From Basidiobolus meristosporus CBS 931.73 (taxonomy: Eukaryota > Fungi > Basidiobolomycota): DNA of 64,000 bases. How positions within the stretch are numbered: the first letter of the stretch is position 1; every line of letters begins with the position of its first letter. The notes under the pieces were generated by a model that worked only from the letters and a program-made list of their open reading frames with translations, was not told where the DNA came from and did no database searches. This document shows positions 1 through 64,000 of this stretch, one piece after another. Made by a program: the position numbers and the translations under genes. Location: contig MCFE01000506.1 in assembly GCA_002104905.1 (NCBI GenBank), positions 1 through 64,000 on the forward strand, written 5' to 3'.

Positions 1-633
1 CTTCCCATATGCTGTAATACATCCTAATCTCTGACAATCCTCTCCTATATATAGCTAATCTGACATACATTTCTCCCCTCTACTGAATTCTGGATTATTC
101 TCTACCTAGAGTGCTTTGTCATGCCTACTTCCAGGAAATGGCCCACTAAACCAGATGATGTTACCCTCAATGTCAGACAGTGCTTGAAACTTCACACAGT
201 GTGCCTTCTACTTGCCAGAACAAAAGTGCCTCTGCCCTCTGGAAGGTCTGTTGATCCTGACTGGGAAGGTATCTAAAACACTCCTTATATGGAACCTATT
301 GCTGAACACTCTGGGATATGGAAGTCTATTGGAACTTATGAACCTAGTATTCCAAGCTTGCTCTAAGTCATTCATACCCTCTGCAAGGTGATTCTCTATT
401 GCTGTCAGCTGGGAGTGAAAGCTTCTAGGACTTTTGTTGCCATGGATGATGGGATGAAACCTTGTGGGGCAATAGTTCTTGTAATAGCAGAGAAGCTTAC
501 CAAGGGATCTCCTTGAGTAGATTGGGGTAGATGGTCCACAGTACTTGGTATAGATCTCCACTAGTATGTCAAAAGAAAATCCTGTGGTAGTGATGGGATT
601 GATGAGAAAAGACCATTCAGATGAGTAAGTCAT
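1..633 (-). pseudogene. DDE_Tnp_4 (IS5/ISL2-like) transposase, disrupted by stops
   Basis: Translation LDTFPVRINRP..Q.(F/Y)SGK*KAHCVKFQ...GNIIWFSGPFPGSRHD...SD*LYIG matches the ISL2-like DDE motif order. Confidence 0.8.
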
Positions 634-1131
634 ATTAAAATTGGTAGGTGATCAAGCTGAGATGTGTTGATTTGATATGGTGCAATCTACTTTATTTATC
701 TAATTTTCCATGCATTATAATTAAATCTCCATTAATTGCCATGTATCCCATCATTATGTTGCAAAAATCATCCTTAAACAATGATCTTAGTATTTGTATT
801 GATGCTTTACTCACAAGTCTATAATTATATAGGGAATCTGCAATTGATGGGATCCAATCCATGTCAATGCAATCCAAGATACATCATGCATAATATCTGG
901 AAAACTCCACAATCACATTGGTTTTCATATATGTATCATATAAGACTTGGTTGATGCCAATACACTACTGTATAAGTATCCAAATCCATCACCAAGGTCC
1001 CTATACAAAGTGTCAGCTCATCTTTAGTACAACCCAAACAGAACCCATCCCCCAGCTCACAAGCACAGTCCAGACCAGAGAAGTCAATATTGATGTTGGA
1101 TCTGTTTGAGTTTTTGCCAAATGATTCTAGT

Positions 1132-2670
1132 ATGGCCCAAGTGTCTATGATAAGCCTTCATACAGATATTTGGGCACTACTCATTAATCTAGCAGAGGTA
1201 GATACCTCAGAGAGTTGACAGAGATGGAAGAGCCTGAGTAGAAAACTGTAGCATGAGTTCTACATCAAGATGCCAGTGGATATATATATATAAGATATAT
1301 AAAAAAGCAAGTATTGAAATCAAGAATGAGCTGAGAGTGAGGGGATTTGATGAGGAAACCTTGCTGGAACAATTTTGCGTGCAATTTGCACAGTACAGGT
1401 TAGACATGTCTGTTTGTGCATCAACTCTGGGAACCAAAGATATCCTGAACGAATTTTTGCCTCAAATGACTAATTTATTACATGATATATTAGTAGAGCA
1501 AAGTGGCTTCCAAGAGCAATATACACAGGACTCATCCAGGCAACAGTTCCAAATTATCAGACAGTGGATAAGTGAATACCTTGAGGAATCAGAAGGTGAG
1601 ATTCAAGAAGAAGAATACAGACCACAAGCAACAGCATCTAGGTTGTGCCAGCACTCTTTGCTGGACTCCTTACCATCCCTTGCAACCTCAGCGCACCCAC
1701 ACATGTCAGTTCAAACTATGCCAACACCCTTCACAAGAGTGCCCCGCATCAACTCAATATGTGTGTGGTCAACAACATGCTTCAGAGCAAAACCACCAGA
1801 ACTTGCCAAACTGCTCATATAGACACAAGTCCATTGGAGCAGGCCAAATTGCATCATCAAGCAGCATCACATCAAACTCAGCCAAAGGCCATTCCGGCAC
1901 ATCAAGTTGTGCCTGTGCATGCCATAATGCCTAACCATCTGTGAGTTTCTTCTGGTGAACTGACTGATGATGACCCACATGAAGTGCCTCCACCACTAGA
2001 GCCTTTGGCAAGTAAAAGAACGCCTCAGCATGTAACACTGCAGGCCAGTTCAGTAGTGTCATCCAGAGCAATTAAGCATGGCCAAGCTGCAGCATTGCAC
2101 TCATCAACTAGGAGGCAAAATACTGATTATAAATACACAAGTAGCCAGGAGGATAGTCAACAAGGAAGTAGTTTAGGTGTCCCTATGAAAAATCTCAAGC
2201 TTGGAATTCATCTGATTTTTAGCTGGTACTCTGCTGGTATTCTAGTGGTACTTTGCTGGTATTCAGCTGGTGTTTTGTGTTCAATACTTCAAATGCAATC
2301 TTTGATGGAATTAATGTGCAGCTAATTACCAAATTTGGCATGGATGCTAGTTTGCCTAGTGTCCTCCTGAAGAACATGTTTGCTTGCCTGCACAGTAGCT
2401 CAGAAGAGAGATAATGAGAGTTGTCAATTTTAAGAAACTTGGAATTCAGCTGATTCTATGATGGTATTTTGCCGGCCTTTTCTCAATTTCTTCTCTTAGG
2501 GGTGCGCAAAACAAATCACTACCAAATGCTACAGTAGTAATCCCTGTGAGAGAAAAATCTAGGAGAAGATGATGCAATTGCATTGAATTGCTACTACTTG
2601 TCATGATCCAAACAACACATTTTTTTTGCAATCCAACTGAAGCAGCCGCAAATCAGTGATCACTAAATAT
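1132..2670 (+). pseudogene. Family B ORF2, accessory protein of unknown function (boundaries approximate)
   Basis: Frame is conserved between both family B copies once frameshifts are corrected (..SLHTDIWALLINL..KNELRVRGFDEETLLEQF..). It is divergent from the transposase and interrupted at 2181-2502. Confidence 0.55.
2181..2502. mobile_element. 322-bp non-autonomous family A (CACTA-type) MITE
   Basis: Starts CCCTATGAAAAAT, ends with a degenerate TTCTCTTAGGG(G); flanks TGT/TGC. The segment is absent from family B copy 2 (empty site near 42575-42590). Confidence 0.7.
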
Positions 2671-3315
2671 TTGATGTAAGCAATATCAAGGTTGTCTCAC
2701 ATTTGAAACAGAGCCCCTATAAATAAACACCCTGCATATATGCACATCATCTATCACACCAGTGCAGCCATTTGACCCATTTCACACCTGTTTCATCAGT
2801 TGCATGCTAGCTATGACACCTTGTCCAATCACTAGGATCAGGGATATACTTGCTTAGGGGGCAAAATGGTATATTTGATGGCAAATCAGGTAGCTTGTGT
2901 ATTGGTCAAAGAGCCAATTGGGAGCTGACAGCTTCAGGATACTTTTGGACCAATTAACTGCTGAGATACCATCCAATCAGAGTGATAGAAACCAAAATGG
3001 TAAGTATCAGTGTAGTTTATAGTATTATACTCATTTAATTCCATATACATTAAAGAAACATATCCAAATACCAGATTTTATTTACCATAATAGCGGTATC
3101 CAATCTCACATGTGATGCAAACACTATGAGTTGGTGCAATCATCTGTGCCAACCTCATTGTGTCAGACTGCACCATAGTGTGCAAAATTGTCCCACATGG
3201 TGCAAAATTGTCCAAGAGCAATCCTGCCTACTGGTAGCTATAATATTGCACCCAATTGTTCTTAGAGACCACGGATTGTGCCACATGCCCTGGCACAGTA
3301 CAATAGAACCAATAT

Positions 3316-3997
3316 AATCAGTGGCAAGCTGGATTTGCTGATAGAGTACTTGTTTAACAAGAATCCATTGATTGCAAAGGCAAAGGCATGGTCATACATA
3401 CCTTCAAAGTAGCGCTTGTGTCTTGGCTGTCTGTAATATTTGCTATCCAGTATTTTGGATATGCTTGCGCTTGGCTAATACTGAGTGTGGTACTTTATAG
3501 CATCACAATATTTGTTGGACTGCATAAGCTTCTATGGATGGGGTATTACTGGAATATATCTGGAGTGTGAACAATGTTCTCCCCCAATGGTAGTGGAATC
3601 CTGACAAGTTGGACACCTTGCAATGGAGGTATTTTTTGATGAGAATGCCATGCAATTATAAACACATGCTGGTATCAGGATGGTCTCTGGGACATATGTT
3701 GCCAGCTGTACAACAGCTTTCCCTTTATACCTTGTACATGGTAAGTTGCATCCCCGGATTATTTTGGCATGAAGTAGCAGTAAACCCTCAAGCCTTCATT
3801 ACTGATATTAGTGGAAACATGCTACTTCTCTGGCCACAACATCACATCACTCACCAGTAGATGGATTACTGGGACTAACTTGACTGCATAAAGCATCCTT
3901 GGCATTTTTTTCTATGGGTGTTGTCTCACTGAATAATAGGGTTTTACCAGGCTCATGCAGGGTACTGTTGGTATGGAATATGGGCTCAGAATCCATC
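3316..3997 (-). pseudogene. Family A CACTA transposase fragment
   Basis: Reverse complement of the region encoding LWLEK..PGCNLPC..CVNSC..YIP..DHAFAL..GF (compare 51500-52100). Confidence 0.85.
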
Positions 3998-4594
3998 AGC
4001 CCCTTTGTTTCACCCATTATACTGGAAAAAATTCATTTTTTGACCTTTTTTTTGGATCAATGTTGTGAAGGATGTGAAAGAGCACAAAAGGAATGAAGAC
4101 ATGCATCTGGTACTCAATACCCATGGCACTCTGAATCTATCTACTGTGGCTAGTATCATGTTACAAAAATGCATGGCACTATCTTGGTTTGCTGGTATCA
4201 TCTGGCACTAAAAATGCTTTGTATAGGTTTTACTTTGGGCTTATATTTAAGTACAGTGCCTGAGAATACCCAAGGACCAAGATAGTGCCATGTGTTTTTG
4301 TGACATAATAAAAGCCACAGGAGCTGGATTCAAAGTGCCATGGGTATTGAGTACCAGATGCATTTCTGCAGTCCTTCTGGGCTCTTACACATCATGCTCA
4401 ACATTGATCCAAAAAAAAGGTCAAAAAATGTATTTTCTCCAGTACAATTGGTGATACACAAGGGCTGCTGTATGAAGATGAAGAGCTATGTTTACACTAT
4501 GTGGCCAATTTTATGTCTGCTATGCCTTTGTGGCACACAATGGCAGTATTTGGCACTCATGGCTTTATGTGGCACTTTCCAATGGAACAAGTCT
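3997..4594. mobile_element. Left-truncated, older copy of the 733-bp palindromic element
   Basis: Inverted arms around the same ~42-bp spacer (~4211-4252). Right end GGAACAAGTCT is followed by ATT. Confidence 0.85.
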
Positions 4595-4599
4595 ATTGA

Positions 4600-7370
4600 C
4601 TAGATGTAGGTGCTAGAGACTTGGCAACTTGGGCGGTGGGTCAGTGGGAGACTTGAGGTGTTTCTTGATTGTTGTTGCTGTGGAGTTGATGGCTTGGCTG
4701 GTTTTGACTTTCTCAAGGAGTAAAGGAGCTATAATAATGGAGGACTGGGTTGCAAGGAGTTCAAAATGTCTTTTGTTGAGTACAGGGTTTTTCATTTGCC
4801 AACAGCCATCATCCCCTTCTTTAAGGGAATACTTCACCATTCTGGACAGGGCATCAACTTTTCCTTATTTCACACCTGGTTTATAGGTGATGACAAAGTC
4901 AAAGCTTGACAGGAAGAGGGACCATCTAGCTTGTCTCTGGTTCAGTACTTTTGAGGTGGTAAAGTACTCCAGGTTCTTGTGGTCACAGAAGATCTTTATC
5001 TTTTGGGCTGCACCATCATGGCAGTGTCTCCATTTCTCAATGGCAACAACAATTGAAGGAGTTGCTTGTTGTAGCTATCATGGTTTACTTCAGCCAGAGT
5101 AAACTTTCAAGAGTAGAATGCAATAGGGTATAGCACATTCTTGTTGTCATACTGGGAAAGGAGAGCACCAAGGGTAAAGTTAGAGGCATTGGTTTCTATG
5201 ATGAAAGCTCTCTCAAGATCAGGCAGTGCAAGCAGTGGGGCACACAAGAAGGATTTCTTGGTAGAATCAAAGGACTCAGACTGCTCCTTATTCCAGGCAA
5301 AGGGCAGATTTTTCTTGGGGAGCTTTGTCAAGGGAGTGACTATCTTGGAGTAGTTGGCAATGAATCTACAGTAGAAGTTGGTAAATCCAAGGAAGGATTG
5401 CACTTCTTTTACAGAACAGGGAGCTTTCCAGGATTGAATGGCTTCTACTTTCTTGGGTTGCATTCCTGTTCCATTTGAGCTTATAGGATAACCTAGGAAC
5501 TCAACTTCTTTCTAGTCAAACTCTCATTTTCCAGTTTGATATAGAGGCCAGTGGTGTCAAGCATTGTCAAGACTTTCTTCACATGGGAATTATGTTCTTC
5601 TTGAGTCTTGGAGTAGACCAAGATATCATTGAGGTAGATAACCACAAATTTGTTGGGGTACTCATGGAATATGTCATTCATCAGGTGTTCAAAGACAGCA
5701 GGGGCATTGGTGTGGCCAAATGGCATAACTTTATACTCAAAGTGAACATATCTTGTTCTGAAGGCAGTTTTCTCTTCATCACTAGACTTCCTCCTGGCAA
5801 GGTTTTAAGCTCCTCTAAGACCAATTTTAGTAAATACTTTGGCAGCAGAGATTTGATCCAACAGGGTGTTGATCTGGGGCAAAGGGTACCAGGTCTTGAT
5901 TGTGATCTTGTTCAGTGCATAGTACTCTACACACATTCTTAGGTTATCATCCTTTTTTTGACAAACAGGATTGGGGCACCAGCTGGGGACTTAGATTGCT
6001 GAATATGATCATTCTGGAGGTTTTCTTGGACATGACCATGGAGCTCTTTCAACTCAGGTTGCAAGTGGTTGTAGTTAGAGCCAAAAGGTGGGGTTTTTCC
6101 ATCCTCAAGGTCAATGGGACAATCCAAGGGTCTATGTGCTGAAAGTAGTTCTGCTTTCCTCTTATCAAAGACATGTGCAAACTCTTGATACTTAGCAGGT
6201 TTTCCATTGGAAGCAGTTCCTTAAGTGATGATTGGGTCCTAGGTCAAGGTTACTAAGCCATGAGCTTCCAAGGACTATGGGGTAGTGGGGAGAGTAGATG
6301 ATGTTGAAGACTATTGTCTCATGCTGACCAGTGCTGGACAGATGGAGTAGACGTGTCTGACAGGTAACGGTACTGGAGGAAAGGGATCTTTCATCAGTAA
6401 CTTCTACTTGGTTGGGACAGGATTTTGGGATAGTGCAGATTTTGTGCTTCTGGACAAAGGACTGGTCAATAAAACAGGAGTAAGCACCAGAATCTATGAG
6501 GGTAAGGACATGGACAGTACTGGATTCAGGAATATGGATGTTGCATGCATTCTTAAGGACTGGATGAACTTGGTAGTATATAATGTTTCCTGAATGTATT
6601 AAATTTCCATTGGAGTGTCCAGTTGCAAGCCTGTCATTGTAATTGGACACTGGAGCTTCCCAATAATTCTGGACAAGGCTGTTCACTAGATGATTGCAGG
6701 AGTTTGAAGCTGGACTTCTTGTTGGGACAAGACCTGGCAAAGTGGCCTGATTGGCCACAGTAAGGCAGAGGTTTGCAAGTTGATGTCTGGACCTTTTCTT
6801 GTTTTTAAGTTTCTTGTATTTGGCACTGTTAATTTGCATTGTATCATCAGGCTTAGTACTGGGTGTCTGGATTAGTAGGAAGGAGGTTGGCTGATAAGTA
6901 TGTTGGAACTTTTGTTTCTTCTAGAGAAGACAACTGTCACATTGGATAGCTTGATGTATAGCTTCACCCAAGGTAGTTGGGTCAGGGAGTATGAGTAGTG
7001 GGTCACTGACTTCATCATTGAGTCCATCTTGAAACTGACTAACTAGGGCAGCATTGCCCCAGAGGCTCAAGTAACTAGCTAGTAGCCGGAATTCAGAAGC
7101 ATAGGCAGATGCAGGTGTGTTTCCTTGCTTCAAGTTCTTGATCTTGTTAGCAGCAGTTCTGGCTTGGTCAATGTTACCAAATGTTAGCTCCATTTCTGTG
7201 AGAAAGGCATGGTAGTCACTGAGTAGAGGAGAGTTGGTTGCCACCAAAGAGGAGAGCCATTTCTGGACAGTTCCAGTCAGCAGGTTAAAGATATAACCCA
7301 CTTCTGCTTGATCTGTTGGGAACTGATTGGGTTGTAGCAACAAGTGAGTTTAGTAAAACTTTCTAGAAGG
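4600..7370 (-). pseudogene. Degenerate Ty3/Gypsy gag-pol (Gypsy family 2)
   Basis: Gag (NQFPTDQ..TFG..DQARTA), frameshifted CxxCxxxGHxxxxC knuckle, protease LIDSGA, RT (PFG..NAPA..YLND), RNase H (DHKNLEY..RQARW). Confidence 0.9.
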
Positions 7371-7386
7371 AACTGGAATTTCTTCA

Positions 7387-9930
7387 CTAACTTGATTTAG
7401 CTTGAGCATTGGAAACCAGGGATGTCATGTGATCCTGACATGTAACAATTTGGCAATACCACACCTTATTGCCTGGTTTCCATTTTTGTCTTGTTGGTTT
7501 CTTGTTTTTAGGTGGAGGGCAACATTGTTTGTTAGCATTCTCAAATACTTTTTTGTATAGATGGGGAGTACAGTGTATCAGCCTTGCTGTATAGTTGTTA
7601 TGTGCTATCAGGGGGACACCTTTCATCATCAATCCAGCTTCTTTGCAAAGCTTGGGTCTCTGTTCATATAGAATTTCATAAAGGGAGAAACCTGTTGATT
7701 TATTTGGTGTGGTACACATTGCTAGGAGTGCTGGTGGGAGTAGCTTGGCCCATGACTGGGGAAGTTCCCAGTGAAGCTTCTCTAGTATGCAGCAACATGA
7801 CTGGTTCATCCTCTTGTCTAATCTGTTAGTCTGGGGATGATATGTGACCATGAAAACCTGTTCCATGCCCTTCAATTTAGACAGGTGGGCCATAGTGTTG
7901 TTTAGGAAGCAACAACCATTGTTGGACAGAAGTATCTGAGGATATCCATGCTTGCAGATGAGGTGTTCTAGTATGAACTGGGTGGATGTTGTCTGATCTT
8001 TCTTTTGGAGAACTAGGGCTTCTACCCAACTTGAGATATAATTGCTACCAACAATTATGTATTGTTCTCCTTTCTTTTCTTCATAAAGGAGCCAACAAAG
8101 TCAATCCCTACTTGGTGGACAGGTAGGTTGACCATTATTGGTGCTGTTGTCCCTATTTTCTGACTCTGATTAAATCTTTTTCAAGTGGTGCATCTTTATA
8201 TTACATTTGTAATGTTGGTAATAGTTTTTTGTAATAAGATGCCTTTCTTAACATCTTATATGTCATTGGGGGTAAGTGTGCCCTAATGACATATGTCTTT
8301 CATGTATTATCTCCTTGCAGGCAGTTAATGGGGATACCTTGGCTCTGAACTGTTCTTGGAGGAACAACAGTTGATTTTCTTGTACTTTGTACTAACACCA
8401 TTTCCTTCAAAATTCTCTCTTCTGTTTGTTTGTCAAAATATGTTGAGATACTCCCCTTTACTTTAAAGCAGATCACATCCTTGTAATTATCACTAATGCA
8501 TATTTGGCAGATGGGATAGTAACTGTGGAAGTCTGCATCCTGGTGCCACTTGCCAGTATAGCAAATTATTTCAAAGTTGTATTCCTGTAGTCAGAGTTAT
8601 TGGGTAGTTGTGTGTGTGGTTGTTTAGTAAATGGCTCATTTAACCAATCAAGTGAAATTTGCTGGGCTGGTGGTACTGTCCCAGTATGGTACCAATACTA
8701 GTAAGGCTTCCATCACAGTCAATAAAAGATTACCCATCCCAATTGGGAAAACATGATGCTGGGGTGACATCAGGGAATGTTTCAGCTGATTGAATGCTCC
8801 CTTTTGAGGCTCTAACCACATAAAACACTGGCCTTTCTGCATTAATTTGTACAGGGGGGCTGCCATTGTCACAAAGCTTTTGACAAAGTGGCAATTGTAC
8901 CTGGTGAGTCCTAGGAACCCAGACACTACAATGATATTCTTTGGTGCAGGTGTATCTTGAACATCCTTCAGTAGTAAAGTAGATGAGTGTATCCCATCTA
9001 CCAAGATCTTGTGGCCCAGAAACAGCAGTTTTGAATTCTGGAAGTGACACTGCTTGGGGTGTAGTTTGAGTTGGTTTGTGAGGAGGGCTGTCAGGATGCA
9101 GTGCACATTATGTATATGTTCTTCTACATCTGGGGAATATACTGTGATGTTGTCTAGATACACAAGAGCTCATTCCTATCGTAAATTTCCTAGTACCTTA
9201 TCAATCATCCTTTGCAACATAGCAGGGGCATTGAACACGCCAAAGGGTGGTTGTTTCCATTTGTATAATCCAGAAAATGTTAGGAAAGTGGTTTTGGGGC
9301 AATATTCTGGGGCTACTTCTACTTGTCAATGCCCAGAGATTCATTCAAGAGAGCTAGAATATATAGCTCTGACTAATCTGTCCTAGAGGTTGCTTATTTG
9401 AAGTAGTGGATACATGTCATTCCACATGACAGCGTTGACTTTTAGTAGTCAATGCAAAAATGTTGCTCTCAGTCCTTATTTGGGACTAACACCATGGGGG
9501 AGGCCCGCAGAGAGTGGCTCTCTGCAATGATATTGTCTTTTAATAAAGTTTCAATTGTCTCTTTCATAAATTCTATATTATTTTTGAGTTCCTATGGGCT
9601 TTTTACTTGATGATGTATTTTTGGGCAAGGTGGATTTGATGCTATACCCCAGGAATATGGCCAATTGCAAGGTTCTCAGTGAATATTCAAGCAAAAGGGC
9701 GCATCTCTTCTAGTAAGTTGCTGAAAAGTTAAAGTATATATCCTTCCCAGCTGACCTAAGGCAAGATATTAACTGTGTTTGCTGACTGGACTGCCCAGTA
9801 TGGTAAAGGATGCTCACACCTCACTACTTGCCCTGTATAGGGCTTTGGATTCATTATCATTGTCTAAAGGTGGTGAGCAGCATTGTGGCAGTATCAAGTG
9901 GAACAATATGTCTACTTACCACCTGCTCAT
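7387..9930 (-). pseudogene. Degenerate Ty3/Gypsy pol (Gypsy family 3)
   Basis: RT (YLDN for YLDD, FLGLT.Y) and integrase (GIDFVG, YHPQTN, TTPNKSTGFS.YE); many stops and frameshifts; no LTR found. Confidence 0.8.
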
Positions 9931-9939
9931 AGAAGCTAG

Positions 9940-12331
9940 CCTTATGAGAAATCATTGTGATGATCCCATTGAAAGGCCCTCACAAGTTCTAAGTCTGGTG
10001 ACTAAGAGATGCTGATCCCATCAAGACACCATACAAGGACCGTCAAAAAATAATTGTACCCCAGATATCAAAAAAACTTGGTCAATATTTCTCATCACAA
10101 CAATACAAAAGTGGCTTTTGATTAGTTCTCTGCCAGTTTTTTCACTTTCTGATCCCAGACACTTTTTGACCTCCTACATTTGTGTGCATTGATTGGCTAT
10201 TGCCTCTTTTTATGCCTAAAAATTGATTTATTTCTGTTGAAACATCAGTTATACCTCAATTGCCAATTGCATGGACTTATGCAAGTACCTAAACCCTACA
10301 CCTGTTGTAAAAATTTGTATTTCCACTTAAATATTCACCTTACTTAGTCAGTTAGATCATTACCTTCATATCCTATAGAATACTGACCAAATTCCTTGTT
10401 TAGTTTACTTAGAATATTTGCACCAACATACCAGGTACCCAGAACATTAAAATTCTCAAAGTTGTCCAAACAGCCCCAAACTGTGCACACATGTTCTTGG
10501 GACCTTTCTTAACCAATTCTAAGTGTTTGTTATGCCAAGACCAGATAAAAGTATAAATACTACTCTTACATTCAATAAATCATTAAGTGAAAAACCACAT
10601 AATCTACCTGTTCTCCCAATCACCTCCAATATCTCCAAGACTCTTACAACAACACCAACATTGAGCTCAACCCCACATTCAACAAGTAACCCCACTTAAA
10701 TTCACCATTCAATAAGTATTACTGCTCTATTGCTATGTTTCCATTACTTTAGCAGGAACCCTATGGCTTTATGCCACTGTTCATTCACTGATTGCCATAT
10801 ATCCTGGTCTTCAGCCAGCAATGCAAGGTCTAGCTCTTTATCTGCCAATGTTTGCAATAAGACCTTGTAATATTCAAGTGCGTTTTGTTGGGTACTGCCC
10901 TTGAAGAAGTGCTACAACCTTTTGGTTTGCCTATAGGTGTTATAAATTCCACCATTGGCATTGTGATGACATTTTTAGTTCTTGACACAGTTACTTTGTC
11001 TAACAATAGGATCTCCACTCTGTAAACCATGGGGACATGGAGGCTATAGTAGACAAATTGTCTTTCACTGCAAATTCATCTACCTGACCAGAGTGTTCAT
11101 CAACTGGCTGTGCTTCCAATTTGTGTGAAAAAAGCTGTTTTCTTGTTGGTAATTCTTCTTGGCTATGATGGGATTCAGCTTGTTCTAGACTTAAGGCATT
11201 AATTGGCAAGAACTGCAGCTTTTTCTCACCCTTCCCTGTGTCTGGCTTGGGTAGACTTTTTCCCCTTTATCTTCTCCTTTATCACTGCCAGGTCTGTCAT
11301 TGCTATTTTGTCTGAGTGCTTCTTGTATTGAGCTATGCTATCTCTGTCAAATAATGCTGCTCTGATGCATCTGTTTTGGTTTGTTAGTCCCTTGCTGGCA
11401 ATCTGCAGGCAACCTGACACTTCTTTCCTGCTTGTTTCAAGGTCTCAGCCCATGCTCTGATGGGATCCTGAGGTAGCCGCTTGTTTCCATCATCACTAGG
11501 TTCTTTACTGCCACTTTTACCAAGCCCTTCTTGATTAGAACTAAGCTTCTTTCTTGGTAAATGTTGTGCTAGTGCATCCATGCCTGCCAGCATTTGCCTT
11601 ATTGGCACTCTTTCAGCTACCTGCTTCCTCTTTGATGCTTGCTTAGAGCTTTTGGCCCTGCTTGTAACAGGCACTTGAGGAAGCTGCTGGTTTTTAGCCA
11701 CTGCACCATTGTTCTGATGCCTTTGATAGTTTCTGCTTTTCTCAAGATACTTGCTTAGCATATCAATGTTGGCCCAAATCTGCTTGCTAGTCTAAATCCA
11801 GGATAATGCTGATGGTACAAGTCAAGCACATTCTATTTAGACTTGAGTTCCTGATGGTCCCATGGGATGCTGGCCTTAAGGTGCTAGCATGCAAGACTTT
11901 TAATGGCCTTTTGAATATTAGCCCACTCATTATTATTGCACTCAATGGCATCATGAATCTACAATGTCTTCTAATTCTTAGGCTTTGGAATGATTACCAC
12001 ATTTTTTCCCTCCCATGCTGTAATAGGTTTTCTGTGGGCTTTGCTTTTAAGCACTGTTGTTGTGCTTCAGAGACTGTACAGTGTTCCACTGTTGTTACAT
12101 TAGGAATTGGCTCAATTCTTTGCTGTGACATTGAACTACTTGAATTCCTTCTTTGCAGCAAAGATACTAACATCTCTACCTGAGATATTGATTACTTGTC
12201 ACATATTATCTGCTCATCCTTTTTCAGGACTATTTCCTGATTTCTCTGGGCCATTGCATCTATCCTATCAGCCACCACATCTATTTGTCTTGTTAATGCT
12301 TCCATATGACCTGACAACATACCTGCTAATA
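9940..12331 (-). mobile_element. Family A left end plus ORF1 remnant
   Basis: Degenerate TIR CCTTATGAGAAAT at 9940; ORF1 segments homologous to 48077-50600. Confidence 0.85.
10303..10651 (+). repeat. Solo LTR, Copia family C
   Basis: TGTTG...CAACA, 349 bp, perfect 5-bp TSD ACACC. Confidence 0.92.
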
Positions 12332-14591
12332 CAGGAGCATTCTGTAGCAGTGTAGTACATAATGTTTGGTAAAAAGTGTTGATTTGATCTTCACTATAGG
12401 GGAATAATCATAGAATCATAGATGTGAAGAAACTTGCAAAGTTGGGGCTGCAAATAAGTCCTATATTGACCAAGACTAGTCTAGAACTGTAAAGTAAATT
12501 TATAGCTGCTGAATGATACCAAATAGTCCAATATTTCAACACTTCCCCTCAACTCAATACTTTCTTAATCCTAATTCCTCTCTGAGATTGCCAAATTGTG
12601 GTCTAGCTAGTAGTTTTGTCATTATATCTGCCAACATTTTGTCAGCTTGACCGTAAACCAACTCTACTAAGCTGTTTTCCACAGCTCCCCTTGCAAAGTG
12701 GTGTTGTATATCTATGTGGTTGGTTCTGGCATGATAAGTAGGACTCCTAGCAAATAAAATACATCTTTGATCATCTTTGTAATTACTGGTTGGTTCATCT
12801 GAACTAATGCCTAAGTCTTTGAATAACTTCTGTAGCAAAATAGTATCCTTAGTTGCTTGGGAAGCAGCCATGTATTCAGCTTCAGTTGTAGATAGGGCCA
12901 CAGTTGATTGTTTCTTGCAATTCCAAGTAATAGATGCACTAGCATAAAGAAATACCTATCCAGTGGTAGAGCTTCTGTCAATCAGATCTCTACCCCAATC
13001 TTAATCACTATAACCATCAAATATTTGCTTATTAGCTGCTCCAGAGTATTCCTGTACCATATTTATAGTATCTTGTAGATATCTGAAAATCTGCTTAACT
13101 ACTGTGATTTGATCTGATCCATAACTTTGCATGAGTTGACTGACTATTCTAGCTGCCACTGTAACATCGGAGCATGTAGACACCATCAAGTACATCAGGC
13201 TACCAACTCATGATTGATATGGAAGGTTTGGTCCATATGAGCCATTTTCACCTAAAACTGGCTGAGATTTGCTCAATGTTAGATTATTGTCTGTAGGGGT
13301 GGCTGCAGGCTTGCAATTTTGCATATTGAGGCATCTAAGAGTATCCCTGATGTACTTGGACCAATTCAGCACAATCTTTTGCGTAGCTATGTTAAAATTC
13401 ACCTCAATTCCACAAAAATAGCTCAATTTTCAAAGATCTTTCAACTCAATCTTGCTGAAGAGACCTCATTTTGTCCGTTTAGGTGCCTCCTGGTCCCTTG
13501 TAGCTATTATTTGGTTGTCCACATAAAGAACTAGGATGATGGTATTCTTTTTGAGCAGTTTCACATGAATAGTGTGATCTGCATTGTGACAAATAAACCC
13601 AATACAGCAATTTCCTGAGTCTGCTCACCTTATGGGGGCCTTTGGATTGGTAAACCTTCTAGTTGCTCCATGTATATAGTTTCTTGCAATTCCTCATTGA
13701 GATGGGCTGCTTTGATGTTCATTTGGTGTAGATCCAGATTGTGAGCAGCTGCCAGGGCTAGAACTGTCCAGAAGGAGTTAAACTTGGCAACTGGAGCAAA
13801 TGTTTGCTTAAAGTCTAGTCCCTTGATCTGGGAATAGCCTTTGGCCACCAATCAGCCTTGTATTTATCACCAGCACCATTTAAGATTATGATGATCTTGT
13901 AGACCCATCTCCATCCTATTGGCTTTCTTCCATTTGGTGAATCTACAAGTTCCCACAATTTGCTTTGATCAGTGATTGGTATTCCTCCTGCATGGCTTGT
14001 TGCCACATTGTAGCATCTGGACTTTGCATTGCCTGTTCCAGATTCTGAGGCTTAGCACATAAGGCAAGCTAAGCTTCTTCATGATCATTGGATGTCTGCC
14101 ACCAGGATTCAGGGGCATTTCTTATTCTGGCAGATCTCCTAACTGGGATAATCTGCTCTAATCTGGAGCTGGTAGAATTGTCTTCCATATCTGGCTGAAT
14201 TTGGTACATATCTTCTTCATTAGTGTGGATTGCGTAATCAGGCAGCTGGCCAATGATTTCTGTGGCTTTCTGATGAGCATTCTCCTCAAATACAACATCC
14301 CTACTCTTGATCAGCTTCTGAATTATGCCATTATATACTTTATACCCTTTAGTATCATTACAATACCCAAGAAAGATCCCTTTTCTACTCTTTGGTTCCA
14401 GCTTTTAGCATTTTTGGTCAGGGATGTGATACAAGCCACTGCTGCCAAAGATCATGAGGTGCTGGAGGTATGATTTTTTGCCTCTATATGCTTCAAAGAG
14501 TGTAGATTTACGTAGTGCTGATGTGGGCATCTAATCTTGATGTATATCATGGTAGAAACAGGTTCAGCCCTAAACCTGTAGTCCATTCACT
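12332..14591 (-). pseudogene. Older copy of Copia family 1 (end of IN, RT, RNase H, PPT, partial 3' LTR)
   Basis: Homologous to ~23110-25445. LTR start TGTTGAAATATT maps to 12541, PPT to 12542-12554. Confidence 0.92.
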
Positions 14592-15557
14592 TGTTACAAG
14601 TCTTGGTATAAGAGTTGTACAGGAATAGGGAGTGTAGCTAGTATTGTATTCACCAAAACGTAAACAATTACGTGGCAGATCATAACATTCTCCCCTACTA
14701 AAGTTGAGTGAGTTCTCCTAAATCTCTTTTCTTGTGATACAAATATCTTGATGGTTCAGTAGTATCAGTAAGTCTTGGAAGCTTGAGTCTGTCCCTATGC
14801 ACTAAGTCTTCCTGGATATTGCCTTGTTTGTTCACTAGTTGGTAAGTTGCATATGGACATTTTCTGATGATCTTGAATGGTCCTGTTCATTGTGGGTCAA
14901 ACTTCTTCCAAGTGTTGTTTCTTAGTAATACAAAGTTCCCAAGTATCAATGCTTCTGGTGCTATAGTCTTATCAAATATCTGCTTCATCATTTCTGCACT
15001 TTGAGATACTTTGGTCTGTGCCTCTTGGCATCTTTGTTCCAGTTGATGGTGTCTACTTGGCTGACTGAGCTCATCTTCTAAGGTGTCTGTAAGCTTTGGT
15101 TGTGTGAGATCTCCTAGAATCCTTAGTTCACATCCATACACTAAATAAAATGACAATTGTTGGATAGTGTTGTGTACTCTGACTCTGCCTGCAAAGAGTG
15201 CTTGGTCTATATACTCATCCCATTCACTGACAACTCCATCCACATACTTGGTCAGCATTTTTCCAAATAATCCATTGAACCGTTCAGTTACTCCATTAGT
15301 TCTGGGGAGATATGCCAAGGTTTTCAAGTGTTTGATCTGCTGCATTTCCTGGCAAGCTTCCAATGTCTTTGCCATAAAGTTTGCACCTCTATTGGATAAA
15401 ATCTTTACAGAGCATCCAAACTTCATAAGGATCTCATGGTAGATGAAACTTGCAACTTCTTGTTCACTGGCTATAGGTACAGCTTTAGCAACTGGCCATT
15501 TAGTGTCATGGTCAATTTCCACCAGGATCCAATGGTTGCATTTCCTGGTAGTTGGTT
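14592..15557 (-). pseudogene. Older copy of Gypsy family 1 (integrase, PPT, internally deleted 96-bp 3' LTR)
   Basis: ORF 14887-15579 is near-identical to the integrase at ~29790-30450. Segment 14592-14687 keeps both LTR ends. Confidence 0.92.
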
Positions 15558-17179
15558 TTGAATTCTCATTTAACAACACATCCCTGAACTTGATTAACTT
15601 TCTTGCTGTGGTATTTCAGAGTTGCTATGCTTTACTTTCATTGCAGTAGCCCAACAGTGTGCAGTCAACATTTTTTTGCTCAAGTTATAATAGATTTCTG
15701 GGCAGTGTCTTGGCATAGAGAGCACACCCAGATATTGTTAGTTGCTCTGCACTTGGTCTGTATCCATACCATGCTTCAAGTGTAGTGGAATCACAAAGTA
15801 TACTGTTATAACTCCTATGTCTGGGGTGTGCAGATGTGGCAACTGATTCCACTCAAAAATCACAGGATTATGTTTGATCATGGATCATGGATCTTGCCAT
15901 ATCAATTATTGATCTGTTTGCACATCCTGCTACTCCATTTTGCTTTGGGGAGTCTAGGACTGTAGTCTCTTGCTTCATCCCATGAATTTTGCAGAAGTGG
16001 AAGAAGGGTTTGGAGGTATATCCCCCACCTTTGTCAGAGTGTATTTTCTTGATTTTGTCACCAGTTTGTTGCTCCACCATAATTCTAAACTCCCTGAACT
16101 TAGATAGCTTTTTCCTTTCTCTCCATGAGGTAGACACATGTGTATTTTATATAGTCATTAGGAGAATGTTCAAATACTTCATTTCACTTAACAATTTATT
16201 TTCCATATGTCCACACAGATCTTAGTGCATTAGATATATTTTTTCTGAGTTTTGACTAACCCAGAGCTCTTGAACACTTGTTTGGTTTGCTTCACATACA
16301 TGCAGGCTACACAGTGTTCCAAATTAGCTGGGGGGTCAATTTTTACTGCAGAAATTAGCTAATCTTAACTCAATTTATTCAAATAATCAAAATTGATGTG
16401 TAGAGATCTCCTGTGCCAAAGCATTGGTGTTTCTTCATTTAAGATACTTATATTGGCTTCAAGATATGATGGAATACAAGTCACCTTACACAGATTCTTA
16501 TCCCTGATACCTGAAGTAAAAAAGCTGAACATGACTAACAGGTGTCTTTTAATGCCTCCAAGCATTCTTTGCCCTTTTTGCTCTTGGGTATTGAATTAGC
16601 AATTTCCTTTGACATCAAGGCAAATGCAGTTGAAGGCACTTTATTCTTTCTTTTTGCTCTTTAAGAATTCCTTTTCCATGCTTTGAAGAGGGCATTCTTC
16701 TCCTTTCTTGTAGTAGCATCTTCATCTTCCTCTTCCATATTTGGTAATTTGATCCATCCAACAGCATAGGGAAAGTTCCAGTACTAACAGTAGTAGACAT
16801 CGTAGAGAGTGAAAGCTTGGGGCTTGTAATCTGTTGTAAAAGTCTTGGAGATATTGGAAGCAATTGGGAGAAGAAGTAGATTATGCAATTTTTGCCTAAT
16901 GATTTTTTGAATGTAAAAGTAGTATTGATACTTTTATATGGTCTTGGCATAGCAATCACATGGAATAGGCTTAGAAAGGTCCCAAAAACATGTGTGCAAA
17001 GCTTGAGGCTGTTTTAATGACTTTGAGAGTTTTCATGTTCCAAGTTCCTGATATTATGGTGAATATTTCCCAAGTAAATCCCAACAAGGATTTTGGTCAG
17101 TATTCTCTGAGATTTGAGGATAACAATTAAGTGACTAAGTAAGGTAATTATTTAGGTGAAATTACAAATTTTTACAACA
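15558..17179 (-). mobile_element. Copia family C 5' part (5' LTR 16832-17179, PBS, gag and integrase fragments)
   Basis: LTR matches the solo LTR at 10303; degenerate PBS GATTACAAGCCCC; LDGSNYQIWK..MKMLL; WHRR; QNGVA..NRSIIDMARSM. Confidence 0.88.
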
Positions 17180-18010
17180 AGAACATCATCTTTCTGCAGA
17201 GAGAACATACAAGAGTCAGCATACAATTGCAGGAAAGCTGGCAAGCTATACATCATTGGCAGTATGTGGAATTAATTAGAAACTAGAGATACTTAAGATA
17301 GAGGGTAGCCGTTGGAGCAAAAGCTTTCCACTGGGAGCAATGCATGTACTCATCAATAATATCCGTGTACTGACAACCAAGTTGTTCATGGAGAATTGGA
17401 AGCTAAATGTGCTGTTGGAGATACTGGAGAAGTATGATGCTTCTGTGTCCATTTGCTACTCCATGTTGCTTGGTGTGTTGGGAATATTGGACCTTACTAC
17501 ACCTTTTGGGAGTTTCCTATGGTAAAGGTATGTGGGGAGAGAGGGAGACAAGTCAAACCACAAGTATTACCATATCCCATCTTGCTTGATGTGTTGAGAA
17601 TAGTGGGCCTAGCTTCACCTTTTGGGAGTTTCCTATGAAACCAAAATGTGGGGAGATACAAAGACTAGTCAAGTTGCAAGCACCACCATATCCTAATCTC
17701 ATCAAGAATATTACCTTTGGGTACAACAGGGATGTGATTAGTTGGTAAATGCAACAGACTGGAAGAGTTGCAAATACTGAGGGCAGACTCTTGATTTCAG
17801 CTATATGTGGAATACCCAGGGTAGTAGTGGGTAAGCAAAATAAGAGGGGTTATTCTACAGTGAAATATTTGATTGTGCAAGGAGAGGTAGAAAAAGGAAA
17901 CTCCATTTGGTAAACTGGTGCACTTGCATTATACAGAGCTAGCTGTAGGCCACCATACCGTTGTAATAATGCCATGACAGGCTTACAATGAGGCTGTCAA
18001 AAGACCATCA
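17180..18010 (+). pseudogene. Family A transposase 3' fragment
   Basis: Homologous to ~52440-53950 with deletions; FWEFPM..CGE motif is duplicated. Confidence 0.8.
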
Positions 18011-21000
18011 AGTTTTTGTCCAAGCTTTGAAGAGAAGTAGTCATATTTTCAAACACAAAACTAGGCAAACTAGCCTTTGTACCTGGATTAGTCAAAACCC
18101 TACCCACTAGTATCATAAAAATTGAGACAAGAGATTTGAAAGAAAAGCATTGGTAGAAAACCAGCAAAATACCATTAGGATCCTTGCAGAAATCTAGCTG
18201 AAAGTTTGGCAAAATTTACCTTTCAGAGCTTTGACAAGGCAAATGCTTAAAGTCCTTGATACTTCATTACAAGTTGACCCCAAGATATTTGATTTGCCAC
18301 CTGTTAGTTAGGACTTCCATGCTCCATTTTCAGGTCTTGCCTCTTAGATATATCAACTACCACCCCTGTGGAAGTAACCTTGAGAATGAAATCAGAAGTC
18401 TTTACAAACATCCTTGCAACAATCAAGAGTCAATATCATTATGTCACTGTGCAAAAGCCATCACAATAGAGTTGCCCTCTCCATATGAAAAACAATTTGG
18501 TCCCACAGGTGGATCCAATCCAAATCAGCCATCAAGATCCTATCAAGAGGCCACTATAATACTAGCAGCTTGGGATTAATGACCATCTACACAATCTTGT
18601 GACATGATTACAACAGCATTTTGCTAATTTTAAAACTAAATAAAGTTGATAAAATATGACAGGGTTTGTATGGTGTTTTGCCAAGGGTAACATGGCATTG
18701 TTACAGTCTTAGTGCGCTTAACAACTGTTGAGTGGATCTAACAGGTTGGTACATGCAATTGCCATTTATGGCAAACAACTTAACAGTGTTTTAATGGGCT
18801 CCTTGCAAGCCTGTGAAGGTATTAATACAGCATTATAGCAGCCTACAGCTAGTACTGTATAATTCTACTGTACCAATTTACCAAAAGGTGTCACTCCCAA
18901 TGCTTCCAATGTACTGTTAATATAAATGGCTTCAGAAGGCCACTTGAATAAACACATATCCAGTTTATCCAGTCCTTGCACTTCAATTGTTGCAAATGCA
19001 TATGAATATTGATTGCAGCCCAAGAGAAGTACTAAGGGTAGCAAATACTATGTAATATCTTGCAAATTCTTTCAAATTTCTCTGGTATCTCATAGGGCTT
19101 GTTTAGCTTTAAATGCCCCATATACATCTTGGTCATCAGTAAAAGGATATTGTTGAAAAGCAAATGCATAGCTCCCAGTGAAAAGCTTCTTCTCCAGCAG
19201 ATGCCCGCAGTCTTAACTATCTCTGGCTTCCAATTAAATCCATATTTGGGCCAGTTGTGTATAGCTTGCCAGCTTTCCTGCAATTGCATGCTGACTTCTG
19301 TATATTCTCTTGGTGGAAAGATGATTTTCTTGGTGTTGGTGTTTAGGTAATTATAATGTGTGTGAGTTATGGAGTAAACCCCCTGGATCTCACACATTCA
19401 ATGGCAATATCATGTATTGTGCCCAGAAAAGCCAGCTCTCTTGCTGATGGCTGGGGTGCCTCCAATGCAGATATATTTTGTGCGTTTACATGGTAGCTAT
19501 TGACTTTTGTCCTGCTAAAAAGCAGACAAAACTTGTTCAATACTGGATACCGTTAGCTCTCCAGGTTGGATAGTAATTTAGGACCAGAGATCAGTGAGAC
19601 TGCCATCAGATTTTTGCTGATACCAAAAGATAGGTAACAGATTCAGGTATGCAATGTTTGCCATTATATAGAGCTTGATTGATACTGAGTTTGGAACTTT
19701 ATGGCTTCACAATATTTATTGGACTGCATGAGCTTCTTTATACAGGTATTACTGGAATATATCAAGAGTGTGAGCAATGTGCTCCCCCAAAGGTTATGGA
19801 ATCCTGACAAGTTGCACACCTTGCAATACTGGCATTTTCTGATGTGAATGCCAAGTAAGTACAAGCAATTGCTGGTAACAGGATAATCTCTGAGTCATAT
19901 GCTGCCAGCGGCATGACAGCTTTCCATTTATAACATGTACATGGTAAGTTGCATCCTGGGATGATCTTGGCAAGAAGTAGTAGTAAATTCTTAAAGCCCC
20001 CATTGCTGCTATTAGTGGAAATGCACCACTTCTCTAGCCAAAACATCACATCATTCACCAATAGTTGGATTACTGGGCTCACTTGACTCTATAAAGCATT
20101 CTTGGCATTATTTTCTTCAGGTGTTGTCTCATTGCAGGATTGAATATTACTGGGATCATGCAGAGTACATTTGTTAGGGATGATAGGCTCACAATCCATC
20201 AGTGAGCCTGCTTCTTCAACGTTATCACATTGCATGCCATAATCAGAAAGCTGGGGTGTGCCTAAAGTTGTCACAAACTCTCTGGACTCAGTTAGCGTAA
20301 GGTGACAAGTATGGCCAGATGCTGTTATAGTAGTATCTAGTGGCTGGCAAGATAGCATTGGTACAGTATTTTTTTTGGGCCTGCATTGGTATGCTAAGAA
20401 AGTCTTGCAAGAATAGTAGTAACTATCAAAGGTAGAAGTACAAGCAAGCAATAGCTAGAAACCAGTGGCCTCTTCAAGTGCCCATCACAAGCAAGACCAA
20501 AAGCTGCAAATGATTGTTGAAGAGACATCAGGTAGCTGCAAGAGTGCTAATAAGGGAAAAGTAGGCAGATTCACATGCACCAGCACAACATTATCAAGGA
20601 AAAAGTGTGGTCCTATTTAGGAAGAACTTGGTCAAAGTAGCAGTGAAGGACCTGGTAGTGATAAAAGCAAGTGGCTACCCCACAAGCCAATCACAGCATG
20701 GGCTGAGAGCTTGAAACCAGCAGGATAGAGGTGTAAGGTTGCCTGCAGAGAGCCAGCAAGGAACAAGCAGGCCAAAAGAGATGCATCAGAGCAGTATTTA
20801 TTAAGAAGAAAATGTAATTCAACACAAGAAGTACTCAGACAAAGTAGCAGTGAAAGACCTGGCATTGACAAAGAAAAAGGTAAAGGGGAAAAAGTTTACC
20901 CAACCCAGAGACAGGGATGTTGAAATATTGGACTATTTGGTATCATTCAGCAGCTAAAAATTTACTTAACAATTCTAGGCTAGTCTTAGTCACTGTAGGA

Positions 21001-21286
21001 CTCATTTACTGCCTTAACTTTGCCACTTTCTCCAGATATATGATCTTATGATTATTCCCCTATAGTCAGGATCAAATTAGCACTATTACCAAACATTATG
21101 TACTAACCCTGAAACTGTTACAGAATGCTCCTGAATATTGAGAAACCCTCCCTACTTAGTGTTGCAGCTGTATTACTTCTACAAAGGTATAAATACTGAG
21201 CTTCTTTATGAATAAACAACAGTTCAACTATTATCACTATTTCTTGATAAGTTCCTTATATCCAAATCACTTCTTAAATTGCAACA

Positions 21287-21300
21287 GGTTATGAGCCCCA
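21287..21300 (+). promoter_or_regulatory. Primer-binding site complementary to the anticodon arm of initiator tRNA-Met
   Basis: GGTTATGAGCCC directly abuts the 5' LTR and is the reverse complement of GGGCUCAUAACC of fungal tRNAi-Met. Confidence 0.85.
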
Positions 21301-21322
21301 ATTGCCTTAATCTATTCTAAAG

Positions 21323-24300
21323 ATGACTTCTACCAGCAAACAAAGCAATAACAACATCTTCCCTGTAAAGGAGAGGTTTGATGGGAAGAACTACAGACTT
21401 TGGAGAATCAAGATGCAGATCCACCTTGAGGAAAGAAAGCTTTGGAATATAGTAACAGGAAAGGAAGTTGAGCCCAAAGGAACAGCAGAAGATATGGAGA
21501 AGTTTCAAGAGAAGGAGAGAAAGGCCTTCAATGCAATATGCATCAATGTGCAAGACTCCTTCATTGGACAAATCCATGCCTCAAATACTGCCAAAGCAGC
21601 ATGGGAATCCTTAGAGAAGATCTTTAGAGCAAAGTCAGTATCAAGCAAGCTTTATTCGAAACAAAAGTTCTTCAAAATGAGAAAAAAGCCAGATGATGAC
21701 ATGCTACAACTCATTACCAGAATGGAGACACTTGCAGAAGAACTTTACAGTATTAATGCTCGTGTAGATGATGAAGAAAAGATACTCTGTCTGCTTTGCA
21801 GCCTACCAGACAAGTATGAGCCACTCATACTTTCTTTTGAAAGCAGAGAAGACAACTTGACTTTAGACTATGTCAAAGGAAGACTTCTCCATGAAGAACT
21901 CAGACGTAATGACCAAGCAGAGAAAATTGAAGATAATGCTTTATACAGTTCAGAAAGGCATACAGAAAAGAAGGGAAAGCAACAAAACCGAAGAAAACCT
22001 GGCTGCTGTAACTACTGTAAGAAGCCAGGACACTGGGCAAGAGAATGCAAGAAGAAACAAGCAGACAAAAAACAGAAACTAGAGCAGGCAAACCATATAA
22101 CTACTGATGAACAGGTATTTGTCAGTGTACAAGAGAGTGCAAGTAACCAAAGTAATGAATGGTATATTGACTCTGGAGCATCACAGCATATTTGTGGTAT
22201 AAAGGATTGGTTCAGCAACTTGAAAACTATTCCCGTAAGAAAGGTTTATCTGGGAGATAAATCTGCATTGGAAGCTACCACCAGTGGGTCTATACAACTA
22301 AATATGAGTGATAACTCAGGGGCAACAACAGCAAAACTGACTGACGTACTCTATGTACCTGGAATAGCTAAGAACCTACTCTCAGTCAGTAAAGCAACTA
22401 CTCAGGGACTGAAATTCGTTTTTACTAAGCTGAGCTGCTCAATATTGAGTGAAAATGGACAAAAATTAGCTTCGGGAATCAGAGATCACAATATATACAA
22501 GTTACAATGCAAGATCATTGTACCTGAGTATGTCAACATTGCTGAAACTGATGAAACCAACTGGGAGACATGGCATAGGAGGCTAGGACACATAGGGGAA
22601 CAGAAAATGAGCCAATTGGTGAAAAATCAGCTTGTTTTGGGCCTAAAATACTCAATTCCAATCAAATTGAATGTTTGTAAGGGATGTTCATATGGCAAAC
22701 AAGCTAGGCAACGTTTCAAGAGCTCAGAAGGCATCAATACCACTAAAATATTGGCTATTGTACACTCAGACATATGTGGCCCCATGAGAACACTGTCCTT
22801 TGGAGCCAAGAGATACTTTATGACGTTTATTGATGACAAGACAAGATATACATGGGTGTACTTCCTCAAAACAAAGGATGAAGCTTTAGAGACATTTAGG
22901 CACTTCAAGAACATGGCAGAAACACAAACTGGGTGTAAATTGAAGGTACTACAAAGTGACAATGGAGGAGAATACTGCTCAAAGGAGTTTGCAAAATACT
23001 GCTTGTCTACTGGTATACTTCAACAGACCACAGTTCCTCATACTCCACAGCAAAATGGAGTAGCAGAACGTGCAAATAAAACAATAGTAGAGATGGGAAG
23101 ATCTATGCTACATGATAAGGGAATGGAATACAAGTTTTGGGCTGAATCTGTTGCTACCGCTGTATACATCAAACACAGATGCCCAACAACAGCACTACGT
23201 GATTCTGCACCCTTTGAAGCATATACAGGCAAAAAACCAGATCTCTAGCACCTCAGGATCTTTGGCAGTGATGTTTTTTATCACATCCCTGACAAAAAAT
23301 GCTCAAAGTTGGAACCAAAGAGTAGAAAAGGGATCTTTCTTGGGTATTGTGAAGATACTAAAGGGTAAAGAGTGTATGATGGCAAAATTCAGAAGCTGAT
23401 CAAGAGCAGGGACGTTGTATTTGAGGAGAATTCAGATCAGAAAGCCACTGAAATCATTGGCCAGCTGCCTGATGATGCAATCAACACAAATGAAGAAGAT
23501 ACGTACCAAATCCAGCCAGAGATGGAAGATACTTCTACCAGTTCCAGATCAGAACAGATTATCCCAGTTAGGAGATCTACCAGAATAAGAAATGCCCCTG
23601 GATCCTGGTGGCAGACATCCAATGATCATGAAGAAGCTTATCTTGCCTTATGTGCCAAACCTCAGAATCTGGAACAGGCAATGCAAGGTCCAGATGCTAC
23701 TAAGTGGCAACAAGCCATGCAGGAGGAGTACCAATCACTGATCAAGGCAAAAACGTGGGAACTGGTAGATTTACCAAATGGGCGAAAGCCAATAGGATGT
23801 AGATGGGTCTACAAGATCAAGATAACCTCAAATGGTGCCGTTGATAAGTACAAGGCTAGATTGGTAGCTAAAGGCTATTCCCAGATCCAGGGACTAGACT
23901 TTAAGGAAACATTTGCTCTGGTTGCCAAGTTTAACTCTATTAGGACAGTTCTAGCCCTGGCAGCTGTACACAGTCTAGATCTACACCAAATGGATGTCAA
24001 AACAGCCTTTCTAAATGGGGATTTGCAAGAAACTATATATATGGAGCAACCAGAAGGTTTACCGATCCAAAAAGCCCCCATAAGGTGTGCAAACTTAGAA
24101 AATCGTTGTATGGGCTTAAGCAGGCACCCAGAGCATGGTATAACAAGATTGACACATATCTAGAGGAAATTGGGTTCTCTTGTAGCACTGCAGATCACAG
24201 TATATATGTGAAACAGCTCAAAAAGGGTGTGATCATCCTAGTTCTTTATGTGGACGACCTAATTATAGCTACAAGTGATCAAGAGGCACTTAAACAGACG

Positions 24301-25239
24301 AAATCAGATCTCTTTGGCAAGTTTGAGATGAAGGATCTTGGAAAATTGAGCTATTTTCTTGGAATTGAGGTCAAATTTGACATACCTACGCAGAAAATTG
24401 TGCTGAATCAGTCTAAGTACATCAGGGACATTCTTAGACGCTTCAAAATGGAAAATTGCAAACCTGCAGCAACCCCTATGGACAATAACCTGAAATTAAG
24501 CAAATCTCAGCCAGTTATAGAAGAAAACGGCTCAAATATGGACCAAAACTTTCCCTATCAATCAATGGTTGGTAGCCTAATGTACTTGATGGTGTCTACA
24601 CGTCCAGATATTGCAGTAGCAGTTGGAATAGTCAGTCAATTCATGCAGAATTATGGATCGGATCAAATTGCAGCAGTTAAGCGGATTTTCAGATATCTAC
24701 AAGGTACCATATATATGGTACTGGAATACTCTGGAGCAGCTAATAGTCAAAAATTTGATGGTTATAGTGATTCAGATTGGGGTAGGGATTTGATTGACAG
24801 ACGCTCTACCACAGGCTATGTATTTCTTTATGCTGGTGCAGCTATTACTTGGAATTGCAAGAAACAACCAACTGTGGCACTATCTACAACTGAAGCCAAA
24901 TATATGGCTGCATGTCAAGCAACTAAGGAGGCTATATGGCTACAAAAATTATTCAAAGACTTAGGTTTTAATTCAGGTGAACCAACATGTATTTACAATA
25001 ATAATCAAAGTCGTATTTCATTAGCTAGAAATCCTACTAATCATGCCAGAACTAAGCACATTGATATACAGCATCACTTTGTGAGGGAAGCTGTAGAAAA
25101 TAACTTAGTAGAGCTGGTTTACTGCCCAACTGACAAAATGGTGGCAGACATATTGACAAAACCACTAGCTAGGCCACAGTTTGAGATCCTTAGAGAGAAA
25201 TTGGGATTAAGAAATTATTTAGTTGAGGGGGAGTGTTGA
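21323..25239 (+). pseudogene. Copia gag-PR-IN-RT-RH polyprotein with 2 stops and 1 frameshift
   Basis: FDGKNY, CNYCKKPGHWAREC, IDSGAS, WHRRLGH, HSDICGP/DNGGEY/NGVAER, YVDDL, KHIDIQHHF. TAG at 23246, TAA at 23366, frameshift near 24060. Confidence 0.96.
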
Positions 25240-26085
25240 AATATTGGACTATTTGGTATCATTCAGCAGCTAAAAATTTACTTAACAATTCTAGGCTAGT
25301 CTTAGTCACTGTAGGACTCATTTACTGCCTTAACTTTGCCACTTTCTCCAGATATATGATCTTATGATTATTCCCCTATAGTCAGGATCAAATTAGCACT
25401 ATTACCAAACATTATGTACTAACCCTGAAACTGTTACAGAATGCTCCTGAATATTGAGAAACCCTCCCTACTTAGTGTTGCAGCTGTATTACTTCTACAA
25501 AGGTATAAATACTGAGCTTCTTTATGAATAAACAACAGTTCAACTATTATCACTATTTCTTGATAAGTTCCTTATATCCAAATCACTTCTTAAATTGCAA
25601 CAAGGGAAGCATGAGAAAAAACGTGCATATCTTGCTACTCAACACTTTAAGCCTGGGACAGATGGAATCCCATCTCAAAACTTAACCCAACCTAGAGACA
25701 GGGAGGCATGCAAAAAAAACTACAGTTCTTGCCAGTTAACACCACAAGCCAGGAACAGACTGAATCCCATCATATCCAAGAAGAATTACCCACAAGAAAA
25801 CAGCTTCTTTCACCAGATTTGGAAACATGGCCAGTTGTGCTGCAACCCAGTGAGGTGGATGAGATTATAGAGGATGGCAATTTATCTACCACAGCCTCCA
25901 CATCCTCTATTATTGACAGAGTGGTAATCCCACTGACAGACAAAGTAGTAACATCAAGAACTGATAGGGTTATCCCAATGCCCTTGGTGGGGTTTTGGAA
26001 CATCAATAGGCACACCAGAAGGTTGCAGCACTTCTTCAAGAGCAGTGGTCAAGAAAATGCACCTAAATATTACCAGGATTTATTG

Positions 26086-29000
26086 TGTTATGATCTGCCG
26101 CTTGAATGTTTAAGTTAGATCAGTTTTTAGTCAAATCAATTAGTATATGTTTAGGTTATCAGTATATCAGTATTATCTATGAAATCAGTAGCATTAGTCA
26201 GCAAATGAATCAGCAGATCCTTATCAGACAGAAATAGATATATTAAGTAGGATCTTATTGGGTGATGATGATGCAATCAAATGAGTCATCAGCCACAACC
26301 TACATTAGGAAATACAATTAGTCAGCAATTGATCTGGCAAAATGTATATAAGGAGCTGCTGGAACCTCAATAAAAAGCAGTTCAAGTTTTAGTGAATACA
26401 ATACTAGCTAAACTCCCTATTCCTCCACAACTCTTATACCAAGACTTGTAACATTGGTAGCAGCAATAACCAGAAACCTCCCTCCTGAAGAAAGAAGAAA
26501 CCACCCTCAAGATGTCGGACAATCAAGAATGGAAGAATGCCATGCGGCAAATCCTGGCCCAACAGCAGCAGTTACTCCAGATCCTCAGCCAACAGCAACA
26601 AGGAATGACTACCATGGCTCAGAGCCAGTAAAGCCCTGTCAAGAGCAACTTTAGTGTGAAGGTCAACCAGTACCATGGCAGAGTCAATGAAAACCTGGGA
26701 ACTTGGCTCTTTCAGATTGAAGAAGCTTTTAAAGCTAAAGGAATTGCTCTAGAGAGCAAGTTGCATTATGCAGCTTCTTACCTGGCAGATGCAGCTTTAC
26801 AGTGGTATCACAGCAAGATCAGGTCAGCTACTATGATGGGATGCTCTACAATCTCTACCTGGGATGAGTTTGTGTCGGAAATTCAGGATGCTCTTGAACC
26901 TCCACACCAGCAGACACTACTAAGAAGGAAGTTAAAGATACTCAGACAGAAAGGAAAGGTGCAAGAATACATCTATGAGTACAGATGTCTACTTGGACAA
27001 ATTAAAAGAATGGACCCGTTGGATCAAGTTGAATACTTTATTGATGGGTGAAAGAAAGAACTCGCAAAGAAGTCAATTACCAAAGACCTCAGACTATTGA
27101 AGAAGCCATCAAGATTGCCATTGACTATGACTCAGCTATCTTTGGACTTGGGAAGCCTACATTGACTAATCAGAAAGGCTATAATCATTATGAAAGAAGA
27201 CAATCAGAAGCAGTACCAATGGAAATAGACACTATGCAGAAGAATCCCTCCTCAGAAGAATGCAAGAAGAGAGGACTTTGCTTCAATTGCCACCAGCAGG
27301 GACATATTGCAAAGTACTGCCCTCATAGAAGAAATGGACACCAGCCAACAAGAACCTTCAACCATATTGAGTCCCATGAACACAGTAATGTGGAAGATGA
27401 GCTTGAAGAAGACTTGGAACTCACCTTCCATATGACAGAAGAGTACTTGTCCCAAATGACTTCAAACTCAGGGAAGTTATTGTACTTGAATGGAGTAATC
27501 AATGGAGTACCTGCCAAGATCATGATTGACTCAGGAGCATTGCATGAGTACATGTCAGAGCAATTTGCTTTGAAAGCTGGAATCAACTTGGAACCTGCCA
27601 AATCAACTTCAGTTTCCACAGCTGATGGGAACTCCCACATAATCAACCGTATTACCCAGCCAGTAAGAATGAAGATCAATGACTATGAAGAAGACCTACA
27701 GGCTTATATATTTAGGAACTGCAAGTTTGACCTTGTACTTGGAAAAACCTGGCTATTTTGTTGTAATCCATCAATCAACTGGAGAACCCATGCTACTCAG
27801 ATCCAAAAAGACAACAAGACCTATGAGCTATTACCTGCCATGCTGGATTTCAACTTGGTCAATTCCAGTGTGTATGAGACAAGTGAACTTAGCAAGACCC
27901 AGTTCTGTAGAGCACTTAGAAAAGGTACCGAGATGTTCCTCATGGCGGTATTACAGGAGGATTCCTCTACCCCAGCACCCCAGCAGGTCCAGACTCTCTT
28001 GAAGAAATATTCAGACGTGTTCCCAGATGAGCTTGTAAGCCTACCACCAGTCAGAGACGTGGATCATGCCATTGACACAGGAGATAGCCCTCCAGTGAGC
28101 AAGACACCTTACAGAATGAGTCCATTAGAATTGGAGGAAATGAAGAGACAAATTGATCAGCTATTGGAGCAAGGATACATCAGGCCCAGCAAGTCACCCT
28201 GGGGAGCACCAGTGCTTTTTGTGAAAAAGAAGGATGGAACACTTAGGATGTGCATTGACTACAGAGCCCTGAACTCAGTTACCGTCAAGAATAAGTACCC
28301 CATACCTTGGATTGATGAGCTTTTAGACCAACTTAATGGAGCCACTATTTTCAGTAAGATTGACCTCATGTCAGGATACAACCAAATTAGGGTGAAACCA
28401 GAAGATATTCCTAAGACAGCATTTAGGACCAGATATGGACATTACGAGTACTTAGTCATGAGTTTTGGCCTCACTAATGCCCCTGCAACATTCATGACGC
28501 TGATGCAGACTGTCTTTCAGGAGTACTTAGACAAGTTTGTGATAATCTACCTGGATGACATATTGATATACAGCAAGACAGAAGAGGATCACATAGTGCA
28601 CATTGAAAAGGTCTTGAAGAAACTAAGAGAGAACAAGCTATATGGCAAGCTAGCCAAGTGTGAATTCTTCAAGGAACACGTTGAATACCTGGGATGCATA
28701 GTGACTAGCACAGGAGTGACCTTAGACCCTAAGAAGGTTGAAGTTATCAAGAATTTGAAGCAGCCCCATAGCATATCAGAACTCAGATCCTTCCTTGGAA
28801 TGGTTTCCTATTATCGGAGATTTGTCAAGTCATTTGCAAGTATTGCAGCCCCTTTAACTGATATCCTCAAGAAAGACAATACCTACAAGTGGGACATAGC
28901 TTGTGAGACTGCCTTCCAGATGCTAAAGAATGAACTTGCTAAGCTGCCAAGCTTAAGAATACCAGACTTCAGAAAAGAGTTCACTCTGTGCACAGATGCT

Positions 29001-31022
29001 TCAGATTATGCAATTGGTGGAGTGCTGAGCCAAGAACACAAGGGAAAGGACTACCCTGTTGCCTTTGAATCCAAGAAACTGAACTCAGCAGAACAAAACT
29101 ATCCAGTCCATGCAAAGGAGATGCTTGCTATAATACACTGTTTGAAGACATGGAGATGCTATATTGAAGGAGTCAAATGCACTGTGAAGACTGATCATGC
29201 CTCCCTCAAGTATATATTTACTCAGAAGGTACTCTCTAGAAGAATGACAAGATGGAGTGAATACATTCAGCAATTTGACCTGGAGATTGTCTACTGTCCT
29301 GGAAAAAACAACACGGTAGCTGATGCATTATCAAGATTAGATCAAGTTGCACAACTCAACTTGGTGCATGAATCAGATTGGCCTAGCCTATTACCAAAGT
29401 ACTTGGAGGACCAAGCCATTCCTAATGAGGTGGATGAAGATATCAAGAAGATAATCCGTAATGAAGCCAGCAAATTTGTTGTACAGAATGAAACACTCTA
29501 CCAAATTATTGATGGAAGCCCTATTGCCTATTGTCCTTATGTTGCTTGCCTGGATTTAATACATAAGCTACACAATGGATATGGACATCTTGGGACTGAA
29601 GGAACCTATAGCCTTGTGAAAGCCAGAGCCTGGTGGCCCAGAATGAAACAAGACATTGAGAAGCTAGTAAAAACATGCCCAAACTGCCAAATCAATCAAG
29701 GCCAGCCACAAAGAATTGCCAAACTTTTCCCTTTGGAGCCTGTAAGACCATTTGAGAGATGGGGAATTGACTTTATTGGAAGACTGCCAACTACCAGGAA
29801 ATGCAACCGTTGGATCCTAGTAGCAATTGACCATGCCACTAAATGGCCAGTTGCTAAAGCTGTACCAATAGCCAGTGAACAAGAAGTTGCAAGTTTCATT
29901 TACCATGAGATCCTGATGCAGTTTGGATGCCCTGTGGAGATCTTATCCAATAGAGGTGCAAACTTTATGGCAAAGACATTAGAGGCTTACCTGGAAATGC
30001 AGCAGATCAGACACTTGAAAACCCCGGCATATCACCCCAGAACTAATGGAGTCACTGAGCGGTTTAATGGATTATTTGGAAAAATGCTGACCAAGTATGC
30101 AAATGGAGTTGTCAGTAGATGGGATGAGTATATAGACCAAGCACTCTTTGCATGCAGAGTCAGAGTACACAACACCACCCAGCAATCACCATTTTACTTA
30201 GTTTATGGATGTGAACCAAGGATTCCAGGAGATCTCACACAACCAAAGCTTACAGACACCTTAGAAGATGAACTCAGTCAGCCAAGTAGACACCAGCAAC
30301 TGGAACAAAGACGTCAAGAGGCACAGACCAAAGTATCTCAAAGTGCAGAAAAGATGAAGCAGAGATTTGATAAGACTATAGCACCAGAAGCATTGACAGT
30401 TGGGAACTTTGTATTGCTAAGAAACAACACTTGGAAGAAGTTTGAGCCACAATGGACAGGACCATTCAAGATCATCAGAGAATGTCCATTTGCAACTTAC
30501 CAACTGGTAGACAAACAAGGTAATATCTGGGAAGACTTAGTGCATAGGGACAGACTCAAGCGTGCAAGACTTGCTGATAATACTGAACCATCAAGATATT
30601 GGTAACACAAGAAAAGAGATTCAGGAGAACCCTCTCAGCTTTAGTAGGGGAGAATGTTATGATCTGCCGCTTGAATGTTTAATTTAGATCAGTTTTTAGT
30701 CAAATTAATTAGTATATGTTTAGGTTATCAGTATATCAGTATTATCTATGAAATCAGTAGCATTAGTCAGCAAATGAATCAGCAGATCCTTATCAGACAG
30801 AAATAGATATATTAAGTAGGATCTTATTGGGTGGTGATGATGCAATCAAATGAGTCATCAGCCACAGCCTACATTAGGAAATACAATTAGTCAGCAATTG
30901 ATCTGGCAAAATGTATATAAGGAGCTGCTGGAACCTCAATAAAAATCAGTTCAAGTTTTAGTGAATACAATACTAGCTAAACTCCCTATTCCTCCACAAC
31001 TCTTATACCAAGACTTGTAACA
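26086..31022 (+). mobile_element. Full-length Ty3/Gypsy LTR retrotransposon (family 1), young
   Basis: 368-bp LTRs (26086-26453, 30655-31022) with 5 mismatches counted by eye. TSD ATTG is confirmed by empty paralogous sites. PBS TGGTAGCAGC, PPT AGTAGGGGAGAA. Confidence 0.98.
26512..30605 (+). pseudogene. Gypsy single-frame gag-pol with 1 stop (26629) and 1 frameshift (~27048)
   Basis: MSDNQEW..., [23 protein letters not shown], RNase H TDAS, integrase GIDFIG..YHPRTNG..ERFN. No chromodomain seen. Confidence 0.95.
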
Positions 31023-32558
31023 ATTGCAAAGACTGGCAGATGAGATGCTTGACCTTGCAGTGCTGGCTGAAGACCAAGAGGTGTGGAAACCAGCAAATGA
31101 ACAGTGGCATGAAGCTATTTTGTACATATCAAAGTCTTGGAAATAGAGCATTACAGCAGAAAAACTTATTGAGTGGTGGATTTTAATAGAGTTACTTGTT
31201 GTGTGTGGGGCTGGGCTTGATTTCAGTGTAGGGTTCAGGGACTTGTACAGGTCAATTCAATTGGCTATAAATATAAATAAACAATTTGTATGCTTGAAAA
31301 GTAAGAGAAATGGTTGAGTCAGAAAGTAAGGAGTGTGAAAAGGAGGCAATAGTCAATCAATGCACATAAATGTGGGAGGTGAAAGAGTGTCTGGAATCAG
31401 AAAGTGAGAAAATTGGCAAAGAACCAACTAAAAGCCACTTTTCTATTGTTCTGATGAAAAATTTTGACCAAGTTTTTTATAATATCTGAGGTGCAATTAT
31501 TTTTTGACAGTCTTGACATGGAGTCCTGGTGGAAGCAATACCTCTTAGTCACAGAACGTAGAATCTGTGCTGGCCTTTTGATGGGTTCAACACAATGGCT
31601 TTTTATAAGGTCTGATTTCACCAAAAACGTGGTCAACATTTATATTCCCAATGATTCCTAAGATGTTTTGGTGTGGTTCCATGATATTTCACTCACTATT
31701 TAACATGCCATGCTCAATGTTCTATGTTTAAGCAGTAAGACTGGATGCTGGTAACTGACCATCATGTAGAAGCACATATTATTGTTTGCATTGGAGACAC
31801 CCCAGCCATCAGCAAGATAGCCAGCTGCTCTAGGCATAATGGATGGTATTGCTGTCAAATGTGTCAGACTCAGGGGATTTATTTCATAGCTCACTCAATA
31901 AACTATTATTAAAACACTAACAATAAGAACATCCTCTTTCCACTGAGTGAACAAGCATGCAGCTGAATATGTAGATCTCCACAAATACTCTATTTATTGT
32001 CAACTCCATCTTGCTTAGTTTGGAGAACCCTGGACCTTGCTTCACCTTTTGGAAGCTTTGCATGGAGGGGATGCATGGGAGGAGAGGAAGAGAAGTCATG
32101 TGGCCAGTACTACCATATCCCAAGCTCATCAAGAATTTTACTTTCAAGTCTGTTGTGGATGTGATAAATTGGCTTGTGAAGGACGGCCAGCCAGAGTTGG
32201 AAAATAGCAAGGACAGATGTGCACATAGGGAAACCTTTTCCTTTGGTATTAAGGAGCTGAGCAGGCCACATTTGCAAGTAATCAGCTTAGTAAGACAAGG
32301 CTGGGTTGGATGCAACAAGCAACTGTTTCTAATATGGACATCTTTAACAAGTTATGCTGGATTTCTGCTGGGTACAAGTCAAATTCAGCACCATTTAATA
32401 CTGATTGCATAAAACAGTAATCAGAGCACACTTATAAGAGAGACTAGAATCCAGCATAGAGAAGGAATAAATGACCAAGTATCAAAAAGCTTTGCGGACA
32501 TCAAAGAGGTATCCATATCTAAAGTGGTGGTAATCAAGTATATGTTAGCAAGATATAT

Positions 32559-35500
32559 TCTTATGAAAAATTATTGAGATAATCCTGTCAAAAGGCTGTC
32601 ACAAAGTTAAAGTCCTGTAACTAAGAAGTGCTGATCCTGTCAGGGCATTGTACAGAGACTGTTGAAAAATAATTTTACCCCAGATTTCACAAAAAACCTG
32701 GTCAAAATTTTCCATCACAATGATGAATAAGTGGCTTTTGATTGGTTCCCTGACAATTTGCTCACTTTCTGATCCCAGACACTTTATTGCCTTCTATGAT
32801 TGTGTGCACTGATTGGCTATTGCCTCTTTTTGTACTCCTTACTTCCTGACTCAACCATTTCTCTCACTATTCATGTATACAATTTGATATATTTCCATTG
32901 CATCTTCAGTTATACAATAATTGCCAACTGTATTGACCTATACAAGTCCCTATACCCTACACTAACATTAAGCTCAGCCCCACACTCAACAAGTGACTCT
33001 ATTAAAATCCACCACTCAATAACTATTTCTGCTGTAATGCTCTGGTTCCACAACTTTGGTGGTAGCCCAATGGATTTATGCCACTGTTCATTCACTGGTT
33101 CCCACATGTCCTGGTCTTCAGCTGGCACTTCAAGGTCTAGCACCTCATCTGCCAGTCTTTGCAATAAATCCTGGAATATTCCAGTATGTTTTCTTGAGCA
33201 CTGCTCTTGAAGAAGTGCTGCAACCTCTTGGTGTGCCTATTAATGTTCCAAAACTCCACTGATGGCATTGTGATAGTCTTTTGAGCTCTTGACATTGCAG
33301 CCTTGTCTGTCAGTGGGATCTCCACTCTGTCAACAATGGAAGATGTGGAGGCTGTGGTCAACAAATTGCATCTTCCAGCAAATGCATCTACCTTGCTGGA
33401 GTGTAGCTCAACTGGCTGCACTTCCAGCTCTTGTGAAAACAGCTGTTCTCTTATTGGTAATTCTTCTTGAATATGATGGGATTCAGTCTGTTTGTGGCTT
33501 GTGGTGTTAACTGCCAAGAACTGCAGTTTTTTTTTCATGCCTCCCTGTCTCAGGCTTGGTCAAACATTTTCCCTTAGCCTTCTCCTTTATCACTGCCAGG
33601 TCTTTCACTGCTACTTTGTCTGATAGCTTCTTGTAAAGAACCATGTTTTTTCCTGGATAAATTCTGCTCTGATGCATCTGTTTTGGCCTGCTTGTTCCTT
33701 GTTGGCTCTCTTCTAGCAGCCTGATGTTTCTTTTCTACTGGTTTTGAGCCCTCAACTGTAGTTGTGACAGGCTCCTGTAAAGCAGCTGGTTTTTATCATT
33801 GCCAGGTCCTTCACCAATACTTGGACTGGGTGCTTTTTGAGTAGAACTATACTTTTTTCTTCATAAATGTTGTGCTGGTGCATCCGTGTCTACCTGCTAG
33901 TCCCCAATTGGCACTCTTCCAGCTACCTGACATCTCTTTGATGCTTGTCTAGAGCTTTTGGCCTTGCTTATAACAGGCTCTTGAGGAAGCTGCTGATTTT
34001 CATCCATGGCACCCTTGTTCTTCTGCCTTTGATAATTTTGGCTTTTCTTCAGGTACTTTCTTAGCATACCAATGCTGGCCCAAAATCTGTTTGCCCATTT
34101 AAATCCAGGATAATGCTCATGGAACAAGTCAAGTGCATTGTGTTTGGCCTTGAGTTCCTGATGGTCCCAAGGTGTGCCAGCCTTAAGGTGATGGCATGCT
34201 AGACTCCTGATGGCCTTTTGAATATTAGCCCACTCTTCATTATTGCATACAACAGCTTCATGGATCTTCAATGTCTTTTGATTTTACGGCTTTAGTACAC
34301 ACACCACATTGTCTCCCTCCCATGCTGTGATAGGTTTCTCTGTGGGCTTTATCTTTGGGCACTGTTGTTGTGCTTCAACAACTGTACAGTGTTCCTCTGC
34401 TGTTACATTGGGAAATGGCTCAATTCTTGGCTGTGACATTGAGCTACTGGAGTTCCTTCTTTGCAGCAAAGATACTGCTCTCTCTACCTGGGATATTGAT
34501 TGCTCTACATGTATTATCTACTCATCCTGTTTCTGGACTATTTCCTGATTTCTCTGGGACATTGCATCTATCCTAGCAGCCACTGCACCTGATTGCTTCA
34601 TTAATGCTTGAGTATGAGCTGACAACATACTTGCTAATATGGGTGGTGGTGATATTATCATGGCCACTTGCTAGTCTTCAACTGAGGGTACTGTGCTTGC
34701 TACATTCTCATCTGCTTAAGCATAATGGTCTGCTTGTGGCTCTGCAGAGGTTCTCAATTGCCCACTTGACTGAGAGCCTGAGGAGTCTGCATTATTACCT
34801 TCAATGGGCACACTGTCCACAGGGCCTTCTTTGGATGTAGCCTTGCTTGTTGCACTGAAGGCCAAAGCTGTTGTAAAAATTTGTCTTTCCACCTAAATAT
34901 TCATTTTAGTCACTTAGATCATTACCTTCAAACACTAGAGAGTACTGGCCAAATTACTCGTTGGGATTTTCTTAGAATACTTTCACCAAAATACCAGGTA
35001 CCCAGAACATGAAAATTCTCAAAGTTGTCCAAACAGCCCCAAGCTTTCCACACATGTTCTTGGGACCTTCCTCAACCTATTCTATGTGTTTGTAATGCCA
35101 AGACCAGGTAGAAGTATAAATACTACTTTACATTCAATAAATCATTAAGTGAAACCACATAATCTACTTGTTCTCCTAATCACTTCCAATATCTCCAAGA
35201 CTCTTACAACAAAAGCAAGCTGTAATCTAACTGTTCTTCTGTTGCCATCAGTGGTGGGGCTTGATTGAGAACCAGACAATTTTGCTTTATTTTTTGGTGG
35301 CATATATATGGAAGCAAGTCAAACCGAAGGGGAAATAGTGTTACATATACATGTGTATGTGGTGCCACAATTTTATTTATAATGCTTACTATGGCAGGTC
35401 AATATTGAATCTTACATTCACATAGGTGCAATGTCTCAAGTACAAGACTGTCTTCAGTTCACATGAGCATTGACCAAAAAGTGATATAATAGTGTTACGT

Positions 35501-38288
35501 CATTAAAGGTCAAACTGTTGGCCCCATGGACAAGACTACTTTGACTCAATGTTTAAGAGAAGAGAAAATTGAGTATATGGCTATTGCAGCAAGCCTCTCA
35601 GCCATGAAGCACACAGACAGCATAGGAAGTATTACAAGGATCATGGCCAGTGTTTTGCCACCTAAGTCATATTTGACCATTCATTGGTCACTACTGTACC
35701 AACATTATCTTGCCAGCAAGTTGATACTTCTTTATCAGCACCTGGCTGTCTTTGTCACCTTGCGCAAACTGAGTCAGGTGAGTTTGTAACACCATTAGGC
35801 TCACCTCAGCCTTCTGAATATGGCATGCAGAGTGATAGCTCTGACAAAGAAGGTTCACTGATGGATTTGTGCCTATCCCCCCTAACAACAGTACTATGTA
35901 TGAGCCCGGTCAAATCATCATATGCAATGAGACAACACCTGTTGAAACAAATGCCAAGGATACTTTAGGGAGCCAAGTGAGCCCAGTAATCTATCTACTA
36001 GTCATTGATGTAATGTTGTGGCTAGAGAAGTGGCATGTTTCCACTAATATCAGTAATGGGGGCTCTGAGGATTTTTTACTACTTCTTGCCAAAATCATAC
36101 CAGGATGCAACTTACCATGTACATGGTATAAGTGTACAACCGTCATGTGGCTGGCAACATCAGATCCAGTGACTGTCCTGATTCCAGCATGTGTTAACAG
36201 TTGCATGGCATTCACATCCAAAAATGCTACCATTGCAACATGTCCAAATTGTCAGGAATCCACCACCATTGAGGGAAAAGATTGTTTTCACTCCAGATAC
36301 ATCCCGTCATACCCCATCTGAGGAAGCTGATGCAGTCCAACAAATATTGCAAAGCTATACAGTACCACACTCAGTAACAATCAAGCGCAAACATATCCAA
36401 TATATTTGATGGCAAGCATTACAAGCAGCTAAGAAGCAAGGGCTACTTTGAAGGTATATATGACCATGCCTTTGCTTTAGCACTTGATGGATTCTTGTTA
36501 AACAAGTACTCTACCAGCAAATGCTGCTGGCCACTGATTCTCATCAATCTGAATCTACCACCCATCTTACAGTATCAGAGCAATAATCTGATGGTAGTCC
36601 CAATGGTATCTGGGCCTAAACCATCACCCAGCCTGGATAGCTGCCTGTATCCATTGCTGGATGAATTTTGTATGCTTTCCAGCATGATAACAGTAAGTGG
36701 CCATCATGTAAAAGCACATATTATTATCTACATTGGAGATACCCCAGCCATCAGCAAGATAGCAGGTTTCCCAGGCACAATGGATGGTATTGCTGTTAAA
36801 TGTGTGAGATTCAAGGAATTTACTCCATAACTCACACACATTATTATTACCCAAACACTAGCACTAAGAACTTCATTTCTCCACAGAGAGAACATACAGA
36901 AGTCAGCATGCAATTGCAGCAAAGTTGGCAAGCTAAACACCATTGGCCAGAATATGGAATCAATTGGAAACTGGAGATATTTAAGATACAGGGTAACTGT
37001 TGGAGCAAAAGCTTTCCACTGGGACAAATGCATTTGCTTTTCAACAGTATCCCTATACTGATGACCAAGTTGTACATGGTGTACTTCCAGCTAAATGAGC
37101 CCTTTGAGATACTGGAGAAATTTGAAAGAATTGGCAAGATATTACAAAGTATCCCCTACCCTAAGTACTTCTCATGGGCTTCAATCAATAATCATATGCA
37201 TTTGCAACAATACAAATGCAAAGACTGGATGAACTGAATATGTATTTATTCAAGTGGTGTTCTCAAGCCATTCCTGCCAAGAGTACATTGGAAGCATTGG
37301 GAGTCATATTTGGACATTATAGGAGCATTTATCCAAAAGCAGACCACCAATGCCAACTTGACAAATCTACAGCTGTTGTGTGAGGAGTTGGTAAAGGGAT
37401 ATGAGCAGATATACTGCAAACATAAAGCTGAATGTGTAGATCTCTGCCACTACTGGATCTATAATCTACTCTATCTTGGACAGTGTGTGGAGAATATTGG
37501 GCCTTGCTTCACCTTTTGATAGTTTCCTATAGAGTGGATGTGTGGGGAGGTAGGAAGACAAGTCAAGTTGCAGATACAACCATATACCAATCTCATCAAG
37601 AATATTACCTTCAAGTCCCTCATGGATGTGATGGGTTGGAACATGGAGGATGGCCACAAAGGGTTGGAAAATACTGAGGACATATGTGCACATGTAGACA
37701 CCTATGCCTATGGCATTAAGAAGCCAAGCAGCCCCAATGCATGGGTAATCAGTTAAGTTATGCAAAGTTGGGTTGAGTGCAACAAGCAGCTAATTTTTAT
37801 TAGGAAGACTCTGCCAAGATATGCTGGATTTCTTATGGTCACAAGCCAACTTCTACACCATTCAATACAGAATTCACACAAACAAGCAGAAAATGGAAAC
37901 ACCATTTGATAAATTGGTACGGTAGCACTATACAGAACCAGCTGTAGGCTGTCATACTGCCAATATAATGCCATCAGTATCTTGCTGTGAGGCTGTCAAA
38001 ATACCGTCATGTTTCTTGCCATATAAGGAAATTTGACATCCTGGCCAACTGGATACACTTAAAATAGTTGTAGTGCGCTAAAAGACCGCAACAATATCAT
38101 GCAAATATTGTCAAGTTGTATCCCTTTATTTGGTTGTAAAATTAGCAAAACATTGTCATGATCCTGTCAAAAGACTGTCAGGAGGGTCACTAATTCCTAA
38201 CTGCTGGTATTGTGATGGTCACTTAGCAAGATCCTGATTGCTGATCTGGATTGGATCCACCCACAGGACCAAATTATTCTTCATAGGG
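32559..38288. mobile_element. Full-length family A CACTA/EnSpm-type transposon
   Basis: Degenerate left TIR TCTTATGAAAAAT, right TIR TTCTTCATAGGG, TSD TAT/TAT. ORF1 (-) 35303 to ~32910; transposase (+) from 35526. Confidence 0.92.
34869..35211 (+). repeat. Solo LTR, Copia family C
   Basis: TGTTG...CAACA, 343 bp, TSD AAAGC. Confidence 0.92.
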
Positions 38289-38407
38289 TATATGTAGCCT
38301 GTATTGCAAGGTTTGTGGATAGTTCACAAGTATCACACAGCAAAGTCATAATATACAAAGAGTTATTTGATCTTGCAAATATATAATCTTGATTAGATGT
38401 AGGGATT

Positions 38408-39140
38408 AGACTTGTTCTGTTGGATAGTGCCACATTGAGCCATGAGTGCCAAATAGTGCCATAGTGTGCCTGAGAGTCATAGTAGACCTAAACTTGGCCA
38501 CAGAGTGTGGCATAGAGTTCTGCATATTCATGCAAAGCAGCCCCTGTGTTTCACCTACAGTGCAGGAGAAAATCAATTTTTTAACCTTTTTTTTGGATCA
38601 AAATTGTGCATGACATAAAAGAGCACTGACAGACTGAAGATATGCATCTGGTACACAATACCCATGGCACTCTAAATCTAGCCCCACAGGCTTGTAGCAT
38701 GTCACAAAAATGCATGGCACTATCTTGGTCCACTGGTACTATCTGGCACTATAAGTGCTTTGTATAGGTTCTACTTTAGGGCTAATATTTAAATATAGTG
38801 CCAGATAGTACCAGTGGACCAAGATAGTGCCATGCATTTTTGTGACATGCTACAAGCCTGTGGGGCTAGATTTAGAGTGCCATGGGTATTGTGTACCAGA
38901 TGCATAACTTCAGTCTGTCTGTGCTCTTTTATGTCATGCACAATTTTGATCCCAAAAAAAAGGTTAAAAAATTGATTTTCTCCTACACCGTAGGTGAAAT
39001 ACAGGGGCTGCTTTGCATGAATATGCAGAACTCTATGCCACACTCTGTGGCCAAGTTTAGGTCTGCTATGACTCTCAGGCACACTATGGCACTATTTGGC
39101 ACTCATGGCTCAATGTGGCACCATCCAACGGAACAAGTCT
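38408..39140. mobile_element. 733-bp palindromic (fold-back) non-autonomous element
   Basis: ~345-bp inverted arms (9 mismatches counted), ~42-bp spacer, ends AGACTTGTTC/GAACAAGTCT, TSD ATT/ATT. Confidence 0.96.
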
Positions 39141-39143
39141 ATT

Positions 39144-41020
39144 CTGCTTTGAGAGCATCATAATGTTAGCAGCTTGGAATTATTCACCCTCTTCATAATT
39201 GTATGGCAGGATTGTGAAGGTGTTTGTCTGTTTTTGCTGCCATAAAAGTAGAAATTTGACAATGTTTTAATAGTCTTTTAGCAGGACTGGCAAGGCTTTT
39301 GAAGGACGCAGTGTGGTCTACATTTATTTAAGCAGAACTAACTAGCCAATACATATAATTGCCTTACATGGAAGAGCTTAAGCATGTTTTGACCTGCTTG
39401 TTGCAGACCTTAATTGGAATTATCATGGAGTAGTGTGGCCAAAAGCTAGTCTTGTACAATACTACAACACCAATTTACCATATGGTGATTCTTCTTTGTA
39501 CCTCTCTATGTACCTTTGTTATATCCTACTTTTGTATCACCCTTCCTCATTTGCTTACCCATTACTACCACAGGGCACCCACTGCAATCAACACCAATCT
39601 GTCACCCCATCTTTACAGCTTTTCAGTGCAACACCTGCAACATTACCATACACTTGTATTACCTATGATATATACATTATGTAGGAGTATTCATGGTAGC
39701 TACCACTTTACCATGAATACCTCCTAAATATCTGCAGAGCACTTTTGGTACTTGTTATATATGTTCCTTCTCCCTGCTAATTCTAGTCACTCACATATGT
39801 GTACTGTGGTTCTTGCTGGTACAAATTCTGTATTTAAAGGTACAAAGATTAGCTTGTATCCTACAGAAGGTTGAAATACATTGGTAAAGAAGTATATTTG
39901 AGCTTCAGATAGGCTTATATCTGAAACACTAAACCTACAAAAATGTAAGCTCTAAGAATAATTTACTATAGTATGTTTCCTTGGTGTAATAACTCAATAA
40001 GAAATATTTATGATGATCATGTCAAAAGTCCATCACAAAGCTAAAGTCCCATGACTAGGAGGTAGTGATCCCACCAGGACACCATGTAAAGGCTATTGAC
40101 AAATAATTGTACCCCAGATTTTGTAAGAAACTTGGTCAAAGTTTTTCATTACAACTGTACATAAGTTGCTTGTGATTGGTCCTCTGCTAGTCCTCTCACT
40201 TTCTGATCCTGTACATTCAATCACCTCCTATGCTTATATACTTAGATTTGCTATTGCCTCTTTTTTGCATTCCTTACTTCACAACTCAACCAATTCTCTT
40301 ACATTTTATGCATACATATTGATTTATTTCCACTGAAACATCAGCTCTACTTCATTTGCCAATTATGTTGACCTATACAAGTCCCTATGCCCAACACTAA
40401 ACTTAAGCCCAACCCCACATCCAACAAGTATTTCCATCAAAATTCACCATTCAATAAGTATTTCTGCTGTAATGCTCTTTTTCAATGATTTTGGCTAGAG
40501 CCCTGTGACCTTATGCCACTATCAATTCACTGGTTCCCACATATCCTGGCCTTCAGCCAGCACTGCAAGGGCTAGCACTGCATCTGCCAGTCATTGTAAT
40601 AAATTCTTGCAATATTCAAGTGCATTTTCTTAAGCACTGCTCTTGAGGAAGTGCTGCAACCTCCTGGTGTGCCTATTAGTGTTCCAAGATCTCACTGTAG
40701 GCACTGTAATAGTCTTTTGAGTTTGTAATGTTGTTGCTTCTTTAGTCAGTGGGATCTCCACTCTGTCAACAGTGAAGGATGTGGAAGCAGTGGTAGACAT
40801 ATTGCTACTCTCTGCAAACCCCTTTACCTCACTGGAGTGTAACTCAACTAGCTATGCTTTCAACTCTTGAGAAAACAGCTTTTGTCTTGTTGGCAATTCT
40901 TCTTGGCTATGATGGGATTCACCCTATTTGGGGCTGAAGGCGTTAATTGGTGAGAGCTGCAGCTTTTTCTCAGGCTTCCCTGTCTCTGGCTTGAGTAGGC
41001 CTTTTTCTTTATACATTTAC
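39144..41020 (-). mobile_element. Family A fragments (right-end region 39144-39830; left end plus ORF1 C-terminus ~39993-41020)
   Basis: Homology to 53450-54200 and to 47750-48760. Confidence 0.75.
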
Positions 41021-42419
41021 CCCTTTGAAAACTAATAAGGTCCTGCAGGTGAATTCTATCCAGATCAGCCATCAAGATCCCATCTGGGGACCATTATAAT
41101 GCCAGTAGCTTGGAATTGATGGCCATCTACACAATCTTAAGATGGGATCACAGCAGCATTTGGCAAATTTTGCTGCCAAATAAAGTTAAAAAACATAATG
41201 GTGCTTGAACAGTGTTTTGCCAAGGGTGGCATGGCATTGTGCTGGACTTGTTGCACTCTATAATGCTCAGAGTGGATTGAACTGGCTAGTACATCCAATT
41301 GCCTTATATGGCAAAAAAGCTTGTCAGTGTTTTGATGGCCTCATTGCAAGTCTCAGATTTCATTAGCATGGCAGTATGGTGCCCTACAGCTAGTTCTGTA
41401 TAATGCTACCATTAAAATTTACTAAATGATATTTTCTTTTTCTACCTGCCCTTGCGCAACCCATATATTCCACTCTAGAATCCCCCCTCCTTATTTGCTT
41501 ACCCACTACTATCTTGAGTATTCCACATATAATTTGAATCTAAAAACACTATGGTCTCCTACTTACCAGCCTCTACAATCATGCAAGCCTACCAAAATTG
41601 GCATATTTCTATCACATCAACTTTACAGCTTTTCAGTGTGATACTTGCAAAGTTGCCACATACCTTGTATTGCTGATGACATAGAAGCCTAGCAAACATA
41701 TGCATTATTGTCACCACTTTTACAATGAATAACACCTGAATATCTGCAAAGAACTTTTTGGTACTTAGCCAATAGACTTGGTCCACTGTACCATGTCAGG
41801 GTGTGCAGCACAATCCACAGTTGCAAAGAACAATCAGGTGCAGTTATGTGGCTACCTGAAGGCAGGATTGCTCTTGGACAATTTTGCTCTATGGAGGATA
41901 ATCTTGCACACTATGGCACAATCTGACACAACAAGGCTGGCACAAAAAATTGTGCCAACCTGTAATGTTTGCATCATGTGCACAATTGGATACAATCATT
42001 GTGGTAGGCAAAATCCAGTACTTGGATATGTTTCTTTATGTAAATGGAAATAGATATGTATCACACTATAAACTACACTGATACTTACCATTTTAGCTAC
42101 CATCACTACAATTGGGCAGTATGTCAATGGCTCATTGGTTCAAAAGTATCCTGAAGCTCTTAGCTCCAATTGGCTCATTGACCAATACAGAGATACCTGA
42201 TTTGCCATCTGATATCCCATTTTGCTCATTGAGCCAGTAAATCCCTGATCTCAGTGATTGGACAAGCTGTCATAGCAAGCACACAACCAATTGTGTTGGT
42301 GCAAATCAGATCAAATAGCTGCACTGGTGTTACAGATGATGTATATATATGCAGGGTGCTTATTATAGGGGCTCTGTCACAAATGTGAGATGACCTTAAT
42401 ATTGTGTATAACAAAAATT

Positions 42420-43811
42420 TAGTGAACACTGATTTGCAATGGCTCAATTAGGATTGCAATAAAAATGTGTTATTTGGTTCATGACAAGTATTAACAATTC
42501 AATGCAATTGCATCATCTTCTCCTAGGTTTTTTTCTGATAGGGAATACAACTGAAGCGTTTGGTTGTGATATATTTTGCACACCTGAACTAGTTTCTTGT
42601 TGACTATAATCTTGGCTACTTGTGTACTTGTAGTCAGTATTTTGCCTTGTAGTTGATGAGTGCAATGCTGGAGCTTGGCTGTGCTAAATTGCTTCAGACA
42701 AAATGATGGAATCAGCCTGCAATGCCACTTGCTAACATGTTCTTTTACTTGCCAAAGGCTCTGGTTGTGGAGGCACTTCATGTGGGTCATCATCAGTCAT
42801 TTCACCAGAAGTGACTTGCAGATGGTCAGGTGTGCCGGTATGTGCAGGTGCAACTTGATGCATTGGCATAGCCCTTGGCTGAGTTCAATGTGATGTTACA
42901 TGTTGATGAAACTTGGCCTGCTCCAATGGACTTGTGTCTAAATGGGCAGTTTGGTGGGTTCTGTTAGTCTTACTCTGAAGCGCACATGTTGATCTTATGC
43001 GCATTGACTCAATGCAGGACAAAGTTGTGAGGGGTGTTGGCATAGATTTGACTGACATGTGCCAGTGCACCAACATTGCAGGGGATGGTAAGGAATCCAG
43101 TGTGGCATGCTGGCACAATCAAGAAGCAGTTGCTTGCAGTCTGTATTCTTCCTCTTGAAGTTCACCTCCTAATACTTCAAGGTACTCACTTACACTCTGC
43201 CTGATACATCAGAACTGTTGCCTTGATGAGTCCTGTGTGTATTGCTCTTGGAAGCCACTTCACTCTACTAATATATCACATAGTACATTAGTCATTTGAG
43301 GCAAAAACTCATTCAAAATAGACTTGTTCCATCATTCTAGCTGATCATAGTGCCCAATAGTGCCATAGAGTGCCAGATGGTGTCATACAGTGCCAATTTG
43401 GGATCAAAACTGACATTCATATGACCGTAAAATATCAAATTAATAACAAAGTATACAGCACTTTCTGGCACTATGATCAATGGCACAATGGAACAAGCCT
43501 AATCCCTTTGGTTCCCAAAACTGAGGCACAAACAAATACATCCAGCCCATACTGTGCAAATTGAACGCAGAATTGTTTGTGCACAGCTTCCTCATCAAGT
43601 CCCCTCACTCTCAGCTCATTCTTGACTTAATACTTGTCTTGTTGTATATCTTTTTACATACATCCACTGGCATCTTGATGTAGAACTCATGCCAGAGCTT
43701 TCTACTCAGATTCTTTCATTTCTGCCAACTCTCTGTGGTATCCAGCTCTACTAGATTAATGAGTAGTGACCATATATTGGTATGAAGGCTCATCATAGAC
43801 ACTTGGACCAT
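42420..43811 (-). pseudogene. Family B ORF2 (copy 2), boundaries approximate
   Basis: Homolog of 1132-2670; interrupted by the 181-bp MITE. Confidence 0.55.
43320..43500. mobile_element. 181-bp MITE with family B-type TIRs
   Basis: AGACTTGTTCCA...TGGAACAAGCCT, TSD AAT/AAT; absent from copy 1 (~1440). Confidence 0.92.
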
Positions 43812-44295
43812 ACTAAAATCATTTGGCAAGAACTTAAATGGATCTGTCAGTACCTTTCTGGTCCAGACTGTGCTTGTGAGCTGGGGGATGGGTTTTGTCT
43901 GGGATGTACTAAGTATGAGTTGAGACTTGGTATAGGGACCATATAGATGGATCTAGATTCTAATACAGAAATATATTGGCATCAACCTGGTCTTGTATGA
44001 AATTTATATGAAAACTAATATGATTGTTGAATTTTCCATACATTATGCATAGTGCATGTTGGATTGCATTGACATGGATCAGATCACATCATTGCAGATT
44101 TCTTATTTGATTATAGACTTGTGAGTATATTATCAATAAAGCCACCAAGTCATTGTTTTAGGATGATTTTTGCAACATAATGTTGGGATTCATGTCAATT
44201 CATGAAGATTTAATCACAATACATGGAAATAGATAAATTAAGCTGATTGCACCAAACCAGTTTTAACACCTCTACTCAATCATGGACCAAATTTT

Positions 44296-45051
44296 ATGAC
44301 TTACTCATCTGAATGGTCTTTTCTCATCAGTCCCTTCACTACAGCTGGATATCCTTTTGATACATTAGAAGAGATATATACCAAGTATTATGAACCATCT
44401 AGCCCAATCTGATCAAGGAGATCCCCTGTTAAGCTTCTCTGCTATTAAAAGAGCTATTGCCCTACATGTATTCAATCAACCATTGATGGCAACAGAAATA
44501 CTGGAGGTTTTCATTCTCAGCTGACAGCAATGAAAATCACCTTGCAGAGGGCATCAATGACCTGGAGCAAGCCTGGAATACTAGGCTCAGAAGCACCAAT
44601 GGACTTCCATATCTCACAGTGTTCAGCCACAGGTTCCCTATCAGGAGTGTTTAGGATACCTTCCCAGTCAGGATTAACAGGCCTTCTAGAGGGCAGAGTC
44701 ACTTTTATTCTGGCAAATTCAAGGCACACTGCATGAAGTTTCAAGTACTGTAACATCATCTGGTTTAGTGGGTGATTTGTTGGAAGTAGGCATGGCAATG
44801 CACTGTAGGTAGAGAATCATCCAGGATTCAGTAGAGGGGAGAAGTGTAGGGCAGATTTAGCTTATATGGGAGAGGATTGTCTGAGATTAGGATGCATTAC
44901 AGCTCATAGGAAGCTAAGGAATGGAGTGCTTAGCAGGAAGCAGAAGCTCTACAATGAGATATTTAATCATCTCAGAGTGAGAGTAGAGCATACATCTGCA
45001 TATGTAAAGAGATTCAGCATACTAGCAGGTAAATACAGAGGAAAGTTATGA
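44296..45051 (+). pseudogene. DDE_Tnp_4 (ISL2-like) transposase of family B copy 2, ~250 codons, disrupted
   Basis: ..DTFP..RP..FYSGKFKAHCMKFQ..GSRH..ADLAYMG..YNEIFNHLRVRVEH..KRFSILAGKYRG. Confidence 0.85.
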
Positions 45052-47335
45052 ACTGGAGAAAACAGCAGAATAGGTAAAATAGTCAGAATGCTTATTGACG
45101 CACAGTATATTCATAAAAGAAGACATCCACCAAGAGAAATGTGTCTGAATCTTTATGAAGAGTAAATAAAGCACAAAAAGCACTGTTCTGAGTAACATAA
45201 GTAAGATTGATTAGAGTTACCAGTGACTGTATCTTACCACTGGCATAATGGTAGGCATAAGAGTGCTATATCAATCTGGCACTATAAACAGGCTAGCACT
45301 ATGTGGCACTATCCAGCCAAACAAGTCAAATATATTCCTTCTCCCTGCTGGATTATAGTCCCCCTTATTGGAGCACTCCAGCTCTTGTTTGTGTGAATTC
45401 TGTCTTGAATGGTATAGAAATTGGCTTGCAATCAAGAGAAATCTGGCATACCTTGTAGGGTTTTCTAATAAAATTTTTGTTGCTTGTTGCACCCAACCTA
45501 ACATTGCTTTACTTAACCAACTACCCAGGCATTGGGACTGCTTAAATTCATTATTCCATAGGCATAGGTGTCTCCATGTGCACATCTGTCCTCAGAATTT
45601 TCCAGCTCTTGATGGCTGTACTGCATTTGCCAACTGATCACATCCATGATTGGCTTGAAGGTAATATTCTTAATGAGATTAGGATATGGTAGTACTTGCA
45701 ACTTGACTTACCTTCCTGTCTCCCCACATTTCTGCTCTATAGGAAACTCCCTAAAGGTGAAGCAAGGCTACTATTCTCAACACATCAAGCAAGATGGAAT
45801 AGCAGAAGGATACAGTTGCTGCAGAGATCTACATGTTCAGCTTTATATTTGTAGTACAGCTGGTAAATTCTGTCACAAACTCCTTGCGCAAAAACTATAC
45901 AGGTGTCAAGTTGGCATTGGTGACCCGCTTCTGGATAAATATTCCTATAACATTGACATATGACTCCAAATGCTTCTAATATACTCTTGAAAGAAATAGC
46001 TTCAGAAGGCTACTTGTATAAATACATATCTAGTTCATCCAGTCCTTGCACTTGAATTATTGCATATGTGTACAATTGTTGATTGGAGCCTGTGAGAAGT
46101 ACTAAGGGTAGCAGATACCCTACAATATCTTGCAGTTCTTTCCAATTTCTCCAATATCTCCTAGGTCACATTTAGCTTCAAATGCTCCATGTACAACTTG
46201 GTCATCTGTATGTGGATTTTGCTTAGAAGCAAATGAATTGCTCCCGGTGGAAAGCATTTGCTCCAACAGATACCCTCTATCTTAAGCAACTCTGAATTCC
46301 ATTAATTACATATTCTGGTTGATGGCTATAGCTTGCCGACTTTGTTGCAACTACAGATTATCTTCTGTATATTCTCTGAGCAGGAAGACAATGTCCTAGT
46401 GTTAATGTTGGCCAATAATAATGTGGGTGTTTTATGGAGTAAGTCCCCTGGATCTCACTGATGGAGATCCCACTGACAGACAAGTCTACAACATCAAGAA
46501 CTCAAAAGACTATCACAATGCCTTTGGTGGAATTTTGGAATATCAATAGGCACACCAAGGGGTTGCATCACTTCTTCAAGAGCAGTGCTCAAGAATACAC
46601 ACTTGAAATTGCAAGGACCTGTTGCAATGACTGGAAGATGAGATGCTAGACCTTGCAGTGATGGCTGAAGACCAGGATGTGTGGGAACCAGTGCATGAGC
46701 AGTGGCATAAAGCTCTTGGGTTCCCACCAAAGTCATGGAATCAGAGTATTACAGCAGAAATACTTTCTGAGTGGTGGATTTTAATGGAGGTACTTGCTGA
46801 GTGTGGTGTTGGGCTTAATGTCAGTGTAGGGTACAGGGACTTGTATAGGTCAATATAATTAGCTATTGAGGTATAACTGAAGTTTTAACAGAAATAAACA
46901 ACTTGCTTGCATGAAAAATAAGAGAATTGGTTGGGTCAGGTAGTAAGGAGTGTGAAAAAGAGGCAATAACCAATCAATGCACACAAATGTAGGAGGTGAA
47001 AGAGTGTCTGGGATCAGAACGCAAGAAAATTGGCAGAGAACTAATTAAAAGCCACTTTTGTATTGTTGTGATGAAAAATTTTGACCAAGTTTTTTATGAT
47101 ATCTTGGGTGCAATTATTTTTTGACACTCTTTGCATAGTGTCCTGGTGGAATCATTACCTCTTAGTAATGGGAATTGGAATCTGTGACAGCCTTTTGAAG
47201 GGATCATCACAATAATTTTTCATAGACAAAGTATTTCTCACAGGCTCCAAGCAATATTGATATCTATATGCAACAATACAAACACAAGGATTGGATGGAC
47301 TGGATGAATATTTATTCAAGTGGCCTTCTGAAGCA

Positions 47336-47747
47336 ATTTCTTAGTAGCAACTGAGTTCTGTTTGATTGGATACCTTCAGCTCCTTAGACAGGCAGGCTTT
47401 AGTCTCCTCCAATATTTCTAAGTTATTGGCAGCAATAATAAGTTCATCCATGTGGAGAGCTAATAGACCTGAATCTGTTCTATCTAGCTTATTGTATATA
47501 CTATAGTCTACAGTACTCCCTTAGGAACCCAAAGATTCCATATATGAATCCATCTTGCCATTCTAGGCATTTGGTGATTGTTTGAGTCTATTTAGGGACT
47601 TTTTAAGCTTACAGACATAATGGGAGCTATCCTGGTCAAAAAACCCATCAGGCTGGTCCATGTACCCATCCCAGCAAGTTTCCCTGTCAAAGATGCAATC
47701 TTTACATCCATTTGATGACTGAAAAGCCTATATTTACCTGTAATATA
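47336..47747 (-). pseudogene. Copia RT fragment, probably the continuation of the family C element at 54265-57013
   Basis: HQMDVK..YMDQPDGF..VCKLKKSL. It continues the RT motif order broken at 54265 (..IRLILAI) by the family A insertion. Confidence 0.8.
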
Positions 47748-48076
47748 CCCTATGATAAACTATTGAGATGATCCCATCAAAAGGCCATCACAAAGTTAGA
47801 GTCTTGTGATTAAGAGGTACTGATCTTGTCAGGACACTGTCCAGAGACCATTGAAAAATAATTGTACCCCAGATTTCACAAAAAACTTAGTCAAAATTTT
47901 TCATCATGACAATGTAAAATGGCTTTTGATTGGTTCCCAGCCAATTTGCTCACTTTCTGATCTCAGACACTCTCTTGCCTCCTATGTTTGTGTGAATTGA
48001 CTGGCTATTGCCGCTTTGTACACTCCTTACTTCCTGACTCAACTGTTTCTCTTACTTTTCATGTGTACAATTTGAT

Positions 48077-50878
48077 TTATTTCTGTTGAAACTTCAGTTG
48101 TACCTCAACTGTCAATTGTATTGACCTACACAAGTTGCTACACCCTACACTAACATTAAGCCCAACCCCACACTCAACAAGTAACTCCATTAATATCCAC
48201 CACTCAATAAGTATCTCTACTGTAATGCTCTGGTTCCATGACTTTGGCAGAAACCCAATGGCTTTATGCCACTTTTCATTCACTGGTTCCCACATGACCT
48301 GGTCTTCAGCTGGCACTTCAAGGTCTAGCACCTCATTTGCCAGTCTTTGCAATAAATCCTTGCAATATTCCAGTGTGTTTTCTTGAGCACTGCTCTTGAA
48401 GGAGTACTGCAACCTCTTTGTGTGCCTATTAATGTTCCAAAACTCCACTGAAGGCATTGTGATAGTCTTTTGAGCTCCTGAAGTTGTAGTCTTGTATGTC
48501 AGTGGGATCTCCACTCTGTCAACAATGGAGGCTGTGGAGGCTGTGGTAGACAAATTGCCTTTTTCAGCAAACTCATCTATCTTGCTGGAGTGTATCTCAA
48601 CTGGCTGTGCTTCCAACTCATGTGAAAACAGCTGTTTTCTGGTTGGTATTCTTCTTGGTTATGATGGATTCAGTCTGTTCCTGGCTTGCGGTGTTAATTG
48701 GCAAGAACTGCAGTTTTTTTGCGTGCCTCTCTGTCTCAGGCTTGGGTAGACATTTTTCCCTTCACCTTTACCTTTATCACTGCCAGGGCTTTCACTGCTA
48801 CTTTGTCTGAGTACTTCTTGTAAAGAACTATGTTTTCTCCTGGATAATTTCTGCTCTGACATATCTGTTTTGGCCTGCTTCTCCATTGCTGTCACTCTTC
48901 TGGCAACATGACATTTCTTTTCAGCTTGTTTTGAGCTCCCAACTGTAGTTGTGACGGTCTCCTGCAAAGCGGCTGGCTTTTATCACAGCCAGGTCCTTCA
49001 CAGCTACTTTGACTGGGTGCTTCTTGAGTTGTACTACGCTTGTTCCTTGATAAATGTTGAGCTGGTGCATCCATGTCTGCCTGCTTGTCCCTAATTGGCA
49101 CTCTTCCAGCTGCCTGACATCTCTTTGACACTTGTCTGGAGCTTTCAGCCCTGCTTGTAATGTGCTCTTGAAAAAGCCGCTGGCTTTTAGCCATGGCACC
49201 CTTGTTCTTCTGCCTTTGATAGTTTCTGCTATTCTTAAGATACTTTCTTAGCATACCAATGCTGGCCCAAAATCTGCTTGCCTATTTGAATCCAGGATAT
49301 TAGACTTGTTCCATTGGATAGTGCCACATTGAGCCATGAGTGCCAAATGATGCCATAGTGTGCCAGAGAGGCCAAGTGAGCCTCTACCTGGCCACAGAGT
49401 GTGAAACATAGCTCTGCATCTTCATTCAAAGCAGCCCCTGTGTTTCACCCATTGTGTTGGAGAAATTCCATTTTTTGACCTTTTTTTTGGATCAATGTTG
49501 TGCAGGATGTGTTAGAGCACAAGCAGATTGAAGATATGCATCTGGTGCTCAATACCCATGGCACTCTGAATCTAGCTCCTGTAGCTTGTATCATGTCACA
49601 AAAATGAATGGCACTATCTTGGTCCACTGGTACTATCTGGCACTATATTTAAATATTAGCCCTAAAGTAAGATCTATACAAAGCACTTAAAGTGCCAGAT
49701 AGTACCAGTGGACCAAGATAGTGCCATTCATTTTTGTGACATGATACAAGCTACAGGAGCTAGAATCAGAGTGCCATGGGTATTGAGTACTAGATGCATA
49801 TCTTCAGTTCTCCTGTGCTCTTACACATCCTGAGCTACATTGATCCACAAAAAAAGGTCAAAAAATGGATTTTCTCCTGCGCAATGGGTGAAACACAGGG
49901 GCTGCTTTACATGAAGATGCAGAGCTATGTTTCACACTCTGTGGCCAGGTATAGGCTCACTTGACCTCTCTGGCACACTATGGCATCATTTGGCACTCAT
50001 TGCTCAATGTGGCACTATCCAACAGAACAAGTCTAATGCTCATGGAACAAGTCAAGTGCATTCTGCTTGGCCTTGAGTTCCTGATGGTCCCATGGTATGC
50101 CAGCCTTAAGGTGATGGTGTGCTAGACTTCTGATGGCCTCTTGTATATTAGCCCACTCTTCATTATTGCACTCAATGGCTTCATGGATTTTCAATGTCTT
50201 TTGATTTTTAGGCTTTGGTATAAACACCACATTGTCTCTCTCCCATGCTGTGATGGGTTTTTCTGTGGGCTTTATCTTTGGGCACTGTTGTTTTGCTTCA
50301 AAGACTGTATGGTGTTCCTCTGCTGTTACATTGGGAAATGGCTCAACTCTTGGCTGTGACATTGAGCTACTTGAGTTCCTTCTTTGCAGCAAAGATACTG
50401 CTTTCTCCACCTGGGATATTGACTGCTCTACACATTTTATCTGCTCATCCTGTTTCTGGACTATTTCCTGATTTCCCTGGGCCATTGCATCTATCCTATC
50501 AGCCACTGCACTTAATTGTTTCATTAATGCTTTGGTACAAGCTGACAACATACTTGCTAATATGGGTGGTGGTGATGTTATCATGGTCACTTGCTGATCT
50601 TCAACTGAGGGTACTGCGTTTGCTACATTCTCATCTGCTTGCGCATAATGGTCAGCTTGTGGCTCCACAGAGATTCTCAATTGCCTACTTGACTGAGGGC
50701 CTGGGGAGTCTGCATTATTACCTTCAATGGGCACACTGTCCACAGGGCCTTTTTTGCATGTAGCCCTGCTTATTGCACTGAATGTCAAAGCAAGCTGTTG
50801 TCCAACTGTTCTTCTGTTGCCATCAGCAGTGAGATTTGGTTGAGAACCAGACAGCTTTGCTTTATTTTTTGGCGGCAT
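48077..50878 (-). pseudogene. Family A ORF1 (TnpA-position accessory protein, unknown function), split by the palindrome
   Basis: MPPKNKAK...EWANIQEAIRSL..PWDHQE..ALDLFHEH|YPGFK.A.RFWASIGMLRKYLKNSRNY...FWNINRH..KSWNQSIT..EWW; repeated in several copies. Confidence 0.8.
49302..50034. mobile_element. 733-bp palindromic element, second complete copy (spacer in opposite orientation)
   Basis: Same ends and length; flanks ATT/AAT at a host site reading GGATAATGC in other family A copies. Confidence 0.96.
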
Positions 50879-51099
50879 ATATATGGAAGTGAGTCAAACC
50901 AAAGGGGAAATAGTGTTACATATACATGTGTATGTGGTGCAACAACTTTATTTATAATGCTTACTATGGCAGGTCATCATTGAATCTTACCTTCATGTAG
51001 GTGCAATGTCTCAAGTACAAGACTGTCTTAAGTTCACATGAGTATTGACCAAAAGTGATATAATAGTGTTACATTGCTGAAGGTCAAACTGTTTGCCCC

Positions 51100-53786
51100 A
51101 TGGACAAGACTACTTTGACTCAATGCTGTAAGAGAAGAGAAAAAAGACCATGTGGCTATTGTGGCAAGCCTCTCAGCCATGATGCATGTAGACAGTATAG
51201 GAAGTATTACAAGGATCATGGCCAGTGTTTTGCTACCCAAGTTATATTTGACCATTCATTGGCTACTACTGTACTAATATTATCTGGCTGGTCAGTTGAT
51301 ACTTCTATATCAGCACCTGGCTGTCTTTGTCACCTTGCACAAACTAAGTCAGGTGAGTTTATGACACCTTTAGGCTCACCTCAGCCTTCTGAATTCAGCA
51401 CACAGAGTGATAGCTCTGACAAAGAAGGTTCACTGATGGATTTGTGCCTATCTCCCCTAACAACAGTACCACATATGAGGCTGGTCAAATCCCTATATGC
51501 AATGTGACAACACCCATTGAAACAAATGCCAAGGATACTTTATGGAGCCAAGTGAGCCCAGTAATCCATCTACTGGTGAATAATGTAATGTTGTGGCTAG
51601 AGAAGTGGCACATTTCCACTAATATCAGTGATGGGGGCTTTGTGGATTTATTACTACTTCTTGCCAAAATCATTCCAGGATGTAACTTACCATGTACAAG
51701 GTACAAGTGGACAACCATCATGCAGCTGGCAACATATGATCCAGAGATTGTCCTGATTCCAGCATGTGTCAACAGTTGCGTGGCATTCACATCCAAAAAT
51801 GCTACCATTGCAATGTGTCCAAATTGTCAGGAATCCACCACCATTGAGGGAAAAGATTGTTCTCACTCCAGATATATTCCAGTCATACCCCATCTGAGGA
51901 AGCTGGTGCAGTCCAACAAATATTGCAAAGCTGTACAGTACCACACTCAGTATCGATCAAGCACAAACATATCCAATATATTTGATGGCAAACATTGCAA
52001 ACAGCTAAGAAGTAAGGGCTACTTTGAAGGTATGTATGACCATGCCTTTGCTTTAGCACTTAATGGATTCTCAATAAACAAGTACTCTACCAGCAAATCC
52101 TGCTGGCCACTGATTCTCATCAATCTGAATCTGTTACCCATCTTACAGTATCAGAGCAATAATCTGATGGTAGTCCCACTGGTATCTGGGCCTAAACCAT
52201 CACCCAACCTGGATAGCTACCTGTATCCATTACTGGATGAATTTTGTATGCTTTCCAGCATGTAACAGTAAGTGGCTGTCATGTAAGAGCACATATTATT
52301 ATCTGCATTGGAGATGCCCCAGCCATCAGTAAGATAGCAGGTTCTCCCAGGCACAATGGACGGTATTGCTGTTAAATGTATGAGATCCAGGGTATTTACT
52401 CCATAACTCACACACACTATTATTACCCAAATACTAGCACTAAGAACATCATTTTTCCACAGAGAGAATGTACAGAAGTAAGCATGCAATTACAGCAAAG
52501 TTGGCAAGCTATAAGTCATCAGCCAGAATATGGAATCAATTGGAAACCAGATACTTAAGATAGAGGGTATCCATTGGGGTAAAAGCTTTCCACTGGGAGC
52601 AATGCATTTGCTTTTCAACAATATCCCTATACAGACAACCAGTTGTACATGGTGCATTTCAAGCTAAATGAGCCCTTTGAGATACTGGAGAAACTTGAAA
52701 GAATTGGCAAGATATTACAGAGTATCCACTACCCTAAGTACTTCTCACAGGCTCCAATTAATATTCATATGCATATGCATCAATACAAAAGCAAAGACTG
52801 GATGAGCTGGATATGTATTTATTCAAGTGGTGTTCTGAAGCCATTCCTACTAAGAGTACATTAGAAGCATTGGGAGTCATATGTGGACATTGTAGGAATA
52901 TTTATCCAGAAGCAGATCACCAATGCCAACTTGATGCATCTACAGCTGTTGTGTGAGGAGTTTGTGACAGGATTTGAGTGGCTATACTACAAACATAAAG
53001 CTGAATGTGTAGATCTCTGCCACTACTGGATCTATACTCTACTCCATCTTGCACTGTGTGTGGAGAACATCAGGCCTTGCTTGACCTTTTGGAAGTTTCC
53101 TATAGAGAGGATGTGTGTGGAGATAGGAAGACAAGTCAGGTCACAGGTACTACCATATCCCAATCTCATCAAGAATATTACCTTCAAGTCCATCATTGAT
53201 GTGTTGAGTTGGCACATGGAGGACAGCCAGAAAGAGTTGGAAAATACTGAGGACAAATGTGCACATGGAGACACCTATACCCATGGCATTAAGAAGCTAA
53301 GCAGCCCCAATACATGGGTAATTAGTTAAGTAATGAAAAGTTGGGTTGGGTGCAACAAGCAACTAATTTCTATCAGGAAAACTCCACCATGATTTGCCAA
53401 ATTTCTCATGGTCACAAGCCAACTTCTACACCATTCAATAGGGAATTCACACAAACAAAAGCCAGAGTGCACCTATAAGGGGGACTAGAATCCAGCAAGG
53501 AGAAGGAATATATTGGATAAATACCAAGAAGTTCATTGCAGATATTCAGGAGGTGTTCATGGCAGAAGTGGCAACAACCAAGCATACATTTGCAAGATGT
53601 ATATGTTACCAGCAGTACAAGGTATATTGCAACTTTTCAAGTATCACACTAAAAAGCCAAAAAGTTGAGGTGATAGAAGTATGTCAATTGTGGCAGGTGT
53701 GTGCGTTTGTAGAGGTTAGTAAGCAGGTGGCCATAGTTTTTTTTGATTCAAACTATATTTGGAATACCCAAGGTAGTAGTGGGTAA
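51100..53786 (+). pseudogene. CACTA/EnSpm (Transposase_21 / DUF4218-like) transposase, disrupted
   Basis: N-terminal CGYC..LS; CVNSCVAF..CPNC; YIP; IFDG; ALAL(D/N)GF; CWPLILINLNL.P; GPKP..LDSYLYPL.DE; IGD.PA..K..G..GH.G; MH.LF.NI; LLHL..C.EN..P...FW.FP.ERMC.E. Confidence 0.9.
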
Positions 53787-55746
53787 GCAAACAAAGAAAG
53801 GTGATTCTACAGTGGAATATATGAATTGCACAAGGGGAGGTAGAAAAAGGAAATACCATTTGGTAAATTGGTATGGTAGCATTATACAGAACCAGCAGTA
53901 GGCCGTCATACTGCCAATATAATGACATCAGAGTCTTGCTGTGAGGCCATTGAAATACTGTCAGGTTTCTTGCCATATAAGGCAATTGGATGTCCTGGCT
54001 GACTGGATCCACTTAAAATAGTTATAGAGTGCTGAAAGACAGCAACAATACCATGCAAATATTGTCACAGCACCAATAAAATATTGTCAAGTTTTATCAC
54101 TTTATTTGGCTGTAAAGTTAGCAAAACACTGTCATGATCTCATCATAAGATTGTTAAGAGGGTCACTAATTCCAAGCTGCTGTTATTATGACAGTCTCTA
54201 AACAGGATCTTAATGGCTGATCCAGACCGGATCTACCTGTGGGACCAAATTATTTTTCATAGGGTTAATAGCCAATATTAGTCTGATGAAATTAAACTTG
54301 ACTACCAGTACAAAGGTCTTGGTATAGTCAAGTCCTCTTGTTTGAGAGTATCCTTTGGCCACAAGTCTTGCTTTGTATCCTTCAAATGAACCATAAGCCA
54401 TGTATTTCTTCTTGAAGACCCATCTGCATTCAGTTGATTTTAGGTAGATTGGTAACTTGACAAAGCCCCAAGTTTGATTTTCCATCAGGGCATGATACTC
54501 CTCAGTTGTTGCAGATCTCCAAAACTTTGTCTAAGAGCTATTTGGGCCTCTTTTACAGTATGTGATTCATCTATATATACTGAATAGGCATAGTCTAACT
54601 TTGTACACTCATTGATATGGTAATTTGGACTACTTCTGGTGTAGTTGGATCTCCTGGTTTGAGATACTAGAATGATCACCTCTGGGATATTCCTGGCCAC
54701 TGATTTGGGCTGAACCATGGTTTCAGAGTCCCCTGGAGTGAAAAAATTCTCATTGTTTTGCTCTGATTCAATCATGACAATGGGTGGACTTGTGATGAGA
54801 TTTTTTATCAGCATTAGATGTCATTTTTTGTGTAAATTTCAAATTTTTATCAAACAACACATCCCTGGACTTGATCAGCTTCTTTTTTTGGTATTGTAGA
54901 GTCTTTATGTCTTACTTTCATTGCAGTGACCCAAAAATATGCATATTACACTTTTTGGCATTTACTTTGATTGATATCTGAGCCGTTTCTTGGTATATAC
55001 AGTGCACCCAAGTATTCTTAGATGCACTGTACTTGGTTGCATCCATACCATGCCTCAAATGGAGTAGAATCACAAAGTATTCTGTGATTACTTCTATTTT
55101 TAAGGCACACAGCTGCATCAACTGATTCTGTCCAAAAATCATAGCACTATTTTTGATCACAGATCATAGACCCTGCCATATCAGTTATTGATCTGTTTGC
55201 ATATTCTGCTACTCCATTTTGCTGTGGAGTGTGTGGTACAGTAGCCTCTTGCTTATCCTATAAACCTTGCAGAGGCAAATGAAGAGTTTTGCGGTATATT
55301 CTCCACTATTGTCAGAGTTTGCTTTCTTGATTTTTTCACCAATTCCTCTCTCTGCCATGGCTTGAAGCTCCCTGAGCTTAGACAGAGCTTCTTCCTTTCT
55401 TTCCATGGAGTAGACCCATGTGTATCTTGTATAATCATCAAAGAAAGTGATTGAATACTTCATCCCACTAATAGCTATTCAGGATGGCAACTATCACATC
55501 TTCATTAGTAGTTGGTATGCCTGCAGATCCTGTCTCATCCACCAGCAGGGAAATTCTGCTAATTGAATTTTCTTTTTTTTCTCCTGGCAGCATCTCTGTA
55601 GTTAAGAATTTTTGTATGATACATTTTCTTAGCTGATGAACATGACTGATATGTGTCTTCTAATGCCTTCCAAGCATACATTGCTGCTTTTACTCTAGAG
55701 CATGGAATTAGCAATTGGTCTTTGACATTAAAGCAAATGCATTTAA

Positions 55747-56096
55747 TGTTATAAGAGTCATGGAGATATTGGAAGTGATTTGGGAGAACAAGTTGATTAT
55801 GTGGCTTTCACTTAATGATTTATTGAATGTATAAGTAGTATTTATACTTTTTCATGATCTTGGCATAACCAACACATGGAATAGGTTAAGGAAGGTTTGA
55901 AGAACATGTGTGCAAAGTTTGGGGCTGTTTGCACAACTTTGAGAATTTTCATGTTCTGGGTACCTGGTATTTTGGTGAGAATATTACAAGTAAATCCCAA
56001 CAAGGAATTTGATCAGTATTCTCTAGGATATGAAGGTAATGATCTAAGTGACTAAGTTAGGTGAATATCTAGGTGGAAATACAAATTTTTACAACA
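55747..56096 (-). repeat. Family C solo LTR inserted in family C gag
   Basis: 350 bp; flanks TTTAA/GTTAA. Confidence 0.88.
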
Positions 56097-56552
56097 GTTA
56101 AAGGCTCTTTGTTCTTTCTTCTGGTACTTTAAAGCTTCCTCTCCAATGTTTATATGAGGGTGCTATTGTCCCTTGACAATATCCCAAAGGCCTCTTTCTT
56201 GTAGCAGCATCTTCATCTTCACCTTCTACACTTGGGAGTTGGATCCATCCAACCTTCCAGCAGAGGGGAACGTTCCAGTAATAGCAGTAGTAGACATTGC
56301 CAAGAATAACAGCTTGGGACTCATAACCTATTGTAATAGTCTTGGAGTTATTGGAAGTGATTGAGAGAATGAGTAGATTATGTTGTTTTCACTTAATGAT
56401 TTATGGCATACAAAAGTAGTATTTATACTTCTACATGGTCTTGGCAAGATAAGCACATAGAATAGGCCTGGGAAGGTCCCAAGAGCATGTGTGCAAAGTT
56501 TGCAGTTGTTTGGATGACTTGTCTAACTTTTGTATTCTGGGTACCTGATATT

Positions 56553-56884
56553 AGTTGTAAGAGTCTTGGAGATTTTGGAAATGATTGGGAGGACAAGTAG
56601 ATTATGTGGTTTTCACTTAATGATTTATTAAATGTAAAAGTAATATTTATACTTTTACATGGTCTTGGTAGAACAAACATGTAGAGTAGGCTAAGGAAGG
56701 TTCCAAGAGCATGTGTCCAAAGTTTGGGGCTGTTTGCACAACTTTGAGAATTTTCACGTTCTGGGTAACTATTCTAAGTAAATCCCAACAAGGAATTTGG
56801 TCAGTATTCTCTAGTATTTGAAGGTAATGATCTAAGGGACTAAGTTAGGTGAATATTTAGGTGGAATTGCAAATTTTTACAACA
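56553..56884 (-). repeat. Family C solo LTR inserted in a family C LTR
   Basis: Flanks ATATT/ACATT; the outer LTR resumes at ~56890. Confidence 0.82.
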
Positions 56885-57013
56885 ACATTCTGGTGAAAAT
56901 ATCCAGGTAAATCCCAACAAGGAATTTGGTCAGTATTCTATAGAACTTGTAGGTAATAAGCTAAGTGACTAAGTTAGGTGAATATCTAGATGGAGTTACA
57001 AATTTTCACAACA

Positions 57014-57175
57014 TGGACAACTCTGAGAGTTAGCATGTTTGGGTACCTGATATTTTGGTGAAAATATTCCAAGTAAATCTCAACAAGGAATTTGGTCAGT
57101 ATTCTCTAAGATTTGTAGTTTATGATATAAGTGACCAAGTTAGCTGAATATTTAGGTGGAATTGCAAAGTTTTAG
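57014..57175 (-). repeat. Partial family C LTR
   Basis: Matches the middle-to-5' portion of the family C LTR. Confidence 0.75.
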
Positions 57176-57239
57176 TGTAATTACACAAATAATCAGAGTA
57201 TTGGCTGGTTAGGTTCTGTCAAATACATGTAGGCTACAT

Positions 57240-57468
57240 TAGGACTGCTTTAATGCCATATAAACCCTGCAATAAGGCTGTCAAAACACCATCAAGTTTT
57301 GTACTATATTTGGCAGCCAAGGCAGCAAAGCACCATCATGGTCCCACTATGACATTGTGAAGAGGGTCAACAATTCTAAGCTGCGGGCATTACTACAGCC
57401 TCCTTGCAGGATCCTGATGGTAGATCCAGATTGGATCCAACCACAGGACCAAAATATTTTTCATAGGG
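57240..57468. mobile_element. Family A right-end fragment
   Basis: Ends GGACCAAAATATTTTTCATAGGG. Confidence 0.8.
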
Positions 57469-57484
57469 ATTAACACCACTTTTG

Positions 57485-57565
57485 CATTCACCCAATCATT
57501 AAGTGAAAACTGTGTAATCCACTTGTTCCCCCAATCTCATCTAATATCTTCAAAACTCTTACAAA
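57485..57565 (+). repeat. Short 3' fragment of a family C LTR
   Basis: AATCATTAAGTGAAAAC...CTCTTACAA. Confidence 0.65.
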
Positions 57566-58610
57566 ATGGACTAGATTAAGAATCTTGGTCACTGCTGTAT
57601 TTGACTTTAACATTAATCCTATATAAGCTAAATCAAAAGTCACTAGTTGCTAATCTAGTATCTGGTTAAGCAGAAATATTGGGTGCAAGGGCAATACAGA
57701 TGTTAAACTAGACAGGGCTAACAAAAGGTACAAGGCGGATTTTTAAGAGCCCCAAACACTCGATGATTATTAGAGCATATTTAGGCTCAAAGCTTATACT
57801 GCTTTGACACATTTGAAAGAGTATAAACCATGCTGCGTGCGATATGATTTGCAATTGGTAGAAGCAAACCCAAGCATCATTGTGATTTGATCAAGAATTG
57901 TGGTATGGATAGTATGAAGGAGATCGAACTCGACCTGAACTAGTAACAAATAAACGAGCATTGAAATTGTGTAATACGAGCATTTAGATGTAAATCCTGG
58001 AGCGAAATAGGATAATTTTGGGCTGATCTACTCTACTCGCAATCAACGAAGAGAAGCTTCTATATGCGATTGACATGGGGGAATTGGGGCGCAATACGGA
58101 TTTCACACGCTCTCTACTTGAAGCAGAAAGGCAGTCACGTATGACTTCTGGGCGATGGAGTGATCTCTCTACATTGATGGGTGGGGCACTCTAGTAGTAC
58201 GTTGTATTCATCAAACATAATGAGCTGAACGATTGTGCCGTCTAGCCAAGAGCGAAATCCGATGATAACTAGGGATCGGCATTCATCACTGACGTCTGTG
58301 GCATTACCAAAAGCGGGTAGTCGAACTTAATAAACGGTGGATGTTACGATGTGGGACTGGATATGGAATAACCTGATGACGCAGTTCTTCCAGATCCATT
58401 GTCTCTCGAGCAAACAGGTGAATCATAGAGCTAATTAGACTGGCAGCAGGCTGTGGATCATTGGAATTTTGAATACCAAAAGCAAGGTGCACAGCGTACC
58501 TTGGGCATCCATCGTTTTTTTTCCTGATCCAATTTTATGACTGGTGGACACCGCATATAAAGATCACGCGTGGTGCGTCTTGATGCAAGATAAACTCTCT
58601 TCAACCCAAT

Positions 58611-60905
<2,295 letters not shown>

Positions 60906-61350
60906 AGAAACAGGTAGTGCGAAGAGATGGATGCCCGAAAAACGCCTAGCCACCATCCCCCCCCCGAAAAAAAATCACTGGTAAAGGTGAGATCTGCCCG
61001 TACTTCTTCATCTGTACATAGATCGGACTTTTCCCATTCCAACCTACCCATAACCCATGCATTCAGTGCTCTTCTTGTACAAACCAAACCGCGATATAAG
61101 GATATTTTTGAATTGCAACTAATCACACAAACGTCGAAGTTGATGTAATTTATGTAGTAACTGGAATAAAATACGGTTCATGCCGAGTGTTAGTACGTCA
61201 TGGGGGCCGGGTCGAGGGTGAGGGTGAGGACGAGGATGAGGACGAGATTCATGAATAAAAAATTTGTCTCCCGAAATCTATTTATCCAACCACCATACTG
61301 AAACCAGTCCTACGCTTCAGTAATCATACGATAAGCTACCACCGCCCAAC

Positions 61351-62584
61351 ATGAACCAGTGCACGAAGAGATTATTGGTCGTTGGTGGGACCGGCTTCTT
61401 AGGTGGGGTTCAGTATTAGCTACGGTGACCAAACGCTTTCCTCAAGTGAGACTCACGACGGTTGACTTGACTGAATTGCATAGGCCTAAATATCTGCCGT
61501 TCCGCCACCCTTAGGGGCTGGAAAGTGACCAGTTTGAGGTGGGTTTCTGTTTCGTCTCGAGAGTCGGCAGCCTCGCAAGCCACTAAGCCCGCTTGGTTTC
61601 TTTAGTCGCAGCGGAAAGCTCAAGCAGGAGAAGGAAGAGCCGACGCCCGAATGGGTCAGCAAGGTGAGAGGTTTCGGCTCGCCCCATTCCCCGCACCAGC
61701 TCGGTGGCCAACGTTTCTCCGACAGGTAGATTGGGCTCAAGGGGATTCCCTTCAACCCGAGAGCTACAGGGACCTCTTGAAGGATTGCACCAGTGTGGTT
61801 CACACGGTTGGTATCCTGATGGAGAACAATTACAAGAACATCGTCCGAAGCAACAACCCACTCGCCGCCTTGATGAACAACCTGGTCGACTGTAACAAGC
61901 AAGAGGCGAACCCATTCAAGCGCTCTAGCACACCCACCCGACAGAGCACCTCTCCCGACACCAACACCTACGAGCGAATGAACCGGGACACAGGTACGTT
62001 CTCTCCCCCTCTTCTCGACCACTAGTCGCAGTGTTCCGTCGCCCTTGCTGACCCCCTCTAACCGCCTAGCTGTCATGCTTGCCAACGAGGCAGCCATGCA
62101 CGACAACATCCAAACGTTCGCCTACATCTCGGCCGCCGATGTCTTCCCCTTCATCGACAAGAGATACATCTCCACCAAACGCGACGCCGAAGCGGAGATC
62201 CAGGCACACCCGGAGTTTCGATCGATCATCCTCCGACCTGGTAAGTAGATCCAGCACGATAGGCGAGCACTTCCTGTCAAGGACCCCTCCTTTCTCCTGA
62301 ACCTGAACCTGAACCTGACCCCGATCCTCTGACCACCAGGATTCATGTACTCCGATCACCGACCATTCACTGTCCCATTCGCGGGCGCGTTGGGTTTGTT
62401 TGGTCAATTCACGAAGAACCTCCGAGAGGACGTGGACTACGGCCTGCTCACCTCCCACCTGAAGAAGCTGGGGACCAGCCCGCTGCGTGTGGAGACTGTC
62501 TCCGAGGCGGTAGTGACCGCGTTGGAGAGACCTACGGTGAAGGGGGTGTTGAATGTACCCGAGATCCTCGAACTCTCCCAATGA
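61351..62584 (+). CDS. COQ11: NAD(P)-binding Rossmann/SDR protein, Coq11-like, 282 aa
   Basis: Exons 61351-61402, 61484-61538, 61606-61663, 61726-61993, 62070-62240, 62340-62584 (849 nt). VVGGTGFLG.NIC..A..RGW.V.SLSRSG, VVHTVGIL.E..YK, YISA, Y..TKR.AE, LRPGFM. Confidence 0.8.
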
Positions 62585-62750
62585 ATAGAATAAAGGCAGC
62601 ATCCAAGCATGGATCGGATTGGATTGAACTGGCTAGGATATGGACACACAGATAGCGTGTGGGACGGTGGCGTGATGGTCAAGGTCAAGGTCAAGGGTTA
62701 AGGTTACGAATATGAATGGATATGATTTATTCCAGATTGAATCACAAAAT

Positions 62751-64000
62751 TTACATCAACGTGCCAACGCCAGCGCTTTGGAGGTAACTACTAAGGGCAC
62801 TCATCGAATCCTTGGGCAGTCCCTGTTGGATCGCGGTGGAGATTCGATTGGGGTTGGCTTGACAAACGGTGGCCAGGCATTGGCTGAGGTAGGCCTTGGG
62901 GTCTTGGATGTGGGATGCGGGGTCGTAGGTCATTTGCTTCGATGTGGCAAGGCGGGAGAAAGAGGCCTGGTAGCCGGTCTCCTCGAGATCGATCGCGTAG
63001 AGCTCCTCGTTCTCGTCCCCAGCCACCTCTTGGGGCGATTGCAGGATCTGGATGATCACGTCCAACACGATGGTCCATTGGCTGAAGTAGGGATCCTTCA
63101 GCATGGCGGTGGACTGGGTGAGCAGACGGATCATCGCCACCGCGGCTACCTTGCGCTCCACCAACCCGTGGATGGTCTGGGTCTCGGGGACGACGAAGGA
63201 CTTGACGATCTCGAAGAAGAGGCCGGGCTGGATGGAGTCGAAGAGCTCGAAGATCGAGTTGGCCGAGCCTTGTGGGTCCACCACCACGATGTAGGAGCAG
63301 ATGAAGTACACGAATCCCTTGGTGAACTTGGGGGTTCTGCTGCTTTGGAGACGGGTCAACAGCAGGGTGATCACCGCCTTCAGGTAGGGGTTCAAGGTGG
63401 CGATGGGGACGTTGCGGACAAGGGCGTTGAGGATGTCGAACCCGTGGGTGTCATTGAGTTTCGAGGCGATCAGCTTCTGGAAGATTCCCAGAATGGGGGT
63501 CAGCTGGTTCTGCTCCACGATGAACTTGGCGCCCTTGTTGAGGTACGATTGGATCAACCGGGACAGCGCAGGGATGTTTCCTTGCTGCTCCCACAATGTG
63601 GGCTGCAACAAAGGAGTGAGCATGGATTGGTAGGAGGCGGGGAGCTCCGATTCCTGGTGGGTTTCCAGCATTTGGGACAACAGCTGGAATACGTATGGGG
63701 TGAACTCGGTGACGTCCTGCTGCAAGATACCCTGGAATGGAGTGAAGAGCAACGACTCGAAGTCTCCGATGGCTGCTGGGTTGGCACTGCAGGTGAATCG
63801 GATCAATGCGCCAACCGATTCGAAGACGTAGTGGTTGAAGCGGGGGTTGCTGGGGTTTCTGCTGATGACGCTCAAGATGTTGGTCAGCTTGTTGAGAACA
63901 ACACTGACGTAGGGAACGATCTCCTCACGGCTAATCAAGATCACTCTCATCACTGCCTTCATGAGGTGATCGTTCTCGGCCAGCTTCTCGGGTGTGGCTC
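62751..64000 (-). CDS. CSE1: Exportin-2 / importin-alpha re-exporter, C-terminal part (5' end outside window)
   Basis: SRNPSNPRFNHYVFES, QDVTEFTPYVFQLL, LWEQQGNIPAL, LGIFQKL..SK.ND.HGF: CAS/CSE1 C-terminal region. Confidence 0.93.
   Translation of the reverse strand, partial: ATPEKLAENDHLMKAVMRVILISREEIVPYVSVVLNKLTNILSVISRNPSNPRFNHYVFESVGALIRFTCSANPAAIGDFESLLFTPFQGILQQDVTEFTPYVFQLLSQMLETHQESELPASYQSMLTPLLQPTLWEQQGNIPALSRLIQSYLNKGAKFIVEQNQLTPILGIFQKLIASKLNDTHGFDILNALVRNVPIATLNPYLKAVITLLLTRLQSSRTPKFTKGFVYFICSYIVVVDPQGSANSIFELFDSIQPGLFFEIVKSFVVPETQTIHGLVERKVAAVAMIRLLTQSTAMLKDPYFSQWTIVLDVIIQILQSPQEVAGDENEELYAIDLEETGYQASFSRLATSKQMTYDPASHIQDPKAYLSQCLATVCQANPNRISTAIQQGLPKDSMSALSSYLQSAGVGTLM

Follow-up and report, generated by a model that had tools for sequence, protein, structure and literature searches.

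A very abundant 733-bp foldback MITE, probably of Pangu type, in Basidiobolus meristosporus and the shared evolution of its inverted arms

Large genomic palindromes and plastid inverted repeats are single-locus structures in which the two arms around a spacer are kept alike, in place and over long times, by intrachromosomal conversion. Comparable likeness has been described for the ends of transposable elements. In Galileo, whose subfamilies have diverged, the terminal inverted repeats (TIRs) of a single copy are 98-100% identical, and it has been proposed that one TIR serves as the template for repairing its partner (PMC3573991). In maize Mutator, a subfamily's left and right TIRs resemble each other more than either resembles those of another subfamily ("homomorphs"), and similar mechanisms of symmetry regeneration have been put forward for these Mu TIRs (PMC10401008). 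Template switching between the arms of imperfect inverted repeats is reported to homogenise them (PMC13100816, PMC8794818) and to create mirrored changes in hairpins (PMC5453318, PMC8794818, PMC13100816). A further system of interest is the Pangu group of the PHIS superfamily, which makes a 3-bp 5'-ANT-3' target duplication and has AG-initial termini; the survey of this group started its search from transposases and notes that it may have overlooked MITEs (PMC4482050).

The element described here lies in a stretch of 64,000 nt from B. meristosporus CBS 931.73 (contig MCFE01000506.1, positions 1 to 64,000), hereafter the window. Copy A is a near-perfect palindrome of 733 bp on the plus strand (38408-39140). 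Inverted-repeat pairs, self-alignment and motif positions delimit its left arm at 38408-38753, starting with AGACTTG, while its right arm (38794-39140) terminates in CAAGTCT. The 40-nt spacer between them (38754-38793) forms the hairpin loop and is unpaired in the DNA fold. The element is flanked on both sides by an ATT target-site duplication (38405-38407 and 39141-39143). BLAST of copy A against the window found two further copies. Copy B is complete, also 733 bp long, and lies on the minus strand (49302-50034; arms 49302-49647 and 49688-50034), its orientation opposite to that of A being judged from the spacer; its flanks are ATT (49299-49301) and AAT (50035-50037). A sequence-only reading of this DNA had reported 733-bp hairpins at the positions of A and B, and its coordinates and sizes were correct. 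It had also counted nine mismatches between the arms of A, which agrees with the 8 substitutions and one single-base indel found here. An ORF of 281 amino acids without a Pfam match (50033-50878, minus strand) takes in the final two bases of copy B (50033-50034) and extends through the host repeat into which that copy was inserted.

Copy C (3997-4594, plus strand) is old and truncated. Its left arm (3997-4209) measures 213 nt, with approximately 130 nt missing, and is followed by the spacer (4210-4254), the right arm (4255-4594) and an ATT (4595-4597). The left junction (3988-3999) falls on a CAG that is common to the host repeat and the element, and from the sequence the loss looks like a deletion at this 3-nt microhomology after insertion. 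Host-repeat paralogues of the site, near 51436, 35861 and 20199, continue differently.

In copies A and B the two inverted arms (343 and 344 nt of the 733 nt) make up 94% of the element, and the spacer measures 40-46 nt across the copies. As had been claimed from the sequence alone, the spacers are homologous in all three copies, those of A and B differing at 3 of 40 positions. In each arm, four GTGCC motifs lie at the outer end and three more, inverted, close to the loop; in the left arm of A they lie at 38427, 38446, 38456 and 38466 (GTGCC) and at 38666, 38716 and 38745 (GGCAC). These clusters may be protein-binding sites. As single-stranded DNA, copy A folds into one long hairpin of -427 kcal/mol with a z-score of -65. 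A 16-mer of the arm occurs six times exactly (seven times with at most two mismatches) against 0.06 expected. The folding z-score and the 16-mer count together exclude a chance origin of the structure.

That the element has moved is recorded in the host repeat around copy B. Its left flank resembles 33613-34112 (84.8%) and its right flank 34112-34609 (91.6%), so that the paralogous host-repeat copy is uninterrupted there and carries a single AAT (34112-34114, plus strand). A second paralogous empty site, again with AAT, lies at 11805-11807 (plus strand). The sequence is GGAT-AAT-GCTC at the empty sites and, at the filled site, GGAT-ATT, the element, then AAT-GCTC, which indicates that insertion of copy B duplicated the 3-bp AAT and that one of the two duplicates has mutated since. 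These comparisons, with the ATT on either side of copy A, fix the exact limits of the element as AGACTTG...CAAGTCT. Assignment to Tc1/mariner, which duplicates TA, was rejected on the 3-bp AAT of the empty sites. The 733-bp element is thus a mobile element, as the sequence-only reading had proposed, on the evidence of target duplication, empty sites and very high copy number. More specifically, it is a non-autonomous foldback MITE: it has terminal inverted repeats and a target duplication with empty sites, and it is small, non-coding and abundant. Its longest ORF (97 amino acids, in the right arm) has no homologue among 5.8 billion proteins.

Several features suggest that the element belongs to the PHIS superfamily and is of Pangu type, namely its ANT duplication, its AG-initial termini, both as in Pangu (PMC4482050), and a terminus in common with a Pangu-like element nearby. 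The duplication reads AAT at the empty sites, ATT or AAT at the filled sites, and AAT on both sides of two neighbouring elements. The first of these is a PHIS/Pangu-like transposon of 3.56 kb (41774-45328, plus strand), 2.6 kb downstream of copy A, in which 24 of the 28 terminal bases at the right end are the same as those of the 733-bp MITE. Beyond the first 9 or so bases, the two termini of this transposon are strongly unlike each other. A 61-amino-acid ORF within it (44866-45051) has a weak match to DDE_Tnp_4 (E 2e-4; 21.4 bits, under the Pfam cut-off of 24.8 bits), and its nine other ORFs of at least 50 amino acids have no Pfam match. The transposon looks like a candidate transposase source of which this copy has decayed. 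At about 3.5 kb, this candidate autonomous relative compares with a reported Pangu mean of about 3,487 bp (PMC4482050). The transposase link of the 733-bp element to Pangu consists of the common terminus and the one weak DDE_Tnp_4 match. In its arms the element departs from the described families, whose TIRs measure 11-40 bp (PMC4482050), as against 343 nt and 94% of the length here. The second neighbour, nested in the 3.56-kb element, is a short MITE of 181 bp (43320-43500, plus strand; AGACTTGTTCC...GGAACAAGCCT; AAT/AAT). It has the same type of terminus as the 733-bp element, so the local MITE system comprises short and foldback forms.

Other elements also occupy the window. Copia (gag, integrase, RVT_2), gypsy and CACTA-type elements and a genic right end lie at 21323-25239, 27048-30605, 51444-52265 and 60152-63962. 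The gypsy polyprotein ORF is 1,185 amino acids long, and the CACTA-type element carries a transposase fragment. The right end of the window is rich in G+C (up to 56%) and contains an ORF for a helicase C-terminal region together with an uninterrupted exon of 403 amino acids that encodes the C-terminus of a CSE1/CAS exportin gene product.

The abundance of the family was assessed from a sample with two runs (X1 and X2), whose contigs were placed on 1.3 kb at a likeness of at least 80%. A total of 7,043 pieces in X1 and 7,817 in X2 fell on this stretch. Summed word depth ranged from 31,000 to 1,014,600 across the element, compared with about 160-230 in single-copy flank bins; the element thus stands at about 150-5,000 times flank depth, depth being only a rough guide to copy number. 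The genomic copies number in the hundreds to thousands, a figure read from depth and not a count. In each run, more than 140 contigs leave the element at its first base (38405-38407) into unlike, AT-rich flanks, which indicates many different insertion sites. The left flank of copy A (38108-38288) is repetitive in its own right, reaching about 400-900 times flank depth in the reads, with a sharp end at 38288 and relatives at 53855-54265, 18481-18890 and 41012-41428. A second, independent sample labelled as the same species (X5 and X6) yielded only 36 low-depth pieces of the 733-bp family, whereas X1 and X2 each gave more than 7,000. This gap may mean that strains or close relatives differ greatly in copy number, or it may be an effect of the data. 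Beyond these samples, metagenome contigs scanned for a conserved 16-mer returned 120 single chance matches, none of which BLAST confirmed; in viral contigs, an 18-mer had only one match, of 20 nt and due to chance, and BLAST of a phage collection for the element gave no match.

In order to compare the arms, all six from copies A, B and C were aligned, with the right arms reverse-complemented, and every variable column was classified. At 23 sites a state is restricted to both arms of A, and at 11 to both arms of B; at four more, A and B differ in both arms alike, bringing the mirrored A/B total to 38. Only two real sites are mirrored in C alone. Changes confined to one arm total 7 in A and 22 in B; C has 28 (with a further 10 opposite its missing left arm), so that the ratio of mirrored to one-arm changes falls from 23:7 in A through 11:22 in B to 2:28 in C. 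Side-specific sites common to A and B are limited to two, at alignment index 11, which is a CpG, and index 156, which is not. Between its own arms, A diverges by 2.3% (8/343), B by 6.7% (23/343) and C by 16% (34/213). The arms of A differ from those of B at 51-57 of 343 positions. Over the same columns, the left arm of C differs from the B arms by 13-14% (27-30/213) and the right arm of C by 16-17%. The sequence-only reading had stated that arms are more alike within a copy than between copies, which holds for A and B and breaks down in C. The four variant pairs that it quoted as copy-specific were all found by alignment in both arms of their respective copies; they sit, however, on the branches leading to A and to B, and may be markers of subfamilies.

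The maximum-likelihood tree of the arms gives the same picture. The two arms of A form a clade (support 100/100, stem 0.108), as do those of B (92/88, stem 0.029), but the arms of C form none, and the C tips have lengths of 0.10-0.12. Forcing the three left arms into one clade made the tree 120 log-likelihood units worse, and clustering by side was rejected (p-AU 7e-44). Grouping by copy and not by side, which had been put forward as the check for concerted evolution, was therefore found for A and B, and not for C.

The mirrored changes comprise 11 transitions and 12 transversions and have the same spectrum as the one-arm changes. Because half of them are transversions and their spectrum equals that of the one-arm changes, they are ordinary mutations, copied secondarily into the opposite arm, and did not arise in parallel. 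Parallel mutation at hot spots, whether by CpG decay or by a RIP-like C-to-T process, was rejected on the same grounds. One mirrored change is of a different kind. At 38686-38692 and at the mirror position 38855-38861, both arms of A contain a 3-nt block that is the in-place reverse complement of the B and C state (TGT to ACA between CC and GG; CCTGTGG vs CCACAGG). It is very unlikely that this inversion arose twice independently, and to judge by its form it would be the signature of a small hairpin-loop inversion or a template-switch mutation that was then mirrored.

A second inverted family in the window served as a control. Its two loci, each of about 2 kb (46462-48513 and 31023-33369), have arms of about 760 and 610 nt. 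The right arms are 87.6% alike between the loci, and arms within a locus are only 82% and 77% alike; homogenisation is therefore no general rule for inverted repeats in this genome. This family may represent ordinary repeats paired in inverted orientation rather than foldback elements. Its unit of about 800 nt also occurs singly at 39985-40805 and around 9940-11063.

Likeness of the arms could in principle be preserved by selection for hairpin pairing at the RNA or DNA level, with independent compensatory mutations in the two arms. The element does fold as a near-perfect 340-bp hairpin, and models of long-hairpin miRNA precursors score on it, though below threshold. Such selection would have to account for 38 mirrored changes, the 3-nt inversion among them, with a transition/transversion ratio equal to that of the unselected one-arm changes. 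Moreover, copies B and C are plainly decaying, and selection across thousands of dispersed copies is implausible. We therefore regard this explanation as highly improbable. The ten Rfam matches are all sub-threshold (the best, MIR810, reaches 99.9 bits against a gathering score of 170), and identity with an Rfam miRNA was rejected; the matches are centred on the hairpin tip and score as any long hairpin would.

When a palindrome is read from an assembly, fold-back of the assembly or polishing of reads might also equalise the arms, and the sequence-only reading had named a fold-back artefact as what would overturn its proposal. No single contig among those listed spans the whole element. Nevertheless, each of the three copies has flanks of its own, target duplications and two empty sites are present, thousands of contigs fall on the element, and contigs of X5 and X6 run from arm through spacer to arm over the centre (e.g., record 19, 38649-38852). 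Polishing, for its part, would pull the arms towards the family majority, yet A has 23 minority variants in both of its arms. An artefactual origin of the symmetry is accordingly almost beyond belief.

The symmetry could be renewed at different times, and the explanation that we consider the best overall, and probable though by no means secure, is that it is renewed in the propagating lineage and that the arms of a copy decay independently once it has been deposited. In a multiplying source lineage, a new mutation in one arm would be either lost or copied to the other arm. The copying could follow a break in one arm, made by transposase or during replication, that is repaired with the other arm as template; alternatively, the nascent strand could snap back and switch template across the hairpin. 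Subfamilies would thereby come to differ at mirrored positions. In a deposited copy that is no longer acted on, the arms would decay independently, and a single evolving lineage of symmetric source elements would have deposited C early, B later and A recently. On this explanation, the identity between its arms would mainly date a copy: A, with arms 2.3% apart, would be young, C, at 16%, old, and B, at 6.7%, in between. Old resident copies of the 733-bp element would thus lose their symmetry, unlike large palindromes and plastid inverted repeats.

The principal evidence for this timing is that arm divergence across A, B and C is inverse to the number of mirrored changes. Root-to-tip lengths, in contrast to these unequal divergences, are of the same order, about 0.07-0.12. 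Unequal and inversely related divergences place the copying in the propagating lineage rather than in steady conversion within residents, although the copying step itself is one that we infer, and the clock-like argument has three points, from the three copies read base by base. At two of the one-arm differences of A (38627 and 38907), the family majority in the reads matches the other arm of A, as expected for mutations after insertion. Against the explanation, the root-to-tip length of B (0.07) is shorter than those of A and C (0.11-0.12).

If arm-to-arm gene conversion instead went on in every resident copy, by heteroduplex repair in a hairpin or cruciform or by template switching during replication, the variants of A would have arisen in place. 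In keeping with this, one-arm differences are absent from the 108 nt next to the loop in A (P 0.033) and from the 72 nt next to it in B (P 0.0035). This deficit suggests that some homogenisation may occur after insertion near the hairpin tip. The A-type variants, furthermore, are not demonstrable in other copies, the variant depths of the read table being upper bounds only that differ between two runs of one sample, and the mirrored variants of A could have arisen inside copy A itself. However, a steady process acting in place would yield similar equilibrium divergences, and those observed spread seven-fold and run inversely to the length of the mirrored branch. Copy C has 28 one-arm against 2 mirrored changes, and its arms are as distant from each other as C is from B, a pattern at odds with homogenisation continuing in resident copies. 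We therefore consider it unlikely that ongoing conversion in residents is the main source of the symmetry. The sequence-only reading had proposed repeated arm-to-arm copying; the 38 mirrored against two side-specific sites bear out the copying, but its placement inside each resident copy is contradicted by C (28:2) and by the inverse relation. The other mechanism that it named, renewal of one arm from its partner during transposition, may still apply.

The opposite extreme is that the whole arm is regenerated at every transposition, through a snap-back or half-element hairpin, so that each insertion is born a perfect palindrome. This, too, would tie symmetry to the propagating lineage and would make the youngest copy the most symmetric, as observed. 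It is weakly contradicted by the two left/right asymmetries that A and B keep in common (index 11 and 156) despite about 11% mirrored divergence. By a rough estimate, about 0.15-0.5 such coincidences would be expected by chance, and the CpG at index 11 is possibly a parallel change. We know of no description of such a step in DDE cut-and-paste transposition, and we hold whole-arm regeneration to be improbable. If it were true, obligatory regeneration of symmetry would give a DDE cut-and-paste transposon a replicative route to thousands of MITE copies.

The 733-bp family can be set beside related systems. Like the foldback elements and palindromic MITEs Drosophila FB, Galileo (PMC3573991), Tetris (PMC4079207) and Tm1 (PMC3169594), it consists almost entirely of inverted arms with a short middle. 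Those elements belong to other superfamilies (P, Mutator) and often have tandem arrays in their arms, whereas the 733-bp element has dispersed GTGCC motifs, no tandem array and a much smaller size. Mu TIRs, about 200 bp in length, lie on either side of genes or captured DNA (PMC10401008), whereas the element described here is without internal cargo. Mu heteromorphs have formed via recombination between clades (PMC10401008), and there is no heteromorph among the three copies compared here. The likeness to template switching lies in the copying of a stretch from arm to arm in one event and in small in-place inversions such as that of TGT to ACA in copy A. Template switching is known from short hairpins and from inverted repeats in promoters (PMC5453318, PMC8794818, PMC13100816), and for a 340-nt transposon arm it is proposed only. 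What is particular to the 733-bp family is its superfamily, the 94% of its length taken up by arm and its great abundance.

On the three copies, the family is a good example of a known phenomenon and not a new one. For the upkeep of likeness between long inverted ends amid the drift of subfamilies, the explanations so far, including those for Mu and Galileo, are no more than proposals. A family that is nearly all arm, with very many copies of different ages, could give a clean, countable record of this process, in which mirrored changes would mark time in the active lineage and one-arm changes the time since deposition. Taken across the whole family, such a record could yield the frequency with which symmetry is renewed and the length of the copied tracts. 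The starting point of copying, loop or termini, would, in turn, separate models based on a hairpin or template switch from those based on break repair.

Follow-up and report, generated by a model that had tools for sequence, protein, structure and literature searches.

The window analysed in this work (a 64,000-nucleotide stretch of Basidiobolus meristosporus DNA) contains, at positions 41774-45328, a DNA transposon of 3,555 bp, or 3,371 bp once a nested 181-bp MITE is subtracted, which carries a DDE transposase gene on the forward strand (44296-45165) and a second gene, designated ORF2, on the reverse strand (42513-43692). This element is a real, long-dead and non-autonomous copy: the "complete" two-gene transposon proposed in an initial annotation of this DNA is complete in its structure, but both of its genes are pseudogenes. 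The presence of two genes was likewise correct, while their supposed back-to-back arrangement has to be amended to a divergent, head to head one, with ORF2 starting at 43692 (reverse strand) and the transposase gene at 44296 (forward strand). The spacer of 603 bp between these gene starts (43693-44295) is presumed to represent a shared promoter region.

Boundaries, ends and target site

The boundaries of the element were fixed by means of an uninterrupted paralogous site (53512-53514, read on the reverse strand), at which the two flanks are joined by a single AAT, this trinucleotide being present in the window both to the left (41771-41773) and to the right (45329-45331) of the element. Paralogous empty sites were retrieved for three insertions, namely the element itself, the nested 181-bp MITE and one 733-bp MITE, and prove the boundaries and the 3-bp duplication. 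The coordinates previously assigned to this element were exact, and its length of ≈3.37 kb (without the MITE) and AAT TSD were confirmed.

The left TIR (AGACTTGGTCCA, 41774-41785, forward strand) is identical over 11 nt to the ends of a related element on metagenome contig L013, and the right TIR (TGACTTGTTTGG on the reverse strand, 45317-45328) is degenerate: of its 12 positions, 7 agree with the left end and 9 with the MITE ends. The AGACTTG-type TIRs of the initial annotation were recovered: AGACTTG opens every MITE end as well as the left end of the element, and TG opens its right end. The 12-mer end motif occurs eight times in the window, compared to an expectation of 0.75. A motif map of the window furthermore revealed enrichment of a TAGTGCCA motif in two places: the MITEs, where it is clustered, and the right end of the element, where two repeats of this type are located subterminally (45277-45311, reverse strand). 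Screening the window against Rfam gave no match.

The four non-autonomous inserts that had been reported to share this TIR and an AWT target were all located, each with AAT or ATT at its flanks. The 181-bp MITE (43320-43500) is nested within ORF2 between AAT at 43317-43319 and AAT at 43501-43503. A further copy of the element, at the start of the window (1-3316), lacks this MITE and thereby serves as its empty site, and removal of the MITE together with one AAT restores colinearity between the two copies. The other three are fold-back MITEs: a 733-bp copy at 38408-39140, which has the same ends and an ATT/ATT duplication, a second 733-bp copy at 49302-50034, which is flanked by ATT and AAT and whose empty paralogue (34112-34114) carries AAT, and a truncated copy at 3997-4594 with ATT following its intact end. 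In total, the TSD is AAT or ATT at six out of six insertions within the window.

Coding capacity and decay of the two copies

The transposase gene, which would comprise ≈294 codons if intact, was delineated by tblastn using an intact relative (P0001, 57-60% identical), which aligns from the ATG at 44296 and is colinear with the window gene without introns. ORFs upstream of 44296 were considered as extra transposase exons and were dropped since the P0001 alignment begins at this ATG. The pieces of the window gene match Pfam DDE_Tnp_4 (PF13359; E 2e-5, 8e-6 and 2e-3), a family that P0001 matches at E 8.6e-23, and the previously noted YSGK..H..K.Q signature is found at 44694-44741. Searches against Pfam and NCBIfam returned only DDE domains for the transposase, with no THAP, HTH or YqaJ match. 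Residues D122, D173 and E237 (P0001 numbering) are conserved in an alignment of the transposase relatives, and the second catalytic Asp is changed to Gly in the window gene (44794-44796), which also contains six premature stops (44410, 44446, 44652, 44773, 44806 and 45049) and two frameshifting deletions (1 bp near 44532 and 14 bp near 44750).

ORF2, delineated from its reading frames and corresponding to ≈330 codons without the MITE, is disrupted by six in-frame stops, an N-terminal frameshift and the inserted 181-bp MITE. Its N-terminal 120 aa are predicted to be helical, and it has a low-complexity tail and a basic RKKPRRR stretch at the end. The Pfam and NCBIfam domain search with ORF2 gave no match, Myb/SANT included, although remote homology to the latter is conceivable; a word-index protein search with a 194-aa piece gave no match and a protein atlas search no usable one. 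An AlphaFold2 model of ORF2 generated without an alignment reached a pLDDT of 40, being too poor for a fold search.

The second copy (1-3316, reverse strand) is cut by the window start, is flanked by AAT at 3316-3318 and is 75-88% identical to the element (about 80%). Its transposase lies in one frame with three stops and its ORF2 is interrupted by a 320-bp foreign insert (2181-2500), so that two intact ORFs, as expected of an autonomous element, are present neither in this copy nor in that at 41774-45328. The differences between the copies are mostly transitions and CA/TG pairs, an excess typical of neutral CpG decay, which is the process that it suggests here, and their codon-position bias is weak evidence that the two ORFs were once genes. 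The history of the locus comprises insertion of the element into another transposon, then insertion of the 181-bp MITE and then decay, largely through CpG loss.

It could be argued that this copy, alone or together with the second one, has kept its function as a live driver by way of read-through, splicing or RNA editing, considering that neither end and neither gene is missing and that a codon-position bias, though weak, can be discerned. This is extremely improbable in view of the number and nature of the transposase lesions, including the catalytic substitution, of the stops and the MITE in ORF2, of the intron-free colinearity with P0001 and of between-copy differences that fit neutral CpG decay.

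Mobilization of the MITEs and related elements

The element had been put forward as the candidate driver of a whole MITE system, a role which is ruled out for this particular copy by its broken transposase and ORF2, such that only intact relatives could move the MITEs. The element and the MITEs share just ≈12-33 terminal bp, the 31 terminal bp of the element being 87% identical to the ends of the 733-bp MITE. Since the MITEs share their ends, the subterminal motif and the target with the element, intact members of its family most likely moved the abundant AGACTTG-ended MITEs, the 733-bp fold-back element among them, in trans.

A competing source of the mobilizing activity is a neighbouring CACTA-like (Tnp2, Transposase_21) transposase, in which case the element would be a bystander with similar ends. 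The repeat family in which the element and one MITE reside does contain a Tnp2-type ORF (51444-52262), and CACTA elements also make 3-bp duplications. The ends, however, are not CACTA-like, PHIS transposons typically have such a sequence-specific A-W-T target, and the only genes enclosed by AGACTTG ends, in the window as on contig L013, are the DDE_Tnp_4 gene and ORF2. Moreover, five unrelated contigs other than L013 have AGACTTG 130-340 bp downstream (3') of the same DDE transposase gene. Mobilization by the CACTA-like transposase is consequently considered very unlikely.

The relatives concerned reside on independent metagenome contigs, none of which resembled human sequence. AGACTTG ends are present, in the right place and orientation, at both ends of L013 and at one end each in L004, L005, L007, L010, L016, L018 and L022; no terminus could be defined for L001, nor a right one for L004. 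The flanks of these relatives are mostly ANT, with three of the nine flanks seen deviating from it (GTT, CAT and ACC), and a divergent upstream ORF was encountered in L001, L004, L009 and L013. Because the relatives carry AGACTTG ends, mostly ANT flanks and a divergent ORF, the local MITEs are tied to this transposase clade.

Position among known transposons

The transposase is alignable with the DDE_Tnp_4 type over the catalytic region, the property by which PHIS membership is judged, and the element is a decayed class II cut-and-paste transposon of that superfamily, probably of the Pangu type (Harbinger2 in Repbase). Pangu elements, equated with Harbinger2 (PMC12730594), are defined by a 3-bp ANT duplication, in a scheme where groups are set by TSD composition (Han 2015, PMC4482050), and they include fungal families with AWT duplications; Pangu-1/2_MLP, Pangu_Tsti and Pangu-1_Tmel are examples from fungi (PMC4482050). 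The AWT duplication confirmed by the empty sites fits this definition, and the earlier statement that ANT duplications had been reported for Pangu was correct (PMC4482050). Pangu ends measure 11-40 bp and usually start with AG or GG, as do the left end of the element and the MITE ends (AG). Pangu transposases of 216-537 aa, adjacent to IS5, are accompanied by a second ORF which is mostly domain-less (PMC4482050), and the element resembles them in its size (≈3.4-3.5 kb), its two ORFs, its DDE_Tnp_4 transposase without extra domains, its domain-less second ORF, its fungal host and its affinity to bacterial IS5, its transposase length falling in the lower part of the published range. The same two-ORF layout is also seen in relatives L001, L004, L009 and L013.

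A described family with the same features, which the initial annotation had named as the finding that would count against its proposal, has thus largely been found, as Pangu/Harbinger2 covers the TSD and the type of ends as well as the size and the arrangement in two ORFs. Placement in this clade is suggested by the TSD, ends and architecture, with indirect support from the IS5 affinity. Among fungi, the 2015 survey listed Pangu from ascomycetes and basidiomycetes only (PMC4482050), and the element would be a new Pangu family which, if the assignment of the host is right, no early-diverging (zoopagomycete) fungus had yielded before.

The attribution of the element to a PIF/Harbinger-ISL2EU group made earlier holds with regard to the PHIS superfamily and the AWT target, but not for ISL2EU in the strict sense. 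ISL2EU elements resemble it in targeting AT-rich sites and in encoding a DDE transposase related to its own, yet they generate a 2-bp AT duplication in A|AT|T, encode a THAP/HTH transposase and carry a YqaJ exonuclease partner, and were rejected on account of the 3-bp duplication and the lack of a THAP, HTH or YqaJ match in the element. Canonical PIF/Harbinger elements (Harbinger3_DR, PIF, Ping/mPing) belong to the same superfamily, combine a DDE transposase with an accessory protein and have MITE families that share the ends alone with the autonomous partner. They are distinguished by a TWA target and a Myb/SANT partner, and were rejected given the AAT/ATT duplication of the element, for which no alternative boundary yields TWA, the absence of a Myb/SANT match in ORF2 and that of a Pfam HTH in the transposase. 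Spy (no duplication), NuwaI (CWG) and NuwaII (C|TNA|G) were also rejected by the AAT/ATT duplications. Bacterial IS5 elements (with ISCysp19- and ISMae4-like genes) have a transposase of ≈290 aa in which the catalytic residues are surrounded by the same motifs, and an ANT target has been reported for IS5 relatives (PMC4482050). By contrast, identity of the transposase to cyanobacterial and Streptomyces IS5-like genes is 25-38%, and the element possesses a second gene and sits in a eukaryotic, CpG-depleted genome.

An alternative to Pangu membership is a separate and previously unrecognized deep PHIS lineage, in which the transposases would be compact (≈290-300 aa), the AGACTTG ends would have stayed invariant while the proteins diverged by at least 60%, and the partner ORF would be an unrelated one, replaced completely along with the subterminal repeats. 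IS5/ISL2-like elements of bacteria might be its independent source, ANT being shared by common ancestry or convergence. In line with this possibility, the N-terminal half of the transposase had just 57 matching proteins among 1.84 billion representatives, and word-index protein searches were almost empty, yielding no match for a 147-aa transposase piece and only two further relatives for P0001. In size the protein resembles a bacterial IS transposase, and it scores 55 bits against NCBIfam transpos_IS5_4 (the family cut-off being 140), to which may be added its identity to IS5-like genes and the lack of a Myb domain in ORF2. Nevertheless, none of the observed features falls outside the published description of Pangu (Han 2015, PMC4482050), and a distinct deep lineage is regarded as unlikely. 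A PDB sequence search with P0001 produced chance matches only, and a scan of viral contigs for relatives found none.

For the Pangu-type element in its intact form, the following mode of action may be proposed, in part by analogy with Harbinger elements. A transposase of ≈294 aa and a second protein would be transcribed divergently from the central spacer. By that analogy, the transposase would recognize and cut the conserved AGACTTG ends, and the fast-evolving ORF2 protein, for which a DNA-binding role is inferred purely from the Harbinger precedent, would bind the lineage-specific subterminal repeats (TAGTGCCA in this family) and recruit the transposase. Integration with 3-nt staggered cuts at A-W-T would then generate the AAT/ATT duplication. 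Were the deep-lineage alternative to be true, unlikely as it is, the elements would represent a natural system in which recognition of the cleavage site (transposase) is separated from end binding (partner protein).

Pangu-type elements would, under the preferred assignment, extend to an early-diverging fungus, as a refinement beside the expansion of PIF/Harbinger elements already published for Basidiobolus (PMC5751038). The value for annotating repeats in this TE-rich genome lies in the exact boundaries, target and gene content of one family.

A contrast of some note among the relatives is that the terminal nucleotides are conserved (7-11 nt at transposase identities of just 35-45%), while the subterminal repeats and ORF2 diverge to the point of being completely different, a comparison of profiles between ORF2 and the ORFs at the equivalent position giving a probability of 0.2 and no detectable homology.

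Ends, target site and a second copy

The stretch 41771-45331, previously described in the initial annotation as having AAT on both sides and a recurrent end motif, encompasses a two-gene DNA transposon (copy 1) whose left end, AGACTTGGTCCA, starts at 41774 and whose right end, a degenerate TGACTTGTTTGG on the reverse strand, ends at 45328. That description is borne out by the mapping of both ends and by the motif itself, a 12-mer found eight times in the window with at most one mismatch versus 0.75 expected. Both flanks of copy 1 derive from a different repeat family, of which an uninterrupted member at about 53.5 kb has the two flanks abutting at one AAT (53512-53514, reverse strand). Therefore, copy 1 is delimited as 41774-45328 with a 3-bp target-site duplication. 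An empty paralogue carrying AAT (34112-34114) was also retrieved for the 733-bp MITE at 49302-50034. AAT or ATT flanks all six of the window insertions with AGACTTG-type ends, namely two copies of the element, two full fold-back MITEs (38408-39140 and 49302-50034), one truncated MITE (3997-4594) and a 181-bp MITE. AAT read on the opposite strand is ATT, so the target is A-W-T, and the Pangu-type target initially suspected is upheld.

The second copy (copy 2), absent from the initial annotation, is located at 1-3316 on the reverse strand, where it is cut by the start of the window, and is 75-88% identical to copy 1 along its length. It acts as an empty site for the 181-bp MITE nested in copy 1 (43320-43500, AAT on both sides): this MITE is missing in copy 2, and its removal together with one AAT renders copy 1 colinear again with copy 2. 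Copy 2 has its own 320-bp insertion within its second gene, ORF2 (2181-2500, not present in copy 1). This insert has unrelated ends (CCCTAAGAG... / ...CATAGGG) and is probably a further non-autonomous element of small size.

The proposed kinship of the element with the local MITEs is corroborated by common 12-bp ends, by about 31 bp of 87% identity between its right end and the MITEs, and by a common TAGTGCCA-type subterminal motif that clusters in the MITEs and at the element's right end. None of the MITEs derives from the element by deletion.

Two decayed genes

Pieces of the element on the forward strand matched Pfam DDE_Tnp_4. The longest intact transposase piece (147 aa, taken from copy 2, whose transposase frame is open for longer than that of copy 1) was used as the query in an exhaustive HMMER search of 1.84 billion representatives, which retrieved just 57 proteins at E values up to 1e-3. 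The top match, P0001, is an intact database protein of 294 aa with 57% identity. Its alignment with copy 2 runs in one frame interrupted by three stops, that with copy 1 begins at the ATG (44296) and extends to 45165, and neither introns nor an N-terminal extension are apparent. From these alignments, the transposase is compact, being about 294 aa and colinear with P0001. P0001 and its relatives matched DDE_Tnp_4 at about 1e-20 and also, below the cut-off, NCBIfam transpos_IS5_4, and in tblastn they share 25-38% identity with IS5-like genes of bacteria. The DDE_Tnp_4 matches of the pieces and of P0001 agree with the superfamily originally assigned (PIF/Harbinger-ISL2EU-Spy, PHIS). A C-terminal extension of the relative P0019 contains a Pfam chromodomain, and those of P0021, P0022 and P0023, with no Pfam match, have tails judged by eye to be Tudor-like; these extensions suggest chromatin-targeted integration in sister lineages.

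The catalytic residues in P0001 are D122, D173 and E237. In copy 1, the second catalytic Asp is replaced by Gly (44794-44796), and the gene contains premature stops at 44410, 44446, 44652, 44773, 44806 and 45049, a 1-bp deletion near 44532 and a 14-bp deletion near 44750. ORF2 (43692 to 42513, reverse strand; about 330 codons without the MITE) is divergent from the transposase gene, the two starts being 603 bp apart, and is interrupted in copy 1 by the MITE, by six in-frame stops and by a frameshift in its N-terminal part. Copy 1, initially taken as a complete candidate driver of the MITEs, is dead by these lesions in both genes, and is therefore not such a driver. Nothing matched ORF2 in Pfam, NCBIfam, word-search or atlas searches, and the AlphaFold model built from its sequence alone (pLDDT 40) is unreliable, suggesting no more than helices over residues 1-120 and disorder in the tail.

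Comparison of copies 1 and 2 revealed a weak deficit of substitutions at codon positions 1-2 of the transposase and at position 2 of ORF2, which is consistent with former coding constraint. Transitions predominate among the differences, the commonest single dinucleotide difference being CA versus TG (48 columns), the mark left by an ancestral CG that took a different route of decay in the two copies. The whole window is CpG-depleted (observed/expected 0.19), which together with the CA/TG differences speaks for a strong loss of CpG from the transposons of this genome, driven by methylation.

Relatives on metagenome contigs

When metagenome contigs were scanned with the aligned transposase relatives, 22 loci were retrieved, among which L001, L004, L009 and L013 have an upstream divergent ORF. 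These four ORFs contain no Pfam domains and are not alignable with the element's ORF2 (hhalign probability 0.2). The element of L013 is 3,358 bp with AGACTTGGTCC at either end, while AGACTTG ends are present in the expected place and orientation on the left in L004 and L007, and on the right in L005, L010, L016, L018 and L022, mostly 130-340 bp past the transposase gene. The flanks of the relatives are ATT, GTT, ATT, ACT, ATT, ATT, ACC, CAT and AAT, six of nine fitting ANT. Their subterminal repeats are of the ATCGAT type, not TAGTGCCA. Because the relatives keep the ends and differ in repeats and ORF2, the terminal 7-11 nt travel with the transposase clade, and the subterminal repeats and ORF2 co-vary. 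This association of the terminal nucleotides with the DDE transposase clade speaks against assigning the AGACTTG-type ends to the Tnp2 transposase of the surrounding repeats. From tips that are conserved while subterminal repeats and ORF2 change together, we infer a division of labour in which the transposase would read the terminal tip and ORF2 the subterminal repeats. Such a division has been shown for Harbinger3_DR.

In G+C-rich relatives, the transposase frame is broken by short ATCGAT-repeat-rich blocks (L013, 2539-2908 and 3248-3348; L007; L009; L018), the repeats being the same as those under the relatives' element ends; such blocks may represent introns, or small elements nested in the gene.

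Classification and genomic surroundings

PHIS groups are defined by the composition of the target-site duplication (Han et al. 2015, PMC4482050). Pangu, equated with Repbase Harbinger2 by Kojima 2025 (PMC12730594), has an ANT duplication, which in several of its families is AWT. Its ends span 11-40 bp and begin with AG or GG, its elements average about 3,487 bp, and of their two ORFs the second is mostly without a motif; it adjoins IS5 in the tree, and its hosts include two ascomycetes and three basidiomycetes (PMC4482050). The element shows every Pangu feature testable here and lacks those that define ISL2EU, canonical Harbinger, Spy and Nuwa. It is a new family of an already known type, by these features probably Pangu. 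Huge PIF-Harbinger expansions are already on record for Basidiobolus (Muszewska 2017, PMC5751038).

The window (G+C about 40%) is crowded with transposons, including a Copia-type element (gag, integrase and RVT_2; 21323-25239) and a Gypsy-type polyprotein (protease, RVT_1, RNase H and integrase; 27048-30605), both with long open frames. A large repeat family with a Tnp2/Transposase_21 ORF (51444-52262) occupies 45332-54268, 32560-37886, 39985-41773, 9940-12331 and other positions; its copies are 72-91% identical to one another, and the Pangu-type element is nested in such copies, as is the MITE at 49302. Two of these copies contain a solo end-like 12-mer, TGACTTGTTCCA (34120-34131 and 50043-50054), 8 bp away from the MITE insertion point, which could be a remnant of an older insertion or due to chance. 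Over 58000-64000 the G+C content climbs from about 0.40 to 0.48-0.56, and the sole evident host gene of the window is a reverse-strand CSE1/CAS exportin fragment at 62754-63962 (Pfam CAS_CSE1, 1.8e-139).
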